64,000 nucleotides of DNA from Dudresnaya verticillata (taxonomy: Eukaryota), in NCBI GenBank assembly GCA_977862235.1, contig OZ374564.1, forward strand, positions 2,108,001 through 2,172,000. Reading direction: 5' to 3'. This document shows, in pieces, positions 1-64,000 of the stretch. Position numbers and translations under genes: made by a program. The notes beneath the pieces were generated by a model. It was not told where the DNA came from. It ran no database searches and saw only the letters and a program-made list of their open reading frames with translations. Every line of letters begins with the position of its first letter. The stretch's first letter is position 1.

Positions 1-372
1 GTTCGTCAACGTCAACCCCGACTCTCCAAACAAACTGTCCATTGCGGGTACACTACCGACTTTTGTATACACTTTACGGAACATGTGCAGCTCGAGAGGG
101 GCTCGTACTGTAGCAACGGGCTCGTACTGTAGCAACTTCCAAACGGCGGCGCGCCGGAGCGCTTGTTCGTTCGTCCAGCAACGCATTATCCGCGTAACAA
201 GCGCGTCAGACGACCACGCTCTCGCCGCCACCCCGAAAACATGCTCGCACCCCGGCAAGCCCTTCCGTTCTCGGCCGTTCCGACGGCCTCATCAGCCACA
301 CCGACACCCGCTCCCCGCTAGCCCCGCGTCATGATCGCATGAACAGGGGCCCCACGCCTCGCTGCGAACAAG

Positions 373-1811
373 ATGCAACACCCGACCATCATGCGCTTAA
401 CACGCACCCATGCGCCCGTCATCGCCGTCCTCTCCCTACTCGTCACCGCTGCATCGGCCGCGCAGCGCTCAACCACCTGCCCCAAAGTCATACCAGATCC
501 CGCTGCTGGCGCGGTCGAGCCGTTCATCGTCAATGGCGACGAGGTCTCCCCGGGGCTGCGGCCTTACATCGCCGCGCTTTTCGCGGAGGGCCAAAACGAA
601 GGCGATAAATCGGTGGAGTGCACCGTCTTTCCTATCGCCAACCGCTTTCTGCTAACTGCTGCCCATTGCAAGCCCGCAGCTAAGAAAAGCTATATCGCCT
701 TCAACACCGACGATGTGCATGCCTCAACTGGTCCGTTTGTTCAAGTGATCCAAACTATTGTACATCCGCTCTACGACGATATGACTGATGATGGCACGTA
801 TGACGTCGCCGTTATCGAGCTTGAATCCAACATTCCTTCCGAAGCCAAAATAATGAAAGTCAACGTGGAGTGCAACCTCCCCCTCCGAGAATCCTTTACC
901 AGAGCAGCAGGCTACGGAGTCCTTACCAATAACAAGACTACGACCGGACTTCTCAGACAAGTGGACTTACCGTTCGTTTCTCCAGACGAATGCGAGAAGA
1001 TCTATGACAACTCTACATTCGATAAGGTCACAGAATTGAATCATTTGTGTGCAGGGTATGTTGGGAAAAGTGGCTGCGGTCCATGGTAAGTTGTGCTCGC
1101 AAAAACAAAAAGATGGCGGGGGCTGAGTTTGAAAGTCATTTGCTTTGAGAGAGAGAGGGGGAGAGAGAGAGAGAGAGATGACGCCCGCAACATAGCTGAC
1201 TCGCCATTCCACGATATGCATTCTCCCTCCGCGCGCACACACTTTTTATTTATGGTTTTGTGTTGGACAGCGATTTCGACAGCGGCGGGCCGCTGATACA
1301 GTACGATCCTTCCGGAATCCCTGTAGCGCTCGGTATTCTCTCTCGCGGCCCCGAGGTTTGCGGTGACGGGAAACATCCCGACGTCTACGTGCGGGTATCG
1401 AAGCACATAGAATGGATTGAGAAGCAGATCGGCGAGGAGGTGAGGCGGTCGAGCCAAGTGGCGTCTGTATTTGGCAACGGGTCAAGCGTGGTGGCGATCG
1501 GGACAAAGCAGTGCCTGCAGGACGCGACGATCAGCGCGGCTCCGGGAGGCGCCCCTGCTGCGTCGGCGTCGGCGTCATCCACGGCGGGTGGCTCTCCGAC
1601 GCCTGGGTCGTCGCCGCCGCGGCCCACGTCTTCCGCGCCGCCCATCCTCAACCCGTCACAGCCCAACTTGGCGCAGGAAGGGTCGGCGGGGACTTCCCGC
1701 GGCGTCGTGGTGGGCGTCGTGGTGGGGCTGGTGGCGTTTGTGCCCGTGGCGCTGGGGGCCATTGTGGTTTTCAGACGCGGGCGCGCGAGGGGCGCGGGCG
1801 GCGCGATGTAG
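373..1811 (+). CDS. Membrane-anchored S1 (trypsin/chymotrypsin-fold) serine protease, paralogue 1; exons 373-1085 and 1271-1811
   Basis: Signal peptide, IVNG mature N-terminus, LLTAAHC (His) and YDVAVIEL (Asp). Splicing the GTAAGT...ACAG intron 1086-1270 yields GPCDFDSGGP (Ser), then GVY-like PDVYVRVS, a Ser/Pro/Ala stalk and a C-terminal TM (VVVGVVVGLVAFVPVALGAIVVF) followed by RRGR. Confidence 0.92.
1147..1178. repeat. (GA)n microsatellite inside protease 1 intron
   Basis: gagagagagaggggagagagagagagagaga seen directly. Confidence 0.9.
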
Positions 1812-2119
1812 CGCGGGTGCGGGTGGGTGTTGTTGCTGTTGTGGCGGCTGGGGGATGTTCTCAGGGGTTGTGAATGGGACTGCGGGTTGATATTGCATTG
1901 CTACGGAAGATGCGAAGGAAGGAATAGGTGCGAGGTTGAAGGCATATTGTAGGTTGTTGTAACGGTCTTAAACGATTGCAAAAAAGAGCGAGTTGCGGTC
2001 TGTTTGGTCCCCCTTCGTTATTGCACAGACTGCACTGCTCTGTACTTTGGAAGAAGACGATGAACAAATGACGTGCTTCGTGCACGGCGCGTGCAACGAC
2101 TATTTACATCTCAAAGCTG

Positions 2120-3103
2120 TCACAACATGTTCCGTGTGGCATTGCTCAAGCCCGTCTCATCAAGCTCGAGCGTTGACAGCCTAATCGCCCGCGTGCCAGC
2201 ACGCGCCCGAGGATCAAACACCGGCGCCGCTTCAAACAACTGCTCCGTCAAGTCGTAACGATGCGCGCCACCCCGCTGAAGCAGGCTTTCGACAAACCGC
2301 TCCGCCTCCGCGTCACCGCCCGCACCGTCCCGCGCAAAGCACCTCCGCAGGTTGCCCTCCGACCACGCGCCGCATCCGCCGCCCTCGCCGGTCGCGCCTC
2401 CCGCCGCGGCGTCCCCGGCGAGCGCCCGCAGCACCGCGCGAGCGCCGTCGCCCACGAACACGCGCGGCTTGGCGCCGTTCGCGACGACCACGGCCGCGCC
2501 CGCGGCCGCGTCGCGCCGCACCACGGCCTCGGCCTCGCTGCGCACGGCCACGAGCGCGCGCGCGCGCGCATTGGCTGTTTCCGCGCGCGCGCCGCCGCGC
2601 CCCATCTGCCGCCGCAGCGCCTCAATGTCGGCAATGCTGCGCTCCAGCGCGCCGCCCCACGCGCGCACGTACGCCACCTCGGCGCGCCGGCGCTCGGCCT
2701 CGCGCTGCAGCGAGCCGCGGTACTCGTCGCCGCCCGCGCCCTCCGCGTCGCGCGCCCCCGCCGCGCGCTGGCAGGCGCCCGCCTCGGCCCCGCCCGCCGC
2801 GCGCCCGCCGGCAGCACCGCAGTGCCACTGCAACGCCCCGTCGCGCCGCCGCACCACCCCCGCGCCGCACAGCACGTTGACCGCGTCGGAGAACCGCCGG
2901 TGCACCCCCCTCTCCACGCACACCCGCTCCGAAGCGCTCAGATCCCCGTGGCGCGCGTGCGCAGCAGAGAAGAGCTGGCGCAGCAGCTCCGACTGCGACA
3001 CCGCCTCCCCGCCGCGCAGCAAGTCCACCAGCGTGCGTGCCACGTCCAGCTCGTCGCCGCTTGCGCCGGCGGAGCCGGTGCTCGGCTTCCAGCTTGTGTG
3101 CAT
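2120..3103 (-). CDS. Divergent E2F/DP-family winged-helix protein (DP-like); start may be 3262 if the His-rich tract is coding
   Basis: VHRRFSDAVNVLCGAGVVRRRDGALQWHCG resembles the E2F/DP DNA-binding signature RRxYDxxNVL...I.W.G. It is followed by a coiled-coil-like segment (SLQREAERRRAEVAY...IADIEALRRQ). Confidence 0.65.
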   Translation of the reverse strand: MHTSWKPSTGSAGASGDELDVARTLVDLLRGGEAVSQSELLRQLFSAAHARHGDLSASERVCVERGVHRRFSDAVNVLCGAGVVRRRDGALQWHCGAAGGRAAGGAEAGACQRAAGARDAEGAGGDEYRGSLQREAERRRAEVAYVRAWGGALERSIADIEALRRQMGRGGARAETANARARALVAVRSEAEAVVRRDAAAGAAVVVANGAKPRVFVGDGARAVLRALAGDAAAGGATGEGGGCGAWSEGNLRRCFARDGAGGDAEAERFVESLLQRGGAHRYDLTEQLFEAAPVFDPRARAGTRAIRLSTLELDETGLSNATRNML

Positions 3104-3107
3104 GGCG

Positions 3108-3186
3108 TGATGGTGATGGCGATGGCGATGGTGATGGTGACGGTGATGGTGATGGTGATGGTGACGGTGATGGCGATGGTGATGGC
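3108..3186. repeat. (GATGGT/GATGGC)n hexamer repeat, poly-His on the minus strand
   Basis: Tandem gatggt/gatggc/gacggt units seen directly. Confidence 0.9.
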
Positions 3187-3629
3187 GACCGTGCGCGCAA
3201 ACTACCAGGCACGCGCGCGCCCTTTTACCGCGGCGTGCGGCCGCAACAGCCGCGGCGGCCATCGACAGATGTGCTAAGCGCGCGCGGTAGCGGCTTACGT
3301 TGCCGGCAGATGTGATGACTGCGCGCGCGTCTAAGCTAAGGGCTTGCAACAAGCAAAGCATCGCCCCCTTCGTGCCACACACGCACCGGTCGTTTGCGTT
3401 ACAACGCGCCGCATCTCCGCCGCGCGCGCCGCGGATCACGCTGTAAATCCTGGCGCCGCGCCGCCCAATCGCCGCGCGCCAGCGCGCCGCGCCGCCCCAA
3501 ACGCGCCCTGCGCCACCGCATGTCTGCAACGCGCGCCACGCCAGGTCTTCACCCTCCGCGCCCCCCTCCGCGTCCCCCTCCGCGTCCCTCCGTCGCTCCG
3601 CGTCCCCGCCCGCCCGCCCGCCCGCGCCG

Positions 3630-3665
<36 letters not shown>

Positions 3666-3666
<1 letters not shown>

Positions 3667-5186
3667 TGCCGCCGCCGCGCCGCCGCCGCGCCGCGCCGCG
3701 CCGCTCCCCCGCGCCCCTCGCCCTCCTCCCGCTGCTGCTGCTGCTGCTCCCCGCGCGCCCCGCGCGCGCGTCGCCCGCGTGCCCGCCGCTGCTCCCGCAG
3801 CCGCCTGCGCGCGCGCGCGCCCCGTCCTCCGCGTACATCGTCAACGGCGACGCGGCCACGCCGACGCTGCTGCCGTACGTGGCCGCGCTCGGCGCGTCGG
3901 CGGGGCCGTCGTCCTCGAACTTCCTCTTCTCGTGCTCCGCGTCCGTGCTGTCGCCCACGCACCTGCTCACGGCCGCGCACTGCGCGCCGCCCGCCGGCGT
4001 CGCCGCGGCCAACCTGCTCGCGCTGGTCAACACCGCGTCCGTGGCGTCGCCGTCGGCCACGCGCGCGCGCATCCGCCGCTACATCCCGCACCCGCGCTAC
4101 CGCGGCAGCCTGGCCACGTCGTCGCGCTACGACATCGCCGTGGTCGAGCTGCAGAGCGCGCTGCCATCGTCGGCGTTCCGCGTGCCGTTCGTCAACGTCA
4201 ACGCGGACTTTCCGCGCGCCGAGTCGCCGGCGCGCGCGGTTGGCTACGGCATCACCGCGCCGGGCCTGGGCTCCACCGACGGCGTCCTGCGACAGGTCGA
4301 CATGCCCGTGTCCAGCCGCGAGCAGTGCACCGTCGCGTACAGCGACACGCTCGCCCCTACCGACCCGCGCTTCCACGTCTGCGCCGGCTACTTTGACACC
4401 GGCCTTTGCTCGCCCTGGTACGTTTCCCCTAACAAGCCCGCGTCGCCCCGCGTCCTCCTTTTCGTTTACCAACAACGCGCGTTCTAACCAAAGCCAAACC
4501 CCACATCAACACCCTCAACTCCACACAGCAACGGTGACAGCGGCGGCCCGCTCCTGCGCTACACGTCCGACCTGCAACCGGTGGTGTTCGGCATAGTGTC
4601 GCGCGGCACGCGGCAGTGCGGCGAGCCGGGCCGGCCGGGCGTGTTTGTGCGCACGGCGGCCTTCGAGGCGTGGCTGGACCAAGTCGTGGGCGCGCGCGCG
4701 TACAGCAAGGCCAACGGCACGCGCGCCGTCTTCGTGGCCGCGTCGCCCGGCGCATCCGCGTCCGCCGGCGTCGCGCTCGCCGCGTGGAACATCGCGCTCA
4801 TCGCCGTCTGCGCCGTGCTCGCCGTGGCCGCGGCCGCGTTCGTCGCGGCGTACGCGTTCCGCCGCGCCAGAAGCAGCAAGCGCCGCGGCGGCGCGCGCGC
4901 GCCGCCGCACCTCGCCGACGGTGCAGCCGGCGCCGGCGCTGCCGGTCTGTCGGCGCCGCCGTCGCCGCCGCCGCAGCAGCAGGCTGCTCTAGCGCATCCA
5001 CAAGCGCCGCCTGCGGCGCCGCCGAGCGGCGCCGGGCCCGACCAGGTTGCGCTCGTGGCGACCGACGCGCCCGCGGCGGCGGCTTGGGCCGTCGATAGTA
5101 TGGGGCTTCCCATAACGAACGGCGGTGGAGCCGGTGGCGGCGGCGGCGGCGGCGGCGGTGGAGGTGGGACGGACGTGGTGTTGTGA
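3666..5186 (+). CDS. Membrane-anchored S1 serine protease, paralogue 2; exons 3666-4417 and 4529-5186
   Basis: Signal peptide (LALLPLLLLLLP), IVNG, LLTAAHC and YDIAVVEL. The GTACGT...CTAAC...ACAG intron 4418-4528 restores CSPCNGDSGGP, then PGVFVRT and a TM (IALIAVCAVLAVAAAAFVAAYAF) followed by RRAR. Confidence 0.92.
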
Positions 5187-7404
5187 CAGCGATGGGGAAA
5201 GGGTGACCTTGTTGCTTGTTGTTGTCGACTAAAAGAGCTGACTCGCATTTTTGATTTCCGCTGGGTGGGTTACTGCATCGGCTACCATTGTAAAGTTGTG
5301 ACCCAGCGGCTTACATCTTCGTATTCCGTCAAACGCTATCCAAAGACGCGAGACGCGCGTCGTCTCGAGTCCACGCGTGACAACCTGTCGAGGAGAGCAG
5401 ACTTTATAACGCACTGCCTCGGCGCGTGCCTCTCAATAGCAATGGCCGGTGAAGAACACTCCTCTGCTTTCCTCCAAATGACCTCAATCGTCTCCCGCAA
5501 AGATGTCTGAGCTATTGCATGGTATCATCACAAATGCCATCCCCAGACATCAAAATTTAAAACCTCTGTTCAACCTGTTCGAGCTGGATTGACGTGTAAG
5601 AGTTAAGCATTCCTTTCCAAATGTGCGTAAACTCCACACATGGTGCTATGTTTTTCAGTTGCAGTAGAGGTAGGACGACAGTTCAAGTGAAGCTTTGATC
5701 CAAATAGACCACACAAACCGCACAAACTTCTCGTCAGAGTTCAACCTATTGAAACAACGTGTAGAGCTAAGTAAGCCCCCTTTTACCTATATTGCATCTG
5801 CGATCCATTATTGGGTTGACTTCGACGCGACTGTCTTCCGTTTGTGCCCTTCCCCCTACCACACACGCTAGCTACATACTCACATCTAAACTTCTTTTCA
5901 GTACGAAATGCAGTTCAATCTTACTCTCGTTGTCTACATATCAACCTCAAACGAAACTTTATGATGACGATCAGTGTATCTTCTCGCCTTACCGACATCC
6001 ATATGGGTACACACAACCAGCAACTATAAAATACTGAAGCAAAGGCAGTTGCATGTCCTGACGTGGCTAGATGAAAACAACAAAACCGTTCCACTCACAA
6101 AGTGTTCACACAAAGCCAAAGACACAGCGTCACCACTGAAAGTATAGTCAGCTATTACAGAACGCTCCTATGTCATTCAAGCGAGAACACTCATGAAAGC
6201 GTTTTGCCTTCGACGACGCTGTGTCTCCACAAGGATCTCTAGAGCCCTGAATATTCAATTTCGGGAGCTCTTGTGGTTTATGTACAATGCAAGTCACATC
6301 CCGATATGCCCCGCGGCCACGACATGACGATACGGCCGAGTGCTTTCGAAGAGCGTCCTGCACGCTCTTCCCTGCTGCGATGTGGGTTGCGTCCCCAAGG
6401 TTCCTGTCGCATGCCGCAACTACAACCTTCTCGGTGGCGAGCCAGTGCAGAACTGCAGCAGAATAAAACTCACAAAGGTCGCGATCAGCGTGCCAGCATG
6501 ACGTAGCGGCTGTCTGAAACAATCGGCCTCGCGACTTGGCAGAGGCATTGAGAGGCATTGGGATTGGGATTGGGATTGTTGCACTTTTGTTTCATTTTAA
6601 AAATGACGGCGTCAGCAACAATTTCACACCTCCCGATACATGACGCGCCTGCGATGCGTCCGTCACACGACCTCCTCAACAACGCGTTGAATCAGTGCAA
6701 GTGCACCGCTCCCTCCCTCGGGCGGGACGTCCGATCCACCATCCCTCTGGCATCCCCTCTTTATAGACCTGTGCATTTATTGTGCATGCATCAAAGGGTC
6801 GCTGACACTTTCACGACATTGCTGAATCTCTCCGAGAGATGTTATCACATCTACGCTGGTGCGCATTGCGAGCACATTGATAAGCACCCCATGCCTGCGA
6901 GGCACACGTTCCATCCATAACTGTGCAATGATTACAGCCACAGCGCTGCCTAGATTCCTCCTCGATATTCCCGGACATTGATCCCAATTGCTGTCTATGT
7001 GAAATGCCCCATTACGTCTGTTCTGGAACGTTGTTCCTTCTAATGCATTCAAGATTTGAGTGCATCACCATACAGCGGATGTCTATGTCAGGAAAGTAAT
7101 GCTGTTGCCCAAAGCATTGACAACCCCATAGCGGGGTTGTTTCATAACGTTGAAATCCTCCGTGAGAGCAGCAAGTCACGTTCTCGCATCTTGGCAAAAC
7201 AAAGTCCAACTATGAAGCCTTCCTTGTGTGATCCACACTTGTCTCCCTCTCCAGAAACCGGAACGAGACCCGCTGTCTCAAGTCTCGATAAAAGGAGTAG
7301 CGACGACCAAAACACTACCTACCCTTCCATTTGCAACAAAAACTCGTTCTACTAACTCGTCAACGAAGAACCTTCGAAAACCGCTCCCATTGCCCATCCC
7401 AAAA

Positions 7405-8625
7405 ATGAAGCGCTATGTCTCCTTCTTCGTTTACTTAGCCCTTGTGTTAGCTTCCGCTTCAGCCAAGACCGGCTCCATCAACATTCCAAAACCCGCCTTC
7501 CTCGGTGCCGTCAATAGCCAAGCTTCCAAGATGCAGATCTACCTCGACACTATGGGGCCCTTCAAGAACGCTGGCTCTGACTCTGCCACCTGGTATTACG
7601 ACGGTTCCTTCGTCCAGCTTCCGACTGGCCATCGCCTCAGCTTCCCTATTCCCAGAATTATGGCCACTGGTGCCTTCCGACGCTATGAATTCTTCGTCAA
7701 CAACTTTGCCACCGACACCATCCACTTCTCTCGCCAAGGATCCCAGTGGAAGCTCCGAATCACCGCAAAGGACAACAATCAGGCTCTCATGGTCGGTTGT
7801 ATCAACAGGAGGAAGGATAAACCCTGCAAGGTCCATGCTCTCAACCACAAGGCTGCTATCAAAAACTTCTATATCGACCTCTTCTTCACTCTTAAGTTTG
7901 ATGGCCCCCGCGTGACTTTGATGCCGAATGATGTGCACATGGACTTTGACTACAAGATACATTCCCTTGTTCTTAACACGGCCGCCAAGATAATCAACTA
8001 TTTCAAGAACATCAAGGACGCTGCTCGCAACGCACTCAAGACAAAGCTGATGGATGAACTGAAGAAGGATGAGATTAAGAAGTACCTTTCGGTGGACCTG
8101 GACGACCTCATCTTTGACAAGCTCGTAGACTTTCTGCCTTCCTCACTTGCTGGCAAGGCCGAATTTGTGGACAGATATGTCGATCTCAAGTCCATTGCTT
8201 GTGTTGGGAACAATTTCAGACTGGTGTTCAGCTACCCGGACATCGTCACACAGTTGACTGTTTCATCCGTACAGCTGCGTCCGATTATCCGAGATTTGAA
8301 AAGGACGTGCCCGTTTGTGTACGGCTTCAAGGCCACCATTCGGACCACTGGTAAGGTTTCTGGGACGGCATACCTTCAGTTCTCAAATGGTGACAGGGGG
8401 CGTACGGTCCCATGGGCGATGAATGGCGCGGGGGAGACGGAATCGACAATCGGGCTTCCCGTGGATGGAAGCGAGGGTGCAGTTGCAAAGTCTGGATATG
8501 TTCGGCTTGTGATTCGGTACACCGGGTTCCCGCCAGTGCAGTACACAAAGTACTCTCCGTACACTTTGATGACTGCTCGTTGCAGTAGTGGTGGCGGCAG
8601 CAGTGTGGGAAACATCACTACCTAG
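7405..8625 (+). CDS. Secreted protein of unknown function (~406 aa)
   Basis: Long ORF with C-ending codon bias. ATG 7405 begins a clear signal peptide MKRYVSFFVYLALVLASASA. No family recognised. Confidence 0.8.
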   Translation: MKRYVSFFVYLALVLASASAKTGSINIPKPAFLGAVNSQASKMQIYLDTMGPFKNAGSDSATWYYDGSFVQLPTGHRLSFPIPRIMATGAFRRYEFFVNNFATDTIHFSRQGSQWKLRITAKDNNQALMVGCINRRKDKPCKVHALNHKAAIKNFYIDLFFTLKFDGPRVTLMPNDVHMDFDYKIHSLVLNTAAKIINYFKNIKDAARNALKTKLMDELKKDEIKKYLSVDLDDLIFDKLVDFLPSSLAGKAEFVDRYVDLKSIACVGNNFRLVFSYPDIVTQLTVSSVQLRPIIRDLKRTCPFVYGFKATIRTTGKVSGTAYLQFSNGDRGRTVPWAMNGAGETESTIGLPVDGSEGAVAKSGYVRLVIRYTGFPPVQYTKYSPYTLMTARCSSGGGSSVGNITT

Positions 8626-9210
8626 TCGCCACCAGAGCCAAGTCTTTGCACTAACTCGTTGATGGCTTTTTAAGAACATGCTTGGGGAGAGGGATTAACA
8701 TGTTTGTGGTTAAGGCCATACTTGCGCTATTACTTAATAGATTAAAGGGAGAGTTGCACTTTATTCAGCGAGATACTAGTAGCCTCATGAGGGGGCTTAG
8801 CAAAGACCACGGCCTAGACAACAGCCTACCAGCTGACGCCGATTAATACACCCAGTGGGAGAACCGATACGGGAACCACGGCCAGTAGTGCACGATTGGT
8901 CTTTTAGTCAAATATAATGTGGCCAAGCCTGGTGCCCGGGGCTTAGGAAGGTGCCTGGAAGGAAGGTTTACATATGCAGCCACTACATTTAAATAACCAC
9001 ATGCATAGATATGTAGTAGCTCTGTTGCGAAACTTTATCTCACGACCCACAATGCCGATACTTCCTCGAGTCAACTTTCTGTCTGCTACATCCTGAAAAC
9101 ATAGAGTTGTTATTCTGTGGAGGTGGAAAGACATTCGTGCAGCCCTTTTCCCAAGCACGAGCCACACGCCCCCACCTTCGTCGCGACTTATTCTTGACTT
9201 GCATACATTA

Positions 9211-10362
9211 TTACACTCTTTGTGATCGAATAGCTCCTATAGTAGCCACAGCATACTCACCCAGCAGTGGGGCAACCAGAGCAAATATTTGAGGTATCAT
9301 AATCGTCAGAGACAGCACCGCAATATCTGTGGCTATTGCCTGCATGGCAAACACGACAATCGCTGTTCCCACAATCAATGTACTCGTCTCTAGAAACATG
9401 ACTTGCTCGTTCGTAACTTTCTTTCTCTCGCTATACAAGGGAACACCATATGCTAACAAGGCAGTCACACCACTAGCCACTGGCAATGAGCCAACAACAA
9501 TCAGCTCTGTAAAAAAATATCCCGTTAGTGTATGCGAGAACGCTGCACTATTGTCATTATATAGCAACTTGCAACATTCATCGAATTCATCGAGTTCTCC
9601 ATCGAAGCACAATACGTCAAACATTTTCGATGGCAGAATAAGAAGAACGGTAACCACCAGCACAGTGTCGACGAGTGCAGTTACAAGGCTCAAGAAGACT
9701 CGAAGGCGAAGGCGCTGCCTCAACCCAATTCGCACCAGAATGGCAACAGCTGTTTGTCCAACCAAAATTCCGAGCGGTACGAAGACCGAGAGCTCACTAG
9801 CAACGATTTTCCAAAAGATATCCGCGAGTTTATACCAAATAGACGCGTCTGGTAAATCCTTAAAGCTGGTAGTTGCGACAAGATCCAAAGGGGCTTTTGC
9901 AAAAACTGTTATCCAAAAGAGCAAATAGACCAAGACAACAGCGAAAACGATACTCTGCAGAATTAATAGACGAACTCTACCTGTACCTTCCGGGGCAACC
10001 TGCTTTCGAATCCTGGAATTTATCGCTATAGATTCAACAACAATGCTGGAAATCTCTGTCAGACAAAGAGCCACCGCGACTATGGTTGTATACAATCTTG
10101 AAAAGTCACATTTCGCAGTAGATAAAAAGATAGACCGGGTTGAAATTGCAATCGTTGCAATACCACAAAGAGACTCAATGACTAGCGCTACGACTGCCAG
10201 CTTTTTGCGAGATAGAGGAAGAGCCAGGGACTTAACGACTGTGAAGACAATCTCGATAGCAGCGAGAGTAAATACAGCATAGGTTAGGGGCGTTGCCCCA
10301 ATGCCAGGAGAATCCTGTCGGTTAATCTTCAATGCAAAATGCTTCCGAGAATTGATATGCAT
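9211..10362 (-). CDS. Multi-pass membrane protein, tandem paralogue 1 (unknown family)
   Basis: Intact ORF from ATG 10362 (MHINSRKH) with about 9-10 hydrophobic segments, highly similar to 13042-14205 and 16035-17192. Confidence 0.8.
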   Translation of the reverse strand: MHINSRKHFALKINRQDSPGIGATPLTYAVFTLAAIEIVFTVVKSLALPLSRKKLAVVALVIESLCGIATIAISTRSIFLSTAKCDFSRLYTTIVAVALCLTEISSIVVESIAINSRIRKQVAPEGTGRVRLLILQSIVFAVVLVYLLFWITVFAKAPLDLVATTSFKDLPDASIWYKLADIFWKIVASELSVFVPLGILVGQTAVAILVRIGLRQRLRLRVFLSLVTALVDTVLVVTVLLILPSKMFDVLCFDGELDEFDECCKLLYNDNSAAFSHTLTGYFFTELIVVGSLPVASGVTALLAYGVPLYSERKKVTNEQVMFLETSTLIVGTAIVVFAMQAIATDIAVLSLTIMIPQIFALVAPLLGEYAVATIGAIRSQRV

Positions 10363-10479
10363 ATCTCGATTGTTCGGTTGCAACTATTAAGAATGGCTGC
10401 ACGTTGAGAGGAAAAAATCTACGTGGATTCTAGGACCTTTATATTGACCTTGTTGGTGAGAAGGATGTTCTTGCGAAGT

Positions 10480-11290
10480 GAACGAAGATGAATCCAGAAG
10501 AAAATTGTTAGTGCCGTTCAAACCTTTGAACGTACCAGAAGGTCCTGTCGCTCAATGCAGGTCTGGAAAAATAGATTTTGAATGCGCTAAGTTCGTAGTC
10601 GTTAACCCGAACTCTAAAGGGAAATGTCAAACTCGCAATGAAGGGGGCTCGGGAGGCTGGAGGACAGAACTCGTGCTGAGCGTCCATAGGTAACACAATC
10701 CGTGCAGATGAAAAGTTTTCACTCTGGGATTATTTGTCAACTAGTACGTATTGAAATATGTAGCGAAAAGAATGCACACGACACATGGACACGCCTCTAT
10801 TTCCTTGGGCAGTTGTATATTCTTCTGCGTCTGTTAGGACCCCGAACTCGAATATTTTGCGGATGAAAAAAGTAATCAGTTGAGTCGAACAGACTTTTGC
10901 ATTGCCCCACGAATAGCTTCGTATGGACCGGCGATGAGAGAGTAATACCGTTGAAGTTCTAAGAGGCCAAACAGGGGATGCGCCCCACGAGAAGCCCTTC
11001 CTGAGCAAACTCACCATCATCATCACGAAATCATTATACCTTCGGTTTGTGGCAGCAATGTATTTCGTTGGACCGCCGTGCATTCTCAGAGAAGCATTTC
11101 GCAATTGGAGATGAATTCGCGGGGCATCGCAAACCCCATAAAATTCATGAAGCGTGTTGTGTGCTAACGTCTTGCGATCACACCTTCAAAGTCACAAAAC
11201 ATTATGCAAACTCAGTAGCTTTGAATTACGAAAGTGCTGCCATGCTATGCTGGCAGAATCTAGAAAATTATTAGAACTGCCCTTCTTGTA
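10480..11290 (-). pseudogene. Repeated module M (copies at ~10480-11290, ~11830-12640, ~14300-15010, ~17310-18110); decayed ORF-like
   Basis: All four copies share gagaagcccttcct(g/a)agc (LRKGFSW on the minus strand) and other blocks; frames are broken by stops and indels. Confidence 0.55.
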
Positions 11291-13041
11291 TCGCTATCGA
11301 GTTGCAAGCAGACCGGTTTTCTGCTTACAAGATGAACAAGAAAAACCTCAAGCACAGAGAAAGCTATGGCCCAGAGCATTTGTTTCCGGTGTATATATTA
11401 TCAAAACTTGATATCCCGAGATATATATAAGTTTTCGTCTGTTTTGGAATAGTGGTATGCCTTACCCCATCGGCAACACACTGAACTGCTACCCCTGAAT
11501 CCACAAGAAATCACCTCGCTCCTTTCCCGCCCTCCATACTCACAGGCTGCATAATTTGCAAGTCGTTTCGATAACGTGTTCTTGCATATAAGCGCAATTG
11601 CCTTCCCAGGGTCACTTAAACAGCTACTTAACAACAATATCAGAACACCACCGTGTTGGCTGAAGAGTTTGAGAGCGCGCTAGAATCAAAAGTATGGCCG
11701 AGGGAAACGTTGGGCATATCGATGGGGAGCAAAGAAGGGATGGGGACGAGGCCCTGCAGAAGCCTGTACCTCGATTTGGACAATTAGTGCGCATATTGAC
11801 GAGTTGAATGAGCAATGAGCAATTCTTGAAGATGAATCCAGAAGAAAATGGTCAGTGCTGTTTGCACGTACCAGAAGCTCCCGTCCTCTCTGTCGATTTT
11901 GGGAGAAGGATTTACGATAGAGACGAGTTTGTAGTCGATGTCGTCGACTCGATGAACCCGAATTGTAAAGAGCAAAGCCGTCCAAGCTCGAAATGATGGG
12001 ACTCAGGGTTTGGCGAGAGAACAAGTATTCTCAGTGTGGATGAGTAACACAATGCGCGCAGATGTACAGTTTTTACTCGGGGATTAGTTGTCAGGCAGTG
12101 TACCTAATGATTACAGCGAAAAGAATTCGCAGGACACATGGACAGAGCATGCCTCTATTTACTCGGGCTGTTGTCTGTTCTTCTGCGTCCTTAAGACCCC
12201 CAAATTGTCTTGTTCTGTGAATGAAAGAGGTAATCAGTTGGTCGAGCAAACGTTCCAACGATGCCCAGCGAATAGCTTCGTGTGGCCCAGCGACGAGTGA
12301 GTAATGCTGTTAGCATTATAAGAAGAGGCCTTTTAAAATGGGAGACGTGTCCCATGAGAAGCCCTTCCTGAGCGAATTCATACCTTTGGTTTTTGGCAGC
12401 ATTTTATTTCCATGGGCCGCATAGAGTCGCTCAAAGCCCCGATGTGTATTTTCAGAGAAGTGTTTTTCAACGAGCGATGAATTCGTTGGGCATTCACAGA
12501 AGCAATAGAAGTCATCAAGCATGCCGTGTGCCAACGTCTTGCAATCACACGTGCAAGGGAAACAAATCCACACACTCAGTAACAGACTTTGGAATACTAA
12601 AAGTGAAAGTAACATGATAGCTTCAATGGCCAGCTCCTTCAAAACAAGCCGACGGTGCTGGAGCATACCATCGACGGTTTAAGTGCGCGTCCAAAGTTGT
12701 TTTTATCAAAGATAATTTGGCCCAGCGTCGTGGCCGGCTTAGGAAGGTGCCAAAAACATCATGTTGTGCTGTAACCGTCAGGTGCCTGGAAGGAAGGTTG
12801 CCATATGCAGCCTCTCTACATTTGGAGGCAGCCACATGGATAGATAGTAGCTCTGTTGCGAGACTTTCTCTGACGACCTACAACGCCGTCACTTCCTCGA
12901 ATCAACTTTCTGCCTGCTACCTCCTCACAACACAGAGGTGTTATTCTGTGGAAGTGGAAAGAAATTCGCGCAGCCCTTTTCCCAAGCACGAGCCACACAC
13001 ACCAACCTTCGTTGCGACTTATTCTTGACTTGCATACATTA

Positions 13042-14205
13042 TTATACTCTTTCTGATCGAATAGCTCGTATGGTAGCCACAGCATACTCACCCAGTAGTG
13101 GCGCTACCAGAGCAAATATTTGGGGAATCACTATCGAGAGAACCAACATCCCAATATCTGGGGTTATTGCTCGCATTGCAAACACAACAGCCACTGTTCC
13201 CACAATCGATGTACTCGCTTCTAGAAACATGACTTGCTCGTTCGTAACCTTCTTTCGTTCGCTGTACGAGGGAGCGCAGTACGCTACCAAGCTGGTTACA
13301 CCACTAGCTATTGGGAGTGAGACAACAATAATCAGCTCTCCAACGGTATACCCCGTTAACAGAAACGAGATCGGTGCGCTATTGTCCGAATATATTAAAT
13401 CGCAGCATTCACCAATATCAATGTTTTCGTTGTAGTTTGCGTTATCTTCTCGGCATTCTGAAGCATTTGAACCCGGCGGTCGTTGAATAAGCAAAACGCT
13501 AATTACCAGCACAACGTCGACGAGTGCAGTTAGAATACTCAATACGACTCGAAGTCGAAGGTGCTTCCTCAAACCAATTCGCACAAGAATGACAAGAACC
13601 GTTTGCCCAACCAAAATGCCGAGGGGTACAAAAATGGAGAGTTCGCTTTCAAAGATTTGATAAAAAATGTCCGAGAGTTTAAGCCAAGCAATCGGTAGAT
13701 CATCGACGTTGGAACTTAGGAAAAGATCCAATGGGAATCTTGCAAAAACTGTTATCCAAAAGAGCAAATAGACCAAGACAACAGCGAAAATGATACTCTG
13801 CAGAATTAATAGACGAACTCTACCTGCACCTTCCGGGGCAGCCTGCTTCCGAATCCTGGACTTTATCGCGAGGGATTCGACAGCAACGCTGGAAATCTCT
13901 GTTAGACAAAGAGCCACCGCGACTATGGTTGTATACAATCTTGAAAAGCCACATTTCGCTGTAGCAAGAAACATAGACCGGGTTGAGATTGCAATCGTTG
14001 CAATACCACAAAGGGATTCAATGCCTAGCGCTACGACTGCCAACTTGTTGCGAGATAGAGGAAGAGCCAGAGACTTAACGATTGTAAAGAAAATCTCGAT
14101 GGCAGCCAGAGTAAATACAGTGCTGTTTAGGGGCGTCGCCCCAGTGCCAAGAGAATCCTGTCGCTTAATATTCAATGCAAAATGCTCCCGAGAATTAATA
14201 TGCAT
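13042..14205 (-). CDS. Multi-pass membrane protein, tandem paralogue 2
   Basis: Intact 387-aa ORF, colinear with paralogues 1 and 3 and the most divergent of the three. Confidence 0.8.
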   Translation of the reverse strand: MHINSREHFALNIKRQDSLGTGATPLNSTVFTLAAIEIFFTIVKSLALPLSRNKLAVVALGIESLCGIATIAISTRSMFLATAKCGFSRLYTTIVAVALCLTEISSVAVESLAIKSRIRKQAAPEGAGRVRLLILQSIIFAVVLVYLLFWITVFARFPLDLFLSSNVDDLPIAWLKLSDIFYQIFESELSIFVPLGILVGQTVLVILVRIGLRKHLRLRVVLSILTALVDVVLVISVLLIQRPPGSNASECREDNANYNENIDIGECCDLIYSDNSAPISFLLTGYTVGELIIVVSLPIASGVTSLVAYCAPSYSERKKVTNEQVMFLEASTSIVGTVAVVFAMRAITPDIGMLVLSIVIPQIFALVAPLLGEYAVATIRAIRSERV

Positions 14206-15129
14206 ACCTCGCTTGTTCAGTTTCTAGCGTTAAGAACGCTTTCAATCTGAGATTCAAACACAGGAATGACTCCCTGTCGGTTTCGGAGAAGGATTTGCTA
14301 CGAGGTAAGTTTGTAATCGTTAACCCCGAATTCTAGTGGAAAGAAAAAACAAACTCGCAATGATGGGGGCCCAGGGTTTGGGGGAGTGTGATAAAACGAT
14401 GCTGATACAGGGAGAAACGAAGCGTTCTCAGCATCGAAAGGTAACATAATGGGTCTATATGAATAGTTTTAGTCGGGGACTAGTTGCGGCTAATAAATGC
14501 TGCGAAAAGAATGCAAAGGGCACAGGGACAGAGCAATGCCTCTATTTTCTTGGGCTTTTGTCTGCTTTTCTGCGTCCTCAAAACCCCCAAATCTTGTTGT
14601 AAGCGGATAAAAGAGATAATCAGTTGGGTCGAGCAAGGCTTCCAACGTTTTTTCCCAACGAGGAGCTGCATGTGGCCAGGCACCAAGAGTCAGAAATACC
14701 GTTGAGATGCTGACGAGAGAACAAACAAGAGATGAGTCCCATGAGAAGCCCTTCCTAAGCGAATTCATATTATCTGTCTGTGGTAGAAGGTTATTTCCTT
14801 GGCCCACCTGTAGTCGCTCAAAGCATCGAAGGGCATTATCAGAGAAGAATTTCGTATCGAGCATGAATTTGCGGGGCATCCGCAACACCAATAAAGGTCA
14901 TAAAGCGCGTTGTGTGCTAACTGAACGTATTGCAACCTCACAACTCTTCAATGGCAAAAAAGCACACTCTCAGCAACAGACTTTGGAGAACGGAAAGGGG
15001 AAGAAGCATTAACAACTAACTCTTTCTCCCAACAAATCGAGAGGATGGTTCAAATGCGCGTCTGAAAATTTCAATCAAAATGATTGATTTGGCCCACCTA
15101 AAAGAACTAATAAATCTGAACCATTTCAA

Positions 15130-15600
15130 ACCTGCCAAATGCGTCAGTCTGCCATCCGACCACACTCCACCACTCTACAAGCTCTCACACGCGCGAGACC
15201 ACCCCCAAAATGCCATTCAACACAAGCTGGCTACAAGGACTACGGAAACCCGCTCGAAGTACGCTGCAAGCGGCCTGGCACGCACAACAAACGATCAACG
15301 CTATCCAGCTGCTCCCCGGAGGGAGACTCCAGGAGCACCTGCGGTCCCCCTCACGGTATGCTGCCATTTGCGCCTCAATGTACATTGTGTGGCAAGCTTC
15401 CCTGACAGGCTCGCGAAGCGCACCCATATTCTCCACGCTCCTCCTTCCTCCCGCCTTTCGGCTAGCCGACCACCGTGACCATAAGTTCGCTGTTGGGTGG
15501 AATCTAGGAACCTTCCCATCCTGTCCCCTAAGACCCCAGTCTACCCTATCAGGCCACAACGCCTGCCGTACTGTATAGTGAGATACCCGAGTCCTCTATA
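15130..15600 (+). mobile_element. Probable 3' fragment of a non-LTR retrotransposon
   Basis: HKFAVGWNLGTFP closely resembles HRHLAVRWHLGTFP at ~46800-46840, which lies downstream of LINE RT fragments. Confidence 0.4.
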
Positions 15601-16034
15601 GGAATACTAAGTGCGCCTGCAAATTGGCCCCAGCTGCCCGCGTAGGATCACTCTAAACAAAAAAATAAAGAACAACATCTCCCTCCCCTCAGAGCTCCTC
15701 GCTGTATCACGAGCATTGGTAGCCATCCGCGAAATCTGCCCAGAATATCAACACATCAGACCCATTCCTCTCCGTCCTAGAATAGGAAGGGGGTATTATC
15801 CCCTACCGTGCAGTGTGCTTGCCAATGGGCCCGAGTTGCCTGCACAGGAACACAATAGACAACCAATAAATCAAACAACACTAACACACCATCAACACTC
15901 ATGCTGCCGCATCTTTCATACTTTTCATAAAGTGCGTATCATAAAAAAAACATTTGCACAGACCATTTGCCAAACACGGTCACACGCTCCGATCTTCGTC
16001 CTGAGCTGCTCTAGATTTGTATTTCTTAGCCTAT

Positions 16035-17192
16035 TCATGCCCTTTGTGATCGAATAGTTCGTATGGTAGCCACAGCATATTCACCCAGAAGTGGCGCTAC
16101 CAGAGCAAATATTTGAGGTATCACAATCGTCAGAGCCGGCACCGCAATATCTTTGGCTATTGCCTGCATGGCAAACACGACAATCGCTGTTCCCACAATC
16201 GATGTACTCGTCTCTAGAAACATGACTTGCTCGTTCGTAACTTTCTTTCTCTCGCTGTACAAGGGAACACCATACGCTAACAAGGCAGTCACACCACTAG
16301 CCACTGGCAAAGAGCCAACAACAATCAGCTCCGAAATAAATTGGCCCACTAGTAAAAGCGAGAACGCTGCACTATTGTCACCATATAGAAAGTTGCAACA
16401 TTCGACTCCTACATCATTGAGTCCTCCATCTAAGCACCAGTTCTCTGCACGTTTCGATGGCAGAATAAGAAGAACGGTAACCACCACCAGCACAGTGTCC
16501 ACGAGTGCAGTCACAAGGCTCAAGAAGACTCGAAGGCGAAGGCGCTGCCTCAACCCAATTCGCACCAGAATGGCAACAGCTGTTTGTCCAACCAAAATTC
16601 CGAGCGGTACGAAGACCGAGAGCTCACTAGCAAAGATTTGCCAAAAGATATCCGCGAGTTTAAACCAAATAGACGCGTCTGGTACATCCTCAACTACGGT
16701 AGTTGCGATAAGATCCAAAGGGGCTTTTGCAAAAACTGTTATCCAAAAGAGCAAATAGACCAAGACAACAGCGAAAACGATACTCTGCAGAATTAATAGA
16801 CGAACTCTACCTGTACCTTCCGGGGCAACCTGCTTTTGAATCCTCGAATTGATCGCTATGGATTCGACAACAATGCTGGAAATCTCTGTCAGACAAAGAG
16901 CCACCGCGACTATGGTTGTATACAATCTTGAAAAGCCACATTTCGCAGTAGATACAAAGATAGACCGGGTTGAAATTGCAATCGTTGCAATACCACAAAG
17001 AGACTCAATGACTAGCGCTACGACTGCCAACTTGTTGCGAGATAGAGGAAGAGCCAGGGACTTAACGATTGTGAAGACAATCTCGATAGCAACGAGAGTA
17101 AATACAGCATAGGTTAGGGGCGTTGCCCCAGTGCCAGGAGAATCCTGTCGCTTAATCTTCAATGCAAAATGCTTCCGAGAATTGATATGCAT
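16035..17192 (-). CDS. Multi-pass membrane protein, tandem paralogue 3
   Basis: Intact ORF from ATG 17192, near-identical to paralogue 1 except in two loops. Confidence 0.8.
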   Translation of the reverse strand: MHINSRKHFALKIKRQDSPGTGATPLTYAVFTLVAIEIVFTIVKSLALPLSRNKLAVVALVIESLCGIATIAISTRSIFVSTAKCGFSRLYTTIVAVALCLTEISSIVVESIAINSRIQKQVAPEGTGRVRLLILQSIVFAVVLVYLLFWITVFAKAPLDLIATTVVEDVPDASIWFKLADIFWQIFASELSVFVPLGILVGQTAVAILVRIGLRQRLRLRVFLSLVTALVDTVLVVVTVLLILPSKRAENWCLDGGLNDVGVECCNFLYGDNSAAFSLLLVGQFISELIVVGSLPVASGVTALLAYGVPLYSERKKVTNEQVMFLETSTSIVGTAIVVFAMQAIAKDIAVPALTIVIPQIFALVAPLLGEYAVATIRTIRSQRA

Positions 17193-18473
17193 ATCTCGAT
17201 TGTTCGGTTGCAACTATTAAGAATGGCTGCACTTTGAGAGGAAAATCGGCGTGGATACGAGGACCTTGATATTGACCTTGTTGGAGAGAAGGATGTTTTA
17301 CGAAGTGATCGAAGACGAATCCAGAAGAATGTTAGTGCCGTTCAAACCTTTGAACGTACCAGAAGGTCCTGTCGCTCAATGCAGGTCTGGAAAAATAGAT
17401 TTTGAATGCGCTAAGTTCGTAGTCGTTAACCCGAACTCTAAAGGGAAATGCCAAACTCGCAATGAAGGGGGCTCGGGAGGTTGGAGGAGGGAACGCGTGC
17501 TGAGCGTCGATAGATAACACAATCGGTTTGTATGAAACGTTTTCACTCTGGGATTAGTTGTCAGCTAGCACGTATTGAAATATGTAGCGAAAAGAGTGTA
17601 CACGACACATGGACATGCCTCTATTTCCTTGGGCAGTTGTATATTCTTCTGCGTCTGTTAGGACCCCAAACTCGAATATTTTGCGGATGAAAGAAGTAAT
17701 CAGTTGAGTCGAACAGACTTTTGCATTGCCCCACGAATAGCTTCGTATGGGCCGGCGATGAGTAGTAATACCGTTGAAGTTCTAAGAGGCCAAACAGGGG
17801 ATGCGCCCCACGAGAAGCCCTTCCTGAGCAAACTCACCATCATCATCACGAAATCATCATACCTTCGGATTGTGGCAGCAATGTATTTCGTTGGGCCGCA
17901 CATCGTTGCTCAAAGTCCCGACGTGCATTCTCAGAGAAGCATTTTGCAATCGGAGATGAATTCATGGGGCATCGCAAAAGCCATAAAATTCATGAAGCGC
18001 GTTGTGTGCCAACGTCTTTCGATCACACCTTCAAAGTCACAAAAAATATACACACTCAGTAGCCGACTTTGAAGTACGAAAGTGCTACCTGCTATGCTGG
18101 CAGAATCTAGGCAGAATCTAGAACAATATTAGAAATGTCATTCTTGTATCGCTATCGAGTTACAACTTGCAACTCGATAGCTTGCATCTTGCAAGCAGAC
18201 CTCAAACACAGAGAAAGCTATGGGCCAGAGCATTTGTTTTCGGCACATAGATATCTCGGGATATCAAGTTTTCGTCGTTGGAGTTGGTAGCATACCTTAC
18301 CCCATCGCCGACACAATGAATTTTTACGACTCAACCCACGAGCAATAACCTCGCTCCTTTCCCGCCCTCGCAGACTTGCATCATTTGCAAATCGCATAAC
18401 ATAACGTGTTCTTGCATATAAGCGAAGTTGCCTTCCCAGGGTCACTTAAACAATTACGTAAAACAATATTAGA

Positions 18474-19060
18474 GATGGAGACCTTTATGCATAGGAAAGA
18501 CTACAGCCCCATAAGGGTGCTTACCTAAAACTCATCTGAAAGGCAACGGTCGAAGAGTAAACGGCGGCTAACAGCCACCGCGACAGATTGAAGTACAAGG
18601 GAGGTGAGGTGGGTGAGAAGAGATAGTTTCTCAGATATCGGCGAAGTACCCTTCATAGTAGCTAGGAAGTTCGCGACGCGCTGAGCGCCTCGATCGAACC
18701 CAGAACGAATGGAACCATAGATGTCCATCACCATAGGATGGAGGTCTATCCGGTTGGTAGAACATAAGCGACGATAATGACGGGCTTTCGCTTGCTCGCG
18801 GCGGTGAATAGCTTGATTTTGAGAGCGAGGCGTGTTGGACAGTGTAGTTGGATGGTGTGGGGTCACTACAGAGACGTCAATCGCTTGCAGGAGGGGGGCA
18901 AACGCAGGTTCATCAACATAGACATCCATACGAAGATGGTCATGTCGGTCTTCTTCGAGATGGTCTGCAGCACGTTGTAATTGACGGGCATCGCGACGGC
19001 TTTCTGAAGCAGCGCGTGCAGAAGACGCCACAACTCGGGAATCCCCAGTCTCCTCTAGGG
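18474..19060 (-). mobile_element. 5'-truncated non-LTR retrotransposon with a restriction-like endonuclease (RLE; CRE/R2-type) and a 13-bp TSD
   Basis: LRMDVYV...AIDVSVVTP...REQAKARHY...LHPMVMDIYG matches the PD-(D/E)xK RLE pattern. Flanked by aaacaata(t/c)taga at 18461-18473 and 19061-19073; the empty site is present in the paralogous unit at ~11633-11650. Confidence 0.8.
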
Positions 19061-19540
19061 AAACAATACTAGAACACCACCGTGTTGGCTGAAGATTTTG
19101 AGAGCGTGCCAGAATCAAGTGCAGCTGAGGGAAACGTTGAACTCATCGATAGGGAGCAAAGAAGGGACGGGGGACGATGCTCATATACGCAGCTAGCAGC
19201 TAACAGGTCCCCTGCTGCGGGTTGCGTTAGAGACTCTGTCTGACAGCTGAATTAAGGCTGTGACTGAAAGATGTATGGAGAAGGCTCCGGCTGTGCGACA
19301 ATGCAATGCTTTACACCAGTCTTCTGTGATTGTCGAGCGCACAGGTACACTAACTGTTTGTCGGTCATCGAAAGGCCTACTGCGGACTCAAATAGGCATT
19401 ATCTACTGATGCAAGCGCAACAATAAACCTAGCACAGAACCAACACGACTTTAACTTTCATTTATGTAAAATTCTCAGTGATGAAGTCGAGCGGGGATGA
19501 GAAAAACATCTTGGTAAGATAGCATGTCCAACCAATATCA

Positions 19541-21124
19541 CTACTCGGCTGAAACAACGAGCATTGCTCGCTTTCCAAGCTGTAGATTGGCGATGCATGT
19601 GTCCCACCTTGCGCTCGCAGGAAGCAGTCCTGGGATGTACAGAACACTTCTTGGGTCTTTCAGTAAATTCTCTGAATGTCCGATATTGGAAACCACTAAG
19701 TTCCTGATATCTTGAAGGGTATCAGTCGGACGGAACCTTCGAAAAACTTTCCCGCCACTAGGTAGACGCAAGCCAATGACGACAGCATCGGAACCGTCCT
19801 TCCCAGGCTCAGACGGCAGCTTCTGCCGAGCGTCGTTCCGAATTTGCTTGTCCACTTCACTCTGCCTCTTCTGTTTCGCTTCGTTCTGTTCCCGAGCGCG
19901 ATCAGCAGCTAGAGAGGCCACAAATTCTGCATCTTGCTGCTCGCGCAAAAGGCGAGTCTCCTCTATTTTGACTGCGCTTACATCAGAATGATGTCGTTCC
20001 TCGGGCACGATCTCTTCACGGGCTGTGTGCTCAAACTGGTCCTGGGGATGAGATCTGGAATCGTCGATATCTTCTCCACCGTGCATGTCTGCAACCCCAT
20101 TCCCGAATGGGCTTTGATTACTTGGACTCGGATCGCTAGATATCTGTTCCGGACCTAAGATGTGGTCTGCTTGATTCTCGATTCCCTCTGTATTGCCTGG
20201 ACCATTTACAAGGGTTCCCTCTTGCTCGCCAGCATGATCAATTGTGTAGGCAGAACGGTTCTCAAGTTCCGCTTCCGCTTGACCAGACGGTAGTGAACTT
20301 TCTGGGGCGACACCTCCAAGTGTTGAGTTAGTCGCATAATTGCGCAGTTGGGACAGTTGTTCCCGGTCCTGATTCAGATTTTCTTCAAGGTTACCAACGA
20401 CATTTTGCTCCGCGGTGTCCTCTTGCCCCAGAGAAGCGGCAATGGCTCTCTCAATGGCATACTGCTCATCATACAGGACAACGTCGGGATCACCTCCGCG
20501 ATTGCCAGTAACTCTCTCATCATCTGGATGAGTCAGCCGCCTTGTGCTGACTTTGTGTGATTTGAGACAGTGATGGAGGGTACCGAGTGAGTCTCCTTCG
20601 AGGGAGTGCTCATCGAGAAATGCATTCAGACGATTGTTCAAAAAGTCTGACTCCTCTTCCAAAATATTTGGATCGTCCTCTTCCGTCCAAACTGCTAGGC
20701 GCTCCCCGGTTCGGGGATCGAGCAGTGCGACATGAAGATGTCCAAACTCATCCAAGGGGTAGAAGCATTTGTACTGAGCTGTGTCGTTGGAAGATTTCAG
20801 GCGCAGCCAGAGCACTGCATTGGCGCTTACGCGTTGGTCGAAATACGGATGAAAGGGGTTCTCTGAGCTGCTTGCGGCATGAGAAGTCGGCATCGACAGA
20901 AGGACAATTAGAGCCCACTTGCGGCGTCGGGATGCTTTGTCGGCGAACAGCCTAAATGGGCGCCAGTGGTTGCACATGAAACTTCCTGGTAACTGAGGGG
21001 AGGCTTCGGTAGGCTGGCTCAGCGAAGGAAACCCCTGATCGAAAGGCCCGTCTGGCGCCGGCTGGTTGAGAACCATTTCTTGCGGATCGATAGGTCCGTC
21101 TGGGGCCGGCTGACTGGGATCCAT
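19541..21124 (-). CDS. UBX-domain protein with UIM-like motif (p97/Cdc48 adaptor type)
   Basis: AIERAIAASL (UIM-like), LLREQQDAEFVASLAADR coiled coil and LPSEP...IGLRLPSGGKVFRRFRPTDTL (UBX). Likely start MDPSQP at 21124; the upstream ORF extension runs through a (GT)n repeat. Confidence 0.85.
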   Translation of the reverse strand: MDPSQPAPDGPIDPQEMVLNQPAPDGPFDQGFPSLSQPTEASPQLPGSFMCNHWRPFRLFADKASRRRKWALIVLLSMPTSHAASSSENPFHPYFDQRVSANAVLWLRLKSSNDTAQYKCFYPLDEFGHLHVALLDPRTGERLAVWTEEDDPNILEEESDFLNNRLNAFLDEHSLEGDSLGTLHHCLKSHKVSTRRLTHPDDERVTGNRGGDPDVVLYDEQYAIERAIAASLGQEDTAEQNVVGNLEENLNQDREQLSQLRNYATNSTLGGVAPESSLPSGQAEAELENRSAYTIDHAGEQEGTLVNGPGNTEGIENQADHILGPEQISSDPSPSNQSPFGNGVADMHGGEDIDDSRSHPQDQFEHTAREEIVPEERHHSDVSAVKIEETRLLREQQDAEFVASLAADRAREQNEAKQKRQSEVDKQIRNDARQKLPSEPGKDGSDAVVIGLRLPSGGKVFRRFRPTDTLQDIRNLVVSNIGHSENLLKDPRSVLYIPGLLPASARWDTCIANLQLGKRAMLVVSAE

Positions 21125-23935
21125 TTCTTGCGGATCGCTGTCCCTAGCGCGGAAAAAGAAACAGTGGACACCAGGTTTGGTCACTGTGAAGACTTGGCAA
21201 TAGTAGACGGATGCCGGGTGGGGTGGCGTGGGGTGCGGGTTGGTGTGTGCGTGTGTGTGTGTGTGTGCCAGGAGGGGGTTGATCGCGGTGAGCGGGTAGA
21301 GGTGAGTCATCGGAACGGTGCGGCAGGCTAAATAGGGCGGAAAGATGGCGCCAATGCACCGATCGTAGGCCAGTCGTCGACCAAGCTCTCCGCACACAAA
21401 TGTGCTAATTGTGCAGCTCTACGTTACTACGGAGGATGTATTGGGGTTACGAGGATTGTACGACTTGAATTATCGAAATTTCGGTTGTTTGTATTTTGGC
21501 ATTTTCCCGGCAATTCTTCGACGGCCTACACTGCCTGTCACGATGTTGGTCAAGACGAGCACATGTGGCTAGAGCTGAAACTTCTGCAATGTGCTTACTC
21601 CTCTCAGATGATATAGGGGCCCTGGTACAGGCGCCGTGCTCTTCGCGATGGCACTATCATCTTGGAGACTATTGGGAGGTGTACGTAATACATGGTTGCG
21701 AACCAGGTTCTTGTGCGCCGAAGAAGATAAGCAGACTCATTATCGATAGGTAACTGAGAGTGGTCACAGCGTTCTGATGCGGAATGGTGGCATATCACCG
21801 TGTAGGGCTACTGCTACAGTGAAACCATGGTTGCGAAAAAGCCAATTGATAGTTTCTTTCGAGGTTAGTATCACCACACCTTAACCTTAAGGTTAAGGAG
21901 CAACCATTAATAACGCATCAAGTCTGCCCTGATCGCAACATCGAAAGCCCGATGCGACGTTCCATTTCGGAATGTTCTTGCCACAAAGTTGCTTTTCTTT
22001 TCTGAATCGGCCTCCATGTTACTGCTCCTACTCGCTTAACACCCCTGGCTTTAAATTGAGTTGCTGAGACGCGGGGAAAGGTTGGCCTTTCGTACTTCTC
22101 GTTTTGAGGACAGCCAACACCCAAAACACACGAGGTGAAATAATTTGTTGTCCTTGCAAACAACCACACAGACACACTCGCAAACATCATAAATGAGGAC
22201 AGTTCCTATTCCGTCTTGCAGAGCCACAGCTGCGATCCAAGACCGTCCAGCAGATGCATATTTGTTTGTCGAGAAGGAGCGAAGTTAGTTCATCGAAATC
22301 AGTCGCTATACTTCCCAAGAATGGATGGGAGGTCCCATCCATTCTTTTGCAACTCACTGTAAGAAGCGGAACTTTTTGAATGCAGTCAATGTCTCTTTCA
22401 TACAGATCCGTCGTCGCTGCCTCCAGGCCCTCGGGCAATAATCTCTTCTCGTCGAGGAACTAACCCCTCTCGGGAATATCATTCATTGTCCTCGCTCCTA
22501 ATCTTAAATACTCTACTTCTCTGCTATTGCTATGAATCGCAGACTCTGCCCTTCATCCGTGTTTAATTCACAGGGGGAATACTTTTAGTGATTCCTTCTT
22601 GTGCTTGATGTTTAAACTTGTTCTTAATAAAGTCGGGACATCATACAGATCCGTGGTTAATTTTCTTCCTGGCTTCCGAGCGATTCCGTACACAGGCCAA
22701 CTCAATGGAACTTACCGCATTTGGTGTGCCGCTAGCAATTTCCGGCATTGCAAACAGATAGCAGTCCATTCAGACAGGATTTCATCTTTGCTCTGAAACA
22801 CTTCGGGAGTATAGTGTTGGAGGTGGGTACCTACACTTCTTTGAAACTGTGTCGCAGGACCTAGGATTCTAAACGGAAAGTTCTATAGATAGGGAACATA
22901 CAAAATGTTTCATGCTATCGTCATTGGCGAAAATGACAGGCGTTTTGTACAGTCAAGTATAGGAATTTATTTCCTTCATTGCAGACATAGTTCCCTCATT
23001 GCCTCATGGTTCTAGCATCCTCAAGAACCAAATCAGATTGCTTTGTAAAGATGTTAAATTACAGGTAGGCAGTGAACATTCCAATACTTGCTCACCAGTG
23101 TCCTCGAAGGAGCAGATGCAGTCACGGGACTTCACGGCTCGAAACATGAAGTGCTGTTTGCGCTACCTACGGTTTCTCTAGCTAGGAATTGTGTTAGGAG
23201 ATCATGTAAGTGCAAAAGCCTCGTAGCGACTGAATAACCAATTACCACACTCAATCCCAGTTGGATTCTCGTTTATTTCAAAAACGCAGGTAAGGATTAC
23301 AAGGAACTTGGGTTTTATAGAAACCCCGGGCTCCTCCAGCGCAGACTAATACCTCTTGAGGACAATCGATGGCTTGCCTTACTAATTTGTGGGTTGCTTG
23401 CGCCCGATGGACACTCGACTGGGAAACCATGGGAACTGAGTACAAAGGATTTGGACAAACTAAAAGGGAAATTTTTCTTCCTTTCTGTGCCGTCATTATC
23501 CCCTGCACATCAATCAATCAAATGTTAGAAACGCGATGGCTGCCACGAGAAACGCGATGGCTGCCACGTCAAGTGAGGCAGAGAGAGATTAATTTACGCC
23601 AACTGACGACTATCATGAATCTTCATGCAATCGTATTGAATAAGAAATTTGCCTTCACCGCAGATATAGGCCTCAGGTCCTAACTTTTATGTCGGAGAAA
23701 TGTTTACGGTGCAAGGGGCCTTAATTTTCAAGCTACCGTACTGCTGTATTGCTGCAGTCCATGTAAAGTTTGCAATGCAAACTCAAAAGCGGTCTACCGT
23801 GACATTCATCCAGCTATATCATTGTACGCGATGATATACAAAAAGTAGGTTGTATGAAATGAATAATGTGGAATGTTTATTCATTGCTCGTTTGACCCAG
23901 GCCTGGCGCCGATGACGATTTGTTGGAGAAAAATA

Positions 23936-25468
23936 TCAAAACAACCGATCTCGGCCAACAGCATATTCCAAGTCTTGTCCCTCCCAAGAATTTCCAACTT
24001 CGGCTCCGTAGCGGTATGGTGTATCATCTGGTACGGCTCTCTTCGGCGAAACAGTAGAAGCATCCCCGGAAATTTCTTGCCCTCGGTCTTCACTGCTCTC
24101 TTCGCGGCCAGGGTCCGATGGTAAATAAAATACATATTGGTTGGCGCTCTTCTTTTGCCATATTGAGGATACTCCCACAATAGAGATGGGCTGCAGTATG
24201 AGGCGAAGAATTGAGAGTGCGAAGAGAGCGCTGATGAACAAGAGCAGAAGAAATAACCAGTTGATCGTCCTGGACTCCTCTAACCACATACCCGATACCC
24301 TTGACTCTGAAACACCTTCTTCAACGAATAGGTCCTTGGTATTGGGTGAAAAAATAGACACAGCCGATGAACTGCGAAAATATTGTTGGGCAAAGCGCAG
24401 AGTCATATTTCCCTGAGGTAACAGCCCTTTGAAGGTAGTGTTGTACGTCCTAGACGTGGCGTTAACTGCTCCTCTCAAAACTGAAACCAAGCCGGCGCCG
24501 GATGAAAACTGTGATTCGACATTGTTCAAATGAGCTAAGCTCTCATTCAACTCCGTCTCAAGGCTCTCGTGTTGACTGCTGAACAAAAATGCCAGAAACT
24601 GTAAATGAATCATTCGGATACGATCTCCTTCTTCTGCTGAGAAAGGCGTCGCTGCCATCAAACGGAGCTTGTTGTCACGGAGGGAAAAAGTTGTTCTGCA
24701 AGAGAGTTTTACAGAATCAAATCCCCAAGTCACGTCGTGTTCTGCGCCAAACTCATGAATATCTGACACAATCTTCCCGGAGATCTCTGTTGTTGACGCT
24801 TTGTAGCGCCTGAGCTTTCCACCAAGCGCGTTAGAAGTTACGCAGGGATTTATCTCAGTTTTCCCTTGTCGCACGCCGACGAGAGAAAGAGCTTCACATG
24901 GCCTATCAAGGGCGGATTTAAGCTGAAAGCGAAGGAGGCTCCATTGAGGCAAGACCGGAATTTGAAAGCGGAAGGAAACATTTGTGTTCTTGACCTCGGC
25001 CGGGTTTGGTCCCGTTAGGACAAGAAGGGCTACTTGGAGGGCAAAAGTGAAAATCAAAAGTGAAGCTGCAATGGCTGTCAATCTCCAGTTGCGCTTTTGT
25101 TGTGTTCCCCCTCCGTTGCTCGTGACGAGATGGCGAAAGCGAAAATCCTTTGCAAACTCGATGAACAGCTTTGTCGAGAAGGAAAAATTGCTGGCTTGAT
25201 CGTCACGGGTTCGTAGCAGAGCAACGGCTACAAAGCCATCGATGACGGAGAGAAGCAGCAGGGCGACGAAGGCGATCGGGAGATCATCAATCAGCGATAG
25301 GTCCGAGGACAGGGAAGTAGTGGCTCGTTTCGACACTAGCAGATTTGGCTGCGAGAAGTATGCTGCGTCGGTGGCAACTGTGGGGAAGGTCGGAACAGGG
25401 AAACTCGAGCTGTTGGTATCATAGGTAAAGAAGGAGTTCCCCAAAAGGTCTTGGGCTACCTTGAACAT
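23936..25468 (-). CDS. Unknown membrane protein, paralogue A (2 N-terminal TMs, large loop, C-terminal TM)
   Basis: 510-aa ORF sharing DFRF, LDRPC, INxCVTS, SDxHEFGAEH and NWL motifs with 26494-28194. Confidence 0.85.
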   Translation of the reverse strand: MFKVAQDLLGNSFFTYDTNSSSFPVPTFPTVATDAAYFSQPNLLVSKRATTSLSSDLSLIDDLPIAFVALLLLSVIDGFVAVALLRTRDDQASNFSFSTKLFIEFAKDFRFRHLVTSNGGGTQQKRNWRLTAIAASLLIFTFALQVALLVLTGPNPAEVKNTNVSFRFQIPVLPQWSLLRFQLKSALDRPCEALSLVGVRQGKTEINPCVTSNALGGKLRRYKASTTEISGKIVSDIHEFGAEHDVTWGFDSVKLSCRTTFSLRDNKLRLMAATPFSAEEGDRIRMIHLQFLAFLFSSQHESLETELNESLAHLNNVESQFSSGAGLVSVLRGAVNATSRTYNTTFKGLLPQGNMTLRFAQQYFRSSSAVSIFSPNTKDLFVEEGVSESRVSGMWLEESRTINWLFLLLLFISALFALSILRLILQPISIVGVSSIWQKKSANQYVFYLPSDPGREESSEDRGQEISGDASTVSPKRAVPDDTPYRYGAEVGNSWEGQDLEYAVGRDRLF

Positions 25469-26493
25469 GGCAGCTGGGCTGACTTTTGGACGGGCGTGCT
25501 TGGGGCAGCATGTCCGATTCTAGGCATGAAATGAGCGCCTTGGTGTACTCGAGCGGGTTTGCAGTACATTGTGACGATATAATCTGTCCTTTCCTTCCAT
25601 ATTCATAGCGTTTGTTGGGTTATTTGTCCAAAGCAAATCACAGGACTTGTCGTGGTAGCAAGAAAAGGAATGGACTACGAACACGAACACGAACACGAAC
25701 ACGGACGAAAATATTCTTTCTTTGCTTTGTAGGAATAGGGGGGGACCTTACATCAGTATCGACAATGCTTAGAAATAGGCCCTTTGTCCGGAACAATGAA
25801 ACTCGGTACTGTACTTGGTGGGTGGAACAATGCGAGTGAGGACGAGTGTCACGAGTAATTGTGCCGTGTCCGACAATGTAGGACGGCAGAAGCGAGTATC
25901 AACCCGGGAAGGGGAAGGCGGGAAGGCTTGCTGACGAAACTGGTATGTAAGAGTTTCATCGCAGAGGCCCTTTCGCCACGCAAACCCAACACTTGAGCTT
26001 TGTGGACTCGTTTACGCTACAGTAGCGCGCTACGGGGATGAATACGTCCATTACAGCCTCCGTCCCGGCCCAGCCGGCTCAAGCTGGCAGTCGCTGTTGG
26101 GAGATATATCATTATAGATATTGTAAGCACACGCTAATGTTCTCAGTCTCTCCTCGCAGTGAGTGGGCGGTATCTACTTGTACTGTATGACTTGTACCTG
26201 AGATGAGAAATGCTCGCAATGCAAATTCTCCCGCCGACAAATACAATCACATTGTACGATACCGTTGTAGAATCATACCATTCCATCGTGGCGATGGAAG
26301 GCCTGGAGACGGACACCGTACTATAACAATGGCATCTCGTGACGTAGACAGACAGCCATCGCGAGGAATAACGAAAGGGATGCACGCAATTCGGCCCGAA
26401 AGTGTACGGTACTGGTACGACCGCCAACGCGCATCACGTGGATCACCGGCAGAAGCAACACGCGCAACACATACAACACGATACACTGCCGTG

Positions 26494-28194
26494 CTAGTTT
26501 CTTAGCCTCTGCGGCAGCAAAAATAAGCGCGACTGCGACGGCGACCTCGAAGGAGACCTCGGCGACCTGGACCCTTGCGAATTCCCAGGCCTTGTCGTCC
26601 TCCACGCATGGTCGACCTCACGTAGAATGCTGTCAACCGCCACTTCCAGCTCCGCCTCGGCGAACCTCCTCTTCTCGCTGTCATCCAGGAACATTGGTGA
26701 CCGATCTGGTCTCCCTCCTACAGCGTCCAGAACCGCTCTGCCGGCCATATGTGACATGCTCGTGGGCTTGTAGTACATTCGGAGACCAACGAGGACGCCT
26801 ACGGCGACCAGCAGCAAAATCAGCAACGACAACCAGTTGAGTCTTCGCTCCTCCTCCCACCAGACCACAGATTTCCTTCGAGCAGAGTTTCCCGAGGCTA
26901 GCATCAGATCGATCTCTCCTGGCCCGATCACTCGCAACGCTGACGACGCCTTGAAGTAGAGATGCGCAAACCGAAGCGCCTTGGGCCCGTATGGGAATAG
27001 CCCTTGGAATTTCGTCTCATGCCTCACTGACCCCACCGTGCGATACTGTCCCTTCGCCAAGCCGGAAAGCTCGAAGATCTCGATGGGCGGTCCGCTCTCC
27101 TGTTTAAAGGAAATATCTAGTCGATGCAGTGTTTTGAAGTCTAGCAGAATATCACGAGTGTCCCTCTCGTAGATGCTGTACATGTAGGCCATGAGCTGTT
27201 TGTGAAGATATTCATGAAACCCCCCATGCGCTACTGAGCGAGAACGTCGCCGCATTAGCCTGCTCTCGCCATCCGCCAAGCGAAAATCAACTCGCGAAGA
27301 AAAAAACGCAGATTCTGTCCCAGCTTTCCTTTCAATGTGCAGTTCATGTTCGGCCCCAAACTCGTGCACGTCTGATATAATCGTCACGTTCGGCTCTTCT
27401 TCCTCGACAACGATCTGCTCAAATTCTGGTACTGCAACATCTTGCTGATGCAATGAAGAGGTCACACATGCATTAATACGCGTTAAGCCGACGCGAACGT
27501 TCACCAACCTCACCTCTCTGCAGGGTCTGTCCAGAAGTAGTGGAACCGAGTCCCGAATCACATTCCAGTCCGGATTGACTCCATTGATCACCTCTACGGA
27601 TGCTTGGGAATTTGTTATCGCGTGTAGGGTTGGCGCTGTCAACAACAGGATTAGCACCTCTGCTATGAGAGAGAACATGAGGACGAGAGAGCCCACGAGC
27701 AAAAATCTGGCGCTGCCGCGATGGTAGCTGGGGAGCTTCTTGTCGTTGGTTCCCTGACTATCCACGACGTCAGAGCTGCCATCTTCTCCTTTCTGCGCTG
27801 CCGAAAGGCCTGGGTAGACTTGATTTCGCAGCAACGAGAGAAAACGAAAGTCTCTCACGAGGTCAAGAAAGTGCTTGACGGAGAACGCGAACGTGCTGAG
27901 AGGACCATGGCGTGTTCGCAGTATAATGGTTGCAATGATGGCCTCGATGACAAGAATGAGAAGCAGAGAAACAATAGCGAGGAGAATATCGTCTTGTGAT
28001 GTGAGATCGGTGGAAAACTGGTTTGAGAAGCGGGTAGAGACCTTGACGTCGCCTGCGAGAAACGACGCTATATTCTTGGAGCCCGGACGGTTTCTCCAGA
28101 AGCTTGAGTTGCCTAAGATCTTTTTCGAGGCGGAAATGTAGGCCAGGCCAAGGTTGTCTTTTTGGAGCTCGAATTCGGGGAAGGAGGAGGTCAT
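26494..28194 (-). CDS. Unknown membrane protein, paralogue B
   Basis: 566-aa ORF with the same topology and motifs as 23936-25468. Confidence 0.85.
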   Translation of the reverse strand: MTSSFPEFELQKDNLGLAYISASKKILGNSSFWRNRPGSKNIASFLAGDVKVSTRFSNQFSTDLTSQDDILLAIVSLLLILVIEAIIATIILRTRHGPLSTFAFSVKHFLDLVRDFRFLSLLRNQVYPGLSAAQKGEDGSSDVVDSQGTNDKKLPSYHRGSARFLLVGSLVLMFSLIAEVLILLLTAPTLHAITNSQASVEVINGVNPDWNVIRDSVPLLLDRPCREVRLVNVRVGLTRINACVTSSLHQQDVAVPEFEQIVVEEEEPNVTIISDVHEFGAEHELHIERKAGTESAFFSSRVDFRLADGESRLMRRRSRSVAHGGFHEYLHKQLMAYMYSIYERDTRDILLDFKTLHRLDISFKQESGPPIEIFELSGLAKGQYRTVGSVRHETKFQGLFPYGPKALRFAHLYFKASSALRVIGPGEIDLMLASGNSARRKSVVWWEEERRLNWLSLLILLLVAVGVLVGLRMYYKPTSMSHMAGRAVLDAVGGRPDRSPMFLDDSEKRRFAEAELEVAVDSILREVDHAWRTTRPGNSQGSRSPRSPSRSPSQSRLFLLPQRLRN

Positions 28195-29592
28195 ATCGAG
28201 TCATTTGGGGTATGGCCTGGCACTCAAAAAGTGTAGGTCCTGAAGAAGAAGGAAGGTGTCGGGCGCCTATGAATAGTAAAGAGATTGGGAAGGCGGTTGC
28301 ATGGTGGATTCGATGGCCAGATGTCGGTTGCACACGGGCTATTATAGTTGTTAGCGTTTGCCGTACAGTACTGTATGTACCTAAGGAGTCGATGCACCTC
28401 TCGAGATTGCTCACCAATATGTAGCAACATGTTCCTGAGTCGAGTGTCCCCAAAACATTTTCCGTTGCAACGTCCTTGGTCTTTCGTATGTCGAGCGACG
28501 TTCCTGTCTCGTTTTGTCGGCTGCTGATGTATAAATACACTGTGAGCCTCTCTGTACATTCAATAAAGGTCCATCTTCTGTACAGTGCTGTCACAGAACG
28601 GTACCTTCGCGATTCAATCTCGAAAAAGCTCGGATCCAGTTTTCCCCATACAGGATGTGTCCACGGTGTGCATTCCACATCGGACTACGAGGAGAGGAAC
28701 GTTCTAACCTTTCTTGCAAGGAGATACAGCACGCTTGTACCCGACCAAATGCAGTGGGCCCTCGACATATGTAGATCAGTAGTTGCACAACTCAGGAGGT
28801 GAACAACAAACGTTCCTTGGCAACTATTCCCAACATTATTCCCTAGCCAGAGCGCATGGGGACTGCAAAAAGGAATAAGAATGACATCACGGAAGGAACC
28901 ACGCCATGGGGTCATCCCCACACGGCCAGAAGCGTTCACTTTAATCGTTCTCTTCAGTTCTTCAGTTCTGACATTTTCCTCGAAAAGAGTTTCCGGCTTC
29001 GTCGGGGGCTGAGGTGATCACGCCAGCGATAAGGGCATGTATGTTGGCGATAGGAGAAGCCCCCTTTCTCTATGGCAACAACATCGTCAGGAATGTAGGG
29101 TAGCGATTTTCCGTATCAGTGATGGGCGTTGCACCACTACTTCATAACTCTGGTCTCTTAACGAAGCAAAATTCTTTTTAAAATAGTGTGGGCCATTCCA
29201 GGCTGTACCATGGCCCCCAGGGTGCCATCAAGTTCGTCCCTAGCCCGCCCATTGGTCGAACCCGTTTCGGCCCCACACACCCCAAACCCCGCCACGTAGA
29301 AGCGCCATGGTGCGGCAGAATGGACACTGTCAGCAGGACAGCTTACAAAAGCGGACCCATCAATGCGGGATACACTGTCCCTTGCTCGCTGTACAAGTGG
29401 CCGTGCAGTGGCACCAGTTGGACGCCCAGGATTGGCTGATTTATGACCCCCTGTCGCATTCCTACTCATGGCTGACTGTGGCATAGCTTTAAGGCCAGCT
29501 GTGCCACGCACGCGCAGCTGTAAGACCAGCTGCGCCACGTGCGCACCGCTGTGCGCACGCTGTCAGCTGGTGGCGCAGAAGCCCCGCTGAAC

Positions 29593-30417
29593 TGTAAGGA
29601 CGTGCGCTGTGGCGCAGGCGAGTGCACGTGTACGCGTGTGACACTGAAACTCCCACGTAATTTCTACGTCTATTTTTGTGTAGTGTACAGCACTTTCTAG
29701 TTTAAGCGGCGGTCGAACGCCCTGCTGTCCCGCGCGCCGTGCGCACGCACTCCGGCGTAGAGCCGTTGAGTGCGTTACACGCGCGCGCGTGCTCCGGCCC
29801 CGAGCCGTTGAGTACGTGTGGGCCGTTTCGCCCACGCGCGCCCCCGTTACCGTTACCCGTACGCGTCGACGGGGGTCGGGGCACCCCGACGCACCTCCCT
29901 CGTAGGTGTCACCGCACGCCCGGTAGTCTATTTAGTAGCCGCCCCTCTGAGCTTGCGTAAACAAGGCAGGCCAGCCTACGCCAGGCCTACCCCTTTCTGC
30001 TTTGGCCTAGCAGTATAGCACCGGCCAGGAACAGCAAAGAACAAGAACAAACAGTTGTCCGATATCACACGCTAATGCGTGGTATCTCGAAGGGGGTTTG
30101 GTAGAGGCTTGAAAGGAGGCGGGCTCTGATAACCCGAAAGGGGGGTGCAAAAGCACGGTAAAGCCTGGGCGCAACCGACTGAGGGAAAATATAGAGGTTG
30201 CGACCCGGTATTTCGTAGATAACTTGCCATACGATGTCCGGGCCTGTAGTAGGCGACCTCTGCAGGCGCGGAGCGTCCGAACGACCAAACGTTGAATACT
30301 TTCCGAACAACTCCGCTGAGTGTTTATTCTGAGGGCACCGGCTATTCCGGTGCCCATAAATAGGGCTCGAGAGCCGAAAACCCTATCAGCCCGAAAGGGG
30401 TTCTAAGTTAGTCTACA
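29593..30417. mobile_element. Candidate LTR-like segment (TGTAAGGAC...GTCTACA)
   Basis: TG...CA ends with partial inverted complementarity. Its first bases match the (C)GTAAGGAC that follows the G-rich PPT at 39396. No TSD found. Confidence 0.35.
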
Positions 30418-30426
30418 TATATATAG

Positions 30427-30891
30427 TTACGTAGGCTGCTGCGGTAGCGCCAGTATAGGCGGATGAGTTACGGCCTCGACGAGCGTACTGAACGTTTTGG
30501 CTTGTGTCTCATCGAACGGTTGTAAGAGAACGTCCTGTTCTTTCCTCAGCAACTTGTTCAGGGGAGCAGCGACATGCGCGTACCGCGAGACGAACCTTCT
30601 GTAGACGTTACAAAGACCGAGGAAGCTGCGTAGCTCCTTCTGATCCCGTCGATGCTTGGCTTTGCGTAGCGCGGCAGTGACAGTGCAGTCAACTTCTAAC
30701 CGTCCTGGACGTATGAATTGACCCAAGTAGTTCGGTCGGGGTGAAGAAGTCACACTTGGTCACCTTCAGAGTCACCCCGGCGCAGTGCAATGTCGAAAGG
30801 GTCTCGTCAACATGACGGAAGTTACTGTCGATGTCGCTGGAGAAGATTATAACGTCGTCGAGGTAGACGAAGCACGAACGCAACTTGTAAC
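30427..30891 (-). mobile_element. Inverted fragment of Gypsy reverse transcriptase, same family as the downstream element
   Basis: VYLDDVIIFSSDID...LRSFLGLCNVYRRFV...HPPILALPQQ is colinear with 36158-36615 but diverged and frameshifted. Confidence 0.9.
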
Positions 30892-31817
30892 TGTAGTGCC
30901 AGGGGGCCCTTTTTCGCTTTCAAGCGGGTTGATATCCTGCGTCTACCGACGGACGACCGCCAACGGCGCGCTCAACCCGCCCGCGGCGCAAAGACGTCAC
31001 CGACGCATGCCGTTGGCCACTCGGGCCAGAACGGCTCGCTTGGCGTGCAGACCGCACACCTGAACCCGGGACACTGTACGGCGCCACGCTTACGCGCATG
31101 GCGCAGTGGCGGGAGCGTTCGCTGTAATCGTGGCCCGAATCCGGATCCAATCGGGGTCCCACATCGGGATCAGACATCGGGATTAAGAGGTGTAAGGCAC
31201 GCCGTGGCCACACACGCGCCTGTAAGCCTGGCGCATCCGCATGGCTGGCCCGAATCCGGACTGGATCGGGATTGGTGTGGATCGAGATCGCACGCGCCAT
31301 GAGGCGCGTGCGGCTGTAAGGATGTACATCCACGTGTAGGTTTAAGGACTCGAGCGGGGAAGCTACGCGTGATCTGCCAGGAGCGCGGTTGCATGACGGA
31401 CGGATCTGTCAGACGCGCCTCGGGGCAACACGTGTCCCGAGTTCCTGCGCGGCGCCTACACACGCGTCGCCGCCACTAGTTAGTTCTATACTTAGTTGAT
31501 CCGTCCCAGACGTTGAGGTAAACTCCCGGCAAGCCGGCCTTGGTCCAGATTTCCCCGTTCCGCACGCGCGTACCCTACCGCTGCCTACGGCTAAGCGTCT
31601 ACCTCCCGTGCTTCCACGTCTCCACCCCTCTTTGACGTGTTCCCTTTTTGTTCTATTTTGTTCTTCCTTTCCGCCTCGGGCGTTTACAGTCCGCCCAAGG
31701 CGTGTCAACTGCTCTACCACAAGCCGTCCAAGGCGAGTCTGCTCACCGCCACGGGCGTCGCTACCCACCGAGCCCCGAACTGCTCGGCGGTGTTCCGTCT
31801 AGGACGTTTGCACTACA
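30892..31817 (+). mobile_element. Probable 5' LTR of the Gypsy element, followed by a PBS-like TGG at 31820
   Basis: Perfect 8-bp terminal inverted repeat TGTAGTGC...GCACTACA, a 2-nt spacer, then TGGTCTCCCGAC; gag ATG at 31945. Confidence 0.65.
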
Positions 31818-31944
31818 ACTGGTCTCCCGACCTAGAAGTGTGCTACGTTTCAACGAGTTACTCCGTCGTGCGACGTCCGACCTTCCGTCTCTAGACGTCC
31901 GTCGCTAATCGTCCACGACGTTCAAGCAACTCTACGACTGCATT

Positions 31945-34500
31945 ATGGCCTCATGACCGCCGCCGTCGCGAGGCCCCAGTTCAAGAAGACCGTCATCGAC
32001 GCCGGGGAGTGTCCCCGCGTTGGAGCGGTCGCTACAGCGGATGACAACGAGGTCTGGGCGCCTCGTGAGCCCCGAGATCGCATCGGCCTTTCCGACCGGT
32101 CCTGGCCACGATCACTCCCATATATCGCTCAACAGGGGAGAAGTACCTCCCCCGCCGATACCCGTCGTTATCCATACCACCGTTCCCAACGAATCGGCCC
32201 TCCGAACCTACCACTCGCACGTGGATTCCGCTGACACGATACAAGCCGAACAGCGACCCGTCGAGGACGGAGCCCAAGCCGACATCGTCGAGGAACAACC
32301 GGAAGTTCCGGTCCACCAACCAACCTTACCCGTCGAAGACGACCAAGAACGCCCTGCGGGGCGCGACGTCATAGACGAATCACCAATCCCAAGGGGCTGC
32401 TGCCCCTCACCCCACGGCAGTGCTGGATGTTCACCGGCCAGGTCGTTAGCGCAACCGCGCAGCACGGGAGGTCCGCCGCAGGCGTCGACCCCCTCGCGCA
32501 CACCGCCAGTGGCGTCCCCAGTATCCGCCCGCGTTAGAAATATCACGATACCTCGCGAGCGGATCCGGGAAGTATGCGTCGCTGAAGACGGTAACTTACT
32601 CGCTCGATTCGCGGAGATGCTCGACGATAATGTCGGAGGTATCTTCAGCCATCTACAGACGTTGGAAGCAGATCGGGACGATGCCCTTCAAGGACTCCGT
32701 TCCGACCTTGACCGTCTGATGACGAACCCCAACCATGGAGTAGATGCTCAGCAGCCAACGGCATTGACGGTCCATTCCCAGTCGGAACTGAGTTCACGCG
32801 AACGCTTTCAGCGATTAGCGGCCCGCTTAGAGCGACTGGAAACCGCCAAATGGCGCCAAGGGCCGCCGTCTGATGACGATAGTTCCGAGGAAGACCGTCG
32901 CCGACGCAAGGATCGTAAGAGACGAGGCAAGAATCGCCGCAAGTCGCGTCGTGGACGGAGGAAGAACCTTCAGCGACGACGGGACTCATCCCCATCCTCT
33001 TCGGACACGTCTAGTGACGACGGGTCAACAGGCTCCTCGTCTGACGACGACGACCGCATGGCTCACATCAGTGCCATGCGGCCCCGCGGAAAGCGATACA
33101 AGGGACTGAAGGAGCTGAGCCCCTCCAATCCGCTCTTCGATCAATTGCTATCGTACCGCACATACCGTCTTCAAGACGTGGGACAGAAACGATCTGGACG
33201 CGAAACCGGGAAGGTCAAAGACCATATCAAGCGACTCGAGTTAACAATGAAGGACGCCGCCTTCAACGGCAGGGACCCCGTCATGGTCCTCGAGTTTTTA
33301 AGGCGGTTCGCGGACGAAGCGGACACGCTAGAGATGAGCGAAGCACAAGCGTTCGTCGCGCTGCCGTACTTCTTACGAGGTACGGCAGCCACACAATTCC
33401 TCTCCTTCAAATCGACGTCCTCACGCCACCGCGGCAGCGTATCATCGTACCCAGAGGCGGTGCACTACCTCCTCCGCACGTACGCCACGCCTTCGGCGAT
33501 TTGAGACGCTGTACTCGCCCTGCGGTCGACTAGTCAGAAGGAGGGCGAAGACGAAACGACTTACGGCATGAGACTCGCCGGCGCATGTATTCGTTGCGGT
33601 AACGTTTATCCTGAAGGGGAAAAGATGACACTGTACATCGATGGGATAGACCCGACGATCAGGTCCTTGGTGGCCCGCTTCCGCGAAGAAACGCCGAGGG
33701 CGGAGTTATCTTTTGAACGTTTAGTCCACTTCGCGCAGGACGAAGGTGACGCGCAACTCGCTAGACACGGCAGGGCCGGCTCGACGTCAGTAAGACGGGA
33801 TATAATGGCCCCGGCCCAAGCCGCTCGCGCATTGCGCCCCGCCATTGGCGGCAACCGAACGGTTCTACGTCAACAGACGAGGGGCACGAAGCCTGCCGCA
33901 CGCGCTATGATAGCGGAGTCTTCCGTTGAGTTCCGTGATATCACCCGTCACGCGGACGATATGGAAACCCACGCCGATGGCGATCTCTATGTGGCCGACG
34001 AACAAGCGTCAGTGCCAACTTCAGTGTTACTAACGGACAGCTACGTCGAAGACGAGGACACAGGGGCAATGGATCCTACACTCGCCTTTGGGCGTTCCGT
34101 TGTGCCCGCGCCACGCGTTCCGTACTCGGAGTATGCCCCCCACGTCCATCGGGCGAGGCCAGGTTGGCAAGACAGGGGTCCGATCCGTCAAGACGCTCGC
34201 AGACAGTTGATCTGCCATCAGTTTTATGCCCGTGGCCACATCGCACCGGACTGCTTCCTCCGCATGAGCGAGTATATCAAAGCGATCGCCAACTACGAAG
34301 GCTTAACAGACGCCGAGAAGGCGGGAGTCCCCGCTGATGCGTACACTCGGTACAAAGAACGCGCTGCGCGCGAAGCAGCACGCCGTGCAGCACGACCACC
34401 GTCGCCACGGGGCGGACCTATGCCGCATGCAACAGAACGTCATCCGACGGTGATCAATCGCTACACAGCGCCGCTACAACCGCCGCAGGCGAAAAACTAA
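31945..34500 (+). pseudogene. gag: Ty3/Gypsy gag (disrupted)
   Basis: One frame from ATG 31945 with in-frame TGA at 31954 and 33502. Capsid-like FNGRDPVMVLEFLRRF, degenerate zinc knuckle CHQFYARGHIAPDC, ending GAAAAAC-TAA. Confidence 0.85.
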
Positions 34501-37500
34501 TGAGGGTACCAACTCCTGACACTGGGGTGTCGCACCAAGCAGAGAGGCTTCCGCCTCGGGTGCTGACACGGAAGGAGGACCCGAACGTAGTTAACAAATA
34601 CGCCGATAGGCGGGTAGACTCGTCACAGACGTCCTTGAAGCGCCCCTGGCGTAGGTACCAGCCCCCAAAATCCCGGGGACAGTTTTTCGTAATGGCCAAA
34701 AGGAACTACAAAGTATACGCCGATCTAGGCGTAACTGTAGGTACCTTGGCACGTACACTCACTGTCCTCGACACGGGGGCTGGTCCGAATTTCATTCGTA
34801 TTAACGATATTCCGCTAGAAGCGCGATCACGGATCGTATCCAAGAGTCTCCCCGTCATATCAGACGCTAACAACAAGGCGATTCAGACCCGGGGCACTAT
34901 CGACTTAGTCGTACGTCTCGGACGAAGGGTTGTCAAGTTGGAGTTGATCGTCTGTGAACGGCTCGCTGCGCCGGTTATACTTGGTTGCGACTTTTGCGAC
35001 CGCTTTGTCGAAGCGATTTATCCGCGGAGTCGCGAGATTGAGTTGGACGACGGGACCCGTGTCCCTATAACGCGCCGCCCGCTGCGCCGGCCCCCGTCGT
35101 ACCCCCGTTGCCAACGGAACAAGAGTACGGCACGGCCAAAGGGCGAACGTCGACCAAGATACGCGTTGCGGAACGAACAATCATCCCGCCACAGGCGCAG
35201 AAGTGGGTCTGCGTAACGACCAAGCGAGCAGGGGTCATTACCATCCAACCGTTTGGAACGTTATATGATCGGCAAGCTTTGGCCGTTACTAACGGGGTCG
35301 CTCAAGTAGAACCGCTGAGAGTGTTCCGGATTCTCGTCGCAAACTTCTCCCCGCGTCCGCAAGCGCTCGTCAAAGGACAAGTCGTCGCTACCGCGTTGCC
35401 ACATCCCACAGCAGTGTTCCCCAGTCACATAAATCTGGCCGATATCCTAGGTATCACCGAGGAGCAGGCAGAGGAGGAAGAGGCGAATCAAGATTTCCGT
35501 TTTCAAACGAATGATGGAGTAACGGCGCAGCCGGATACATTCGCTAAGTCGATCGAAGCAACTGTAGCTAAACCTCCGTCAGTGGATGAGTTGGATCTGA
35601 GTCATCTCTCAGCCGAACATCAAGGACGGCTGAAGGAGATGCTGCGCAGTACTCGTCGATGTGGGACGGTTCATTAGGAGAAATCGCAACCACGGAGCAC
35701 TATATTGACTTGCTCCCCGGCTCCAGGCCGATTTCATCCCCGCCTTACCGCGCTGGCCCAAAGCAAAGGCAACTCGCTCAAGCGGAGGTGGATCGCATGT
35801 TGCGTCAGGGTGTTATCGAACCCGCACAATCGCCTTGGGCGTCGCCGGTCGTCTTTGCTCCCAAGAAGTACGGTACACTCCGCTTCTGCGTTGACTACCG
35901 TCGCTTGAACGCGGTAACGGTACGAGATACGTACTCTCTCCCACGAATCGACGAATGTATTGACAGTCTAGGGGAATCGAACATCTTCACCACCCTAGAC
36001 TGCAATAGTGGTTACTGGCAGGTGCCCATCAACCCGCGAGATCGCGACAAGACGGTGTTCAAGTGCCATGCCGGATTGTTCCGCTACAAGCGTATGCCCT
36101 TCGGACTTACTAACGCACCGGCCACGTTTCAACGGACCCTCGATATCCTGCTTGCTGGTTACAAGTGGTGCTCATGCCTCGTCTACCTTGACGATGTGAT
36201 CATCTTCTCGAACGATATCGACAGTCACTTCCGTCATGTTGACGAGATCCTTTCGACCTTGCATCGGGCCGGGGTGACACTGGAGTTAACCAAGTGCGAC
36301 TTCTTCACCCCGACCGTCAACTATCTAGGCCATGTGATACGTCCGGGACGATTGGAAGTAGACCGTACGGTCACAGCCGCGTTACACGAAGCCAAGCATC
36401 CGCGGTACCAGAAGGAATTACGGAGCTTTCTCGGGTTGTGCAACGTCTATAGACGGTTTGTATCGCGATACGCGCATGTCGCCGCCCCCCTCAACAAATT
36501 GTTGAGGAAAGAGCAAGACTTCCGGTTACAACCGTTCACCGAGGAGCAAACTCGGGCATTCAGCACGCTTGTCGAAGCGGTGACTCACCCACCCATCCTG
36601 GCGTTGCCACAGCAAGGACTACCGTACTCCGTTGATTGTGACGCGAGTGAATACCAAGTTGGCTGCGCACTCTTTCAAACGCAGCCTGACGGCGAACGGA
36701 AACCACTCGGCTTCTGGTCACGCTCGTTAACCGCTCCGGAGCGCAACTACTCGGTATCCGAAAAGGAGTGCCTATCAGTAGTTTGGTCGATCACGACGTT
36801 GAGACCGTATCTTCAGATGGAGTCCTTCGTATTCCATACGGACCATTCATCGTTGAGGTGACTCATGGAAATCAGCGACCCCTCGGGACGGTTACTGAGA
36901 TGGCGCCTTCGCCTCTCTGAATTCGACTTCGTCGTGAAGTATTAAAAGGGATACCTGAATACTCAGGCAGATGCCCTCTCACGTCTACAGACGAACGGCG
37001 AAACTGTCGAACCAATCGACGATGATATCCCGTGTTACCACGGAAGTTGCGTGACGGACGAGGATCACTCGTAAGGGGACGGCTACGCTCGCGCAGAAAG
37101 CGATATGTCAAACGCCAAGGGCGAAGTCGATTTCTCCGAACGAGAGTTCGAGGGGTTTGACCAGATGTTGGTTACCAGCGCGCCACCGGCGGATGAAGTG
37201 CTCCTCCGTCAATTGACGCATGAAGAGTTGGTGCATGCTCAGGGCAGTGACCAATACTGTTCCGAGATCCGGAAACGTCTAGACGACGGAGAAACCCTAC
37301 CGTTTGCAACGGATGAACAGGGACTATTGGTTCGGACCGTCGAGGCCCGACCCCAAGTCGTTGTACCGTCCGCGTTACGCGTTCGATTGCTCCATCTCCG
37401 GCATCACGCTAAATTAGCAGAACATCCCGGAGGGCGGAAGCTGTACCATACGCTTCGACGCGAGTATTATTGGCCGTCTATGTCGGTGGATTGTTACGCG

Positions 37501-39237
37501 ACTGTCCGCAATTGCGTTACCTGCGCGAAGAACCGGGTACTGATGCGAAAGAACGTGAAGGAGATGAAGCTGTTCCCAGCAACCGAGCCTCTAGAGTTTT
37601 TGTCCATCGATATACTCGGGGGCTCATACGCACTAAGCGGGGGAATAAGTTCCTACTCATCATCGTGGACCGCTTCTCGAAGCTAGTCCGGACGGTTCCC
37701 TTACGTAAGATTACGGCATTAGAAATCGCTAAGGTGTTTGTTCTACACTGGGTGTTTGTGTATGGCCCACCCAAGAAGCTGCTGTCCGACAATGGGCCGC
37801 AACTTGTAGCCAAGTTGTTCCAGGACGTCTGCCGCATCTTAGGGGTGGAGCATCTCTTCACCACTACGTACCATCCGCAGTGTAACGGCCAAGTGGAACG
37901 ATTCAATCGAACCATCCTCGCCTCCCTGCGTCACTACGTAGCAGACCACCCAAGGGACTGCGATTTGTTCACCGATGCTCTGACGTTCGCGTACAATACG
38001 CAACTGCACTCGTCTGCCCACCTCGCTCCATTCGAGCTGGTGCTATCTAAGCCCCCGCGGCCCCTGTCGCTGGAAGCGGAGCCGTCGCTTGAAAGCGTAC
38101 CCACTGCCGGACAGTACTACACCAAATAGCGAACGTGGCTGTCCACATTGATGGGAACCGCTAAAGCGTCGCTCGCGAAAACTCAGGCGCGTTACAAACG
38201 GAACTTCGATACTCGTCTGAGGAAATCGAAGGAGAACATCGCTGAGGGCGACTTTGCATTCGGGTGGAAGGAATACTTCGCCCGCGGCGGGAGCACTGAT
38301 CGCTCAGAGCGCAAGCACAAGCTCGCGCCTGTGGCGGATGGACCGTATCGAGTAACTCACGTCAACGACGAGACAGTCACCGTCGACAAGGGACGTGGAG
38401 AACGCGAACGTTTATCCCGGGACCGCGTGGTATGGGCGCGAACCCCACCAGGGCACACCGCCCCCGCAACCGTGCAACCACCGGGACCACTTCACGTACC
38501 GGGGGCCCACTGCCCTCACGTCAACCGACGAAGGAGCAGGAACCCCAGACACGCCACAGGTGGACCCGGCAGGAGGCACAGGAACACCGCGAAGCACGGA
38601 CGATTCGCAGGAGCGCCTGAATGCAACGACGCGAAGTCGCGGTTTAGCAGAGCTCTCGCCCTTCGCCGCCAACCCCGACGATGGTGTCTCGCAATCCGTC
38701 TCCCACGAGGAGGAGGGTCCAGGCATCCGTACGCGAATGGGACACGCAACCTCGGCTTCGCCGGCTAGCAATGTAGGTCCCGCTTCGAGCGCATCGACTG
38801 ACGATGAGGAAGACCGCGCTAACGCGAAGGACGCCGCTAGAAGCGAGGAACCAGTACGCAAAAGCGAAGAACCACAACCCGCTACGCAAGCGCTCGGGGA
38901 ACCGACCCAGCGCCTTAGGCGATCGACTCGTCGAGTACGGTTTGCGGAACCGGTGCAGACGCCCATCACGCCACGAAGTGAACCGCCCAAGGCGTTAGAA
39001 CGGCAGGAGCCAACGTCGCCCGCTCCAAGCGAGAAGGAGTACGTTATCGAACGGGTTGAGTCGCACGCACACGCGGAAGACGGTGAGATCCTCTACCGCG
39101 TCAAGTGGTTTGGATACCCCGCTTCAGCGAATACCTCGGAACCAGTGTCCAGTCTACCGCGATCGCACATCGTGCGGTATCACCGTCAGAAGCACACGCG
39201 TCTGCCGCCAAACATCGACGACGCGCAACGCGGATAA
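34500..39237 (+). pseudogene. pol: Ty3/Gypsy pol: protease, RT, RNase H, integrase, chromodomain (multiple frameshifts and stops)
   Basis: VLDTGAG; LRFCVDYRRLN, RMPFGLTNAPATFQ, YLDD; DASEY, NYSVSEKE, HTDH; HxxxxxxH...CVTC, SDNGPQ, YHPQCNGQVERFNRT; chromodomain EYVIERV...YRVKWFGY...EP. G-rich PPT at ~39387-39393. Confidence 0.95.
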
Positions 39238-40299
39238 CCCTAATCAGGGTGGACGCTGGAAGCGAAACACACGCCACATCCTCATACGGAGTGACACGGA
39301 CGTACACTCGTTACGGACGACTGGGGCTGTAATCAACCGGATCAAGGACGATTGGGTTGGCGGCACGCGAATAGGCAACCCTCTTCGGGGGGGTCCGTAA
39401 GGACAGAACGGCTGACAGTAGTCAGAAGGCGTGGAGGAACACAGATTTCCGGGTTTTCAGAACCTGTGTCGCGAATCAGTCTGAAAAAATGCTCATGGAA
39501 CGACTATTTCTATATCGCGTTGGACTGGGCAGAGAGAGCTGAGAAGAATGGTGGAATCGGTTTTGGGATAGCATGTACGGTTGCGGAGTTATGGCGTGCC
39601 GCATATAGGGGTGAAATGTCCCGAAACTTTCGCGAAAGTTTGGAAAGTTTCGGAATTTCTGGATTAAAATTTAGCCAGAAATTGCGCTGTCCCCTGCTGC
39701 CCTTCGGGGGCGCCTGGGCGCGCACAGGCGCCTGCGCCCGTGCTCCGGCATGTCTGGCCCCGCTCGCCTCACCCCCCGGCCTGCCCTGGGCTGGGACCAA
39801 GGGCGCAGTGTCGCCCCGCACGACTGGTACTGCTTGGCCGCCAGGGTAAATCTGGAGGGTAAACCAGTCATGCGAGGCGCTCAAATACTCACGTGCTGGT
39901 ACCAGTACCACCCCTTCCCGCACGTGCGCATCATTCCACTCCGGATCCTGGACCAGTGCGGCTCACCTCGCGCAGCAGCTCCACCTCCATCGCGCGTGCC
40001 CCGCACCTCCTCTACCGCCATCGCGCGTGCGCCACACCATCTCTACCGTCATCGCGCATCTCACATCAAACTGCGCATGAGGTTCGCCACGCCTCGCCCC
40101 TGCCGCCCCCCCATCACCCTGCACCCGTAAGAACAGGCGACTCTTGCATCCACAACACGCCCTGCACTGCGCCCCCAGCCGCGGAGTCTCGTGCTGCGCA
40201 TACCGTCGCAGATGAGCCCAACAGCGAGGGAGACCTGTCCCCACCGCCGGGTGGCACGTCCCCAGCGGATGAGGCCCCCGAAACACAAGAAGAAGACGA

Positions 40300-40710
40300 C
40301 GACCAGCCAGATGACGATGGCGATGGACTGCAGAGATTTGTTTCCAATTTTTTCGCGTGGCGCGACTCCATGGTCCAGGTCTGTTCAGACCTGCACGGGA
40401 AGTCCTTAGAAGAGCTGCAGAGTGACTTCTATGTTGCCACTGAATCCACGTCCGCGTCATCTACCTTCTTTGCCAACGATGCTCGCTCGTGCAAACCCCT
40501 CTCGCGCTACCTCGCAGACTACGCCATCATTTCCACCCTTAAAGTGTAGGATTCCCTGGCAATGCAGAACGCTGCATCTTGGCTGTTTAACATGATGAAC
40601 CGCACTGGTGCTGGCTACGTCATACGGGATGATTTTATGCGTTACGCCGCGTTTATCTGACCAGTTGCGGATGCCGCGGTCGCAGGGCTTGTGTTTGACG
40701 AGCTTGTGCG
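40300..40710 (+). pseudogene. Captured host-gene fragment with an EF-hand-like motif
   Basis: Reading through stops gives WLFNMMNRTGAGYVIRDDFMRY, resembling an EF-hand helix-loop-helix. It lies just inside the left TIR. Confidence 0.4.
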
Positions 40711-41126
40711 CTAGATGACCGAGCGTGCCGCAGAAGAAGAGGCGTCAGCAGCCTTGCAGGACTCCAAACAGAACGGCCCTCACTTTTGGAGGGATAGGTC
40801 ACTGAAACTTGCGAGAAGTTAACGAGAAAGCGGAGCCAAGCCGTTGTAGAGGGCTTACGTCGACTACGACCTTTTTCATGCATGGTCAGTGCCAGTAGTG
40901 ATGCTGCATCACTTGTATGTAGAGATGCGGGCTGTGACATCGACAGCTTTCCCGTTGCTACAATGGTGACTTCTCGGTCAGCAGCCTGTCAGACAACGGG
41001 GCTCCCCCGTATACCTTTATCCACCAGCTGTTGCTCTGCGGTATAAGATATGACGCACATTCTTTCTCGCTGTTCAAGACAACTACCACTAACAAGAAGA
41101 TGACTGGCTCTGTTGCTCAACTTAAA

Positions 41127-41640
41127 CACAGATTTCCGGGTTTTCAGAATCTGTGTTCCGAATCAGTCTGAAAAAGGTGTTAATGGAATGACGATTTATA
41201 TATCGCGTTAGACTGGGGAGAGGGAGCTGAGAAGAATGGTTAAATCCGTTTTGGGGTAGTATGCACGGTTGCGGAGTTACAGCATGCCGCATATACGGGT
41301 AAATGTCCCCGAAACTTGCGTGAAAGTTTCGAAACTTTCGGAATTTCCGAATTAAAATTTATCCAGAAATTGCACTGCCGCCTGCTGCCCTCCCGGGCGC
41401 GCCTGGCAGCGCACCGACGCTCGTGCTTCAGCACGCTTGGCCCCGCCCGCCGCATCCCGGGCCCGCCCTGAGCGGTTTTCAAGGGCACAGTGCCGCCCCG
41501 CGCGACTGGTACTGCCTGACTGCCAGGGTAAATCTGGGGTAATCCAGTCGTGCGCGGTGCTCACGCACTCACGTGCTGGTACCAGTACCAATCCTTCCCA
41601 TGCCCATCATTCCACTCCAAGGTCCACTGCGGCGCGCTCC
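41127..41640 (+). repeat. Third, diverged copy of the TIR (same orientation as the left TIR)
   Basis: Starts cacagatttccgggttttcagaatctgtg and stays colinear with 39440-39960, with many substitutions. Confidence 0.9.
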
Positions 41641-42304
41641 TCGCACAGCACCTCCTCCCCGCATTCCCTATCGCATCGCGCATCAACCCCAACACGCGCC
41701 GCCGCTGCCAACATCCCCACCCCATCCCGCCGCGCACCTCGCGCACGAGCTCTACTGCGCATCATCGCGCATCAACACCAACACGCCCCGCCGCTGCGAA
41801 CGTCCCCACCCCATTTCGCACCTCGCACACGAGCTGTACTGCGCATCATCGCGCATCGCCCATCAACCCGAACACGCCTCGATGAGCGGTGCATTGCAAT
41901 TGCAGAGCCGGCGCAAAGCGTGTTGAAGTGTAGACAGGTGCCGGCTGGGTCCCAGCCAGTGTGCGGGTCCAGGTTGCAATTTGGGCTCGGTGATTTTGGG
42001 GGGAGGTTCGTGGGGAGAGGATCGATCGTATTGCGCAGGCCTTCATTTTCCGATATCTTGGCGGCGTGGAGCGCTGATGCTGCAGCCCAGGACACTTTCG
42101 GGGTAGTGGAATAGCAGAGTTGTTGGAGCCGGCGTGCTAGAGAATGTCGTAGCTGTCGGCGGCGACGGGGGGAGTTGGGATTCTAAAGAGTGCTTGCAGC
42201 TTTCTGAGCCTGTGTGTGGGCATATTGTGTGTCCGCTGACCAATTGAGACCCGGAGGAAGAGAGCCTAGACGCTGTCCATGTTTGAGACGCTTTTCAATC
42301 TTTC

Positions 42305-43300
42305 TCGTAGAGTGGAGCGAGGGGCTACTGGTTCCAATTCACAAACGCGGCTCGCGAGACGACCCAGAAAACTATAGACCAGTTTGCTTACTCTCACACC
42401 TGCGCAAGGTTGTTTACCGCGCGGTCGCCTATGAAGTCAAACGACATTTAATCCCATACGTAATGCAGCTGGGCTTCCAAGCAGGTCTCCGCACGGAAAT
42501 TGCCATTGTCCTAGCCCAACACGCCATGACGGGCGGGGATGACTACGTCGCTACTTTAGACATCAAGAGTTCAAGAGTGCATACGACCGAGTTGACCGTC
42601 TCAAACTCCTTCATCTCTGCGAACAGATACTACCTGATCACCTAACTCGTATGATCGCAGCCACCCATGATCCCCTCGCTGTAGTAACGGTAGGCTACAG
42701 CTCTCTGTGCACTGGAACAGTCCACAGAGGTGTGACACCGGGCTCTCCCCTGAGTCCAGACCTGCTTAACATCCACATCGCACCGCTAGCCGCAGAATTG
42801 TGTTCCAAGCTCCAACTTACATCAGCACGCCTTGCAAAGTCGACTTGTGGCGGACGACTGCCTTCTGCATCTCAAATCTCCACAAGAGTTAAGGAAGGCA
42901 TTAAAAATCTGCGACGATTTTGCGAAACGCAGTTGCATCACATGGTCGACAACAAAATGTCACCTCCTCCTCTGAGCCCAGCAGAAGAAGCGCGAAGCCA
43001 GACTAGCATGCCTGGAAACATGCGGCCCGCCCCTTTCACGTCGACAGTTCACGGATCACAACCGTGATACCACTGCAGCACTTAGCACCCCCTCCCCACA
43101 GCCGTTCGTTGTGCCACCCACTTTCAAGCACAGCCTTTCGAAGGCTATTAACGACGCAAAACCTGGAAAAGCTGTTGGCGTGGACAACGTACACGTGGAA
43201 ATGTTGAAGCTGACGCCCAAGCTGGCGGCCGCGCTCCTCAAAGAAGTTTGGCGACTTTGCGGCATGTAGAGTATCCTTTCTGCCGAATGCCGAAATGGAG
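42305..43300 (+). mobile_element. Decayed, rearranged non-LTR (LINE) reverse transcriptase fragments
   Basis: WSEGLLVPIHKRGSRDDPENYRPVCLLSHLRKV, QLGFQAG, LDIK and RGVTPGSPLSPDLLNI, followed by KPGKAVGVDNVHVEMLK, which is normally upstream of these motifs. Confidence 0.85.
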
Positions 43301-46300
43301 TGTCAAAGTGTCAGACTCCACAGTGTCCAGCACAGCAAGGACATTGGCGACTTGCGCGCATTCTATTCTTGCCCTGCTGTCGAAAAAAAAGCGCTGCCAC
43401 GGCCGACGTCGAGTCACACGACCAGCTTGTCGCATCCCAACACGCCGGCCTTCGTGAGCCGATGGATGGGTGCCTGGTAGAGTTGTGCTCGGCGAGACGC
43501 GCAGCCGTTAGCTGGGGCCACCGCATTGCACTGTTCTTCTTGCAGCCCGCCCCGCTTTTTCAGCGCCGTAGCTCTTGTCACCGAGCATTTCGTTGCGAGC
43601 CGTGCGCCACGTTGTCTGGAAAGCCCGATTTCTCACCGTCTATTTGTTGCATCAAGCATCTTGTATCTACGAGTTACACAAAGCTGTCATTGTCGTGGCC
43701 TGTCCAGTCGTAGAGTCCATAGCCCGCCCTGAAGAAAGCTAATAACAATGCACGTGCATAGTCGCCAGTTATCCACTCAGCCGCAACCGCGCGTGGAGAG
43801 CTCACGCCAGCAGCACAAAATGATGTCCGAGCTAAAGCCAGCTGCGGCCTGGCGAGGGGTTTCAAAACATCTCTTTTTGTGTCGTCTCAGTCACAATTGT
43901 GGACGTCTTCTTTTCCGAATATGTAAGCTTTCCCTTTATAGCCGCTGTCAACTCGAGCCACGCATGCCTTGGCCGGGTTAATGACCTTTTGCTCTGTGGT
44001 CCGTGCTTCATCAACAATCTTAAACGTTTTGGTTTCCACACATGTAAGCGTGCTCTGTATAGATGCGATGGGAACATTTTCTGTGCAACAGGGTCTTCAT
44101 CCTGCCTAGGCGCGATCCCCGCCATTCACCTGTCCCATTCCCGGAGAATGGAACGTGTAGTATGCAACAAAGTCCTGCAGTGCTTTTCTCCAAGTAGTAT
44201 CTGCGAGAACGTGTGAATAAGTCGTACTTGCAAACATGAACGGCACTAATCAACTTATTTCGTTGGGGCTTCGTGGCGTTCATCTCCTAATTGCACCCAA
44301 GTTTGAGCCCGCTGTGCACCACAAGAGCTTACTTTCGGCAACTAGGTAACACTGGAATCCTGATAATGCCCCCAACCAATCGCCTATCATCAGTAGAGCG
44401 TTACTGTGAGAAAATGGCTTCAAAGAAGCACCACAAGCCCGTGGCTGTTGGCCTCTTGTGTGAGCGGCTGTTGCCAAGGCGCCCCAGGCCGCAGTTCTGA
44501 GCTTTTTATCGACTCAAACGCATATGCATTCTTCTCTCTCGATAGAAAAAAATACTGTTGAGCCACTTGCGCTGGAATCCGTTGACAGAACAGAGCCATT
44601 ACACAGGATTTATCTCCTGAAATTTCTAGTAGCTGAAACTGGCCTGCTGGCATGACAACTCCCAAAGCTTTTTGTTCCTGGGCACATAATCACAGTCTCT
44701 TCAGTTCCATGATCCATAAGGATGCGTTGTCAAAAGGATCAAGGAAAACCATATGGCACTCTGTCGAAAGGCGACAGGCAGTAAGACTCTATGAATACGA
44801 ATCAAAAGGTGCAAGTCTGTTCCGTATTCACAACCTTATACATGTGCTGATGTGCTGTGCATCGCATCCCAGCCATGTGACATGTATGGCGACAACTGCT
44901 ATTGCAGCGGCATTGTCAGAATTGAAGGATCGAGGAAAGCCAATAGTGGTAGAAACATATTTGTCAAGCTGCGATATTCTGCGTGCAGCAATCTTCGGGA
45001 TATTCCAACGCTGTATTCCAGATCGCCGCTCTTGTGGGATTAGGCTAGACATGCGCACTGATACGCGTGCAATGCCTCTCTAGGAGAGTGAACACGGTTT
45101 AGAAGCATTATGTAACAGGTCCAACACCAACAGATACTGTCCACTTGCTTTCCGTAGAAACTTGCACCTTTCAAGGCGGCAAGCCGTCCACGCACTCATG
45201 AAACACGCTCTCGGCAAAGAACGACAGATGTCCTTGACGTCTGTACTTGTATTTGTCGATGGATACGATCAATGTACATGGTTCTGGGCTCCCGTTGAGC
45301 TGTGCGTTATTGCGCTGTGAATAGCTCTTGCAAAACAACCAGTTCAGTGCCATTGCGACTTGTTCTCGTTTTCGGCGACAAGTGGGAGAAGAACGAGCTG
45401 GTCTGCAGCTTCTTGGGTTCAGAGTCGCGACCGTCCGAACACGCATGAAAGTGAAGGGGAACTGTTTGGGGGAAGAGATGGGCCACCTTCACAATGGCTG
45501 TGTTCAAGAGACATCAAAAGACTGCAGTCCAACTACCAGGGGCTCGACTCCATCTCCACCCCCGCTCCTTTTGCCTCCTACCATTGCAGAGAATGGATTG
45601 TCGAGCCAGTGAATAGAGCATATACGAATAATGTGTGCCAGTGGCTCCACACGTCATTCCTATCCCATGTTAGGACGGTTGTGAAAAGTTTCTTCCCGCA
45701 GCTCTTTGCCGCGCCATGGGTTGATCCGTGAAAGCTTTTAGATGTGCTGTGCCCGCAATACGCCGGTCATCTTCGACAAGTTGCAATATTATCGACGTGG
45801 ACGAAGATAATCGCGGATGTGCAGAACCTTGCAAGCGGTTGTTTAACCTTTTTGCCCGTAAATTTGCGCCTCTGAAAGAGGGTCTTTGGTGCGCCGTACA
45901 ACGGGTACAGTTTTCGTTGTGCGGTACAAATAGCACAACCATCTTTGAAGATCGCATCCGGCCGAAATCGACGCACCGCTACTCATTTCCTCCTGATTCG
46001 AACGCGTGACCAAGAGCCTGCGAAATAGAGCTGAGCCCGCGGAAACTCGCAAGCTATGCTCACATTTTGGCTGACAACAGCACGGGACCCATGCACACAC
46101 GACCCGCCAGGCATGTCACGTTGGTCAGCAGGAGAGGTAGGAAGCTAGCAAGATCGCGGCAGAACTCGATGTGGGCGAGCCGAGCGGGAGCTGACAACCA
46201 GCGATGTATGTCATTGGGGTTGCTGCCAAAAACACTTTGGGGCGTGCGCCACGCTGCCGGAAGGGCGCGTCGCATCGCATTGCGTGCAAGTCATCAGACT

Positions 46301-46439
46301 GATCGGGACGACCTGCTTGCAAGAGGTGCGGCGGTCGGTGGGTGCGTTGTCAGCGGCGGCGCGGCCCGCACTCGCGCGCCGAACCGGCCGCATGTGGAAT
46401 GCGCGCGAGCGTTGCAAGGTGGAATACCCGCACTGTCTC

Positions 46440-47022
46440 GTGTCAACTTGCCCCGTACGGACGACATTCCGTCCGGGCTGACGGTGACGTGGTCGGCCTC
46501 GTCGTAAGGCCCCCCACCGACAGATTGTCCGACCTACAGAGCATGTTGGTACTGCGCCTACGCCGGCTCTCATCTTCCCGCTCCCCTAAGCTCTCTTGGG
46601 CTTCCCGCACGACCCTAGATGCCCTCTCGCGCTCGTATGACCACTCGCTTTGTAGCGCCGTTGCCTGCCCCAAGTCCGCAGCTGAGCGGCACGCCCTGCA
46701 CCTGCTATACTGGCGCCTTGACCTCCAAGGGCGACTACCTGCTCCTGTTTATACGTCTGACCGCCTTGCTCCCGCTCTGGAACTACCTGTGTCCGCTCAC
46801 CGCCATCTCGCAGTCCGCTGGCATCTGGGTACATTCCCGATCCCACCCCCCGATCCCGCTCTCGCCACATGCTTCCGAATCGCTTCCACAACGCTGGCAC
46901 TGCTGGGCCAGCCTGCCCCCACCTCGGCCACGGGACGTGACGTCTCCCAGAGCATTCAAGACATTCGCCGCGTTGGCTTTCAACGCAGTCAGCCTCCCGA
47001 CTCCACCCCTTCAATCCAATAG
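46440..47022 (+). mobile_element. Probable LINE C-terminal fragment
   Basis: LAVRWHLGTFP motif shared with ~15480-15520; lies downstream of the RT fragments. Confidence 0.4.
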
Positions 47023-48235
47023 CACGCATTGAAGATATACAGTCGTTGTTCCTCCTTTCCATGTGATAGTGTGCTGTCTCATAGGCCTTTTGTTGCCGAT
47101 GCCGGTGCACTCAAAACCGTCCTATAAAGTTTAATATCTCCTCCTCCTCCCAACACGACACCTTCTACGTCCATCTTCCTCGCGGTTCCGTATTGCTGTA
47201 ACATAGCCATTTTCCAGCCTCCCGCTTGCCAAGCGGGAAGTGCGTTCATAAAAGAGTTCATCAGCCTCAGTAAATTTACTCAACCCCGTTTTCTACTCTA
47301 TCTATTCATTGCTATCACTTGACATTCTCACTACACGATTAACTCCTCTTCTTCTTCTTCGCTGCTTAAGGGTTTCGTGCAGCTCCACAGTTCCGCGGAC
47401 ACCGAACGGACAGCTCTGGCGACAACTGTCCTAACCGCCGTCGCTTCCCGCCTCAAGTGGCGGTAGCAGTGCATGAGGAATGTCCAGCGGCATGGAAGAT
47501 CTGCCAACAAGCATCTAGAGGAATGATGCATCCACGGCCCCGGTAGAGTAGTAGTAGCGAGGCGGGTCGGGTCACAGCACTGTGAGAATATAGAGAGCTT
47601 CGATTTGCAGGTAGGTGCACTCAAGCAATACACTTGCGCCTCATCGCGGGACGAGTGCCCGCAGTTCCGAGATTACTGCAATCGCGTGAAAACCTATCCA
47701 ATATTATGGAGAATGACCAACAGCTTTTCGGAAAGCCGCACGTAAATTTCTATTAAACAGCACATACACTGTACGAGATCTGAAAACCTATGATAGGTTT
47801 TCCGAAACGTGAGTGCTCATGTGCTGTTTAATAGCTTTTTGAATCTCACTGGTCGAAAAGCTGTTATAGGTTTTGCGATTGCCTCGGGCCAAACACCTTT
47901 TTGATAGAAACTACGTTTGCTCGACCCCAGGACCTATTCCATATTATGGAGAATGCAAGATAGCTTTTCAGGTCGTGCGGCATAACTCTCCAGGATTTTT
48001 TCCACGAGATTTATCGCTGATTCCCTTCCCGGACTTTTCTTTTGGAACACCTGGGTCCCTCCACCAGTCCGGTTGCCGGCCAGCGCCCTCTCAAACGCAA
48101 TCGCAACCGAACCGTCGCGTTTCGCTACAACCCCCTCCCGTCCGCCCCCCGCGACTGGCGCCAGGTCGCACCCCACCGCACCCCACCGACCCGCACAACT
48201 ACTGTGCTTCCCGTCGCACTGCCGCACCACGCCGC

Positions 48236-48680
48236 TGGAGCTATTTTCGGGCCTTTTTATGCGTTGCGTGCAGTCCAGATGGAAAGAATATCGCCACGGG
48301 CGGTGAAGATGATCTGGTTTCGATCTGGTGCCCTTCAGAGGAGCGGCTGGTTGCGTGGTTAGAGAAGCATACGTCTTGGTTCAGTGCAGTGGCGTGGGAC
48401 TCATCTCTAAGTGCACCCGACCGGTATCGCATCGGCAGCGCAAGGCAAGATGCGAAGCGGTTGCCGTGAGATTTCGCGTTGGATGTGTTGTATCACATAT
48501 CTCCGCAATGAAGACTTGGCACTGGTGTGGTAGGGTTGCGTAGCTACGTACGTGATGTGAACAACGCGCCCAGCGCTGCGACCTCCTCTGGCGGCAGTAC
48601 GAATGGTCCTGTTGGGAATGGCTCGGCGTCTGGGCAGCAAACAGTGGAGCGCAAGGCGAGCAATCTTTCTCGGCTGCGTA
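48236..48680 (+). pseudogene. WD40 fragment (CreC/WDR20-like), copy A; copy B at ~60117-60561
   Basis: FLCVACSPDGKNIATGGEDDLVSIW...LEKHTSWFSAVAWD...YRIGSAGQDA. Confidence 0.8.
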
Positions 48681-48685
48681 GAAAT

Positions 48686-49690
48686 AGCGAGTTCTATCAG
48701 TGCGACTTTGACATCGCTGACAAATACCCCTCCATGGTCCCGGATGCAGACGTGCTCGTTGTGATGATACAGATGTTCGACACACTTGCTAGTCAGGGCA
48801 AGTTCCACACAAAGCTTCTCTAGAGCATCAGGAGCTACAACATCAAGGTCAGCAACATGGTCATCATGGATGCCATCTTCCGTGTGTGTGGCCTACCGGA
48901 CGAAAAGCTTCGGACCATCTGCTCTACTGTCGACAAGCTTGACAAAGAGAGCTGGGAGGATGTCAAGGAGATGGTTGTGGATAAGGGACTGGATGAAGCC
49001 GCCGCCGACAAGATCGAAACGTTTGTTATGCTGAATGGCGACCCGTTGGAAATCTTAACGAAGTTGCGCGAACAAGAGGAATTGGCAGAGGTCTGTGGCG
49101 AAGCTCTTGATGTAATGGAGAAGCTTTTCAACTTGGTGGAATTCATGCGCGAGGGGCAACCGCAGTGGCTTTCGTTTGATCTCCCGCTCGATCGTGGGCT
49201 CGACTAATACAATCGCGTCATTTTCGAGGCGGTCTTGGTCGACAAGAAAACGAGCTTGGGCTCCATTGGCGCTGGGAGTCGCTATGAAAATTTGGCGGGC
49301 ATGTTTCGTAAGTCGAGTACACCGTGTGTTGGGTGCTCTCTAGGTATTGAAATAATTATGAATCTGATGGTCCAGGCTGCGCAGAAACAGGCGGCAGCGG
49401 AGTCGGTTGACGGGAAGGGAAAGGTGCGCGACGACGATGGATGTGCTTGTTGTGACGGTCGGAAAAGGAACTATGAAGCCCAGACTGCGGCTTTCCGCAG
49501 AAAGCTGGCGCGCCGGGTTTCTATTGAGTTTTGCTTCAATGAGAATGGACAATGGGAAAGCAGGTGACGCAGGCCATTACTCAAGGCATTAACCTCATGG
49601 TGATTATCGGAGAGGACGAGATTGCACAAGGTGTAGCAAAACTTAAAGTGCTGGCGACAAAGGCCGAGCAGACCATCCCAAGGGGAATAC
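48686..49690 (+). pseudogene. Histidyl-tRNA synthetase fragment, copy A; copy B at ~60567-61540
   Basis: [38 protein letters not shown], GSIGAGxRYENL, CVGxSLGIE and anticodon-domain VIGEDEIAQGV; N-terminus absent, with stops and frameshifts. Confidence 0.92.
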
Positions 49691-50044
49691 GGCCCTGTGT
49701 TAGCGCCCTTTTTCGAGAGGAGTGATCATCGTTCATGGTCGTCGTCGATGCTCTTTGAATGGACGGCATCCCGAATTGCTGTTCAACGCGAGATTTGTCT
49801 TCTTCGTGGGCCCAGTTCGTTTCTGACTCACCATGTCCGATGTTTGTGGTCAAGCACGATCAGCGATGTTGAACCCACAAGCCAAGCAAGGCCGGAGGAA
49901 GCGCGTTGGTGTGAGATATATGTAAGTTGCAGTATTGGCTTGAAGTTGTCGAATTTCTGGTGGACTCACCTTAGTCATCTTAACCTAGGAGAAACAGTTC
50001 AATCACTCTCCAACCCATGCGCTGAGCTATCTTATTTGCTCAGG

Positions 50045-50580
50045 TCGCGATTGGGTCGGCTTTGCAGGTGTTCGAAGTGTCCACGCTAGGACAGCCGTAT
50101 GAAAATATCAAAACAGTAATGGCAGCTCACCGAACAGGTAACCTTAGAGGTTCCTTGCGCCGTTTAGACTCGTCTTGAGGAAGCTCTGCATTTGGGCAAG
50201 GGCTCATGCCGTGGGCCTGCACAGAGGCGCTAACGAAGGGAAGAATGCCTATCTTTGCGCAGCATGAGATAAAGAATCTCAAACAATAGGTGGGGATGGG
50301 ACGTTTGCGTCTATTGCCATCGGTGGAATGGGTAGTGGCGTGTGCCAAGGCTACTACAAAATGGGGTTCTGTACGTTCATGAAGACAGTTCAAGTAACAA
50401 GAAGAAAAGGCGTTGGCGGTGGTCAGAAGAGCTGCATAGCTGTGGCTAGTGACATCTTGCCAAGGGAAGGAATCCTAGGGATTTACAAAGCCGTACGCCA
50501 TTGACGTCAATGCTGTAGCGTTGCGGCAAGCAACGAATTGGGGATCTCACTTTCGGTTCTGCAGAGTTGTTGAGTCCATC
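50045..50580 (+). pseudogene. Mitochondrial carrier fragment (YHM2-like citrate/oxoglutarate carrier), copy A; copy B at ~61895-62410
   Basis: EVSTLGQPYENIKTVMAAHR, QGLMPWA, FMKTVQV and REGILGMYKGVNAVALRQATNWGS match recalled YHM2-family motifs. Confidence 0.85.
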
Positions 50581-51331
50581 ATCCACAGGAAGGATGGCGC
50601 CTTTTGATAGTGTCATAAGGTATCATACTTTTCAATCACTGGCAGACTCACCTCTGGGCTCGTGCAACACAATTCGAGAGAGACTTTTCTCAGCCTCATT
50701 GCACTCTTGCAACTCCCGTGGCGTGTCGGGAAAGCTCCGAGTACGGGAATCTGCAGTTAGATGAACGGAGCACCGGCTTTGGCGAGCATAGCGAGGCGGA
50801 CGCGGTGAGCTTACAAACCTTCGTTCTACAAAACCAGGCGCGGGGTCGCAAAGGAATGGGAAGAAGACGTCACCGTTGATTGCGTACTTGTGGAGTTCGA
50901 GTCGCTCACCAGGAATGGCAGGCTACCAGTTTCTGTGCAGAAGAAGTTGCGCGAGTGCCTTCACAAACAGTAGCACCCGCAGCCATCTGTAGAGCAAGGA
51001 ATAGATGTACGTTTACTGAGTCAGAATGGGAAGTATAGAGTGAAGGTGATTAGGGTAATGTGTTTGAGAGCTGCTATGAAACTGGTTTGTTTTCCTGTTC
51101 GTCCAGGACTACCACTTTCTATACTTGAGCAGTAGTGCTAGGATGCGAAATTGGTACTGTGCGAGTGCTGTGCGTTCCTTGCCTTTCAATGTAAATAACG
51201 GGGTTTGTTTGGTCAGCGTTGCAAAAGCGTTTGAGGCAAGGCACACCGGAAGCCATTTGAAGTTAGAGCGGGTGATGTCGTGGTCCAGCACGTGATGAAG
51301 TTTCAGCACTTCAGCAGTTGGCGTCGACGGA

Positions 51332-51532
51332 AATGAAAACACGCGAAATTGTTGTTGCGCAAGTGATTGTTATTTGCCTTGCAATGGCAATACGAGGGCA
51401 ATGATAACACGCGAAATTGTTGCTGTGCGAGTGATTCTTATTTGCCTTGCATTAGCAACACCGGGGTAATGATAACTCGCGAAATTGTTTTCGTGCGAGT
51501 GGATTGTGTTGTTTGGCTTGCAACGGCAATAG
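51332..51532. repeat. 68-bp tandem repeat, about 3 copies, subterminal to the right TIR
   Basis: aac(a/t)cgcgaaattgtt starts at 51338, 51406 and 51474. Confidence 0.85.
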
Positions 51533-53436
51533 CTGGGGGTGTTTGCGAAGCGATGAAAAAGCAATTGACGCAAGGCGCACCGGCAGCCATGCGCAGGTAG
51601 AGCGGTTGGTGTCACTCTGCAGTACCTGATGCAGTTTCAACACTTGAGCAGGAACTGCTCAATTTTCCCCCAGTCGCACAACACTTACCACCGCGGCGAG
51701 GCATGTCGTAAATGTGAAGTATACGACTTCACGCGCACTTTGACATGCCTGCGCGGTGCGGTAGAGTAGGTGCGCGAGGTGCGCGGCTTGATGGGGAGGG
51801 CGGCAGGGGCGGGTGTAGACAGCGGGGTGTGGTGAGCTTGCAGTCTGATATGGGAAGCGAGATGGCGGTAGAGGTGGTGCGGCACAGGCGCCGCACTGGA
51901 CCCGGAGTGGAATGATGGCCACGAGACGGAGGGGTGATACTGGTGAGCCAGGGTAAATCTGGGCCAAGCAGTACCAGTCGTGCGGGGCGACACTGCGCCC
52001 TTGGTCCCAGCCCAGGGCAGGCCGGGGGGTGAGGCGAGCGGGGCCAGACATGCCGGAGCACGGGCGCAGGCGCCCGTGCGCGCCCAGGCGCCCCCCCGAA
52101 GGGCAGCAGGGGGCAGCGCAATTTCTGGCTAAATTTTAATCCAGAAATTCCGAAACTTTCCAAACTTTCGCGAAAGTTTCGGGACATTTCACCCCTATAT
52201 GCAGCACGCCATAACTCCGCAACCGTACATGCTATCCCAAAACCGATTCCACCATTCTTCTCAGCTCTCTCTTCCCAGTCCAACGCGATATAGAAAGGGT
52301 CATTCCATGGCCTTTTTTTTCAGACTGATTCGCGACACAGATTCTGAAAACCCGGAAATCTGTGTTCTTACAACAGCAGCTGGGTATCGACCCGGGTGAA
52401 AGTCTGGTGAATTCGCAAGATGCGTTGGATCTCAGTGCTGTGTTTCATACCTTGGGAAAGCTGTACCTTAGCCAGAGGTATCATATTTTATTTCCAGCTG
52501 TTGGCAGGAATCGTTATTCTGTGAGGTTTGCGGCTGTCACAGCTGTGTCCACGACAGAGATATCTTTCATGATGCTTGACTGCTTGTTTGCAAAACGTCT
52601 ACTGTCTGAGAGGGAGGTAGCCGTTGATGGGTTATCTGATCTTCATAAGGAAGAGAACGCGGAAGCTGGCTCAACATATGGAAATGGTCGGCAAGGGCGT
52701 AAAGCAGATATCGGGCAAGACCCAACCCTATCGCAACATGTGTGTAAGCTTATGCGGAAATTCACAACGAGGCAGAAGCCCCTTTTGTGCTGCTGTGTCC
52801 AAGTCAGAGAGAAGTATAATTGCAACATTTGGGTTCATCTTACGGGGTAAATCGTAGCAGCCCACAAACTTCACCTTCAGTTGGGCTTTGGTATCTTGCG
52901 TCAACTAATGCCCTCGTTACATCCACAGCACACTCAATTGTCTGCGCTTAGCGTCAGTTCAGATACTGCAGCCGAAACCGACACGTTTGGTCGAGAAACA
53001 TCAGATATTCTTTTGCTTAACTAAGTGCGTGACACACGGGCCCATTTCGGAACGATTCATCTCTGTCACTTCTGGTAGTCTCGGCACATGCAAAAATTGC
53101 CTGCCGTCAATCTTTGAGGCGGGTAAGAATGAAATGAGTATGAACTTGCTGTTCATCTTGAATACCAGTCGTGGTGCTATGCGGGCAGGCCGCATTTTGT
53201 CTGCAATACAGTAACAGACGCTGTTTTGTTGTTCTTCTTCTTGATGGCCTTTAAGCACTTCCTACCCCTACGAGTCACGGATTGCAATATTGTCACCATT
53301 TCCATCCAGTTGCGGATAGAATCGCGACTGAAGACAAGCGGGAAGTGCGTTCATCAAAGAGTTCATCAGTCGCAGTAAATTTAATCAACCCCGTTTTCTA
53401 CTCTATCTATTCATTGCTATCAATCTGGATGTCTCA

Positions 53437-53814
53437 CTACACTATTAACTCCTCTTCATCTTCGCTGCTTAAGGGGTTCGTGCAGATCCACAGCTCCGTG
53501 CACACCGAGCGCACAGCTCTGGCGATAGCCGTCCTATCCGCCGTCGCTTCCCGCCTCAAGTGGCGGTAGTAGTGCATGAGGAATTCGAGTTCCTCCATGC
53601 ACTCGCGAGCCTCCCTTAAACAGTCCTTCACGATGTCGTGCTGGGCGCGCACATCGATGCGAAGTATTACCACTTGTTCGTATGCTTGTCGGATTGTGTT
53701 GCGGGTCATGGTAGGTGTTGACTGTGCAGGGGGATTCAGGTCGACTTCCATCTTTAATTCTGTGGACTGTGGACTGTCGCAGACAAAGCCGGTCACCTGG
53801 TGGAGTTGGAACAA
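53437..53814 (-). CDS. Small hypothetical coiled-coil ORF
   Basis: Helical, charged, acidic C-terminus; the 3' half is conserved in frame in copy A (47331-47480). Confidence 0.4.
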   Translation of the reverse strand: MFQLHQVTGFVCDSPQSTELKMEVDLNPPAQSTPTMTRNTIRQAYEQVVILRIDVRAQHDIVKDCLREARECMEELEFLMHYYRHLRREATADRTAIARAVRSVCTELWICTNPLSSEDEEELIV

Positions 53815-54361
53815 GTATCTCAGCAGGGTTTGGGCGCGTCAAGTCAAGAGATAAATGTCGATAGTAATGGAAATCCTTTACTGCTCATCTACACTCATCT
53901 ACATGGAAAAATCCAAGTCCTGTTATTCGCTGTGACGTTCGCAAAAGGCAATGTGTCATGGAGCCAATTCCTCGATCTGTGCACCTGGCACCATACGTTG
54001 CATTTGTTGGACCTCGTCTAGAAGTATTTTTGAATGCTCGTATGTCACGCGGATGTCGTCACAGTTTACTTCTGGGGATGAAGGTACCTGTTGCTGGGTA
54101 AAAGTTGGACAATGCAGTGCCGGCGGTTTTCTTGCAGCCTTTAATGTATGGGAAGAGGAAAAGAACCCCTGAGCTCTCAAAGCAACGAAACGACAGACTA
54201 CCCAATCGTTACTACCTTTTCTTCTTTGTGGTAGTAGTACTACTACTGCTAATACCTTCACGGAGCGCCTCATTCGTACATTCGAGTCAAATTGTTGACC
54301 TGAACTGTGAGATGCCTGACTTGCAGTAACCGCATCTCCCTTTCGGTGCTTTCATTCATCT

Positions 54362-54832
54362 CTACATATCTGGTCTTGAGTAATAGACGGCAGAACCGGT
54401 CCAAATGAAAAACCTCTTCTCCAGCCCCGTGGACTGTCTCAGATATATAAGATTCCAGTAACAGAGCATTTCCCCTGCATAGCTTCCCTCCTTCACCATT
54501 CGGACTTTTCGGCGTAGTAGGCGATACAATTCGCTAAGACTCCTTGTCTCGTGTCTGTGGTTTCGCGCTTCAGCGTGCGACAGATTCTGGCAGAAACGTT
54601 GAAAAGCTTCACTGTCCCTGCCCTCGACCAGTTCGATGCCTGACTCACTCAAAGCTTCGTGAGCCCACTGCCTCGACGTTCGGGCCAACTTCATGGACAA
54701 ACTCCCGTCAAGTGTTTTGAACATGGCATCAAGGCGATCCTCAATTGACTCGTCCTGGCATTTTCCATCGAATGGTGCCCCGTCGCGATCCACGCTAACA
54801 ATAGACATGGTTGGTGAAATGTTTGGTTGCAT
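54362..54832 (-). CDS. Hypothetical ORF (from MQPNISP)
   Basis: Protein-like composition within a 255-codon open frame; no family recognised. Confidence 0.35.
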   Translation of the reverse strand: MQPNISPTMSIVSVDRDGAPFDGKCQDESIEDRLDAMFKTLDGSLSMKLARTSRQWAHEALSESGIELVEGRDSEAFQRFCQNLSHAEARNHRHETRSLSELYRLLRRKVRMVKEGSYAGEMLCYWNLIYLRQSTGLEKRFFIWTGSAVYYSRPDM

Positions 54833-55636
54833 AGACGAGGAGCGCTTTGTGCAACATGCAACAGTATCCTTGCTGCAGCAACTATGTTTTATATGACCAG
54901 TAAATCCATGTCCACGATTTTTCTGCACAAGAATGTTACAGTTAGAACGAAGAGCAAACTGACCGCAACAGTTGCGATGTTGTATTAGCGGGAAGTGCTC
55001 TGTGTCTGACGCACTCGTTATTATAGTATTACGGATGTTGTTGGATGACGGACACGGGTTAGAAAATGGAATACTATGCGCAGTTACGCCACTGTACGGT
55101 TTTAACGGAGCGGGGTCTCTTAGGGACAAATAGGGGTCGAAATGCTTGACCGTATTAACGTTATGCCTGTACGGTTCCTATTGAACACCATGGCCACGGA
55201 TGGCGCTGAGGCCCTCGCGAATTATTATTATAGCAGCGAGTGTCTCGTGAATCATCAGGGGTCGTTCCGGGTTTATCTGCACAGCTCAATACCACGCGTA
55301 AATTATGATATCACCTGACTAATGACGTAATATACTAATCAAACTGTTACGAAGACGACGGAAATTGATCCACAGTACGACGATGCTAGTACAGAAACTG
55401 ATCCCGTCACCCTGCTGTAATCCGTCAGAGGATCCAGAGACTGTCGTCCGAGTAGTAGATGTACTCGTCCCCATGAAACAAAATTGTCCTATACTGTTCC
55501 GTATGATGAACGCAGTCGTTCTATTACAGGAGCAGTGAAATAATGAATGTGATAGTAGTCACAAATGGTTAGGTTGTACACTCCCACAATTAGGACACAG
55601 GAAACAGAATTTTTATCAAACTGTTGGCTAACGCCA

Positions 55637-55975
55637 TCACTCCAATGCTTCTTTCAGGTCTTGTAGCCTTTTCTTCAAGAATCGCACATGAACGCAGCGC
55701 CCGGTGCTACGTCTAATCAGGTTCGCTAGGCGCCGCGGATTTCCCTCGGACTTATCTCCCTCACAATCCATACATCCGCAGTGAGGGCCCTTCCATAGGT
55801 CCAGCAGAGTCAGCCTTTCTATCCTCCGCCACTCATAAAATTTCTTTCCTCTGTAATTGAACTTATAGTTTCCGTCGAAGTACTGCTGAGGTTTCGCAGT
55901 CCTGAGACTGGAGAGTTTAGTACCGAGACTGCAGCATGTATCTGTCCACGATTGGTATGAGCGGAATCCATGCAC
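55637..55975 (-). CDS. Hypothetical 112-aa ORF with HCGCMDC, divergent from the ParB-MTase gene
   Basis: ATG-initiated ORF with a Cys/His cluster; no family recognised. Confidence 0.3.
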   Translation of the reverse strand: MHGFRSYQSWTDTCCSLGTKLSSLRTAKPQQYFDGNYKFNYRGKKFYEWRRIERLTLLDLWKGPHCGCMDCEGDKSEGNPRRLANLIRRSTGRCVHVRFLKKRLQDLKEALE

Positions 55976-56177
55976 AAGCGGATGAGGTCAATGACAGCGG
56001 CTGAGTCACATGGTTTTAATTTAATGCACATTCTTTCTCTCATGCAGTGGGAAACGTTGTACATGCATGTATGGAGCAAGGGCGGAAAGCTGTGTCCGAC
56101 AGAGGCAGTAGTCAGAATTCATTCAGACACCCCATCCAGAACTTCGTCTTACCGGTGCACACGATAGCCTGAGAAAT

Positions 56178-59107
56178 ATGCCACCGAAGAAGAAGGGAGT
56201 GGCGGTGAAGTCTGTATCCAACACAGGACAGACCTCATCAGACGTAAGAGCGCCTGTATCATCTGGGAATGATAGATTTCTGTTCAGAGATGTCGTTAAT
56301 GGAGCTACGCACAAGCGAGTCGACCCTCGTTCATGTGTCCCCTTGACCTACGTCCGCCCGATCTGCAGATCGGGCGTCGAGCGATTGAAGCGCATTTTCC
56401 GGGGGACCGACCGGTACAGTTCAGGGACATTGAAGTCTCCCGTGGAAGGAGCTCCGGACTCTATCGGTTACGTGGCTGGTAGTGATATGCCTGTCGTTTT
56501 GCCATTTACAGGGGCATTGAGAAGCCGTGTGTCCGATTATTTCAGGTCACAAACAAGGAAGGAGTGCACGCGTCGTTCCGAGAAAGAAGTTCAGGACATT
56601 GTGAAATCGAGGGGGAAATGGTACGGAGTAGTTGATGGCATGCATAGATTGGCAGCTATTCGTGAGCTGCTTGAAGAAAACTACAACCAGTGGAAAACCT
56701 TTGACTGGCCTGTGCTGGAGCTGAACCCGCGGACCGACCTGGTGGTCCTGAAGCAATTCGCTAGACATCAGAATCGTAAGCACGAGGCAACTGCTTCGTG
56801 GAAACTACCCTGTATAACACATTGAAGGGTCTGAAAGATGAGGCTGTTCGCCTTCAAGCGGAGGGAAATGGTATCAAGCCGACAGCAAAAGCGGTTGCGT
56901 CCGCCTACGATGGGGGTGTTCATATGCACGAGAACACAGTGAGGCAGACAGCGCAAGTAGCTCTCCGACTAAGTCATCGTGTCATCGATGCGATAGGGGA
57001 GATAATGGGGGAAGAAATACCGCAGCTTGCATTGGCTTCACGAAATGGAAGAACTGCTAAATCAGTAGCAGACGATGCCCTGATGTCGTCGATGGACTGC
57101 CGGGTTTTCCGGAAGTTTATTACTCTGAACTCACTGAAGGCTGCCACAGAGTTCATGCGCGCGGGCCAAATGAGTGGCGTGGTACATGATGAGGGTGTGG
57201 AAGTCCAGGTCTCGACACTCTACCGCATTCGAGAAGTATGCAGGAGGAACGGGTTCAGGCCCGTTCTTTACGGGGTCACAAAAGCAGAGTTCGGGAAGGC
57301 TAAAGATGCGCTAGCAGAGGTTCGCAAATTCGAAGGCCTTCGTGAATATGAGGACTGGCCGGGTCCCATGGACACGATGCTGACAAATCTTCTGCCATCC
57401 CAAAAGGTTGATGGCGATATCATGCTTAACAGGGGCAACGACACATTGATTTTGCAATGCATCCTGGATATGTACAAGGACTGTTGTCCAGAAGAAGCAC
57501 CCCTGAAGATTCAAAAGTACCATTCTGTTAGAGATAGGAACAGAAAGGAGTGCGATGAAGAGAATAATTTAGACCGGGAGTGTGTGAATGAGATTACGAC
57601 TGGAGTGCAAGATTCAGGGGGGGTCAATTCCGATCAGGTAACAGCTGCTACAAACAAGGACCATCCCTCTGACGGACAGATCGAACACGATGACGTTCCC
57701 TCTCCTTCTGTGAACGTAGATTCGTTACCTTACAGTCGAGACCTCGGTTCTACCGGAGACCATCACAATCATGATGCAGAAGATGTGCAGGGATCGGCTG
57801 TAAAATCTACTGTGACGGTGAGCACGGAAAACCGGAGAGGCTGGCTGTACGTGGGGACAAGAACGGACCTGACGACCATTTGTAAGCTGATATCTTGAAG
57901 TCGTACAGAATAACCTGCCATCAGATGCGGTGGCAGGTATACAATAAGAATATTCGCGAGGGTGTTGGTGACCTATACGACATAGTTCTTACCGACACAC
58001 CGTATGGAACGCCTGCATCACAGTCTGGTACAGGGAAACAGTACGACAACTATATGAGTGATTCTGAAATATCCGAGCTTGCAGAAATGTGCAGGGAATC
58101 CGTTGTACCGGGAGGGTGCGTGTTCATGTTCGTGTCCTACCAGACATTCGAACCGATAAGGCAGGCTCTTCTGAAGGCCGGATTCACTTGCCCAACGTAC
58201 GCCTTTTCGATTGCAAAGGATACACGCACGGTGCAGGAGAGGCGAGGAAATGACTGTCCCCAAAATGGCCACGAAATTGCCGTCATGGGAAGAGCCCCAG
58301 GACAACACCCCAACGGATTTAAAGTGGATCTTCGAAGCCCATATCAATTAGTGAAGGCTTCGGAAAAGAGGAAGTTTGCGGGCATGTCTCAAATTCCCGT
58401 TTCTAAGAAGAAGCTCCTTAAACCGGGTACAAAATCCCCGGTGCTTACTGAGGAGAAGAATGTTCAGCTGTTGGTGGAATTGTTGACGACCTTCTGCCCT
58501 GAGGGGGGCCATTTTTGACATGTATGCTGGAACGATGACAGCTGCAATTGCAGCCGTGCAGACGGGTAGGAAATGCACCTGTATAGAGCAGAGCCTACAT
58601 ACATACAGGTTTGCAGTTGCACGCCTGAAAAGGATAGCAAGTGATCATCGCAAGTTGTCGGAAGGAATGGAAGGAACACCACTGTGCCATGGTACAGCGG
58701 AAGAGGCCCTGGGAGAAGACTAGGGAGTGGATGTGGAAAACCCGCAACAGAAACTGCTCAGGAATGAGGCGAAGAAAAATTCGGATTGTATTACAGGCGG
58801 CGATGCAGTTGTTCTGTACGTTGGGAAGAACGCTGTTGGGAAGGCAAAAGTCCAATTCGGGGCAAGTTCTGATGAAAACGTTCGCAAGCATATTCATCTG
58901 AAACCCCTGTCGGAATACGAAAAGCCAGGACAGGAACTCATTGCGGTGTACGCCTTCGAATGTGATTCATCCTTTACCACCTCGGCATATCCGTATAACT
59001 TTCATGTCCCGAACGGCCGCCCTTCCACGATTCTAAGTGAGCTAGACGGCTTTTTTGCATGGGATATCCATGCGATGAAAGCCCAGGAGCGGTGCGACCA
59101 GAAATGA
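56178..59107 (+). pseudogene. ParB/Srx-like domain fused to a beta-class N6-adenine/N4-cytosine DNA methyltransferase (disrupted)
   Basis: MPPKKK start; VRPICRSGVERLK and WYGVVDGMHRLAAIREL (ParB-like); YDIVLTDTPYG (motif IV, 57994-58005); EEKNVQLLVELLTTFCPEGG/IFDMYAGTMTAAIAAVQTGRKCTCIE (motifs X-I-II). Five consecutive ORFs join via 3 frameshifts (~56790, ~57830, ~58510) and 2 stops (~57884, 58721). Confidence 0.85.
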
Positions 59108-62100
59108 GGGTAAAGCAGAGTTGAGCATAATAATCGTTCGCTTCACTAGTTTCCTACGCCATAGCGCAATATCGTAAGCCATGATCACATGCTACTCCTC
59201 GCAGGAGAGCATGTACTGCCACCGACAGCGCTATCCCGGTAGAAGTCTACAGCGCAAAAGTTGCATCATCGCTCGGTCCCATTTCCGCAGCAGCTTCTCT
59301 TTCACAATGTCGGATCTGCATAGTTCCATCGAATTATAGCTCTTGCAGAGCATGGGATGAATGTAGAGCGGCATGGAAGATCTGCCAACAAGCACCTAGA
59401 GGAATGATGCATCCAAGGCCCCGGTAGAGTAGTAGTAGCGTGACGGGTCGGGTCACAGCACTGTGAGAATATCGAGAGCTTCGATTTGCAGGTAGGTGCA
59501 CTCGAGCAACACACTTGCGTCTCATCGCGGGACGAGTGCCCGCAGTTCCGAGATTACTGCAATCGCGTGAAAACCTATCCAATATTATGGAGAATGACCA
59601 ACAGCTTTTCGGAAAGCCGCGCGTAAATTTCTATTAAACAGCACATACACTGTACGAGATCTGAAAACCTATGATAGGTTTTCCGAAACGAAAGTACTCA
59701 TGTGCTGTTTAATAGCTATTTAAATCTCACTGGTCGAAAAGCTGTTATAGGTTTTGCGATTGCCTCGGGCCAAACACCTTTTTGATAGAAACTACGTTTG
59801 TTCGACCCCAGGACCTATTCCATATTATGGAGAATGCAAGATAGCTTTTCAGGTCGTGCGGCATAACTCTCCAGGAATTTTTCCACGAGATTTATCGCTG
59901 ATTCCCTTCTCGGACTTTTCTTTTGGAACACCTGGGTCCCTCCACCAGTCCGGTTGCCGGCCAGCGCCCTCCCAAATGCAATCGCAACCGACCCGCCGCG
60001 TTTTGCTACAACCCCCTCCTGCCCGCCCCCCGCGACTGGCGCCAGGTCGCACCCCACCGCACCCCACCGACCCGCACAACTACTGTGCTTCCCGTCGCAC
60101 TGCCGCACCACGCCGCTGGAGCTATTTTCGGGCCTTTTTATGCGTTGCGTGCAGTCCAGATGGAAAGAATATCGCCACGGGCGGTGAAGATGATCTGGTT
60201 TCGATCTGGTGCCCTTCAGAGGAGCGGCTGGTTGCGTGGTTAGAGAAGCATACGTCTTGGTTCAGTGCAGTGGCGTGGGACTCATCTCTAAGTGCACCCG
60301 ACCGGTATCGCATCGGCAGCGCAGGGCAAGATGCGAAGCGGTTGCCGTGAGATTTCGCGTTGGATGTGTTGTATCACATATCTCCGCAATGAAGACTTGG
60401 CACTGGTGTGGTAGGGTTGCGTAGCTACGTACGTGATGTGAACAACGCGCCCAGCGCTGCGACCTCCTCTGGCGGCAGTACGAATGGTCCTGTTGGGAAT
60501 GGCTCGGCGTCTGGGCAGCAAACAGTGGAGCGCAAGGCGAGCAATCTTTCTCGGCTGCGTAGAAATAGCGAGTTTTATCAGTGCGACTTTGACATCGCTG
60601 ACAAATACCCCTCCATGGTCCCGGATGCAGAAGTGCTCGTTGTGATGATACAGATGTTTGACACACTTGCTAGTCAGGGCAAGTTCCACGCGAAGCTTCT
60701 CTAGAGCACCAGGAGCTACAACATCAAGGTCAGCAACATGGTCATCATGGATGCCATCTTCCGCGTGTGTGGCCTACCGGACGAAAAGCTTCGGACCATC
60801 TGCTCTGCGGTCGACAAGCTTGACAAAGAGAGCTGGGAGAATTTCAAGGAGATGGCTGTGTACAAGGGACTGGATGAAGCCGCCGCCGACAAGATTGAAA
60901 CGTTTGTTAAGCTGAACGGCGACTCGTTGGAAATCTTAACGAAGTTGCGCGAACAAGCGGGATTGGCGAAGCTTTTCAACTTGGTGGCATGCATGCGCGA
61001 GGGGCAACCGCAGTGGCTTTCGTTTGATTTTCCGCTCGCTCGTGGGCTCGATTACTACACTGGCGTCATTTTCGAGGCGATCTTGGTCGACAAGAAAACG
61101 AAATTGGGTTCCATTGGCGCTGGGGATCGCTATGAAAATTTGGTGGGCGTGTTTCGAAAGTCGAGTATACTGTGTGTTGGGTACTCTCTAGGTATTGAAA
61201 TAATTATGAATCTGATGGTCCAGGCTGCGCAGAAACAGGCGGCAGCGGAGTCGGTTGACGGGAAGGGAAAGGTGTGCGACGACGATGCATGTGCTTGTTG
61301 CGACGACCGGAAAAGGAAATATGAAGCTCAGACTGCGGCTTTGCGCAGAACTTTGGCGTGCCGATTTCCACGGCGTTTCGCTTCAAAGAGAACTGGAACA
61401 TGGGAAAGAAGGTGACGCAGGCCATTACCCAAGGCATTACCCTCATAGTAGTTATCGGAGAGGACGAGATTGCACAAGGTGTAGCAAAACTTAAAGTGCT
61501 GACGACAAAGGCCGAGCAGACCATCCCAAGGGGAATACGGCCCTGTGTTTGTGCCCTTTTTCGAGAGGAGTGATCATCGTTCATGGTCGTCGTCGATGTT
61601 CTTTGAATGGACGGCATCCCGAATTTCTGTTCAATGCCAGCTTCGTCTTCTTCGTGGGCCCAGTTCGGTTCTGACTCTCCATGTCCAATGTTTGTGGTCA
61701 AGCACGATCAGCGATGTTGAACCCACAAGCCAAGCAAACCGGGAGGAAGTGAGTTGGTGTCAGATATATGTAAGTTGCAGTATTGGCTTGAAGTTTTCGA
61801 ATTTCTGATGGACTCATCTTCGTCATCTTAATCTAGGAGAACCAGTTCAATCACTTTCCAACCCATGCGCTGAGCTATTTTGTTTGCTCAGGTCGCGATT
61901 GGGTCGGCTTTGCAGGTGTTCGAAGTGTCCACGCTAGGACAGCCGTATCAAAATATCAAAGCATTAATGGCAGCTCACCGAACAGGTAACCTTAGAGGTG
62001 CTTTGCGCCGTTTATACTCGTCTTGAGGAAGCTCTGCATTATGGCGAGGGCTCATGCCGTGGGCCTGCATAGAGGCAGTAACGAAGGGAAGAGTGCCTCT

Positions 62101-62757
62101 CTTGCGCAGAATGAGATAAAGAATCTCAAACAATAGATGGGAATGGGACCCTTGCGTCTAGTGCCATCGGCGAAATGGGTAGTGGCGTGTGCCAAGGCTA
62201 CTCCACAATGCGGTTCTGTAGGTTCATGAAGACAGTTCAAGTAACAACAAAAGGCGTTGGCGGTGCTCAGAAGAGCTGCTTAGCTGTGGCTATTGAAATC
62301 TTGCGAAGGGAAGGAATCCTCGGTATGTACAAAGGCGTCAATGCTGTAGCGTTGCGGCAAGCAACGAATTGGGGATCTCACTTTCGGTTCTGCAGAGTTG
62401 TTGAGTCCACCGCAGGAAGGATGGCTTCTTTCGATAGTATCGTAAGGTATCATACTTTTCAATCACTGGCAGACTCACCTCTGGGCTCGTTCAACACAAT
62501 GCGAGAGAGAATTTTCTCAGCCTCATTGCACTCTTGCAACTCCCGTGGCGTGTCGGGAAAGCTCCGAGTACGGAAATCTGCAGTTAGAAGAACGGGGCGC
62601 CGGCTTTGGTGAGCAAAGAAAGGCGGACGCGGTGTGTTACACGGGCCCAGTTGAAAGGCAACCTAGATGGCGCAGGAAACGGCTCGGGTCGTGACGTGCG
62701 CTCAGAAATATTTACTAATCGCGGCTACAGTGCCATGGAGGTTCCGGAACAGGCCTT

Positions 62758-63027
62758 CTAGGATTCGGAGCGGGAGGATCGTGGGCTGGATTGGGCCTCC
62801 ACGGATGTAATCACAGTTTCCAGGGCAAACAAAGCCTGCGATAAGGCCAATGTGACACTTCGATGAACTCGACGAAACATACTGCCAACCATGCGCAGAG
62901 CTGCTCTCTGCAGAGGGGCAACCAGCTGACGTAGCTCATCCTGAGCGCTCCTAAGTTGCTGTAATTCTTCTTCAAGCTCAACGAGTTGCGCTTCGACATC
63001 TTCGAGACTGATGTCTTCCGTTTGCAT
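62758..63027 (-). CDS. Small hypothetical coiled-coil ORF
   Basis: LEDVEAQLVELEEELQQLRSAQDELRQL heptads; tandem with 63054-63299. Confidence 0.4.
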   Translation of the reverse strand: MQTEDISLEDVEAQLVELEEELQQLRSAQDELRQLVAPLQRAALRMVGSMFRRVHRSVTLALSQALFALETVITSVEAQSSPRSSRSES

Positions 63028-63053
63028 CAGGCTTGTTCCGTGACTTCAGACTC

Positions 63054-63299
63054 CTAGTTTCTGCGGGCAAGGTGGCGCTGCAAAGCCGCGATATGTACCC
63101 TGGCTTCTGTAAGTTTCTCCAGGATGAAGACAAGCAGACGGTTGATTTGACACACAACTGGCCACCCTAGTCGCTGAAGCTCACGCGACAAGTACGATAC
63201 CGTCACCCGAATGGTCCTGTTCTCCCCCTGCAGTGTAGCTATTCTCTCCTGAGCGGAATGCAGCCTCCCTTCTCTTGTCTCTTGATACATGTTGTGCAT
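63054..63299 (-). CDS. Small hypothetical coiled-coil ORF
   Basis: LHSAQERIATLQGENRTIRVTVSYLSRELQRL heptads. Confidence 0.35.
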   Translation of the reverse strand: MHNMYQETREGRLHSAQERIATLQGENRTIRVTVSYLSRELQRLGWPVVCQINRLLVFILEKLTEARVHIAALQRHLARRN

Positions 63300-64000
63300 A
63301 AGGTAGAGTCTGGAACGTTTGTCTCACGGCGAACTTCAAATTTTCAGACTGGTACTTGATGCACAGGTTGGTGCATGTTCGCAAACTGATGAAAAGCCAG
63401 CTGTAGCCCACGGCAGCTCATTGTATTGCGTGGAATCTGTGACTTGTCCTTCTTCTGCAAGAAAACTTACGGGGTATCGATACGTAAACATCAACGCAGC
63501 CGGCAGCCGGGGTCGTACTTCTCAGTCACTCTCGATGCTATTTCTTATCCTTGACGCCCATCAATACTACCCGCTTGTGGTCGCATGGCGGAATAGAGCA
63601 GTCTGCAGGGCGTACCCTTGCAATACCGAGTACTGCTTCTTGATTGACGGGGACTCGAGATTCACGACTTGTCCGTTCTGATTGGTAATATGGCACGCTC
63701 GTCTCTCGAATCAGACTGTTTTGTTCGCACTGGTGCTGTAGTGTATGGCGGAATGGAGTGGTGCATACAGAGCGAGAGGGAAGCCCTTCCAATACCAGTC
63801 GTTTTAACTGCGATCCGTAGCAACTCTGGGCATGCGCAAGCCTGTCATGCAGAACGCCCCACCGCCACTGGAACAGTATTATATCGGTGTCGTTTCAGAA
63901 GCGCCCTCGGCCCTCCCGAATATTCCAGCTCTTTCTTCAGAACAAGTAGCGCACAGCTATCGCGCCCTAGCGGGAACATCGATTTTGTTGCTTCACTTCG

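What the first reader, a model, noticed from the sequence alone, without database searches (positions are those of the whole stretch)
56178..59107. Prokaryote-type ParB + beta-class amino-DNA methyltransferase fusion carried in eukaryotic mobile DNA
Seen: five adjacent ORFs reconstruct into one ~975-codon intronless gene. It has an NLS-like start (MPPKKK), a ParB/Srx-like core (VVDGMHRLAA), an acidic linker, then DTPY (one base from DPPY: ACA vs CCA) placed before the SAM-binding FDMYAGT, and an unknown ~125-aa C-terminal domain. Known: motif IV before motif I defines beta-class N6A/N4C MTases; ParB-MTase fusions are typical of phages and prokaryotic mobile elements; eukaryotic amino-MTases of this type are rare (e.g. 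bdelloid N4CMT). Inference: a eukaryotic mobile element or endogenised virus carries its own nuclear-targeted 6mA/4mC writer, possibly marking or protecting its own DNA. This copy is dead, but intact copies may exist elsewhere.
Basis: partly seen in the sequence, partly recalled or inferred. Interest (0 to 1): 0.88.

Follow-up and report, generated by a model that had tools for sequence, protein, structure and literature searches.

The report
Broken transposon ParB-DNA-methylase accessory gene
A broken eukaryotic gene that fuses a bacterial-type ParB DNA-binding module to a DNA amino-methyltransferase domain and has many intact relatives; it is likely a seaweed transposon accessory gene predicted to bind and methylate its own element, a kind already noted in algal transposons in 2025.

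Summary
Five pieces at 56178-59107 (three frameshifts, one stop) are colinear with intact single-ORF proteins of about 1000 aa. These form a large family: 226 clusters at E<=1e-30. Folds of intact relatives give a ParB/Noc-like N-domain with a likely helix-turn-helix and a CcrM-like beta-class amino-MTase (Z 24.5). All 10 nearest relatives keep DPPY, which points to 6mA. Across the family only 23 of 60 keep the catalytic motif. The concept is in print: Ectocarpus Sola1-1 carries a 1104-aa ParB+N4C/N6A-MTase gene, and red-algal Plavaka elements carry MTase and ParB accessory genes. No transposase, termini or viral genes were established here, and no genomic context was obtained for any homologue, so 'transposon' and 'red seaweed' are inferences. 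Added here: family size and anatomy, swappable C-terminal modules, and a 282-bp dyad-symmetric repeat array 460 bp downstream, a candidate parS-like site. Verdict: new member of a known but, in the papers I found, only predicted class.

The parts
56178..56790 (+). Piece 1: basic N-terminus and ParB/sulfiredoxin-like N-domain (DGMHR motif 56634-56648)
   Evidence: fold of homologue P0037: PadC Z 9.1, rmsd 2.8, 97 aligned; Noc/ParB are the top Foldseek rows
56795..57565 (+). Piece 2a: likely helix-turn-helix (56879-56995) and a conserved helical region with the near-invariant DxR motif
   Evidence: (HTH rows at model 225-284, Z 4.0-4.6; pNOB8 ParB Z 9.0 over 217 residues)
57566..57888 (+). Acidic, poorly conserved linker; holds the second frameshift
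57889..58645 (+). Beta-class (permuted) amino-MTase domain: motif IV DTPY 57994-58005, SAM motif FDMYAGT 58514-58534; third frameshift about 58505
58790..59107 (+). Conserved ~100-aa beta-rich C-terminal domain of unidentified family, after an in-frame stop at 58721-58723
   Evidence: present in 23-26 of 60 homologues; no useful Pfam or PDB sequence match
59569..59850 (.). Dyad-symmetric array of GAAAA(C/G)CT(A/G)T half-sites (73/94-bp spacing, two 10-1-10 palindromes): candidate parS-like site, or a MITE/element end
   Evidence: DNA fold z -7.05 (98); second copy at 47688-47969
54365..55987 (-). Decayed divergent (head-to-head) coding region; possibly a transposase remnant
   Evidence: MULE E 0.0045, below cut-off; no homologues of 149-475 aa (37); a SWIM-like CxCxD..CxH at 55640-55987 seen by eye only (71, 125 gave no support)
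53585..59344 (.). 5.76-kb segment holding the gene, absent from the paralogous segment 47230-50815; junction has short imperfect homology and no clear TSD or TIR

Best explanation
This is a broken copy of a ParB-like plus beta-class amino-methyltransferase fusion gene that was likely an accessory gene of a DNA transposon in a likely red seaweed; the intact protein is predicted to bind inverted repeats of its own element through the ParB helix-turn-helix and would then methylate that DNA, most likely at adenine N6. Shown: the fusion, the two folds (in intact homologues), DPPY in all ten nearest relatives, a eukaryotic repeat-rich setting, and an inverted-repeat array 460 bp downstream. Inferred: transposon carriage (by analogy with Ectocarpus Sola1-1 and red-algal Plavaka accessory genes), binding to that array, 6mA rather than 4mC, and an effect that keeps the element active or protected. 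The C-terminal module (a beta-rich domain here, a PHD-like finger in other members) would read chromatin.
For: Colinear intact ORFs of about 1000 aa. The N-domain region is filled in 61 of 64 and the MTase region in 64 of 64 homologues of >=700 aa. Trees of the two halves share 16 of 28 and 26 supported splits with 3 conflicting pairs, so the fusion is old and mostly inherited whole. N-half model pLDDT 83: ParB/Noc rows fill Foldseek ranks 1-11 and VIA ranks 1-9 are ParB/Srx-family or similar. C-half model pLDDT 88: CcrM Z 24.5, BceJIV 22.6, HpyAVI 22.1. The window copy sits in an 11-row clade (SH-aLRT 99) whose 10 other rows all have DPPY, 9 of 10 DGxHR. DPPY is typical of bacterial N6A-MTases, SPPY of N4C (PMC8885841 passage). 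226 clusters at 50% identity with E<=1e-30, on contigs of 1-14 kb where listed, as expected of a diverse repeat family. Published parallels: PMC12477816 and bioRxiv 10.1101/2025.02.11.637652 (which also reports inverted-repeat arrays beside ParB accessory genes). The two array copies give the 4 most palindromic of 637 windows of 300 bp. PHD-like ends: 10 fetched homologues have Cys-rich ends; I read 6 in full and saw a C4HC3-like pattern by eye in 5, P0166 being cut short.
Against: No transposase above cut-off, no TIR and no TSD were found. No genomic context was obtained for any homologue (17, 18, 33, 35, 96 all empty; no host genome). No call names the host or any homologue's organism, so 'red seaweed' is my recall-based reading of the flanking genes. 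Motif IV is lost in 37 of 60 full-length non-redundant homologues, so methylation is not essential to the family. Foldseek E-values for the ParB half are weak (best 6e-3) and HTH Z-scores are in the chance range. The array may be an unrelated MITE, and its motif was defined after the fact.
Confidence: 0.6

Rival explanations
1. A transposon accessory protein whose essential job is DNA binding or scaffolding (TnpA- or VANC-like; comparison recalled), with the MTase domain dispensable or used only to bind or flip bases.
For: 37 of 60 full-length homologues lack (D/N/S)PP(Y/F/W), with at least 5 changes of state on the tree, yet stay open reading frames; the best-conserved residues lie in the ParB/helical half and the SAM-binding strand.
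Against: The window's own clade keeps DPPY in 10 of 10 relatives that differ widely from each other, which implies selection on catalysis there.
Confidence: 0.2
2. A domesticated host gene family (an epigenetic writer like bdelloid N4CMT), with this copy a pseudogene moved by segmental duplication.
For: No element ends or transposase found; flanks are duplicated host-gene fragments; PHD-like ends in some members.
Against: Very high diversity and frequent fragments within clusters; published algal counterparts lie in transposons.
Confidence: 0.11
3. A gene of an endogenised DNA virus that methylates and segregates or packages its genome.
For: Intronless, prokaryote-type domains; top ESM-Atlas hit is a viral hypothetical cluster (0.94); weak ParB-fold matches in BFVD.
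Against: No capsid, polymerase or ATPase hits in the ORFs scanned; no relatives in IMG/VR in two scans; phage matches are MTase-only at 23-32% identity (17 records).
Confidence: 0.07
4. Bacterial or phage contamination, or a chimeric assembly.
For: Prokaryote-type domains; reads could not be checked.
Against: GC 50% matches the flanks; flanks are shared with a paralogous segment carrying WD40, HisRS and mitochondrial-carrier fragments; no relative in GTDB genomes, and only distant MTase-only hits in plasmids (3 records).
Confidence: 0.02

Closest known systems
Ectocarpus Sola1-1_Ec32 accessory gene (PMC12477816; passages and supplement table rows seen)
   Same: [quoted passage not shown]
   Different: Brown alga with a defined Sola-1 element (282-bp TIR, 4-bp TSD). 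Here no element is defined and the copy is broken. Sequence homology could not be tested because that protein is not held.
Red-algal Plavaka accessory genes PAG2 and PAG3 (bioRxiv 10.1101/2025.02.11.637652; section 8 and passages read, supplements closed)
   Same: PF01555 methylase and ParB-like domains carried by red-algal DNA transposons; inverted-repeat arrays beside the ParB gene; genes move among Plavaka, Mutator, Zisupton and Fanzor elements.
   Different: As described, PAG2 is MTase+SET and PAG3 is ParB+2OG-oxygenase, two genes. Here ParB and MTase are one protein, and no SET or 2OG hit appeared in 98 homologues scanned. PAG2 may still be a relative with an undetected ParB half; not testable here.
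Bacterial beta-class N6A MTases CcrM, M.BceJIV, M1.HpyAVI, M.MboIIA
   Same: Fold and motif order (Z 22-24.5), DPPY.
   Different: About 15-20% identity; no ParB half; stand-alone or restriction-modification enzymes.
ParB/Noc/KorB/PadC CTP-binding family
   Same: N-domain fold followed by a likely helix-turn-helix; conserved Arg before the first helix, the GxxR Arg and a downstream Asn (118).
   Different: DGxHR in place of the GERRxR motif (recalled), so the Glu proposed for catalysis in C. crescentus ParB (E102, PMC8367383 passage) appears absent; large insertions; fused to an MTase; no ParA nearby.
Bdelloid N4CMT (PMC8885841; passages)
   Same: Eukaryotic, permuted PF01555 enzyme of bacterial origin (Z 19.6).
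   Different: SPPY, chromodomain, host-domesticated 4mC writer; no ParB.
Chlorophyte-type Dam family with ParB-type HTH (PMC4738411; section 8 and passages read)
   Same: Eukaryotic N6A-MTase fused to a ParB-type element.
   Different: That family is listed in group 2 (M.EcoKI/M.TaqI-like) in chlorophytes and chytrids; this one is structurally the permuted MboIIA/CcrM type with a full ParB N-domain.
Starship cargo DUF3723
   Same: ESM-Atlas feature neighbour of the N-half (0.93, 152-155 of 256 features); mobile-element cargo.
   Different: Fungal; no Pfam DUF3723 hit in any homologue scanned. A lead only.

Membership tests
Beta-class amino-MTase (PF01555) | Catalytic motif IV precedes SAM-binding motif I | tested here: met
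   Sequence; (profile 2-72 on piece 3, 183-218 on piece 4)
Beta-class amino-MTase (PF01555) | Permuted Rossmann fold | tested here: met
   Homologue P0064 model vs CcrM Z 24.5, rmsd 3.2, 230 aligned
Beta-class amino-MTase (PF01555) | (D/N/S)PP(Y/F/W) intact in the window copy | tested here: not met
   DTPY in the window; met in 10 of 10 nearest relatives and 23 of 60 overall
Beta-class amino-MTase (PF01555) | Methyl transfer to N6-adenine or N4-cytosine of DNA | not testable with these tools
   Needs an assay or long-read kinetics
ParB CTPase clamp | ParB/Srx N-domain fold | tested here: met
   (PadC Z 9.1; pNOB8 ParB Z 9.0); no Pfam ParBc hit
ParB CTPase clamp | Central helix-turn-helix DNA-binding domain | tested here: inconclusive
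   Helix pattern and position fit; ParB/Noc alignments run across both domains; HTH rows only Z 4.0-4.6 (80)
ParB CTPase clamp | Canonical GERRxR motif with catalytic Glu (motif recalled) | tested here: not met
   DGMHR in the window; DGxHR in 24 of 59 homologues, Arg lost in most others
ParB CTPase clamp | Dimer, CTP binding, loading at parS | not testable with these tools
Algal transposon ParB+amino-MTase accessory gene (Sola1-1_Ec32 type) | ParB-like and amino-MTase domains in one ORF of about 1000-1100 aa | tested here: met
Algal transposon ParB+amino-MTase accessory gene (Sola1-1_Ec32 type) | Lies inside a DNA transposon with transposase, termini and TSD | tested here: inconclusive
   Only a sub-threshold MULE hit on the divergent ORF; no ends found; no context for homologues
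Algal transposon ParB+amino-MTase accessory gene (Sola1-1_Ec32 type) | Sequence homology to the published protein | not testable with these tools
   No protein sequence surfaced in the supplement search
Plavaka PAG2 | PF01555 plus SET domain | tested here: not met
   No SET hit in 98 homologues scanned or in the window pieces
Plavaka PAG3 | ParB plus 2OG oxygenase | tested here: not met
   The second domain is an MTase
Bdelloid N4CMT | SPPY motif and chromodomain | tested here: not met
   No SPPY among 60 rows; no chromo hit
Endogenous DNA virus | Capsid, packaging ATPase or polymerase genes nearby | tested here: inconclusive
   None among 143 of the 156 ORFs >=75 aa from 39000 onward, 22 of the 51 ORFs >=150 aa before it, or 65 short ORFs upstream; the region is decayed

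The most novel reading that the evidence does not exclude
A eukaryotic transposon has fused a working CTP-gated ParB sliding clamp to a 6mA writer: the protein loads at a parS-like array (59569-59850 type), spreads along its own element and paints a bounded adenine-methylated domain that shields the element from host silencing. Swappable C-terminal readers (an unnamed beta domain, PHD-like fingers) tune it to chromatin, and many lineages have turned into catalytically dead binders.
Probability: 0.2. Interest if true: 0.85.

Novelty: new member of a known kind. Interest (0 to 1): 0.48.

Why it matters
The class was proposed in 2025 from domain predictions, and my ten paper searches found no biochemical test of it. 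This family offers many intact natural DPPY members and a concrete candidate binding site, so two questions become directly testable: do eukaryotic transposons write their own 6mA/4mC, and does a ParB-type clamp work in a nucleus? A positive result would give a self-targeted epigenetic writer and a source of 6mA in algal genomes. The window copy itself is broken and adds little beyond pointing to the family.

Tried and rejected
No host genome held. No sequencing run was listed; this is no evidence on expression or assembly. Context searches were all empty: metagenome contigs, viral contigs, genome contigs; alignment A3 was too divergent to search. These scans need short exact words, so they do not show absence. 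The 5.76-kb gap against the paralogous segment was first read as an empty insertion site. I rejected that because there is no TSD or TIR and an ORF (53440-53838, minus) runs across the left junction, which fits a deletion in the other copy. C-terminal domain: no useful hit in Pfam, PDB sequences or the ESM Atlas, and it was never folded alone, so its fold is untested. A resemblance to the plant CACTA TnpA-type domain (PF03017/DUF8039) is recalled from memory and got no support from any call (paper search empty). A CcrM-like RAMA/PWWP tail was suggested by a long Foldseek alignment, but VIA aligned CcrM only to residue 263. Coupled loss of DGxHR and DPPY: Fisher p 2e-5, but only 5 independent pairs and sign test not significant, so not claimed. 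Divergent ORF 54365-55177: no homologue of 149-475 aa; other lengths not searched. SWIM-like piece: only a cytochrome-c motif match. No Rfam hit in 44000-64000. Homodimer prediction not available: no verdict. Linker composition was computed in the wrong frame and was replaced. The journal version of the Bostrychia paper is not held; its supplements and the Iyer 2011 chapter were not seen and may already list this family. Paper searches.

Full report
Observation. A search with piece 3 among longer proteins found 7 relatives at 45-54% identity, several of them intact ORFs of 887-1010 aa. Six intact homologues align colinearly to the window over all pieces' conserved parts, placing three frameshifts and one stop. 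One frameshift lies in a G run and reads could not be checked, but the other breaks make a dead copy likely. It differs at 16 of 165 columns invariant in its ten nearest relatives, two of them my trimming gaps, against 0-23 in leave-one-out controls, so decay is modest.

Family. A profile of 7 homologues found 226 clusters (50% identity) at E<=1e-30 and 792 at 1e-10 among 1.84 billion; I saw the best 150, and the weaker tail will include ordinary prokaryotic MTases. Of 64 fetched proteins of >=700 aa, 61 fill the N-domain region, 63 the helical region and 64 the MTase region. Trees of the two halves for 59 rows (P0051 and P0038 left out as truncated) share 16 of 28 and 26 supported splits, with 3 conflicting pairs: an old fusion. 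No source names an organism. Contigs, where listed, are about 1-14 kb.

Anatomy. The C-half of homologue P0064 (pLDDT 88) matches beta-class amino-MTases: CcrM Z 24.5, rmsd 3.2, 230 aligned; BceJIV 22.6; HpyAVI 22.1; bdelloid N4CMT 19.6. The N-half of P0037 (pLDDT 83) gives Noc and ParB chains at Foldseek ranks 1-11, though with weak E-values (best 6e-3), and PadC (Z 9.1), pNOB8 ParB (9.0, 217 aligned), KorB, sulfiredoxin and SerK at the top of the wide search. A helix pair at the place of the ParB helix-turn-helix follows; its own Z-scores (4.0-4.6) are not decisive. The motif is DGxHR rather than the canonical GERRxR (recalled), so CTP binding is plausible and hydrolysis doubtful. The ~100-aa C-terminal domain is conserved, present in 23-26 of 60 homologues and unidentified. 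Ten other homologues end in a Cys-rich finger that looks PHD-like by eye, which points to chromatin.

Catalytic state. Among 60 non-redundant proteins of >=750 aa (from 75), 23 keep (D/N/S)PP(Y/F/W) and 24 of 59 keep DGxHR. The window copy falls in an 11-row clade (SH-aLRT 99, quick tree, no bootstrap) in which all 10 others have DPPY. So its lineage was probably an active writer, more likely of 6mA since DPPY typifies bacterial N6A enzymes and SPPY N4C enzymes (PMC8885841, passages). The family as a whole often loses catalysis, which is the main point for the scaffold rival. Joint loss of the two motifs is not supported once kinship is counted (5 independent pairs).

Setting. The window is eukaryotic and repeat-rich: split trypsin genes, a UBX gene, a chromodomain Gypsy element and decayed gene fragments. 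I read it as a red seaweed from recall of such genomes; no call confirms this. The gene lies in a 5.76-kb stretch missing from a paralogous segment. The junction shows only short imperfect homology and an ORF crosses it, so a deletion in the other copy is likelier than a clean insertion. The divergent upstream ORF has a sub-threshold MULE hit (E 0.0045) and no homologues at the lengths searched. 460 bp after the stop lies a 282-bp dyad-symmetric array of GAAAA(C/G)CT(A/G)T half-sites with 73/94-bp spacing (fold z -7.05; with its second copy, the top 4 of 637 windows). It could be a parS-like site or a separate small element. All five completed scans for flanking DNA of homologues were empty. 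Phages and plasmids give only MTase-only hits at 23-32% identity.

What is known. PMC12477816 (passages; supplement table rows) reports a 1104-aa ParB-like plus N4C/N6A-MTase gene opposite the transposase of Ectocarpus Sola1-1_Ec32, and proposes a class of accessory proteins that bind and modify their own transposon. bioRxiv 10.1101/2025.02.11.637652 (abstract, section 8 and passages; supplements closed) reports red-algal Plavaka accessory genes PAG2 (PF01555+SET) and PAG3 (ParB+2OG), inverted-repeat arrays beside PAG3, and movement among element types. No SET or 2OG hit appeared in 98 homologues scanned. PMC4738411 (section 8 and passages) lists a ParB-HTH plus Dam family of a different MTase group and, in what I read, no clade like this one. 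PMC6431247 (passages) notes 16-20-kb multi-ORF En/Spm elements in Chondrus. Starship, TET-transposon and ParB papers were seen as passages only. One earlier AI note (e1-6729164) describes a similar fusion with a dead methylase in an animal; I did not check it and do not count it as support.

Verdict. It works, by inference, like the algal transposon ParB+MTase accessory proteins; membership is met for architecture, inconclusive for transposon context and untested for homology. Best explanation 0.6, scaffold 0.2, domesticated gene 0.11, virus 0.07, artefact 0.02. Novelty: new member of a known kind. Interest 0.48, because the idea is in print but the family size, intact DPPY members and candidate site make it testable. 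The boldest open reading, a CTP-gated clamp that spreads 6mA over its own element, has probability 0.2 and would merit 0.85.

Noticed in passing
window 59569-59850 and 47688-47969: 282-bp array with two-fold symmetry: eight half-sites (one degenerate) spaced 73 or 94 bp (about 7 and 9 helical turns), forming two pairs 1 bp apart and two pairs 22 bp apart; most palindromic DNA in the window.
   Followed up: partly
window 47230-50815 vs 53335-53584 plus 59345-62641: Duplicated segment (89-93% identical) of decayed WD40, histidyl-tRNA synthetase and mitochondrial-carrier fragments, as in Pack-type or Helitron capture; a 9-1-9 hairpin sits at its left edge (47220).
   Followed up: partly
window 55640-55987 (-): CxCxD...CxH pattern like a SWIM finger, followed by further Cys pairs, at the start of the decayed divergent region; by eye only.
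   Followed up: partly
homologues P0040, P0044, P0102, P0115, P0137, P0152, P0162, P0165, P0166, P0170: Cys-rich, PHD-like C-terminal finger in place of the beta-rich domain; no Pfam PHD hit in the 8 of 10 scanned.
   Followed up: partly
window about 30400-40100; related copies 41125-41658 and 51726-52372: Frameshifted chromodomain-bearing Gypsy LTR element, with LTR-like repeats further along.
   Followed up: no
window 9000-18300: Three tandem paralogues of a ~390-aa multi-pass membrane ORF; the two scanned have no Pfam hit.
   Followed up: no
window 23939-28200 (-): Two paralogous ~530-570-aa membrane-anchored ORFs with no Pfam hit.
   Followed up: no
window 343-5183: Two split trypsin-like genes in a very GC-rich (58-74%) block unlike the rest of the window.
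   Followed up: no
window 51132-51651: 68-bp x3 tandem repeat inside a 186-bp duplication.
   Followed up: no
window 47466-50815 vs 59345-62641: Transitions are 97 of 178 substitutions, with only a mild excess at CG and CC: no strong CpG-decay signature.
   Followed up: no
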